A stretch of DNA of 32,000 bases from Alkanindiges sp. WGS2144 (GCF_043950625.1 NZ_CP171007.1), one strand, 5' to 3'. Shown: positions 1 through 32,000, numbered from the stretch's first letter. The notes: a model not told the origin generated them from the sequence alone. Numbers and translations are program-made.

Positions 1-1
1 G

Positions 2-361
2 CCTGACCTGCAAAAAAATCTGTCCGATATGAGCAAACTACAAGATTTGCGTGAACTTACCCAGCAAATTAAGCAACATCATGGTAGCAAGGCAGAATTA
101 CGCCAGATGCGTGAACAGCTGGTCGGAGCAGCCGCCGCTGATCGCCTGGAACAACTGGATCAACGCCGCGAGAACTGGCAAACCCGCATCAATGACTACC
201 TCTCCCAGCGTGATGCCATACTTAACAGCACTCAAGCCGATCAGGATAAGAAGGCAGCGATTGATGCCCTAAGAAACCGGCAATTTGCCAGCGAAGCCGA
301 GCGCCAACGTGCCATCAGTTTTGAGCATTTTAAAGATCAGAACCTTCAGGCTCCCCAATAA
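2..361 (+). CDS. lifO: Lipase-specific foldase (Lif-type lipase chaperone), C-terminal part; 5' end lies outside the window
   Basis: The frame is open from nt 2 to TAA at 359-361. The tail 'RLEQLDQRRENWQTRINDYLSQRDAIL...IDALRNRQFASEAERQRAISFE' follows the C-terminal pattern I know from Lif chaperones (L..LD..R..W..R...Y...R..I ... LR...F..E..R). Lying next to rplS matches the Acinetobacter lipBA neighbourhood. Confidence 0.65.
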   Translation, partial: PDLQKNLSDMSKLQDLRELTQQIKQHHGSKAELRQMREQLVGAAAADRLEQLDQRRENWQTRINDYLSQRDAILNSTQADQDKKAAIDALRNRQFASEAERQRAISFEHFKDQNLQAPQ

Positions 362-407
362 ACTATCACTGCCTACCCTGATACTCTATGTCAACAACAT
401 CACTCAT

Positions 408-435
408 AAAAAAACGCACCAAAAGGTGCGTTTTT
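408..435. terminator. Bidirectional intrinsic terminator between lif (+) and rplS (-)
   Basis: Stem CGCACC (415-420) and GGTGCG (425-430) with loop AAAA. An A-run lies on the left and a T-run on the right, so either strand reads hairpin plus U-tract. Confidence 0.8.
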
Positions 436-451
436 CCAGTCAGCTGGCTGC

Positions 452-832
452 TTATTTAGCAGGCGCTGTCTTGCGTGCTGGCAGCTTCTCGCGGATACGT
501 GCAGCCTTACCTGAACGCTCACGCAGATAGTACAGCTTGGCACGACGCACCGCACCGCGACGCTTCACTTCAATACCGGCAACAATCGGTGAATGCGTCT
601 GGAATACACGCTCAACACCAACACCGCTAGAAATTTTACGTACAGTGAATGCAGAGTTCAAGCCGCGGTTTTTAATTGCAATGACCACGCCTTCAAATGC
701 CTGTAAACGCTCACGCTCACCCTCTTTTACCTTAACCTGAACAACAACCGTGTCACCAGGTGCAAAAGCTGGGATATCAGATTTTAACTGGGCATTTTCT
801 ACCGCTTGAACTAAAGGATGCTTGCCACTCAT
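452..832 (-). CDS. rplS: 50S ribosomal protein L19
   Basis: '[52 protein letters not shown]...' is canonical L19. I take the ATG at 832 (126 aa), which is preceded by AGGAG. The ORF-track start at 886 adds 18 non-L19 residues. Confidence 0.95.
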
Positions 833-985
833 GGTGGATACTCCTGATGATGTGGTCAATCCTGATTGAAATACAGGCTGACACACTGGGGACAGAGGCT
901 AAGGCGCATATCTCCCGTTTCTATTTACTCTTTAAAGTTAAAGAGCGCTTCATACTGGCCAAATCACTCGCTCAGGAAAAATCCT

Positions 986-1720
986 TTAAGAATGCTTCAG
1001 CCATTTCTTCTGTAGAGGGGTTAATACCACCCCATCCAGCAATTCTGGCCGGCGCTTTGCTGTACGCTGGTAGCGCTGTACAAACCGCCATTTTTCAATA
1101 TTCAGGTGGTGCCCGCTTTTAAGCACCTCAGGCACCGCTAAACCTTCAAACACCTCAGGCCGGGTATAATGTGGACAATCCAGTAAGCCATCCACAAAAG
1201 AATCCTGCTCAGCGGATTGATCATCAGACATCACATCCGGCAAGCGACGAATCAAACTATCCAGCATCACCATAGCGGGCAATTCGCCGCCAGTGAGCAC
1301 ATAATCGCCTATAGACCACTCCTGATCCACATAGCGTTCGATAATGCGCTCATCAATGCCTTCATAGCGTCCACACAGCACAATCAGGCCATCATGCTGA
1401 ACCAGCTGCTTAACGCCGGACTCAGTTAAGGTTTTGCCCTGCGGCGACATATACACGACCGGAACCTGCTGGCAGCCTGCCTCCACAGCCAAGCGTTTTG
1501 CATGGCAAATGGCCTGCGCCAGTGGCTCTGCCAGCATCACCATGCCGGGGCCACCCCCGAAAGGACGGTCATCAATCCGGCGATACGGGTCACTGGTAAA
1601 ATCACGTGGATTAATGCAGTGCAGCTTCACCTGCCCGCGCCCAATGGCACGGCCAGTAATTCCAAACTGGTTTAAGGCAGCAAACATTTCAGGGAACAGC
1701 GTAATGACCGCAAACCACAT
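986..1720 (-). CDS. trmD: tRNA (guanine37-N1)-methyltransferase
   Basis: '[13 protein letters not shown]...[11 protein letters not shown]...[11 protein letters not shown]' are TrmD hallmark motifs. The gene sits in the conserved rpsP-rimM-trmD-rplS order. Confidence 0.95.
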
Positions 1721-1805
1721 TACTGTATTCCCTTAAGTACAAATACGTATTGTTTGAATAGCCGTTACCTGCAAGTCACATCCTGCTCGCCAAACAATAC
1801 CTACT

Positions 1806-2354
1806 TTAGTAATCAGCACCCCAATTCACAATGATTTGGCCTGCTTCCAGATTCACCTGCTGTACCACATCTGCATGCCAGGGAATCATACGTTCTTCAC
1901 CATCTATACTCTCTGGTGTAGCTCGCACCACCATCACATCATTGGCGCCGGTTTCAAACAACTCAGTAATTTTACCCAGATTAACCGGTTGACCTGCATC
2001 ATCTGTGCCTAACACCGTCAGTCCTACCAGATCAGACCAGTAAAACTCATCTAGTCCCGGCTTAGGTAGCTGCGCCCTGGATATCCAGATCGTGGCACCG
2101 ATCAGTTTTTCTGCCTCAGTACGATTAGCGATATCTTTTAGTAGTACAACCAGACCCTTGCCCTGAGTACGCCAGCGCTTGACATCAATCATTTGCCAGC
2201 CAGCAGGGGTTTCAATCCACCAGGGCAAATAATTAAACAGGTTGGTCATGGGGTCGGTGCTGGAATATACCCATAACCAACCCTGAATGCCATACGCCGC
2301 ACGTAGTTGACCAATCTGAATACGATCAGCTGGTGGTTGCAGCGCATGATTCAT
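1806..2354 (-). CDS. rimM: 16S rRNA processing protein RimM
   Basis: 182 aa between rpsP and trmD. It has 'IGQLRAAYGIQGWLWV' (the RimM N-terminal beta-barrel motif) and a PRC-barrel-like C-terminus. Confidence 0.9.
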   Translation of the reverse strand: MNHALQPPADRIQIGQLRAAYGIQGWLWVYSSTDPMTNLFNYLPWWIETPAGWQMIDVKRWRTQGKGLVVLLKDIANRTEAEKLIGATIWISRAQLPKPGLDEFYWSDLVGLTVLGTDDAGQPVNLGKITELFETGANDVMVVRATPESIDGEERMIPWHADVVQQVNLEAGQIIVNWGADY

Positions 2355-2371
2355 CGCAAAAACCTAAAGAA

Positions 2372-2629
2372 TTAGGCAGTTGCTTGTGCTTTGGCGTTTT
2401 GTGCAGCAATCGCAGCAACACGCTCGGAAGGCTGGGCACCAGTGCTTACCCAGTGGTTGTAGCGTTCAGCATTTAAGCGAACCTTTTCAGCATTGCCCTG
2501 CGCTGTTGGGTTATAAAAACCAATACGCTCAATGAAACGGCCGTCACGTGCATTACGGCTGTCAGTTACAACGATTTGATAAAACGGACGCTTTTTGGCG
2601 CCACCACGAGCTAAACGAATTACGACCAT
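2372..2629 (-). CDS. rpsP: 30S ribosomal protein S16
   Basis: '[41 protein letters not shown]' is canonical S16. Confidence 0.95.
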
Positions 2630-2786
2630 GATAAAACCTTATGATTCTTACGGATCCACCGCCAGCCGACCATCGGACAAGAAACAGACCCCTTAAAGGG
2701 GCGTTATTTTACGCTAAATAAAACATAAAGCAAAGCAAAACTGTTTATACTGGACATGGATTAAATAAAAAATAGTGAGGTGGTAT

Positions 2787-3407
2787 ATGGATAATTATAC
2801 GCCGCATCTATACATTTCTGAGCAAGACTATCTGGACGGTGAGCTACACAGTAACATTAAGCATGAATATATCGATGGTGAAGTGTTTGCCATGTCAGGG
2901 GCTAGCGCCAACCATAATATATTAGCAGGCAACGTATTCCTTGCCTTAGGACTGCACCTACGGGGAAAACCCTGTCGCCCATTTACTTCCGATATGAAAG
3001 TCAAACTAGGCACCCGGTACTTTTAACCAGATGTTTTGGTGGATTGCCCGGACTTTTCCGGGCAGGATTATTTTACCCAAAGCCCAGTACTCATTGTTGA
3101 AGTACTATCTAAAACCACACAACAATATGACAAAACCCTGAAGCTCAAAAGCTACTTGCAGATAGCAAGCTTGCAAGAATATGTGCTGATTGAACAGGAT
3201 AAAGCCGAAGTTCAGGTATTGCGGCGTGCTCAGGGCTGGCAGCCTAGTTATTACTTTCTGGGCGATGAAGTCACTTTTGAGTCAGTTGGCCTGACAGTGA
3301 GTGTTGAAGATATTTATGACCGGGTACAAAACAGCGATGTGGCAGAGTGGTTGGAGAAAAGGACGCAGGCTGCTCAACAAGATAATGCCGATGAGCAGAT
3401 GGATTAG
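2787..3407 (+). pseudogene. Uma2-family (DUF820, restriction-endonuclease-fold) protein interrupted by one in-frame TAA
   Basis: ORFs 2775-3026 and 3036-3407 are in the same frame. The read-through gives '...KLGTRYF*PDVLVDCP...PVLIVEVLSKTTQQYDKTLKLKSY', which is the Uma2 PD...(D/E)xK core. The stop at 3024-3026 falls exactly where the family has 'F-Y-PD'. The likely start is ATG 2787, downstream of GAGGTGG. Confidence 0.7.
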
Positions 3408-3408
3408 C

Positions 3409-3846
3409 TTAGCGATCAGTCCAAGACTTACAATCAGCTGCAACATAAGAAGTATCTTTGCCTTTATACCAGCATTGAGCCCCTGTATCATTTAAAGTCA
3501 ATGCACCATTGCCTGCTTGACCATTTTTTGGTGTTGCTATTAAAGTCCAGCCGCTGGCTGTAGTAGTCGCTGGGCTAAAAGTAAGGTCGTATAGTGCAGT
3601 ACCTTGTTTGGGAATGACAGTGCCGCCATACACTGTATTGACTGTAGCACCAGCAAAATTACCATTAGCCGCTTTATACGTTTGCATACGCTGGGCAATT
3701 TGCAGCATTTCACTTTGGGCATCTACACGTTTAGTTCTTATAATGTATTGTGTATAAGATGGATATGCTATTGCCGCCAGAATACCAATAATTGCGACAA
3801 CAATCATAAGTTCTATTAGCGTGAAGCCTTTATTACCAGTTTTCAT
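3409..3846 (-). CDS. pilE: Type IV pilin-like minor pilin (PilE / Acinetobacter ComF-ComE type)
   Basis: It has a class III signal, 'MKTGNKG|[24 protein letters not shown]', with Glu at +5 and a C-terminal Cys pair (CWYKG...ADC). It is the last gene of the minor-pilin operon. Confidence 0.8.
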
Positions 3847-4291
3847 AATCGCTCAGTCCACAGTCATCATATCCACTAATACTATTAGTTGTCATACAGC
3901 GCTTGCCAGAACTTGTCATTAAAAAATTATAGTTGCGAGCATCTGTAGTCACTGCTTTCATCACCCATTTTTGCCCGAGTCCTTGTGTCAACGTTTTAGC
4001 AGTATCCGTTCCATCTTTTAGCTCTAAAGTATAAGCATTAGGTAAATTAACAGTCCCCATACTAAAATTTTGATAGCTGAAATTTCTCGCTTTATGACGT
4101 TCTAACTGTTCAGCTTGATTAAGCATTTCCTGCTGCATTTGTGCTGCTGCTGTGCGTCTGGCATACATCTGATAGCTTGGCAGCGCAATGGCTGCCAAAA
4201 TTGAAATTATTACTACTACCAGCATAAGCTCTATCAGAGTATAGCCTTTCCATGATCTATACTTAACGGCTGGGTTATTAAAATTTTTCAT
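3833..4291 (-). CDS. Type IV pilin-like protein (second PilE/ComE-like paralogue) with an atypical prepilin leader
   Basis: '[16 protein letters not shown]|[25 protein letters not shown]'. I take the ATG at 4291, which lies 1 nt after the pilY1 stop (TAA-T-ATG). The 3' end overlaps pilE by 14 nt. It occupies the pilY2 slot of the Pseudomonas operon. Confidence 0.7.
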
Positions 4292-4292
4292 A

Positions 4293-7200
4293 TTAGCTGG
4301 CCTTAGCATATTTTTCATACCAGCGTTGAGAAACAAACTTTAGTTTTCCAGAGTAATTTGGCAAGTTTTGTCCAGTTGGCTTTGGTACATTTAGTACTAG
4401 TGATCTGTCTTTTGAGCTTTCTCCAGTTGTGCCACCAAAGGCGATACCAATGTTGCCTTTGCCGAGGAAGATAGGGTCTGCATGATTTTTTGGCTTTATA
4501 ATTCCTGCCACGGTTTCAGTGCACTGCCCATAAGGCAAGCAGAATTGGTGAACATTACTGTCGCCCCTTACGCCGCCACTACAACTGACATTATCAAGAT
4601 CCTTTGAAGCGTCAAACACACTAACATACAAGTCGCTATCAATTGCAACATTGTCATTTAGCACACGGAATTTCTGAGTTAATGGGTAGTACCATCCTGC
4701 ACGAGTTAAATCAGTTTTGGTTTTTCCATCACCATTACTCGCTAACGTACTTCCAGTAGTTCCTTTAGTGACGTTATTAGTTTGCAATTTGTTATCTGCT
4801 AACTGGTACAAATTTGGCTTGGCTACATCTTTATCATAAACTACATATATTGCATCATTGCCATGATTAATAGCAGACATAGGAGAGCTTAAGTCTCCAG
4901 AACCGATTGTGATGACTCCAAATAAACCTGATGAGCCACCGTTATGGATGCTAAAAGTAGGCGTAGAGTAAAAACGTGGACTTTTGCCGTCATTTGTATT
5001 CATATTCAAAATTTTGACAGCCCTTTTAGCAAAAGCATCAGTTTTTGACTTACTTGTATTGTCCAAGTCTACACGCCAGACCTGCCCGCCTAAATCTCCA
5101 AAGTATAAATGATCAACTAAGCCGTCATTATTACGGTCAACCGTTTTAATCTGACCAACTACACTATATTTCATGTCACTTGCTTTTAAGGCATTTGTGG
5201 TATTTTCTGCATTTGAATTAGAGCTTACATTATTACTAGCCCACCATAGTAGCTCGCCGTTGTCAGCATCAAACATATAAACGCCTGCGCCAACACCATT
5301 ATTTTGATTAAACGTATCAGCTTCATAGCCCATGTCATAACCACCACCTACGAACATCACAAGCTTACGTGCACCTTTCCAATTTACCCAGGCTATCGTA
5401 GGTTTCGACCAGCTTTGTCCCATATGACTAAGAGCGCCTGAAGTAGCACTTGCAGGATCAATACGGAATTTTATCTTCGGCACTGAGCTATTATCGCTTG
5501 CAGAAACATCCGTTAAATCAAGAGCATAGTAGCTTTTTCCACCCATGCGCAAACCACCATATACCCACTGCTTACCACCTTTGACTGTGACTACTGGCTC
5601 AGTATTTGAACCAGTACCCTTTTTGGTAACATACTCGGTATAGGCTGTCCACTGGCCATCAACTCCATATTGCAAGATACCTGACTGGGACTCCTGATTT
5701 AAAAATGCATGTGACTGCCTTTCAATCATTTCATGTGGAACAAAGGCAAATAACTCTTTACCTGCATTAGTGTCTGTTGCACTCTTACCAGCTTTTACCA
5801 CATGTACTACACCTTGCGTTGTACCAAATAAAATTAAATCATCCCGGTTATCATAGGTTAGTACATCGTTTTCATATTTTGTTGTACCTTGCTGAGTCAG
5901 CAAAATAGGGCGTGAATGCATGACTGCACCCATCTGCCTCAAATTAGAATTACTCGAAAGTAACTGCTCTAATTGAGTTTGATTATTCGTATCTTTAGGT
6001 GAGATATTGATATTATCTGCCAAGGTTTTATTTACGTTATAGCCAAATAACGCTAAAATATAGCCCCGTTTAGGATCTTCTTTAAACTGATTGGCACTGC
6101 TTGAAATAAAGTCTGCCTTACCCAATTTATTCAGGCTTCCAGAGTCAATAGCACTGATCTGATTAGCCGTTGCATTATCAGGATCAACTACAATTTTTCG
6201 GTCTGTGAAAATGCGACGCTCAGTAGGCATGGCACTTGCATTGTACCCAAGGATAAGCTGGCTTAATGCTCCGCCCACTTTTACTGTTGCCTCTGTTTTG
6301 ACACCGTTTTCTTCCTTCTGAATCACTTTAGTAATATTCGGATCAGCCCAATAGTCATATGGGTTATCTTTCAGCAGCCCCTTGCTATCAGTGATAGATG
6401 CGTTATTTTTATCCACTAGGGAATTATTTAAAGTTTTATACTTTTTTACGTTACCTAGCCATGTAAGCACACCAGTATTTGTATTGGAAGGTTTTGGGTC
6501 AAACTGTGGAAAATAAGCCCAAGGCTGTACATTCTGCGTATCCAAAGCGTCAACAGGAATGGTGGCAGAGCCTACGGTTACGCTCGGTATGTACTTATCT
6601 AATTTGTTTATAAAATCATTAACGCTAGCAACTATTGCTTGCTCACTATTTGCCGAATACCAGCCCCCTTCTCCTAATGTACCCCAATCTTTCGCATCCA
6701 GAACATCACTTCCTGTACCTGAGCTAAAATCCGAACCAAAACCAACTACAGCAGTATTAATAATTACACCAGCAGGATTTAAAGTAGGATCTAACAGTGC
6801 TTTAGTATAAGCACCGATACAATCCCAGCCGTTTGGTTTTGTCATTGTGCCACTGTTATAATAACCACTGTTTCTCAAACCTAACGTACTAGCATTAGAG
6901 CAAGAAAAACTAGTCGCTTTAATTCCCAGGGATTTTTTCATAATATCTTCTAAGGTAGATTTACTTTTATTATAATAATATTGTGGCTGACCATCGGTTA
7001 GGAAATAAATACCTTGGCTGTTACATTGTTTAGTGCTATCTATTTGTACAGGTTTTTTATAAATATCTGCATCTCTTATTTCTCCTTGAACTGCTGAATT
7101 AAAACCACTGCCAGTTTGCCCTTTTGTGGTCTGTCCCATCAAATAAGCAGCAACTTCCGCATAAGCATAACCCGTAGGCGTACTATCAAAAGCCTCTAAG

Positions 7201-8381
7201 GCATCAATTGCTCTAATCATTTTTTGACGATGAGTTTCAGAAGCGGTACCACGATAAATGGTGGTACTTGTATAAGAAGCTGTAGCAGTTTGTGGAGTTA
7301 TTCGAGTATTAACTACAGTTACTCGATCTTTAGTTTGGGTTCTTTGTTGCTCAGTACAATTAAAAATTCCTCCTGTACAGGTTATATCTCCATTTTGAAT
7401 TGTATTATTTGTAGTACTTGTAGATGAGGTGGTAACTGTACCATTTTGAATATTAAGGTAACTAATATTACCTGTAGTGCTAGTCGGCGTGGTTCCGCTA
7501 AAATCGTTAACCTGTTTGGTAGTGCTTACCCAGGAATTACAGGTAATATTATTACTACTCCATTGCACACATTCTTGAGCAATTGTTGCAGAAGAATTGG
7601 CTGTGCCAGTTAAGCCCCATGGTGAAGTAGTTCCACTTATCCAACCTGTTGAAGAAGTTTGATTGGCCGATGATGGCCAACCTGAATTAGAGCTATCAGA
7701 AGGACTCCATGCACTCCAGCTGCCACATCCAATAAAACAGCTTCTAGTCTGGGTTTGGGTTCTTTGCTTCCAAGATGAATCAGTTTTGGTTTCTGTTTGT
7801 GTACGACTAGCTGGCTGAGAAATTGTTTGTACCGTTCTATATAGCTCTCTCACTCCTGGAAGAGCAGATGATTCACCCAGCGGCCTAGCTTCTAATTTAA
7901 TACGCCCTGTACTTTCACTGAACTCCGACAGACCTGTTACTAGTTTATCAGGTAATGGTGCTATCCCCTGTGCATCATCGCCTTGTAATAAAGTAACTAG
8001 TGCTTTTTTCAAGCGTGATAAGCGATCATAACATCTGCCATCAATACATTGATCTTTATTTTTAGTAGCTTGAGATACAGGACAATATTTAAGTGAGGTT
8101 GTGCTAATGCCATCACTTAAACTTTCTGTACTACAACCTTTAGAAGTTTTATAAGCAACACCAAAATCTGTGTAAATTGAATCCCCAGCACCACTATTAC
8201 CATCAGAACCCATACTGCCAGATACATCCAGCATAAACATCAATGTCATTTCTTTATCTTGCGGCGGTCTATACAGCTCAATATCACTCGCAAAACTTGG
8301 CGCAGGCTGTGCTAAACAGACCAGAGCAGTAATAGCACCTGACTTGCAGGCTACTTTTATATTTTCAATTATTTTATTCAT
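4293..8381 (-). CDS. pilY1: Type IV pilus tip adhesin / biogenesis factor PilY1 (Acinetobacter ComC-like), 1362 aa
   Basis: There is a signal peptide ending 'PSFA|SD'. N-terminal vWA MIDAS elements are 'MFMLDVSGSM' (D52-x-S-x-S) and 'IYFLTDGQP'. The C-terminal PilY1 propeller region carries an EF-hand-like Ca loop 'DRNNDGLVD' (residues 1082-1090, nt 5112-5138). Its position between pilX and the pilE-like genes also fits. Confidence 0.9.
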   Translation of the reverse strand: MNKIIENIKVACKSGAITALVCLAQPAPSFASDIELYRPPQDKEMTLMFMLDVSGSMGSDGNSGAGDSIYTDFGVAYKTSKGCSTESLSDGISTTSLKYCPVSQATKNKDQCIDGRCYDRLSRLKKALVTLLQGDDAQGIAPLPDKLVTGLSEFSESTGRIKLEARPLGESSALPGVRELYRTVQTISQPASRTQTETKTDSSWKQRTQTQTRSCFIGCGSWSAWSPSDSSNSGWPSSANQTSSTGWISGTTSPWGLTGTANSSATIAQECVQWSSNNITCNSWVSTTKQVNDFSGTTPTSTTGNISYLNIQNGTVTTSSTSTTNNTIQNGDITCTGGIFNCTEQQRTQTKDRVTVVNTRITPQTATASYTSTTIYRGTASETHRQKMIRAIDALEAFDSTPTGYAYAEVAAYLMGQTTKGQTGSGFNSAVQGEIRDADIYKKPVQIDSTKQCNSQGIYFLTDGQPQYYYNKSKSTLEDIMKKSLGIKATSFSCSNASTLGLRNSGYYNSGTMTKPNGWDCIGAYTKALLDPTLNPAGVIINTAVVGFGSDFSSGTGSDVLDAKDWGTLGEGGWYSANSEQAIVASVNDFINKLDKYIPSVTVGSATIPVDALDTQNVQPWAYFPQFDPKPSNTNTGVLTWLGNVKKYKTLNNSLVDKNNASITDSKGLLKDNPYDYWADPNITKVIQKEENGVKTEATVKVGGALSQLILGYNASAMPTERRIFTDRKIVVDPDNATANQISAIDSGSLNKLGKADFISSSANQFKEDPKRGYILALFGYNVNKTLADNINISPKDTNNQTQLEQLLSSNSNLRQMGAVMHSRPILLTQQGTTKYENDVLTYDNRDDLILFGTTQGVVHVVKAGKSATDTNAGKELFAFVPHEMIERQSHAFLNQESQSGILQYGVDGQWTAYTEYVTKKGTGSNTEPVVTVKGGKQWVYGGLRMGGKSYYALDLTDVSASDNSSVPKIKFRIDPASATSGALSHMGQSWSKPTIAWVNWKGARKLVMFVGGGYDMGYEADTFNQNNGVGAGVYMFDADNGELLWWASNNVSSNSNAENTTNALKASDMKYSVVGQIKTVDRNNDGLVDHLYFGDLGGQVWRVDLDNTSKSKTDAFAKRAVKILNMNTNDGKSPRFYSTPTFSIHNGGSSGLFGVITIGSGDLSSPMSAINHGNDAIYVVYDKDVAKPNLYQLADNKLQTNNVTKGTTGSTLASNGDGKTKTDLTRAGWYYPLTQKFRVLNDNVAIDSDLYVSVFDASKDLDNVSCSGGVRGDSNVHQFCLPYGQCTETVAGIIKPKNHADPIFLGKGNIGIAFGGTTGESSKDRSLVLNVPKPTGQNLPNYSGKLKFVSQRWYEKYAKAS

Positions 8382-8405
8382 TTCATTTGCTCCAATTCTG
8401 TCTTA

Positions 8406-9185
8406 TCAACTTTTGGTTGCATAGTTGATAATCGCATAATCCATTACCTGCCGATTATAAGGTACACCTAAATTTGAAAAACAGTCTGCTACCGTGTCAT
8501 TTGAAGGATAAGCCTCAACAGTGTCATTGGTGTAATTTTTAAAACAGTTCCCTACAGCTTGCTCAAAGCTACTTACGCCTGTGGGTAATGTGGTAGAAGC
8601 TGCTGCCCCTGGTATAACCGAAGTCACCACAATCCTGACAGGTTGTACTTCCTGCAATTGTACAGTGGCCAGGTCAGTACCTAATGGAAAAAATTTAAAT
8701 GGTGTATCTGCATTTAAGCTACCCTTTTTAACGGCAACCTGCGTAATGACTGCCGCTCTGCCGCTACTATAATCATTTGATTGCATTTGGCAAAAACCTG
8801 TTATCCCTAATTCATTATTTGTTATGCTTGTGCTGCTTGACCAGTACACAGTGCTTGCATCCCGTATATCGAACATATTGCTTCTATCTTTAGGCCGATA
8901 GCAAAAGACCAACTCTTTATTAATATAAGAATTTGGCTTAACAATGCCAAACATACCTAAAGCACTAATACTCTGTTGTAAGTTGCTATTAACCGAATTA
9001 TCACTTTCTATAGAAAAAAATACACTATCAGCAGTTTGCATTAATAGAGATTGCGCCTGACTGTTAGTTGCAATCGCCAGACTTGTTACACTTTGACGGA
9101 TCGCAAGCGTCCCTACTATGGTTACTATTACCAATAGGATAAGTACCACAATTAGCGTAGCACCTGACTGGCTTCGTATCTTCAT
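8406..9185 (-). CDS. pilX: Type IV pilus minor pilin PilX
   Basis: The N-terminus 'MKIRSQSG|ATLIVVLILLVIVTIVGTLAIRQS' is PilX_N-type, with no Glu5, as in P. aeruginosa PilX. The start overlaps the pilW stop (TAATG). Confidence 0.75.
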   Translation of the reverse strand: MKIRSQSGATLIVVLILLVIVTIVGTLAIRQSVTSLAIATNSQAQSLLMQTADSVFFSIESDNSVNSNLQQSISALGMFGIVKPNSYINKELVFCYRPKDRSNMFDIRDASTVYWSSSTSITNNELGITGFCQMQSNDYSSGRAAVITQVAVKKGSLNADTPFKFFPLGTDLATVQLQEVQPVRIVVTSVIPGAAASTTLPTGVSSFEQAVGNCFKNYTNDTVEAYPSNDTVADCFSNLGVPYNRQVMDYAIINYATKS

Positions 9186-10231
9186 TATAATGACTCCGTT
9201 AAACCATAACCATTACGGAGCGCAACAGTCTGAGTGATGACTTGCCGCAAATATTTACCAGAAGCCTGTGCATCATTGGTTAGTTTCACTTTCTGATCCA
9301 GAATATTATATTCTTGTGTACCTGTAACCAGACTGTCATTGGTTATATCGGCGCCTCTTACCAACATGCCTAGTTGTATTGACATAATTCTGGGTCGTGG
9401 GATGGTTGTAGTCAGATCCATATCATTTGTACCATTGCCCATATAATCGTTAACCGACATATAACGGAACTCATCACTGTCATTTTCTTTAACACCCAGC
9501 AATATATGAAAATGATCAACACGACGCATAAGGATTTCACCCCCTCCGCCATAACCAGTAATTTCTGTAGGTAAAGTTGAAACATTGGTTTTGTATCTAC
9601 CAGCATCACATGCCAGAGCCAAATCATTATTATTGTTACCATCTTTTCTCAGAAAATAGCGCTGTACAATATATGTACCATCATCAATATCCTGCTGCGT
9701 AATATTTTGCCCCTCACAATCAGTAGTATTAACCTCAACAGCTTTATACTGAATCACTAATTGATCGCTTGTAGAGATAGCTGTGTCGTCGCCTGATTTA
9801 CCAGTAATATTAGTTACACCTGTCCATTGGTTGCTACTCCCTACGGTTTGTCCTGCCCCCCGAGTCAATAATACTTTTGGCACCTTGCTGGCAACTAGAT
9901 TGTAGGGCAAATTGGCTGATATTGTTTGCTGCTCAGCCTCAGTAAGCGTGGGATAACTTGTTAGCCCCGTGAGCACAATACCTCCGTACAGATTACGGTC
10001 ATTAATAACTGCCTGTACTGCATCCAGATTTGCTTTACGTATGTCTTGCAACAAATAATTTAGGCCAAAATTTCCATTATCCTGAATCTCCGCCATAGAA
10101 CGCTGTAAGTTCAGACTTGCCTGGCCTGTTATAAATAACTGTGTCGCAGCCGCAACAATAATTAAACCAAGTACAATAGATACCATCAACTCAACAAGAG
10201 TAAACCCAGCCTGCTTTTTATTAATAAACAT
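9185..10231 (-). CDS. pilW: Type IV pilus minor pilin PilW
   Basis: 'MFINKKQAG|FTLVELMVSIVLGLIIVAAATQLF'. The size and operon position match PilW. I take the ATG at 10231, just after the pilV stop; the track start at 10258 would overlap pilV. Confidence 0.8.
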   Translation of the reverse strand: MFINKKQAGFTLVELMVSIVLGLIIVAAATQLFITGQASLNLQRSMAEIQDNGNFGLNYLLQDIRKANLDAVQAVINDRNLYGGIVLTGLTSYPTLTEAEQQTISANLPYNLVASKVPKVLLTRGAGQTVGSSNQWTGVTNITGKSGDDTAISTSDQLVIQYKAVEVNTTDCEGQNITQQDIDDGTYIVQRYFLRKDGNNNNDLALACDAGRYKTNVSTLPTEITGYGGGGEILMRRVDHFHILLGVKENDSDEFRYMSVNDYMGNGTNDMDLTTTIPRPRIMSIQLGMLVRGADITNDSLVTGTQEYNILDQKVKLTNDAQASGKYLRQVITQTVALRNGYGLTESL

Positions 10232-10233
10232 TA

Positions 10234-10800
10234 TTAGTAAGCCTCCAATACGATACACTGGGAGGCGGATGTATAACTACCATTTTTGGTGCAATTACCT
10301 GAACCGTTACCATCATTTGGGCTAGTATCGCCCCAAGCGACATAAATACAGTTTCTTTCTCTTTGTAATGAACCTGCACAATCGCTTAAGCCTACTTTCA
10401 TGCCCATTGCTCCTGCCTTGTACAGTATTTGGCTAGCATCCTGAGCTGCTAAAATTTCACTGGTACATTTATTATTTTGATAGCAGTTTCTCCACGTATA
10501 TTCATCAAGGGATTCTTTTCCTATAAATGCTTTTATATATGCACTTATTTTCTTGTCTGTATCTTTTCCGTCCTCATCTTTTACTACAATATTTTTTGAT
10601 AGACCCACTTGATTAGCCCTTATACGCTCAGCTAAATCTCTGGCTAGATTCATTGCCTGAATACGATTATTTGCTTCTGTAGTAGCGTCAACTGCCCTTA
10701 ATTGTAAGGCAGTAAAACCAAGTACGCCTACAGCTAGAAGAGTGAGAGCCACCAGCACTTCAATCATGCCAACGCCCTGATGTTTCTTGATACTACTCAT
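10234..10800 (-). CDS. pilV: Type IV pilus modification / minor pilin PilV
   Basis: 'MSSIKKHQG|VGMIEVLVALTLLAVGVLG' carries the PilV-type 'MIEVLVAL' signature. The ATG at 10800 overlaps the fimU TGA (ATGA coupling). Confidence 0.8.
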   Translation of the reverse strand: MSSIKKHQGVGMIEVLVALTLLAVGVLGFTALQLRAVDATTEANNRIQAMNLARDLAERIRANQVGLSKNIVVKDEDGKDTDKKISAYIKAFIGKESLDEYTWRNCYQNNKCTSEILAAQDASQILYKAGAMGMKVGLSDCAGSLQRERNCIYVAWGDTSPNDGNGSGNCTKNGSYTSASQCIVLEAY

Positions 10801-11240
10801 GTACATGTACCCTCTGCTTTAAAGTACTGCGCTCCTGTTCTTGTCAAGCTAATCGTTTTTGTAGTACTTGTTTTTGAATTACAAATCACAAAATCAGTAT
10901 CTCCTGTTGCATCTTTTACTGTTCCGTTCGGATTAAACACAACACTTGTCGTAGATGAAGTTAAATTACTATTTATAGTAGGATTCCAATAATAATTAGT
11001 TTGAGTATTAGGACTATCAGAGTTCAACGTCACTGTAACTTCTTTTCTCAATAACGCAGCCTGACTTCTTGCAGTACTTAAGGTACTTACCAAATCCCTA
11101 GTAGTAGAATTCAAACGCTGCTTAGCAACCATATTACTCATCGACGGCGCAGCAATCATGGCTAAAATGGCCACCACCGCAATGGTCACCATTAACTCAA
11201 CCAACGTAAAGCCGCGGTTGCCCAACCGACGATCCATCAT
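10797..11240 (-). CDS. fimU: GspH/FimT-family minor pilin (FimU/FimT)
   Basis: 'MMDRRLGNRG|FTLVELMVTIAVVAILAMIAAPSM...RDLVSTLSTARSQA' is GspH-like. It is the first gene of the operon. The ATG at 11240 is preceded by AAGGTGG, and the GTG at 11249 lies inside that RBS. Confidence 0.75.
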   Translation of the reverse strand: MMDRRLGNRGFTLVELMVTIAVVAILAMIAAPSMSNMVAKQRLNSTTRDLVSTLSTARSQAALLRKEVTVTLNSDSPNTQTNYYWNPTINSNLTSSTTSVVFNPNGTVKDATGDTDFVICNSKTSTTKTISLTRTGAQYFKAEGTCT

Positions 11241-11332
11241 AGATACCACCTTGCCAGTTTGTGCCCATCTTTGAACACTTTTCCAGTCATCAGATTAAAT
11301 AGACGATGAACGCCAGACAAGCATAAAGCGAC

Positions 11333-11361
11333 TGACGCTCATAAACACATGATGAGCGTCA
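11333..11361 (-). terminator. 10-bp-stem hairpin between ispH and fimU (possible weak ispH terminator or attenuator)
   Basis: TGACGCTCAT (11333-11342) pairs with ATGAGCGTCA (11352-11361). On the transcribed (minus) strand it is followed by GUCGCUUUAUGCUUGU, which is only moderately U-rich. Confidence 0.4.
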
Positions 11362-11404
11362 AATTTTATATGTTTTTATCAAAAGCTTATTTTTTGTACT
11401 AAAG

Positions 11405-12358
11405 CTATTCTACCTGTCGAGTAGTAATCCTTAGCTCACGCGGCAGGGTAAATACGATATTTTCTTCGCGCCCGGCCAGCTCCACAGGCAGGGTTGCGCC
11501 CCACTCGGTCAAGCGCTGGATCACCTGCCCGATTAATACTTCAGGCGCCGAAGCACCAGCCGTTACCCCAATTTTACAGCTCTGGTGAAACCACTCTGGC
11601 TGTAACTGGTCGGCATTGTCAATTAGGTAGGCTCTTTTACCCATACGCTCGGCCAGTTCACGCAGGCGATTGGAGTTGGAGGAGTTGGGCGAACCGACGA
11701 CTAGCACCACATCGCAGCGGCTCGCCAGGTCACGTACTGCATCCTGCCGGTTTTGCGTGGCGTAACAGATATCATCCTTGCGTGGCCCCTGAATTTTGGG
11801 AAATTTGGCACGTAAGGCCTCAATCACCTTGGCCGTGTCATCCAGCGACAGCGTAGTCTGGGTCACAAAGGCAATATGCTCAGGGTCACGCACCTGGAGG
11901 TTTTCAACATCCTGTTCGTTTTCAACCAGATAAATAGTGCCACCATTGCTTTTATCGTATTGCCCCATGGTTCCCTCTACTTCCGGGTGGCCTTGGTGCC
12001 CAATTAAAATGGCATCAATCCCATCACGGGCGTAGCGGGTTACCTCAATATGTACCTTGGTCACCAAAGGGCAAGTGGCATCAAACACTTTTAGACCCCG
12101 GCGGGCTGCTTCTTCCTGCACCGCCTTGGATACGCCATGCGCACTAAAAATCACAATGGCATCATCCGGCACCTGATCCAGCTCTTCAACAAACACAGCA
12201 CCACGGCGACGCAGATCATCCACCACAAATTTATTATGGACGACTTCATGGCGCACATAGATGGGTGGTTCAAACAATTCCAGCGCACGGTTGACAATAG
12301 CAATGGCACGATCAACACCTGCACAAAAACCCCGGGGATTAGCTAAGAGAATATCCAT
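11405..12358 (-). CDS. ispH: 4-hydroxy-3-methylbut-2-enyl diphosphate reductase
   Basis: '[19 protein letters not shown]...VRHEVVHN...FSAHGVS...[10 protein letters not shown]...[10 protein letters not shown]' is canonical IspH/LytB, including the three Cys ligands. Confidence 0.95.
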
Positions 12359-12552
12359 GCTTTACCTTTTCACCGCCGTAGCTAGCAGATCAGAATAAAT
12401 ATTAACAATACAATGAAGACATTTTACTGTACTACAAGCTGACTACCCCAAATAGTATGGTATGTCTTGCAGTTTTTTGGCAAAAGTAATGAATTTACCC
12501 ATGCGTTTTCGCTACACTACTGCCTTATCGCTCATCATACAGGAAAGATGTC

Positions 12553-13179
12553 ATGTCTGGCTTATTGTTTGTGGTTTCTGCGGCTTCAGGCACGGGCAAA
12601 ACGTCTTTGGTCAAAGCCTTGCTGGAACGCGTGAGTGATATTCATGTGTCCGTGTCACACACGACCCGCCAGCAACGTCCCGGTGAAATTGATGGCGTTC
12701 ACTATCACTTCACTACTATTAAGGATTTTCGCGACAAAATAAATACCACAGGCTTTATTGAACATGCCGAGGTGTTTGGTAATTATTATGGCACCAGTCA
12801 GGCCGAGGTCGAAAAACAGCTGGCTGCCGGGCATGATGTACTACTGGAAATTGACTGGCAGGGTGCTGAACAGGTGCGCCGACTGTTTCCAGACAGTATC
12901 CAGATTTTTATTGTGCCACCTTCACAGTATGATTTGCGTGAGCGTTTATCTGCCCGTGGACAAGATAGCCTGGAAGTGATTGAACAGCGGCTGGCCGGTG
13001 CCATTACGGATATGCAGCAGTATATTCATTTTGATTATCTGGTTATTAATGATGTATTTGACCGGGCGCTGCATGATATTGAAAGTATTATCCATTCCTG
13101 CCGGTTGACAGTAGCTCAACAAGCTAAACGTCATCAGCAGTTGATCTCCGCACTACTTAAGCCAAATGCTGATCTGTAA
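12553..13179 (+). CDS. gmk: Guanylate kinase
   Basis: It has the P-loop 'SAASGTGKTSL' followed by 'SVSHTTRQQRPGEIDGVHYHF'. An AGGAAAG RBS lies upstream. Confidence 0.95.
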   Translation: MSGLLFVVSAASGTGKTSLVKALLERVSDIHVSVSHTTRQQRPGEIDGVHYHFTTIKDFRDKINTTGFIEHAEVFGNYYGTSQAEVEKQLAAGHDVLLEIDWQGAEQVRRLFPDSIQIFIVPPSQYDLRERLSARGQDSLEVIEQRLAGAITDMQQYIHFDYLVINDVFDRALHDIESIIHSCRLTVAQQAKRHQQLISALLKPNADL

Positions 13180-13265
13180 CTAAGGTCGCTAGCCAGTGGT
13201 TGACAATTAAAACTTGCATCCTGCTGCATTTGGCCTTACATCTAGCATTAAGTTTTTAAAACCAG

Positions 13266-15374
13266 ATGTTGACGATGAATACGCCCAATACTAATCAATT
13301 CGCAGCGACTCAACCCGCCGCTACTCAGCCTGCACTTGCCAGAGCGACCATTGAGCTACCTGACTTTTCAACCTTAAGCCTTGATATTTTAAAACAACAG
13401 GTAGAACAAGCATTACAGCAAGCCAAACAGCAACTACAGCAGGTACCCACGCAATTTGACAACACCCGGCAGGCGCTGGATTGTATTGATGCGCTGGATC
13501 ATGCAGAAAATGACTTACAGCAAGCCTGGGGTGTTTTGTCGCATCTCAACGCCGTTAAAAACAGCCCTCAGCTTCGTGAGCTATATCAGGCCATTTTGCC
13601 TGAGTTGAGTAATTACTACACTCAGCTTGGCCAGCATCAGGGCTTATATCAGGCTTATGAAATTGTGCAATCCTCAGCAGAGTTTGTCCAGTTAAGTACT
13701 GCTCAGCAGGGCGCTATCCAGTTGGCTATTCGGGATTTTAAGCTCAGCGGTGTCGCGCTTGAAGGTGATGCCAAACAGCGCTACGCTCAGATCTCTGCCC
13801 GTTTATCCGAGCTATCTTCGCACTTTTCCAACCATGTATTGGATGCAACCCAGGCCTGGTCAATGCCGCTGGATGATGCACAACTAAAAGGTTTACCTGC
13901 CAGCAGCATTGCTCTACTGGAACAACTGGCACAGCAGCGCGGCCAGTCTGGTGCGTTAGCCACCCTGGATTTTCCGGCTTATCTCGCCATTATGACCTAT
14001 GCTGATGAGCGCTCGTTGCGTGAAACAATTTACACAGCCTATGTCACCCGTGCATCAGAGCTTGGTGAGGCGCAGTTTGATAACAGTGAACTCATGCAGG
14101 AAATTCTGGCGCTACGGCAGGAAATGGCCGAACTGTTGGGCTTTGTAAATTATGCCGAATATTCACTGGCCAGCAAAATGGCGCCTTCCGTGACTGAGGT
14201 CAAGCAGTTTTTACTGGATCTGGCAGACAAAGCTCGTCAACCTGCACTTGCCGAGCTTGAGCAATTGCAGCAGGAAGCCAAAGCTTATGCCATTGGTCAG
14301 GTTATGCCATGGGATACGGCCTATTTATCTGAAAAAATCAAGCTGCGTGAATACAACCTGTCGCAAGAGCAACTCAAACCCTATTTTCCCGCACCTGTCG
14401 TTATTGAAGGGTTGTTTAAAATTGCTGAACAGTTATATGGCATTCAGATTGAACAAAAACAAGCGGCAGTATGGGAACCAGATGTCTACTACTATGAGGT
14501 GAGCGAACACGGCAAAGTGATTGCCGGTTTTTATTTTGACTTATATGCCCGTAGCAATAAACGGGGCGGTGCATGGATGAGCGGCTTTCGTTCGCGCATG
14601 AAAACCCGTACTGGTATCCAGTTGCCGGTTGCCTTTATGGTGGGCAATTTTACACCGCCCGTGGGCAATCAACCCGCCCTATTAACTCATGATGAACTGG
14701 TCACGCTATTTCATGAGTTCGGTCACGGCCTGCATCATTTACTGACTGAAGTGGATGTAATCCATGTGGCCGGTACCCATGGGGTCGCCTGGGATGCTGT
14801 AGAACTACCTAGCCAGTTTATGGAGTTCTGGACCTGGGATAAACAGGCCTTAGGTTTGATCAGCCGTCATTTTGAGCATGAGAGAACCCTACCCGGAGAA
14901 TTACTTGATGCCCTGCTGGCTGCCCGTTATTTCCAGACAGGTATTCAAACGCTTAGACAGCTGGAATTTGCCCTATTTGATCTGAATATTCACAGCACTG
15001 TACCTGCACCGGATCAGCACCAGATACAGCAAATTCTGGATGAAGTACGCCAGCAGGTTGCAGTACTGCCCAATATTGCCCACAACCGTTTCCAACACAG
15101 TTTTAGCCACATTTTTGCTGGTGGTTATGCCGCAGGCTATTATTCCTACAAGTGGGCTGAGGTGCTGGCCAGTGACGCCTTTGACCGTTTTGAACAAGAA
15201 GGCTTATTTAACAAGGATACCGGTAAAGCCTTCCGCGATGCCATTCTGGCAGTGGGCGGCAGTGTCGATGCCCTAACTGCTTTTAAAAACTTCCGTGGGC
15301 GTGAACCGGAACTGGCTGCCCTACTGCGGCATAGTGGCTGGATCGACAGTCAACCCGCACCAGTCTCGCTATGA
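13266..15374 (+). CDS. prlC: Oligopeptidase A (M3 family zinc metallopeptidase)
   Basis: It has the 'LFHEFGHGLHHLLT' HExxH zinc motif, and the length and overall similarity fit PrlC. The true start could be the ATG at 13275. Confidence 0.9.
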   Translation: MLTMNTPNTNQFAATQPAATQPALARATIELPDFSTLSLDILKQQVEQALQQAKQQLQQVPTQFDNTRQALDCIDALDHAENDLQQAWGVLSHLNAVKNSPQLRELYQAILPELSNYYTQLGQHQGLYQAYEIVQSSAEFVQLSTAQQGAIQLAIRDFKLSGVALEGDAKQRYAQISARLSELSSHFSNHVLDATQAWSMPLDDAQLKGLPASSIALLEQLAQQRGQSGALATLDFPAYLAIMTYADERSLRETIYTAYVTRASELGEAQFDNSELMQEILALRQEMAELLGFVNYAEYSLASKMAPSVTEVKQFLLDLADKARQPALAELEQLQQEAKAYAIGQVMPWDTAYLSEKIKLREYNLSQEQLKPYFPAPVVIEGLFKIAEQLYGIQIEQKQAAVWEPDVYYYEVSEHGKVIAGFYFDLYARSNKRGGAWMSGFRSRMKTRTGIQLPVAFMVGNFTPPVGNQPALLTHDELVTLFHEFGHGLHHLLTEVDVIHVAGTHGVAWDAVELPSQFMEFWTWDKQALGLISRHFEHERTLPGELLDALLAARYFQTGIQTLRQLEFALFDLNIHSTVPAPDQHQIQQILDEVRQQVAVLPNIAHNRFQHSFSHIFAGGYAAGYYSYKWAEVLASDAFDRFEQEGLFNKDTGKAFRDAILAVGGSVDALTAFKNFRGREPELAALLRHSGWIDSQPAPVSL

Positions 15375-15392
15375 AGCATACAGGAAAACAGC

Positions 15393-15617
15393 ATGACCAT
15401 TAAAAAACGTTTTATTGCAGGTGCCAAATGCACCCAATGTGGTGCCATGGATCGGGTCATGCAGCTGACCACGACCGATGATGAATGGATTGAATGTGTA
15501 GACTGTGGCTATACCGAACGCCGACCAACTGCAATTAATCCGCCAGCATCTGCGGTTACAAATTCACCATCAAAAGCCGATGAAGTGGGTGTAGTGCAGT
15601 TTAAGCCCCTTGGTTAG
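15393..15617 (+). CDS. yheV: YheV-family putative zinc-ribbon protein
   Basis: 'KKRFIAGAKCTQCGAMD...ECVDCGY' has two CxxC pairs. The gene lies directly downstream of prlC, as yheV does near prlC in enterobacteria. Confidence 0.7.
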   Translation: MTIKKRFIAGAKCTQCGAMDRVMQLTTTDDEWIECVDCGYTERRPTAINPPASAVTNSPSKADEVGVVQFKPLG

Positions 15618-15654
15618 ACTCAATTCATTAGATAACATAAGCTTGGAGAAAAAT

Positions 15655-16077
15655 ATGAAAGACCCGGAACAAACCCCTAAAAGCAAACGCTGGATGATTA
15701 TGCTGGGTGTTGTGGTATTAGCCTTCCTATTGTATTACCTAGCCTCATTTATGACTGAGCAACGAGGCACCGATAGCGATCAGCGTCAAAATCCGCCGCC
15801 TCATTCTTCCATAAATCAGGGTGAACCAACCACCAGTCAGGTAGATCAAAATCAGTCCCCTGCCTCTTCGATAGATACTAGCTTACTGACTGCCCCTGTT
15901 CCTCAGGACAGTACACTCGCTCAGGAAGAAATCAGCCGCTTACAGGATCAGCAAGCTCAGCTTACTGACCGTAAGGAACTTCTGGAGCAACAACTACAGG
16001 ACTCTGACAAGCTGGTAGAACTGAAAGAACAATATATTGCCGACTTGCAGACGCAGCTTGGCGAGTCAGCTGCTTAA
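15655..16077 (+). CDS. Hypothetical single-pass membrane protein with a disordered linker and C-terminal coiled coil
   Basis: The ATG at 15655 follows GGAGAA. The protein reads 'KRWMIMLGVVVLAFLLYYLASFM' (TM helix), then a Q/S/P-rich stretch, then a heptad-like 'EEISRLQDQQAQLTDRKELLEQQLQDSDKLVELKEQYIADLQTQL'. I recognise no family. Confidence 0.5.
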   Translation: MKDPEQTPKSKRWMIMLGVVVLAFLLYYLASFMTEQRGTDSDQRQNPPPHSSINQGEPTTSQVDQNQSPASSIDTSLLTAPVPQDSTLAQEEISRLQDQQAQLTDRKELLEQQLQDSDKLVELKEQYIADLQTQLGESAA

Positions 16078-16120
16078 CAGGCGCCATCCAAGTAGGTCGC
16101 TTATTACCGGTTCGATTTGA

Positions 16121-16152
16121 ACATCCCATGAAGATCATCTTCCATGGGATGT
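16121..16152 (+). terminator. Long hairpin downstream of the 15655-16077 gene (probable terminator)
   Basis: ACATCCCATG(A)AGAT ... ATCTTCCATGGGATGT is a near-perfect inverted repeat followed by TAATTT. The T-tract is weak. Confidence 0.5.
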
Positions 16153-16237
16153 TAATTTAAGGGACTGGTTTTGACCTTTCATCTTCTCCCCATTCATTTT
16201 TATTCTTGGCTCAGCTGGCGCTATCTTTTAGGCCAAG

Positions 16238-16400
16238 TTAGGGCGTGTCCCTATTTGCATCATGTGGCTAAAAATGAGTTAAATTTTCTGCAAAACAAGG
16301 CGAATATCGCAGTCAATAGTGGACTATTGGCATGGTATTTAACGGCGTTTTGCTAGATTTAGCCATCTTTTTCATAAAGCTACGTCGTGGTGAAATTAGG
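16238..16400 (+). repeat. Copy A of a ~165-bp non-coding repeat (second copy at 29285-29449)
   Basis: It aligns by eye end to end with 29285-29449, with about 16 differences including a 2-nt indel. It contains TTGCAT (16255-16260), an 18-nt spacer and TTAAAT (16279-16284), plus a perfect palindrome CAATAGT-GG-ACTATTG (16314-16329). It ends 50 nt before the eamA-type gene. Confidence 0.85.
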
Positions 16401-16450
16401 AGCACTCCCTCATCTTTACGGGCCATTTTTAGCTTTATAATAGTCACCCA

Positions 16451-17347
16451 ATGCCTCTTACAGGTACTATTTTGGCTACTCATTCTTCATCTCGTGCCGT
16501 ACTTACCGGTCTGATTTTATTATCCATCTCTGCATTTTTATTTGCCACTATGGGCGTGCTCATCCGTATGGCGTCCCACACGGTAGACAATGCCACCATT
16601 GTTTTTTTCCGTAATGCCACTGGTCTGCTAGTGCTGATGCCTCTTCTACTTGCAAAAGGGCTTGATCACCTAAAAACCAGCCGGTTATGGATGCACAGCT
16701 GGCGGGCAATAGTGGGCCTGATTGCCATGTATGGCTTTTTTTATGCAATCGCTCATCTAAAATTAAGCAATGCCATGGTCTTTACCTATTCTTCTCCGGT
16801 ATTTATTCCTGTGGTGGCCTGGCTGTTTTTAAAAGAAAAAATGACCTTCAACATGCTATTTGCTGCCAGTCTTGGTTTATTGGGCGTCGTTATGGTCGCC
16901 AAACCAGATAGCGGTATGTTCAATGCGCTCTCAGCAATTGGTCTAATGTCCAGCTTTCTGGCGGCGATGGCCTTTGTGACCGTCCGGGCACTAACGGATT
17001 CCGAACCCGCTACCCGTATCGTGTTTTATTTTTGCTTTATCGGCACCCTGTTATCTGCTATTCCCATGTTTTGGTTATGGCGCAGCTATAGCCAACATGA
17101 ACTGATGCTGTTGTGCGGTGCCGGAGCGCTGGCAACTCTAAGCCAGATTTGTCTGTCCAAAGCCTATAGTTTTGCCCCGGCTGGCCAGATTGGCCCGGCC
17201 AACTACTTAGCCATTATTTTTGCAGGTATCTGGGCAGCCAGCCTGTGGAGTGAGTATCCAGATCAATTAAGCATTATAGGAATGGTAACTATCCTGATGG
17301 CACTACTACTATGTATGCCTCGCTTTAGCCGACTCTTTCCAGCTTAA
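16451..17347 (+). CDS. DMT-superfamily (EamA-domain) transporter
   Basis: 298 aa, about 10 predicted TM helices, and the two-fold EamA-like layout typical of drug/metabolite exporters. Confidence 0.75.
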   Translation: MPLTGTILATHSSSRAVLTGLILLSISAFLFATMGVLIRMASHTVDNATIVFFRNATGLLVLMPLLLAKGLDHLKTSRLWMHSWRAIVGLIAMYGFFYAIAHLKLSNAMVFTYSSPVFIPVVAWLFLKEKMTFNMLFAASLGLLGVVMVAKPDSGMFNALSAIGLMSSFLAAMAFVTVRALTDSEPATRIVFYFCFIGTLLSAIPMFWLWRSYSQHELMLLCGAGALATLSQICLSKAYSFAPAGQIGPANYLAIIFAGIWAASLWSEYPDQLSIIGMVTILMALLLCMPRFSRLFPA

Positions 17348-17510
17348 TATTTTTGATCTCACACAGGGCGTACTGTGGTTTAAGCTGGATTGTCAGAGAT
17401 TCAGAAAGTGATCACACTAAACCAGAACATCGGCAATTTGTTTGCCTCACTGGAGCGCCAATACCCTCCCTACCATAAAACCTTATTTAAGGCACAAAAA
17501 ATTTAGAACA

Positions 17511-17540
17511 AAAAACGGCGCCCAGAGGCGCCGTTTTTTT
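17511..17540. terminator. Bidirectional intrinsic terminator, directly 3' of the 739-aa permease gene
   Basis: AAAAACGGCGCC-CAGA-GGCGCCGTTTTTTT is a GC-rich 8-bp stem flanked by an A5 run and a T7 run. Confidence 0.85.
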
Positions 17541-17548
17541 ACAATGGA

Positions 17549-19768
17549 CTATTGATACCAGCCAAACATTTTAAAGATATAAGGCGCAAAGGTGACTACC
17601 ATCAGTGCAGGGAACATCACAATAATAGGCAATATCCAGCGCTCATAGCGGTAGTAGAACTTGGTGTACTTGGCCTTGGCCTCCGCATCCGCTGCCAGCA
17701 CCTCTTCATCCCCCACCGACAATCGCGTGAGCAGGTGGTTAAGTGCCACAGGCGGGGTCACATAGCCCAGCTCAAAGGCCACCAGACAGATCATCCAGAA
17801 ATGAATTGGATGGATGCCATTGGCAAAAGCCACCGGCGCAATGGAAGCTGCCACCAAAATTACCGCACCAAACGGATCGGTAGTCATACCAATACCAGCC
17901 AGCAACAAGGCAATAAATAATAGTGAAATATAAATATTGTCCAGGTGTGTTGGCAGTAAATGCACAATTTCAGTTTTTTCTACTAGACCGCCTACACTGG
18001 CTGACAATGCCATCAGGATAATCAGCGCACCAATGTGCCCAACTGTTTCTGAGGTCGCAAAACGAATAGCAGCCTCAAAGCTGGAACGACGCTCAACCCC
18101 GTGCGAGTCATGACTGCGCAAGTACGGAGAAGATTGCTCATGCTCCTGAATCATTTTTTCATGATCTTCAGCCGCTTGGCCATATGCCATGGCAGCTGAA
18201 GCAGGTTCACGACGTACTTTGTCAAAAAATACCACGGCCAATAAAATCAGCGGCAGGATCATGGGTGCCGTGAATTCGTTCATTTCAGTATTGAGGGCAT
18301 ACTTATAGAACAGCACCACCAGCGCAGCAATAATCACATAAGGGATCACCGGGCCTATTGCACGCACCATACCAGGTATTGCCACCTTGGGCGAGTTGAT
18401 ACGGAACTTGGATTCGGCAACAATTAACGACACACCCAGGAACAGGAATGAAATAAACCAGAATACATAAATACCATGGCTAAACAGCTCATCAGAAGTC
18501 ACGTGCTTGCTATCGAGCATGGCAATCAAGACCACCAATAAACATGGACGAATCACCATACCCAGCGTACCGGACATGGCAGATACCGCCAGGGCATATT
18601 GCCGGCGGGCACCAGAGTTCCATACTTCCTTATAGATCAGCGCACCTGCTGCCACAACAAAAATACCTGATGCACCGGTATAAGCAGTTGGAATGGCGGC
18701 GGCAATCAGAATTAACCAGGTTAAGGTCTCAGGTGAGAAGTTCCAGGGGCGCAGGATGTTCAGGAACAAGTCCATCACACGGGTCTGGGTTAACAGCATA
18801 CCTACCCAGATAAATAAGCCCAGCGCCAGGAAAATAGCCACATAGTCGGTCAGGAACCCCACGTAAATGGCCTGACCCACCGAATAATCCATAAAGAAGA
18901 TAAAGGCCGTACCTGTGATAATTGCCATCCACGCATACAACGGCACCGCCAGCAACGCCAGGCCAAAACTGCCGCCTTCTTTTTTCGGCGCAGACGGCCT
19001 GATTAACCGGTAAGCACTAATTAATGTAATGGTAATAAATAAAATAGCCCATAGATAATTAATAATGGCAGCCTTGGTTTCTACCGCAACCCCGGAGTGC
19101 GACAACGACAAAATATAACTGATGGCAGAAAAAGCCAGCATGCCGTTACCAATCATCATCGCAGCATCATGCACCAGATAATCCACTTTGGTCACTGCGG
19201 GGCGTAATCCAATATGGTGCTTATTTAAGGTCGCAGTAATAGCAGCAATGGCCACCATAATCACCAGAAATAAGGTGCGGTTCTCAGTACCAAAATGGAA
19301 AATGGCAAAGAAGCCCGTTTCAATGGTGCGAAATACTTTTACGCTGGGATGGTTATCAATATAGCTTTGTGTGTTTTCATAAAATTGATGTTTTTCTTCA
19401 CACACGGCCTGAGCAGCCAGCAAGGACTGTCGTACTTCCTCGGGATCTTTTGGCCCAAACAGATCAGCAAATGGGTCATCATTGGCTGAGCCTGCTGCCA
19501 TTTGCTGCTGAACCTGAGCCTCAATATTCGGATGTCGTTCACAACTGGGTGCCTTCGAGTCAGCACGCAGAAAAGAATACTGTACCCCCGTGGCTGGATC
19601 GCCATATAACTTTTCACCTACCCGCAGCAACTGGCCGTGTATCATTTCGCCAGTGCCAATAATAAGCGTTAAAATGAGTATTAAAAAAACAGGAAGGGTT
19701 GAAAACCATTCCGACCATGTACGATTTAGAAAGCCAGATTTGGCTTCTGGCGTAGGATTGGATTGCAT
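17549..19768 (-). CDS. Large polytopic membrane protein, DctM/TRAP-type large-permease-like (possibly a fused Q-M type)
   Basis: 739 aa with many TM helices. The segment 'YTGASGIFVVAAGALIYKEVWNSGARRQYALAVSAMSGTLGMVIRPCLLVVLIA' parallels the DctM motif region (..SGS..A.....G......M...GY.......a.sgtlG.iIPPS). It also has a hydrophilic loop of about 110 aa after TM1. The call is by eye only. Confidence 0.55.
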   Translation of the reverse strand: MQSNPTPEAKSGFLNRTWSEWFSTLPVFLILILTLIIGTGEMIHGQLLRVGEKLYGDPATGVQYSFLRADSKAPSCERHPNIEAQVQQQMAAGSANDDPFADLFGPKDPEEVRQSLLAAQAVCEEKHQFYENTQSYIDNHPSVKVFRTIETGFFAIFHFGTENRTLFLVIMVAIAAITATLNKHHIGLRPAVTKVDYLVHDAAMMIGNGMLAFSAISYILSLSHSGVAVETKAAIINYLWAILFITITLISAYRLIRPSAPKKEGGSFGLALLAVPLYAWMAIITGTAFIFFMDYSVGQAIYVGFLTDYVAIFLALGLFIWVGMLLTQTRVMDLFLNILRPWNFSPETLTWLILIAAAIPTAYTGASGIFVVAAGALIYKEVWNSGARRQYALAVSAMSGTLGMVIRPCLLVVLIAMLDSKHVTSDELFSHGIYVFWFISFLFLGVSLIVAESKFRINSPKVAIPGMVRAIGPVIPYVIIAALVVLFYKYALNTEMNEFTAPMILPLILLAVVFFDKVRREPASAAMAYGQAAEDHEKMIQEHEQSSPYLRSHDSHGVERRSSFEAAIRFATSETVGHIGALIILMALSASVGGLVEKTEIVHLLPTHLDNIYISLLFIALLLAGIGMTTDPFGAVILVAASIAPVAFANGIHPIHFWMICLVAFELGYVTPPVALNHLLTRLSVGDEEVLAADAEAKAKYTKFYYRYERWILPIIVMFPALMVVTFAPYIFKMFGWYQ

Positions 19769-20014
19769 AGGCGTTCTGCCCTTTATTGTCTATTAAACTT
19801 AACGAGAGTTAATCCTCTCACCTCCACGGCGGCCTCACGATCTATTTTGTGTCCCTTTGTACGACAAAAAAACCTTCCTGATGCACATTTTGCCATTATC
19901 ATGCCTTATTTTGGCGCTGATAGACTATGACATAACTAACATTTTTCAAAATTATTTTGATCAATTTGAATGCCAATGGCCGCTAATGCCATAGACACCT
20001 AATTTTTTAATCAA

Positions 20015-20638
20015 TTAACTTTTTCTGTCAGGATGAACTGACAGGCGACCAGGCCAGCAAATAACGACCAGATACCCGGCCAAAGCATATACCAAGCCGA
20101 CAAAAACTCCGATCTGGTGAGATTCAATTAATACAGGCGCCTGAATAAGCTGTGCCGTCTGGCTATAGCCCAGCCATTTTTCACACAAAATTTTAAGCGC
20201 AATACACAGTAATACCAGCCCGGCAAACTTTTGTTCGGTTTTAATTCTCAGGCTTTCCAGAGCAACCACCACATACAGGCCATGTAGAACACCAGACAAC
20301 CCGGCATAGGCATAGACGGTAGGTACAGCCCAATACAAACCTGCACTTAGCAAAGGCGACAGTATGACTAAGCCAGCCAGCAAAGTGATAGGGCGAAGAC
20401 GCGGAAAAATTAGCGGAAGGCAGGCTAAAGCTAGCATATTAAGCAGATAGTGACGCCAGCCTACATGTACCAGATGTGCAGTCCACCAGCGCCATGGCTC
20501 TGTCAGCATGAGGTCATGCTGATAAATAAAGTAACTGGCTTTGAATTGCAATAATGCGGAAACCAGCACAATACCAGCAATCAGCCAGATGACTGGCGGG
20601 ATATCCGGCTTATTACCGCTGAGCATTTTGAAGGGCAC
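20015..20638 (-). CDS. rrtA: Rhombosortase (rhomboid-family intramembrane serine protease, RrtA type)
   Basis: 'EPWRWWTAHLVHVGWRHYLLNMLAL' supplies the WR..T and H-x3-N motifs. 'YAGLSGVLHG' holds the catalytic GxSG Ser, and 'ESHQIGVFVGLVYA' the TM6 His. The size, about 200 aa, is typical. Confidence 0.8.
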   Translation of the reverse strand: MPFKMLSGNKPDIPPVIWLIAGIVLVSALLQFKASYFIYQHDLMLTEPWRWWTAHLVHVGWRHYLLNMLALACLPLIFPRLRPITLLAGLVILSPLLSAGLYWAVPTVYAYAGLSGVLHGLYVVVALESLRIKTEQKFAGLVLLCIALKILCEKWLGYSQTAQLIQAPVLIESHQIGVFVGLVYALAGYLVVICWPGRLSVHPDRKS

Positions 20639-20652
20639 TGTATAGTTCTATT

Positions 20653-20686
20653 AAAAAAGCTGCCTGAATTGTCAGGCAGCTTTTTT
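20653..20686 (-). terminator. Intrinsic terminator after the lipoprotein gene, only ~15 nt upstream of the rhombosortase start
   Basis: AGCTGCCTGA (20658-20667) pairs with TCAGGCAGCT (20672-20681), flanked by A6 and T6 runs. Confidence 0.8.
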
Positions 20687-20700
20687 AGCCAACTATTCCA

Positions 20701-21867
20701 TTATTCAATAGTCAGCTCATCGTTATCAGCGTCATTTTCTGGTTCACCAGTATTTTCCGAAGTATCAGCCTCTGAACCCTCGTCTGCTGATTCAGGAGCA
20801 GATAACATATCATCAGCCGCACCATCATCGTCCAGCAGTCCTTCCAGCGACAAACCGGAATCTTCTACTGCTGATTCATCCCAGAAATGCTGATAGCCAT
20901 CTTCTGGTGTACGCATGCCAGTATTTTCTGTCCAGTAACGATCAGAAGCATTTTGAATCATTTGACGGGAAATGGCGTCAACCAGACGATAGTTCTGGTT
21001 AACTGGTTTTCCTTCCTCAATGGATTGGCCATAGGTGCGTAGTGCATCGCGGATTTTATTTTGGTCGCCATTGGCCTGGGCGGCAATCACATATAGTGCA
21101 TGTGGTAGACGCACCCCGGCACGCTCACCCATAGCCGCTGATTCTTTCATGACCTGCCATGGATCAGGTTTTCCATCGCCAGCACCTGGCAGCAATGTCC
21201 AGATTGCCGCACGAATCGCATTAGGTGCCCCCCAGAACTGCTCGTTGTTCAAACAGCTCATTCCACGCTCAACTACTGCTGCAATGTCTTTGGGGATATT
21301 TACCGCCCCACCCGAGTTGATATCGTTAGTTACTGCCTGTAAACCGCTGACCATACCCATCAGATACACTGTTTTATCCAGATCTGTTTTCATACCAGGG
21401 CACTGGTCACCCAACTTGACTTTATACTTCGCCTCATAGTGCTCAGCAAATAGTAAATAAGCAGCATACTGACGGCGTGCAGCAGTTTCAGCCCAGCGTT
21501 TTTGCTCGATACGGGCGTCTTTGGCTTCTTCAATTTGGTTGGCTTTGGCAGCCCGTAGGTAACGCAGTTCTGCATTTAATGCATTGTTTTCTGCGCACAC
21601 TCCTGCCGAGGTATAGAGTAACACCCCAATTTTGGCGGGATCGGCACCCATGGCCTTGGTTGACATAATCAATGGCGTAGTGGCATTGCCACTGGCACAG
21701 GCCATATCAGCGTCATCCATTGCCACAATAGGGGGAACAATATGTTTTTCAGCAAAGCCCAAAGCAACGTTGGCTCCGGTTTTAATTACTTGAGAGCAGC
21801 CTGAAAGTAAAAAAGCAGCGACTGCGGTTGTCACCATGCCTTGGCGAATTCTACGGGCAGTAGACAT
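20701..21867 (-). CDS. Lipoprotein of unknown function with a polyacidic C-terminal tail (possible TatT-like helical-repeat protein, unverified)
   Basis: The ATG at 21867 follows GAGGA; the track start at 21882 is a TTG. 'MSTARRIRQGMVTTAVAAFLLSGC' is a signal peptide plus lipobox. A largely helical body of about 300 aa follows. The last ~70 residues are D/E/S-rich ('EDSGLSLEGLLDDDGAADDMLSAPESADEGSEADTSENTGEPENDADNDELTIE'). Confidence 0.7.
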   Translation of the reverse strand: MSTARRIRQGMVTTAVAAFLLSGCSQVIKTGANVALGFAEKHIVPPIVAMDDADMACASGNATTPLIMSTKAMGADPAKIGVLLYTSAGVCAENNALNAELRYLRAAKANQIEEAKDARIEQKRWAETAARRQYAAYLLFAEHYEAKYKVKLGDQCPGMKTDLDKTVYLMGMVSGLQAVTNDINSGGAVNIPKDIAAVVERGMSCLNNEQFWGAPNAIRAAIWTLLPGAGDGKPDPWQVMKESAAMGERAGVRLPHALYVIAAQANGDQNKIRDALRTYGQSIEEGKPVNQNYRLVDAISRQMIQNASDRYWTENTGMRTPEDGYQHFWDESAVEDSGLSLEGLLDDDGAADDMLSAPESADEGSEADTSENTGEPENDADNDELTIE

Positions 21868-22156
21868 TTGTAAGATCCTCAATGTTGTTTTTGTCCTAAA
21901 CCCGCAAAAGATAGCATGAAGAATGAATAAGGTACAATTATATTGGTCAGGAGCCGATTAACTGATTTTCAACCTAAGACTATTTTCTATGTCATAGGCT
22001 TAAACGAGCAAAATTTAATTTCACCATCGTTTTACCTTTATATACAAAAGCCCTACGACCTTATGCTTTGTTACAGCCTTAAGCGCTTATTCCTGCTTTA
22101 CATAAATATTTATTGATAAGCTGGTCTCCATACCTGGTTTAAATTGGAGTAAAGGC

Positions 22157-23275
22157 ATGTCTTATCAAGAGCTGAAAAAAATCTTACAGGATTTACAACA
22201 GGTAACTGCCAAACCCGCTGTAAGTATTTTTGTTAAAACTCACCGTACCTTTCCTGATAATGAAAAAGACCCAATTGCATTAAAAAATCAACTAAAGCTG
22301 GCAGAAGAACAAATCACCCAACAGTATGATGCAGCCACTGCACAAAAAATCATGCAGCTTATTAGGCAACAAAGCCGCGAGCTTGATTTCAACTACAACC
22401 TGGATACGCTGGCGATTTTTGCCACGCCTGAACAGGCTCGCCTACTGCGTTTTCCGTTTGAGGCAAAAGAACGGGTAGTCATTAATGAGCGCTTTGCCAT
22501 AAGGGATATCCAGCGCGACCTGCTCACTGCATTACACTACTATGTGGTGGTGGTTACCCGTGAAAAAGGTCGGCTGATTGAAGCCATCAATAATAATATT
22601 GTGCATGAGTTTAGTTCCGAGGACACCGCTACTGCCGATATTTTGCCTTTTGGCACTTTTCCAATGGCCTCTGACAACCTGACCGCCACGCGTGTTGATG
22701 AACGCGCCGGGATAGAAGACAACTATGTTAAGGAATTTATTAACCGGATTGATAAAAACGTACAAGTCATACGGGCCAAGAATGAATTACCCATTATTGT
22801 CGTAGGCGATAAGCGCAATATCGGTTTTTACCGTGAAGTATGCGATCAACCACATGCCATTATTGCAACGGTTGATAATGTCATCCATATGGATAATAGC
22901 CATGCCCAGCATATTATTGACAGCCTTCAACCAGCTTTAAAAGATTATCAGCAACAACGCCAAAAACAGGCTCAGCAGGATTTACAAAACCTGCATGGCA
23001 CTGCACGCATCCGTACCGATTTGCAGGAAATTTACCGCGCCGCACTGGAGGGCAATACCATTACATTATATGTGGCGCAAGGCTGTATGATTTATGGCCA
23101 GCTGGATGCTGAACACCGGACAGTTCATCTGCAAAATGAAGACGATGCCGCACAGCAAATTGATATTATTGGCGAGCTTATTGACCGGGTACTTGCAAGT
23201 GCTGGCAAAATCATTTTTATGGATCAACATCTGATGGGAACCCATGAGCAAGTAGTGCTGGAAACACGCTACTGA
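22157..23275 (+). CDS. aeRF1/Pelota-like (baeRF-type) protein lacking GGQ and NIKS; candidate Balon-type ribosome hibernation factor
   Basis: The N-terminal block is 'PAVSIFVKTHRTFPDNEKDPIALKNQLKLAEEQI'. The central block is 'HYYVVVVTREKGRLIEA'. The C-terminal blocks are 'LQEIYRAALEGNTITLYVAQG' and 'IGELIDRVLASAGKIIFMD'. Together they mirror the three-domain eRF1/Pelota layout, and no GGQ motif is present. The gene has its own GGAG RBS and terminator. Confidence 0.5.
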   Translation: MSYQELKKILQDLQQVTAKPAVSIFVKTHRTFPDNEKDPIALKNQLKLAEEQITQQYDAATAQKIMQLIRQQSRELDFNYNLDTLAIFATPEQARLLRFPFEAKERVVINERFAIRDIQRDLLTALHYYVVVVTREKGRLIEAINNNIVHEFSSEDTATADILPFGTFPMASDNLTATRVDERAGIEDNYVKEFINRIDKNVQVIRAKNELPIIVVGDKRNIGFYREVCDQPHAIIATVDNVIHMDNSHAQHIIDSLQPALKDYQQQRQKQAQQDLQNLHGTARIRTDLQEIYRAALEGNTITLYVAQGCMIYGQLDAEHRTVHLQNEDDAAQQIDIIGELIDRVLASAGKIIFMDQHLMGTHEQVVLETRY

Positions 23276-23307
23276 GTTTCTTGCGTGTTAAAGTTTTTAT
23301 ACATGCT

Positions 23308-23336
23308 AATCCCTGCCTGAGGTGGGGATTGTTTTT
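23308..23336 (+). terminator. Intrinsic terminator of the aeRF1-like gene
   Basis: AATCCC (23308-23313) pairs with GGGATT (23325-23330), followed by GTTTTT. Confidence 0.6.
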
Positions 23337-23376
23337 GACCAGCAAAAGCAAAGATGTGTATTAGTACATTCTTTCT

Positions 23377-23403
23377 AAAAACAAAAGCCCGCCGAAGCGA
23401 GCT
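23377..23403 (-). terminator. Intrinsic terminator of pnp
   Basis: On the minus strand it reads AGCUCGC-UUCG-GCGGGCU (one G-U pair, UUCG tetraloop) followed by UUUUGUUUUU. Confidence 0.8.
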
Positions 23404-23427
23404 TTTGATTATATGGATAACGCTGTA

Positions 23428-25521
23428 TTAAGCTTGTGGAATATCTTTCATAGATAACTTAATACGACCCCGCTGATCTACATCCTGAACCTGCACACGT
23501 ACTTGCTGGCCTTCAGTCAATACATCTGCCACGTTGGCAATACGCTCATTGGAAATTTGTGAAATATGTAGCAGGCCATCTGTGCCCGGCAGAATATTCA
23601 CAAATGCGCCAAATTCAACAATACGAACCACCGTACCGGTATAAATGGCACCTGGTTCCACTTCAGCAGTCAGCGCCTGAATTTTGGCAATGGCAGCCGC
23701 TGTAGCCGCTTTGGTTTCACCAAACACACGCACGGTTCCATTGTCTTCAATATCAATCGACGCACCGGTTTCTTCGGTCAGGGCGCGAATGGTTGCACCA
23801 CCCTTACCAATTACATCACGAATTTTTTCCGGATTAATCTGCACCACGGCATAGGTTGGGGCATGGATACTAATTTCTGGGCGGGCGCGGTTAAGTACCT
23901 GATTCATGGCATTCAGGATATGAATACGGCCAGAATATGCCTGATTTAAGGCCACTTCCATGATTTCTTCGGTAATGCCTTCAATCTTGATATCCATTTG
24001 CAGCGCGGTAATCCCGTTGGCAGAACCAGCTACTTTAAAGTCCATATCGCCCAAGTGATCTTCATCACCTAAAATATCGGATAGTACTGCAAAACGCTCG
24101 CCTTCTTTCACCAGACCCATGGCTATACCAGCCACTGGTGCTTTTAATGGAACACCTGCATCCATTAACGCAAGACTGGCACCACATACCGACGCCATAG
24201 ATGAAGAACCATTGGATTCAGTAATGTCCGATACCACGCGCAGCACATACGGGAAACGGTCACTTGGTGGCAGTACAGCCTGCACACCACGGCGTGCCAG
24301 ACGGCCATGGCCAATCTCACGACGCTTAGGGCCAGTTTCACGGCCAGTTTCGCCCACTGAGTAAGCAGGGAAATTGTAATGCAGCATAAAGTTGTCGGTC
24401 TTGGTGCCAGATAAAGTATCCACCATCAGCGCATCACGGGTGTTGCCGAGTGTCGCAGTGACCAGCGCCTGAGTTTCACCACGGGTAAACAGGGCAGAAC
24501 CATGGGTACGTGGCAGCACACCAACCTGAACATCCAGCGCACGAACGGTCTGGGTATCACGGCCATCAATACGCGGCTTGCCTGACAGGATGTTATCGCG
24601 CACGGTACGGTATTTTAAGTCTTCAAACAGGTTGGCAACTTCGTCGCTTAAATCCTCTTCACTGCCTTCTGGCGCAAACTCAGCAAGAGCAGCCTGCTTT
24701 AAAGCGTCCAGCGCACCATAGCGCTCCTGCTTCACAGTTAAAGTATAAGCCTGGGAGACTTCAGCTTCAAAACGAGCTTTAAGCTTGTCTTTTAATTCAG
24801 TATTAACTGCCGGAGCGACCCAGTCGCTTGGCTGAGCACCTGCTTCGCTGGCAAACTCCTTAATGGCAGCAATGGCAACCTGCATTTCATCATGACCATA
24901 TAACACCGCACCCAGCATCTGGTCTTCGGACAGCTCTTTGGCTTCTGACTCCACCATTAGCACAGCGCTGTCAGTACCAGCAACTACCAGATCCAGATCA
25001 CTTTGTGCCATTTGGGCAAAAGATGGGTTTAATACATACTCGCCATTGATAAAACCAACGCGGGCGGCACCAATTGGGCCTTTAAATGGCGTACCAGAAA
25101 TGGCCAGCGCCGCAGAAGTACCCAACATGGCAGCAATATCAGCATCCATGGTTTTGTCAGAAGACACTACAGACGCCGTGACCTGAACTTCATTGTAGTA
25201 GCCTTCCGGGAACAGGGGACGAATTGGACGGTCAATCAGACGGGAAATTAAAGTTTCTGCTTCAGATGCACGGCCTTCACGCTTGCCATAACCACCCGGA
25301 ATACGGCCAGCCGCATACTGTTTTTCCTGATAATTAACTGTCAGGGGGAAGAAATCCTGACCTGCTTTGGCAGTAGGTTGCGCTACCACAGCAACCAGCA
25401 CATTCACACCACCCATGGTGACAAAGACGGTATTGGCCTGGCGTGCAATACGACCGGTTTCCAGAACTACGGTATGCTGGCCATACTGGAATTCTTTACG
25501 AACGATATTAAACATGGACAT
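23428..25521 (-). CDS. pnp: Polyribonucleotide nucleotidyltransferase (PNPase)
   Basis: 697 aa. '[27 protein letters not shown]' opens two RNase PH domains, followed by KH and S1 domains. It lies downstream of rpsO. Confidence 0.97.
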
Positions 25522-25791
25522 TTATGTTTTTTCCTTGAATACGTTTTTGGTGGCGCAAGGCCCCTAACAACTGTTATCTATAGTGATTTGTGATTTATCG
25601 TTTGAATAACAGGCGTTAGAAGCCGCTTCACGCCATACTTTAAAATACAAAGAAGGAGCGAATCATCGCCCCTTCCCCAATACTAATGAGATTTGCTCAT
25701 TAGCGCTAACCAACTAGCATGCTGCCTGCTGTCCAGATCACCTGCCACACAACATGGCAGGTTGCACAGACAGTGGTTCATCTGTCTAGTC
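25522..25791 (-). promoter_or_regulatory. rpsO-pnp intergenic leader with stacked hairpins (rpsO terminator and pnp 5' leader)
   Basis: The hairpins are AGACAG/CTGTCT (~25768-25787), CCTGCCA/TGGCAGG (25741-25761) and TAATGAG/CTCATTA (25684-25702). In E. coli this spacer holds the rpsO terminator and the RNase III-cleaved pnp leader. A homologous role here is inferred, not shown. Confidence 0.45.
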
Positions 25792-26061
25792 TTAACGACG
25801 CAGACCCAGTGCACCAATCAGCGCCTGATAACGGCTGCTATCTTTGCCTTTTAGGTAATCCAGCAGTTTGCGACGCTGGTTTACTTTACGGATTAGACCA
25901 CGACGGCTGTGGTGGTCATGTTTGTGGGTTTTAAAGTGAGATTGCAGGTCATTGATCTGCGCAGTCAATAAAGCCACTTGAACTTCTGGTGAACCAGTGT
26001 CGTTTTCGGCACGGGCAAATTTTGCAATGATATCAGCGCGGTCAGCGTTGTTTAAAGCCAT
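25792..26061 (-). CDS. rpsO: 30S ribosomal protein S15
   Basis: '[60 protein letters not shown]' is canonical S15. A GGAGAG RBS lies upstream. Confidence 0.95.
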
Positions 26062-26291
26062 GAGGACTCTCCGAGATGCTTAAAATAAAGATGCGTAAAA
26101 TGTCATGGTGGTTACAGGAATATTTTTTCTGTGACCACAAATGCCGTGCATCACTACAGCAGTGGCGTATTTTAAAGCAAAGATGATGTGATTGCAAAAT
26201 TGTTTTAATACTTACGGCATTTCGGACACTGACTTTTGCAGCGCCTGCAGGCAGAATTCATGATGATATCGATATTCATAATGAGGCTCAT

Positions 26292-27590
26292 ATGAAGCTA
26301 CTATCTACCAATACCTGCAAAGTTCCGCACGACTTAAGCCGGGTGACAACATTACATAATGAGTTGCCTGCCGAACTGGGTGGTATGACACCAGCCCAGG
26401 TACAAAAAATATGGCATAGCGTCGAACAGTTTTATAAAACCGGCAACAGTCCCATGGTATCGCTGTGCATTCGCCGCCAGGGGCAAATTATTTTAAACCG
26501 TAGCATTGGTCATGCCCGTGGCAATTCACCGGAAGGCTTGACCACAGAGGCCGTGCTGGCTCAGCCTGATACCCCGGTTTGTCTGTTTTCAGCTTCCAAA
26601 ATTGTGACTGCCATGCTGATTCACCTGCTGGATGAGCAGGGCGTGATTAACTTGCTTGATCCGGTGAGTTACTACATTCCAGAATATGCTGCTAACGGTA
26701 AGCGTCGCGCCACCCTGTTCCATCTGCTGGCACATCGTGGCGGAATACCCCGGATAGACGAAAAAGTGACGCCAGAACTACTGTTTGACCGCCCACAAAT
26801 TTTACGCATGCTGTGTCAGGCAGCACCGGTATCCCCTTCGGGTACACGGCTTGCTTACCATGCAGTCACTGCCGGTTATGTTTTAGGAGAAGTCATTGAG
26901 CGAGTGACCGGACAGGATCTACGCACCTTTTTGCATGAAGTCATTGAAAAGCCTATGGGTATGGAGTGCTTCAATTATGGACTGCGCCCAGAACTGCGTG
27001 ACCAGGTGGCACTTAATTATGCCACCGGGCTGCATCCTAGTCTGGGGACAGACAGCTATCTCAATCATGTGCTGGGCGGTGGACTACAATTGGCGGTTGA
27101 TGTGACCAATGACCCGCGTTTTATGGATACTGTCTGCCCGGCGGGTAATATTTATACCAGTGCTGAACAGGCTGGCCGTTTTTTTGAGATGCTGCTCAAT
27201 GGCGGCAGTTACAATGGCAAGCAAATTTTTACTCCGCAAACGATCTTCAGAGCGACTATTCCCACGTCTGGCATTACTATTGACCGTACCCTGCTGGCTC
27301 CCATGCGCTATGCGCTAGGCCCAATGCTTGGCAGTAATCCGGTCGGCCTGTTTGGCCCCATGACAGGGCAAGCCTTTGGGCACCTGGGCTTTTCGAATAT
27401 TTTCTGCTGGGCTGACCCGGCTCGGGATATCAGTGTATCTTTACTCACCACAGGAAAGTCTGTAGTAGGGACTCACTTACCAGCTTTGGGCAATATACTG
27501 TATCAAATTTCCAGTCAGTGCCCCGGGATTCCCCGTAACCAGCGGCGCTCACTATTTGGTAGTGACAGTAGCGAAACCGATCAGCTATAA
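26292..27590 (+). CDS. Beta-lactamase-fold serine hydrolase (class C / family VIII esterase-like)
   Basis: 432 aa. The S-x-x-K nucleophile motif 'LFSASKIV' sits about 100 aa from the N-terminus, and 'GHLGF' near the C-terminus occupies the usual K/H-x-G position. The substrate is unknown. Confidence 0.75.
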   Translation: MKLLSTNTCKVPHDLSRVTTLHNELPAELGGMTPAQVQKIWHSVEQFYKTGNSPMVSLCIRRQGQIILNRSIGHARGNSPEGLTTEAVLAQPDTPVCLFSASKIVTAMLIHLLDEQGVINLLDPVSYYIPEYAANGKRRATLFHLLAHRGGIPRIDEKVTPELLFDRPQILRMLCQAAPVSPSGTRLAYHAVTAGYVLGEVIERVTGQDLRTFLHEVIEKPMGMECFNYGLRPELRDQVALNYATGLHPSLGTDSYLNHVLGGGLQLAVDVTNDPRFMDTVCPAGNIYTSAEQAGRFFEMLLNGGSYNGKQIFTPQTIFRATIPTSGITIDRTLLAPMRYALGPMLGSNPVGLFGPMTGQAFGHLGFSNIFCWADPARDISVSLLTTGKSVVGTHLPALGNILYQISSQCPGIPRNQRRSLFGSDSSETDQL

Positions 27591-27647
27591 AAGCTTCAAT
27601 GCCTGATTCTATTTTGATGGATGATTTGGCAGATACTGCTCTGCTGG

Positions 27648-28184
27648 CTATTTGGAATCATGTTTGATAAAAAATTCATCAATCACCTGCGCAAAAGCCG
27701 GAATATCGTCCGGCTTGCGACTGGTAATCAGGTTACCATCACATACCACCGGCTCGTCTATATACGTAGCACCTGCATTGTTAATGTCATCCTTTAAGGA
27801 TTCAAAAGCGGTCATTTTTTTGCCTTTAACCACGCCGCTGGAAACCAGCAGCCAGGGTGCATGGCAAATTGCAGCAACCAGCTTATCCGCCTTCAAAAAA
27901 TCTTTAATGAGCTGCTGTGCCTGAGAATTAATGCGTAATTTATCGGCGTTCACTGTTCCACCCGGTAGTACCAGTGCGTCATAATCACTCACATTCATAT
28001 CTTTGAGTAATAAATCAGCCTGAAATTGATCTTTTTTATTGACGTCATGCTCCATGCCCTGCACTGTTTGTTCTTTGGTAGAAATCAGTGTAGTCTCATG
28101 GCCATATTCTTCCAGAATTTCCCGTACCTCAGTAAACTCAACCTGCTCAAAATAGTTGTGCACCACAAATGCCAGTTTCGCCAT
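27648..28184 (-). CDS. DJ-1/PfpI-family protein
   Basis: It has the nucleophile elbow 'VAAICHAPWLL' (Cys-His) and 'ALVLPGG'. The ATG at 28184 follows GGGAGA; the track start at 28205 overlaps that RBS. Confidence 0.85.
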   Translation of the reverse strand: MAKLAFVVHNYFEQVEFTEVREILEEYGHETTLISTKEQTVQGMEHDVNKKDQFQADLLLKDMNVSDYDALVLPGGTVNADKLRINSQAQQLIKDFLKADKLVAAICHAPWLLVSSGVVKGKKMTAFESLKDDINNAGATYIDEPVVCDGNLITSRKPDDIPAFAQVIDEFFIKHDSK

Positions 28185-28368
28185 GTTATTCTCCCTGCTC
28201 TTCAACGTGCTATAGCGCTCCTATACCCTAACAAGTGCCAGGGTAAATTGGCATTGAAGCTTTATTTTAAAATGTTTAATTAGGTAAGTTAGCCAATACG
28301 AATTACAGGCACCGCCAAAAGCGTTTTGGGAACGACGCTGTTTTTATGCGATAGAATTTATAGTTATT

Positions 28369-29251
28369 AGACCTCTTGCGAAAGTAAAAACTGCCTCAAT
28401 ATAGATTTCATGAAATATCAGAAATTAAACCGTTTTTCAGATTCTGAATTCAAGCGCTTGGTTGGTGTACCTCGACCAGTTTTTAGTGAAATGGTCGAAG
28501 TTTTAAAAGAAGCAGAATCACTTAAAAAGAAATCTGGGCGTCCTCATACTTTAGTTATAGAGGATCAATTATTATTAACACTCAATTACTTACGGAATTA
28601 CAGCACTCAATTGGAATTGGCTGCAAATTACCATATCGCTGAAAGTAATGTGAATCGAACCATTAAAAAGGTTGAAGATGCATTAATGAAATCAAGGCGT
28701 TTTACCCTGCCAAAACGAAGCATTACAACAGCAGACGAACAATTTAACTGGGTCATTATTGATGCTACAGAATGTTCAATAGAACGCCCGAAAAAAAAAT
28801 CAGAGTAAGTTCTACAGTGGTAAAAAGAAGAAACATACGCTAAAAGCCCAAGTGATCTATCATCCGAAGAGTAAACAAATCATAGGAGTAGATATATCTT
28901 CTGGCAGTCAGCATGATATTAAATTGGCAAGAAAAACAGTAAAAAAATTCAAACATTTTGAATATGTTATGACCGATTTAGGGTACTATGGGTTAGAGCA
29001 AGATGGCTTTAAATTATTGATGCCAATAAAGAAAAAGAAGAATTTACCCTTATTTGATGTTGAGAAAAAGTACAATAAAATGATTGGAAAAATACGAGTT
29101 GTAATCGAACATATTAACAGTCAATTGAAAAGATTTAGAATACTAAGTGAACGCTATCGAAATCGACGGAAAAGATTCGGTTTACGCATTAACTTAATCG
29201 CTGCACTGGTAAACCGGATGAACTTGCAATAACGACTTTCGCAAGAGGTCT
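28369..29251 (+). mobile_element. 883-bp insertion sequence, IS5 superfamily (small ~0.9-kb subgroup; subgroup not resolvable by eye)
   Basis: It has perfect 17-bp terminal inverted repeats, AGACCTCTTGCGAAAGT (28369-28385) and ACTTTCGCAAGAGGTCT (29235-29251). ATT occurs on both outer flanks (28366-28368 and 29252-29254) and is a candidate 3-bp target duplication. The element is A+T-rich relative to its surroundings. Confidence 0.85.
28410..29232 (+). CDS. IS transposase (HTH plus DDE, Harbinger/DDE_Tnp_4-like) encoded in two frames that meet at an A9 run
   Basis: orfA (28410-28808) ends '...VIIDATECSIERPKKKSE*'. The +1 frame is open from 28783 and reads 'QSKFYSGKKKKHTLKAQV...VMTDLGYYG...VVIEHINSQLKRFRIL', supplying the second D and the E of a DDE triad. 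The A9 run is at 28791-28799, and deleting one A would give a single ORF. Confidence 0.8.
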
Positions 29252-29284
29252 ATTATTTTATCAACTAATTGTTAAGCTTAATTA

Positions 29285-29449
29285 TTAGGGCGTGCCCCTA
29301 TTTGCATCATGTGACTAAAAGTGAGATAAATTGCCAGCAAAACAAGACAAATATCGCAGTCAATAGTGGACTATTGGCATAGTATTTAACGACGTTTTGC
29401 TAGATTTAGCCATTTTTAGTCCATGAAGCTACGTCGTGGTGAAATTAGG
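29285..29449 (+). repeat. Copy B of the ~165-bp non-coding repeat (first copy at 16238-16400)
   Basis: It has the same orientation as copy A. It keeps TTGCAT-N18-ATAAAT and the identical palindrome CAATAGT-GG-ACTATTG (29361-29376). It starts 33 bp after the IS right end, and no same-strand gene lies downstream. Confidence 0.85.
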
Positions 29450-29471
29450 GATACGACCTAAACACTTGAAT

Positions 29472-29505
29472 AAAAAAAGCCTGCCGTTTAAAACAGCAGG
29501 CTTTT
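29472..29505 (-). terminator. Intrinsic terminator of the glycine-zipper lipoprotein gene (usable from both directions)
   Basis: AGCCTGC (29478-29484) pairs with GCAGGCT (29496-29502), with an A7 run on the left and a T4 run on the right. Confidence 0.75.
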
Positions 29506-29522
29506 GGCAAAACAATAAACTA

Positions 29523-29903
29523 TCAACGGCGGTTTTGCTGAGCTTCACTAGCTGCGGCACCAGCGGCACCACCAATTGCCGCACCCACTGCTGCGCCGGT
29601 GGCACCACCCTGTTTTTCACCAATTACAGCACCGACCGCACTCCCTACCGCACCAGCAATACTGGTTTGTGTACTTGCACCAGTTGCGTTAGTACCTAGT
29701 CCAGTACCTGCGGCAGCACCAATCGCACTACCAGTACGGCCACCCGCTTTTTGGCCTACTGCTGCACCCGCTGCGCCTGCCGCCGCAGCAGCGGCGACAC
29801 GGTTTTGGCTAGGCGTTGTTGTCGCACAGGCAGTCATGCCCAGTGCACCCGCTAAAACAGAACTCACAACGAGTACTTTTGTCATTTTAAAATTGAAAGT
29901 CAT
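29523..29903 (-). CDS. Gly/Ala-rich glycine-zipper lipoprotein (17-kDa-antigen / SlyB-Pcp-like)
   Basis: An AAGGAG RBS is followed by 'MTFNFKMTKVLVVSSVLAGALGMTAC' (signal peptide plus lipobox-like Cys). After that come repeated GxxxG/AxxxG zippers ('GAAGAAVGQKAGG', 'GSAVGAVIGEKQGGATGAAVGAAIGGAAGAA'). Confidence 0.75.
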   Translation of the reverse strand: MTFNFKMTKVLVVSSVLAGALGMTACATTTPSQNRVAAAAAAGAAGAAVGQKAGGRTGSAIGAAAGTGLGTNATGASTQTSIAGAVGSAVGAVIGEKQGGATGAAVGAAIGGAAGAAASEAQQNRR

Positions 29904-30158
29904 GGGTTACTCCTTGACTGACCCTATCACGCAACAATGTCCAGCCAGCGGTTCAGCGCCAGGGACAATGCTTAAATACAGAGCCAGTTGTAATAAATGT
30001 TGTGGCTAATAAACTACCCTAAATTTAGTAAAAATTTCGTGGCAGCTTGTAAGATAAATTACTGTTTTTTTGTATATTGCGTAAATTAAAGGTATCTTTG
30101 CAGTTTTTAGTGCTGTTATCCCTGTACCCAACCCCTTTAGCACCTTGTATTGAAGATC

Positions 30159-30968
30159 ATGACTGCCAGTTTGACCAGACAATTTGCCGTGGTAGGCAAC
30201 CCGATTGAACATTCACGCTCACCCGAATTGCATCAGGCTTTTGCCCAGAGCACTGGTATCAATCTGGTTTATAGCAAACGGCTCGCCCCACTAAATGGCT
30301 TTGCAGACAACATTCGGGCATTTTTTGCCAGTGGCGGCACAGGTTTAAATGTGACCGTTCCTTTTAAGGAACAGGCTTATTGCTTGTGTGATGTGCTCAG
30401 TCCACGTGCACAGGCAGCCCGTGCGGTCAATACCCTGTGGCAGCAGGATGGCAAGCTGTATGGTGATAATACTGATGGACAGGGGCTGGTAGATGCACTG
30501 CACGCCCTTGGCTGGAATCTAAAACAGGCCAGAATCCTGATTCTGGGTGCCGGAGGAGCAACCCGTGGTGTCATGCTCCCACTGGCACAGGCTGGCGCCA
30601 GCCATATTGTGATTGCCAACCGTACCCTGAATCGCGCCCAGCAGCTGATTGATGATCTACAGCCTTTAATAACCAATACGCAACTGGACGCCACTGGACT
30701 GGAGCAGCTATCAGGTGAGTTCGATCTGGTGATTAATGCCACTTCTGCCAGCCTAAGTGGTGACGCACTAATTCTGCCAAAAGCACTAATATTTCACCAT
30801 GCCTATGAGATGGCATATGGCAAACCTTCCAGCTTTCTGGAACAGGCTACAGCACGTGGTGTCCCTAACAGTGATGGGTTTAGTATGCTGGTTGGACAGG
30901 CCATTGAGGCCTTCTTTATCTGGAATGGCGTGAAACCGGCTCTTGAAGATTTCCTCAAGCTGCAATAA
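30159..30968 (+). CDS. aroE: Shikimate 5-dehydrogenase
   Basis: 'FAVVGNPIEHSRSPELH...NVTVPFK...NTDGQG...LGAGGATRG' are AroE motifs. I prefer the ATG at 30159 to the track's TTG at 30150. Confidence 0.92.
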   Translation: MTASLTRQFAVVGNPIEHSRSPELHQAFAQSTGINLVYSKRLAPLNGFADNIRAFFASGGTGLNVTVPFKEQAYCLCDVLSPRAQAARAVNTLWQQDGKLYGDNTDGQGLVDALHALGWNLKQARILILGAGGATRGVMLPLAQAGASHIVIANRTLNRAQQLIDDLQPLITNTQLDATGLEQLSGEFDLVINATSASLSGDALILPKALIFHHAYEMAYGKPSSFLEQATARGVPNSDGFSMLVGQAIEAFFIWNGVKPALEDFLKLQ

Positions 30969-30982
30969 TGCGCGTGACTTTC

Positions 30983-31007
30983 AGGGCAAGATGGCCTAAT
31001 TTGCCCT
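30983..31007 (+). terminator. Hairpin 3' of aroE (weak terminator candidate)
   Basis: AGGGCAA (30983-30989) pairs with TTGCCCT (31001-31007). No clear T-run follows. Confidence 0.35.
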
Positions 31008-31111
31008 ATTGACAGTAAAACGCTGGTTAAATATCAATGTTTTTTCTTAATGCCATCTACATAATGCACCATCTTTAATCCGTCTATCGATTATTTTTGT
31101 CAGGATTGACC

Positions 31112-32000
31112 ATGCCTACCTATAAAGCCCCCCTACGTGATGTCCGTTTTTTGATGAATGAAGTACTGGATTATCCAGCGCACTTTAAAACCCTGTCCAA
31201 TGGTGAACTGGCTGATGCCGACACTATTGATATGATTTTGGAAGGCGCGGCTGATCTGTGCGAAAACGTCCTGGCACCGCTTTATCAGTCTGGTGATGCC
31301 GAAGGCTGCCATTACGACAACACTGTAGTGACCACGCCTAAAGGCTACAAAGAAGCCTACGACCAATATGTACAGGGTGGCTGGCAGGGGCTGTCCTATC
31401 CGGAAGAGTTTGGTGGCCAGGGTCTGCCGATGTCCCTAAACCTGATCAAGTCTGAGATGATGGGAACAGCCAACTGGTCATTTACCATGTATCCCGGTCT
31501 AAGCGCTGGCTGCATGAATACCATTTTGCAGTTTGGTACCGACGAGCAAAAAAACACCTATATGCCAAACCTGACACTGGGAACATGGAGCGGCACCATG
31601 TGCTTAACCGAGCCTCAGTGTGGTACAGATTTGGGTCAGGTTAAAACCCGTGCTGAACCACAGGAAGATGGCACCTATAAAATTTCTGGTACCAAGATCT
31701 TTATTTCTGCTGGTGAACACGATTTAACCGAAAATATTATTCATATCGTTCTGGCACGCCTGCCGGATGCACCCAAAGGCACCAGAGGCATTTCATTGTT
31801 TATCGTGCCTAAATTTCTGGTCAATGCAGATGGTAGCGTTGGCGAGCGCAACCCGGTATTTTGTGGTTCGCTTGAACACAAAATGGGCATTCATGCCAAT
31901 GCCACTGCAGTGCTGAACTTTGACGGCGCAACCGGTTACTTAATTGGCGAACCGCACAAAGGCCTGCACGCCATGTTCACTTTCATGAACACAGCACGCA
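31112..32000 (+). CDS. Acyl-CoA dehydrogenase (long FadE-type), N-terminal ~296 codons; continues past the window end
   Basis: It is absent from the ORF track because no stop is reached. My own translation from ATG 31112 gives 'MPTYKAPLRDVRFLMNEVLDY...GGWQGLSYPEEFGGQGLP...MCLTEPQCGTDLG...GTKIFISAGEHD...GISLFIVPK', which are typical ACAD N-terminal and middle-domain motifs. Confidence 0.85.
   Translation, partial: MPTYKAPLRDVRFLMNEVLDYPAHFKTLSNGELADADTIDMILEGAADLCENVLAPLYQSGDAEGCHYDNTVVTTPKGYKEAYDQYVQGGWQGLSYPEEFGGQGLPMSLNLIKSEMMGTANWSFTMYPGLSAGCMNTILQFGTDEQKNTYMPNLTLGTWSGTMCLTEPQCGTDLGQVKTRAEPQEDGTYKISGTKIFISAGEHDLTENIIHIVLARLPDAPKGTRGISLFIVPKFLVNADGSVGERNPVFCGSLEHKMGIHANATAVLNFDGATGYLIGEPHKGLHAMFTFMNTAR

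Follow-up and report, generated by a model that had tools for sequence, protein, structure and literature searches.

Gene content and transcriptional arrangement of the locus

The window that was analysed is a stretch of 32,000 nucleotides from Alkanindiges sp. WGS2144, a member of a Moraxellaceae genus, and it carries on its plus strand an ORF whose ATG lies at position 22157 and whose stop codon ends at 23275, as read directly from the window. A Shine-Dalgarno sequence precedes it and the protein, of 372 amino acids, divides in its predicted model into three domains (Table 1). The preliminary description of this gene had quoted four peptide blocks, and these are found at residues 18, 127, 288, and 338 of the protein, in an ORF of the length and position that had been described. 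It had also stated that the protein lacks GGQ and NIKS, and this was borne out by a motif search over the whole 372-aa protein, in which GGQ, NIKS, NIKL, and even a GG dipeptide were not found.

The two genes downstream, pnp and rpsO, were assigned through NCBIfam equivalogs and are transcribed towards the ORF. The spacer between the ORF and pnp is 152 bp long and carries two facing elements that resemble intrinsic terminators, each made up of a hairpin and a T run. Ahead of the ORF comes a gene on the minus strand (20701..21882), which is hence divergent. Because the gene is convergent with pnp, has a terminator separate from that of pnp and facing it, and is preceded by a divergent gene, it is an intact stand-alone transcription unit, as had been stated when it was described as monocistronic and convergent with pnp-rpsO. 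Its neighbours are housekeeping genes, and neither the protein nor the products of these neighbours gave a defence-system match with PADLOC.

Table 1. Features of the locus, with positions counted from the first letter of the window
Feature	Position	Strand	Remarks
M3-family oligopeptidase gene	13266..15374	+	about 52% identical to the Psychrobacter orthologue; marker of shared synteny
Upstream neighbour	20701..21882	-	divergent
Conserved non-coding block	22042..22122	+	-115 to -35 from the ATG; candidate promoter/operator; from alignments; pieces singled out: TTGTTACAG, CTGC, TTATTGATAA
Shine-Dalgarno GGAG	22146..22149	+	7 nt 5' of the ATG; direct sequence reading
Balon-family ribosome hibernation factor CDS	22157..23275	+	372 aa plus stop; ORF, NF052287, PDB match, AF2 model, Foldseek
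N domain, middle domain, C domain			residues ~1-125, ~126-282, and ~283-372; predicted model
T28-H29-R30-T31-F32-P33 codons	22238..22255	+	loop that joins strand 1 to the first long helix; alignments, secondary structure
Codons of residues 161-180	22637..22696	+	loop preceding the long middle-domain helix; candidate lasso-loop equivalent
Codons of residues 313-325	23093..23131	+	predicted C-domain beta-hairpin; DSSP strands 313-317 and 322-325
Terminator-like hairpin of the Balon-family gene	23307..23331, T run to 23337	+	11 pairs; 32 nt past the stop
Terminator-like hairpin of pnp	23382..23407	-	context, outside the Balon-family unit
pnp	23428..25521	-	TIGR03591, 1039 bits; convergent neighbour
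rpsO	25792..26061	-	TIGR00952, 124 bits; downstream neighbour

Sequence relationships of the protein

When the protein was compared to NCBIfam, it matched the equivalog NF052287, "AOC03_06830 family ribosome hibernation factor", with 430.5 bits against a cutoff of 330, and the alignment joined residues 10-372 to profile positions 1-361 of 361. In Pfam the best match was baeRF_family3 (PF18845), with E = 6e-29 and 102 bits against a gathering score of 31.5; here residues 127-300, from the central domain onward, aligned to profile positions 1-168 of 168. Other baeRF families gave weak matches, and at E ≤ 10 Pfam returned baeRF families only, with no enzyme, MCP signalling, HAMP, or membrane domain among them, in agreement with the earlier remark that the ORF has no enzyme signature. 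A phmmer search of the PDB sequences gave a single real match, over the full length and at E = 7e-95, to Balon, which is chain B of 8RD8, 8RDV, and 8RDW, and with the family profile the Balon chains were retrieved at E = 3e-181, whereas the mycobacterial homologues of Balon, aeRF1, and Pelota were not reached by this profile in the PDB. By BLASTP the protein is 43% identical to Balon of P. urativorans (8RD8 chain B) from end to end, with 66% positives and 8 gap positions.

There were 218 homologues at E ≤ 1e-10, and an alignment of 31 members of the family has 52 invariant columns, so that the family similarity is far above chance. An identical protein in UniRef (Alkanindiges sp. WGS2144) is already named "AOC03_06830 family ribosome hibernation factor". 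The nearest non-identical proteins are 57-66% identical and come from metagenomes, a MAG, and Acinetobacter radioresistens; those of a second Acinetobacter group are 46-52% identical to the window protein and those of Psychrobacter 42-48%. In the PDB molecule name and in some UniRef names the family carries an old label, 'methyl-accepting chemotaxis protein', and this label sits on the same chain that the cryo-EM entries call Balon.

Predicted structure

A model of the protein was built with AlphaFold2 from the alignment of 31 family members, from which the PDB sequence of Balon had been left out. It has a mean pLDDT of 86 and a pTM of 0.78, and only residues 176-179 fall below a pLDDT of 50. 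In a Foldseek search of the PDB with this model the first three ranks were taken by Balon (8rd8_B, 8rdw_B, and 8rdv_B), with E values from 2.5e-44 to 1.9e-43 and TM scores of 0.63-0.65. Ranks 4, 5, and 9 were the ribosome-bound mycobacterial proteins Msmeg1130 and Rv2629 (8V9J, 8V9L, and 8V9K; E = 5e-19 to 2e-12, TM 0.60-0.68), and the remaining matches were aRF1, eRF1, and Pelota/Dom34, at 8-14% identity. That the TM scores to ribosome-bound Balon are 0.63-0.65 and not above 0.8 is probably because a free-state model is being compared to the domain arrangement of the bound state. The deeper kinship with the mycobacterial homologues and with aeRF1 rests on the comparison of the predicted structure, as the corresponding kinship of Balon does in PMC10901736.

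The preliminary description had proposed a three-block layout like that of aeRF1 and Pelota and, from it, a Balon-type protein. The Foldseek ranking reproduces this layout, going from Balon to Msmeg1130/Rv2629 and then to aRF1, eRF1, and Pelota, and the Balon-type identity was upheld by the score with NF052287, by the 43% identity to 8RD8 chain B, and by the first three Foldseek ranks. The profile searches and the structure prediction that it had called for are those reported above; they gave PF18845, the equivalog named after the P. urativorans locus over its full length, and a model that is closest to Balon. The shared family, Moraxellaceae, to which it had pointed in the case of Psychrobacter, is also that of the host here. 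What stood only in part was the reading of the N-terminal block as a baeRF pattern, since Pfam baeRF_family3 covers residues 127-300 and not this block, which, within the Balon family, is nevertheless conserved more strongly than any other stretch.

Loops of the N, middle, and C domains

In the alignment of 31 sequences the loop of the N domain and the start of the helix that follows it form the best-conserved segment of the protein, with T28, H29, R30, P33, N35, D38, I40, A41, L42, K43, N44, and L46 being invariant. This conservation fits the statement that the residues of Balon that contact the ribosome are the most conserved ones (PMC10901736). Residues T28 to P33 of the window protein align to T23-H24-R25-E26-H27-P28 of Balon with a Phe-Pro in place of a His-Pro: Balon has a single His-Pro, H27-P28 within THREHPAND, which would be the 'HP motif' of the literature, and the window protein has F32-P33 within THRTFPDN. 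Of the 120 best-matching homologues, 100 have His before the invariant Pro, 17 have Phe, two have Tyr, and one has Ser. A set of 80 genome loci divides into 68 with His, from Psychrobacter and Moraxella lincolnii, and 12 with Phe, which are nine from Acinetobacter, one MAG (L001), a Moraxella MAG, and Enhydrobacter sp. 8BJ. From these dipeptide counts it follows that the eponymous His is a feature of the Psychrobacter branch and that an aromatic residue is the rule; the name-giving His can thus be replaced by Phe. It is the extended N-domain loop and not the HP dipeptide that is treated as the trait common to the mycobacterial homologues (PMC10901736).

In the middle domain the loop of residues 161-180 lies at what we take to be the site that bears GGQ in aeRF1 and eRF1. 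It has no GGQ, contains an invariant F168-P169, and is modelled with low confidence. Compared in the alignment to those Psychrobacter Balon proteins that have "TGDGGSDRS", it lacks about 3 residues. Given the position of GGQ in eRF1 and the description of Balon in PMC10901736, residues 161-180 are a candidate for the equivalent of the lasso loop of Balon, and the low model confidence fits the report that the lasso loop is disordered in the absence of P-site tRNA (PMC10901736). Both candidate loops, 161-180 and 240-249, which may correspond to the lasso loop and the loop that traps bL27, align with Balon with one 3-residue deletion. We take both the Phe-Pro for His-Pro and the shortening at the GGQ position to be within-family variation. 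In the C domain the hairpin of residues 313-325 aligns with the corresponding segment of Balon in a stretch that is variable across the family, and by this mapping it is a candidate for the equivalent of the beta-loop through which Balon contacts EF-Tu(GDP).

A conserved block upstream of the gene

A block of about 80 bp upstream of the gene is common to the five closest homologues despite different flanking genes. Its invariant pieces in the comparison to these five are TAC, TTGTTACAG, CTGC, and TTAnTGnTAA, and the pieces occur in single copy in the window. The block was not found in the more distant Acinetobacter clade. An RNA element was discarded as an explanation, as RNAalifold gave no conserved fold in the block (3 invariant pairs, -0.12 kcal/mol, no covariation) and Rfam had no match anywhere in the window. 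A consensus scan gave no good sigma-70-like site upstream of the gene, and by eye no convincing layout of the sigma-70, sigma-54, sigma-32, sigma-E, or LexA type was seen in the block. Going by its sequence conservation, the block is probably a promoter/operator that moved along with the gene, and such a portable element could be a handle for finding the regulator of the gene.

Neighbourhood and evolution

A search for related loci, run with the family alignment, yielded 187 relatives, and the 80 retained are the genome loci counted here. An orthologue of the M3 peptidase is the divergent immediate neighbour of the Balon gene in 66 of these 80; they are Psychrobacter loci, along with Moraxella lincolnii, which shares the peptidase alone. 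With the same orientation as the Balon gene, pnp lies some 4.3 kb upstream of it in 47 of the Psychrobacter loci, and among the proteins encoded at the Psychrobacter loci are some that are 82-84% identical to the solved Balon. In the window the order is the peptidase, a small ORF, five genes, the Balon-family gene (+), pnp (-), and rpsO (-), and the small ORF that follows the peptidase also adjoins the peptidase in five Psychrobacter loci. The window therefore holds the pnp/M3-peptidase neighbourhood known from Psychrobacter in a rearranged order. The closest homologues are encoded at other places, flanked by either TusA and CorC-Lnt or a radical-SAM gene and DUF4385, and pnp is missing from their loci. 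The preliminary description had drawn attention to the pnp-rpsO context, and of this the convergent adjacency was confirmed. Convergence, the two terminators, the distant and co-oriented pnp of Psychrobacter, and the lack of pnp at the closest homologues rule out an operon with pnp-rpsO. The adjacency to pnp is best understood as left over from an ancestral location and not as functional coupling.

A midpoint-rooted neighbour-joining tree of 85 proteins, which is a distance tree without outgroup or support values, places Acinetobacter, the Alkanindiges window, and MAGs in one group and Moraxella/Enhydrobacter with Psychrobacter in a second. In phylogenomic analysis Alkanindiges is paired with Acinetobacter and Moraxella with Psychrobacter (PMC7498684). 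A preprint of 2025 (10.1101/2025.11.04.686544) puts forward an acquisition of Balon by the ancestor of Moraxella and Psychrobacter after the split from Acinetobacter. Because the division seen in the gene tree is also that of the species, and because the copy in Alkanindiges is found in the neighbourhood known from Psychrobacter, an older origin fits better, and our data suggest, though we hold this loosely, that Balon is older than the split between Acinetobacter and Moraxella/Psychrobacter and that losses and relocations came later. A more specific scenario, to which we would give somewhat less than an even chance, is that an ancestral Balon resided in an rpsO-pnp/M3-peptidase neighbourhood and was lost or relocated in most Acinetobacter, and that in a subclade of Alkanindiges and A. 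radioresistens-like strains a cis-regulatory block of about 80 bp travels with the gene and would point to a dedicated hibernation regulator.

Proposed function and alternative interpretations

The gene is, with a probability of about 87%, an orthologue of Balon, that is, an aeRF1-like bacterial ribosome hibernation factor. The protein belongs to the family by sequence and fold, it has lost the catalytic and codon-reading motifs, and it is encoded by an intact stand-alone unit; its binding to ribosomes, the conditions of its expression, and the contacts assigned to its loops are drawn by analogy from orthology. The Psychrobacter-type pnp/M3-peptidase neighbourhood, in which proteins 82-84% identical to the solved Balon are encoded, also counts for this reading. 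The points that weigh against it are the level of identity to the characterised protein, which is 43%, the Phe in place of the eponymous His, the loop that is shorter by about 3 residues, the TM scores of 0.63-0.65, the absence of nearby raiA or hpf, and the absence of a recognisable sigma-70 promoter.

In cells that had been cold-shocked or had reached stationary phase, nearly every ribosome was found to carry Balon in its A site (Helena-Bueno et al. 2024, PMC10901736), and such binding is known only for P. urativorans and, in vitro, for the mycobacterial homologues. The N domain of Balon touches A1492 and A1913 via the "HP motif" at about 10 Å from the mRNA channel and, because the N domain is clear of this channel, binding is independent of mRNA and compatible with RaiA. 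Its middle domain, which has no GGQ, places a lasso loop round A2602 and holds the N-terminal tail of bL27 trapped, with the peptidyl-transferase centre left inert, and its C domain binds the GDP form of EF-Tu via a beta-hairpin insertion (all PMC10901736). By analogy with the complexes solved for P. urativorans and for mycobacteria, the window protein would enter the A site of the 70S ribosome once growth stops, upon cold shock or in stationary phase, and its N-domain loop THRTFPDN would meet the decoding centre at A1492 of 16S and A1913 of 23S rRNA and leave the mRNA channel untouched. Since the mRNA channel would be spared, both vacant ribosomes and those with mRNA and peptidyl-tRNA could be bound. 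The GGQ-less middle domain would rest against the peptidyl-transferase centre with no release of the peptide, the C domain would offer a surface for EF-Tu(GDP), and the ribosomes would be silenced reversibly and protected.

Compared to Balon of P. urativorans (AOC03_06830; 8RD8, 8RDV, and 8RDW), which has 369 amino acids, the window protein has the same three-domain aeRF1-like fold without GGQ and NIKS, the same end-to-end alignment at the identity given above, and the same invariant N-domain framework, THRx[H/F]PxNxxDxIALKNQL. Both have a Moraxellaceae host and are encoded by a stand-alone gene within a pnp/M3-peptidase neighbourhood. They differ in the Phe-Pro and in the length of the loop at the GGQ position; the loci differ in that here the gene directly adjoins pnp and is convergent with it, whereas in Psychrobacter pnp is upstream and co-oriented and the M3 peptidase is the divergent neighbour.

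Could the protein have the fold of Balon and yet do a different job in the Acinetobacter/Alkanindiges lineage, as a diverged baeRF-family protein that serves, for example, as an adaptor in ribosome-associated quality control or rescue, or that contacts the decoding centre in an altered manner because of the Phe for His? The Phe-Pro is fixed in the Acinetobacter-side clade, this clade stands apart from that of Psychrobacter and Moraxella in the tree and owns the conserved upstream block, the loop at the GGQ position has an indel, and the literature has no experimental study of any member of the clade. However, the score is well over the NF052287 equivalog cutoff, the change from His to Phe puts an aromatic residue for an aromatic residue at a base-contacting position, and the rest of the loop framework is invariant. 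Moreover, Phe-Pro is also found on the Moraxella/Enhydrobacter side (L068 and L076) and is thus not an innovation specific to the clade, and there are neither added domains nor partner genes. We therefore consider a different job unlikely.

The three-domain fold, which is common to aRF1, eRF1, and Pelota, would also be that of a working factor for termination or for rescue of stalled ribosomes of the aeRF1 or Pelota type. Termination in bacteria runs on RF1 and RF2, and in the window protein GGQ, GG, and NIKS are all absent, the sequence profiles fall short of aeRF1 and Pelota, and the identity in the structural alignments is 8-14%. With Balon itself leaving the peptidyl-transferase centre inert (PMC10901736), such an activity is highly improbable. 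Lower still do we rate a role in a conflict or defence system, which has been suggested for a number of baeRF families, or an identity as a methyl-accepting chemotaxis protein, for which speak the names in the PDB and in some UniRef entries and the place of the Pfam family within the baeRF set. PADLOC gave no match, the neighbours are housekeeping genes, and an MCP signalling, HAMP, or transmembrane domain was not seen in Pfam at E ≤ 10; by these domain searches a chemotaxis or defence identity is effectively refuted.

Relation of the Balon reading to other systems

Read as a Balon orthologue, the protein can be set beside other factors that occupy or silence ribosomes. Msmeg1130 and Rv2629 of mycobacteria resemble it in fold and overall shape, likewise have no GGQ or NIKS, and bind to the A site (PMC10901736). 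They differ from it in sequence, with 11-16% identity, which is out of the reach of a sequence profile. Their C-domain insertions are larger, they have no HP dipeptide, and they are encoded in hypoxia or stress operons (PMC10901736). aRF1/eRF1 and Pelota/Dom34 are similar to it in the three-domain architecture and in a fold shaped for the A site, and common ancestry of Balon with aeRF1 and Pelota has been inferred (PMC10901736). Unlike aRF1 and eRF1, the window protein has no GGQ and would not be expected to release peptides, and unlike aRF1 and Pelota it has no NIKS or loop A, so that reading of a codon or of an empty mRNA channel would not be expected either. Balon also differs from aeRF1 and Pelota in that it uses another surface of EF-Tu, in the GDP and not the GTP state (PMC10901736).

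With HPF/RaiA and RMF the window protein would share the end result, which is a translationally silent and protected ribosome, but the folds are unrelated and so are the sites, which for these factors are the mRNA/tRNA channel of the 30S subunit and the anti-SD region. Balon and RaiA can bind together, and raiA/hpf is the commonest neighbour of Balon genes in other phyla (PMC10901736). E. coli sequences used as probes, which have limited sensitivity, detected no raiA, hpf, or rmf in the window and none in 87 related loci out to a distance of 6 kb. Moraxellaceae are reported to be without RMF (10.1101/2025.11.04.686544).

The finding that this gene encodes a member of the Balon family is already known, in that the description of the family dates from 2024, a curated HMM is available, and the exact protein is named accordingly in UniRef. 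What the locus shows in addition is that orthologues of Balon extend to Alkanindiges and several Acinetobacter species, and this wider range bears on how hibernation is organised in Moraxellaceae and on the timing that has been proposed for the acquisition of Balon. In annotation, the NCBI label 'hypothetical protein' and the legacy label 'methyl-accepting chemotaxis protein' are due for replacement.

Shared neighbourhood and age of Balon

When the region of the window at 13266-26061 was compared with the Psychrobacter and Moraxella loci L004-L080, the Balon gene was found to have the same surroundings in Alkanindiges and Psychrobacter, namely an M3 oligopeptidase gene, a small ORF and pnp, in an order that has been rearranged between the two. 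In the Balon tree, a midpoint-rooted neighbour-joining tree of 85 proteins without outgroup or support values, Acinetobacter and Alkanindiges fall on one side and Moraxella and Psychrobacter on the other. Taken together, the rearranged but shared neighbourhood and the division of the tree suggest that Balon is older than the split between these two pairs of genera. Its presence before this split would be at odds with the scenario of a recent preprint (10.1101/2025.11.04.686544), in which Balon was gained by the ancestor of Moraxella and Psychrobacter after its separation from Acinetobacter.

Protein and upstream region

The histidine that gives the HP motif of Balon its name is phenylalanine in the window protein. 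Among the best 120 homologues this histidine is replaced by Phe in 17, by Tyr in 2 and by Ser in 1, and the 12 loci with Phe-Pro comprise all Acinetobacter loci (9/9), the MAG L001 and 2 of Moraxella/Enhydrobacter.

Upstream of the gene, a non-coding block is kept in the six closest homologues (the window and loci L081, L083, L001, L086 and L087) and is retained even though these six loci represent three differing genomic contexts. Its invariant parts are TAC, TTGTTACAG, CTGC and TTAnTGnTAA. In this block no RNA structure signal, no Rfam match and no standard sigma-70 layout were found. The block probably serves as a promoter or operator and travels with the Balon gene.

Features in the window and equivalents of the upstream block
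Feature	Position	Strand	Remark
123-aa ORF	3036-3407	+	partial Uma2 family match
Type IV pilus minor-pilin cluster	3409-11249	-	
DctM-like membrane protein, 739 aa	17549..19768		long N-terminal extension; near 393-aa gene and rhombosortase
Rhombosortase	20015..20638		adjoins 393-aa lipoprotein-type gene
393-aa protein gene	20701-21882	-	divergent neighbour of Balon gene
Upstream block, ~80 bp	22042-22122		non-coding, 5' of Balon gene; conserved among closest homologues
Block equivalents	L081, about 1170-1255; L083, about 7850-7935		upstream of Balon
Block equivalents	L001, L086, L087		corresponding upstream sites
F32-P33 codons	22250-22255		HP-motif position; homologue comparison
IS5-family element, ~890 bp	28365-29255		

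Database names

The window protein is recorded at NCBI as 'hypothetical protein', and the UniRef and NCBI names of other family members are mixed: some read hypothetical or chemotaxis protein, others baeRF3 domain-containing or even 'alkylhydroperoxidase family protein YurZ'. The PDB sequence records of solved Balon (8RD8/8RDV/8RDW, chain B) are still named 'methyl-accepting chemotaxis protein'.

Other features of the window

The divergent neighbour of Balon starts with a signal of the lipoprotein type (LSGC), its C-terminal tail is strongly acidic, and it had no match in Pfam, NCBIfam or PADLOC.

Regulatory RNA structures are known in the pnp and rpsO leaders of E. coli. The corresponding regions here (25522-25791 and 26062-26291), like the entire 32-kb window, gave no Rfam family at gathering score.

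The minor-pilin cluster contains two prepilin-type genes, pilV, another GspH/FimT-like pilin gene, a 1362-aa PilY1-like protein whose only match is a weak beta-propeller one, and ORFs of 259 and 357 aa without NCBIfam match. The adjoining 123-aa ORF aligns with only the C-terminal part of the profile for Uma2, a family of putative restriction endonucleases (positions 89-157 of 172), and is probably a truncated remnant.

The IS5-family element has 21-nt terminal inverted repeats (95% complementary) and its transposase is divided over two ORFs (28410..28808 and 28852..29232), with an A9 run at about 28791-28799, close to the end of the first; the arrangement has the look of programmed frameshifting, not of gene decay.
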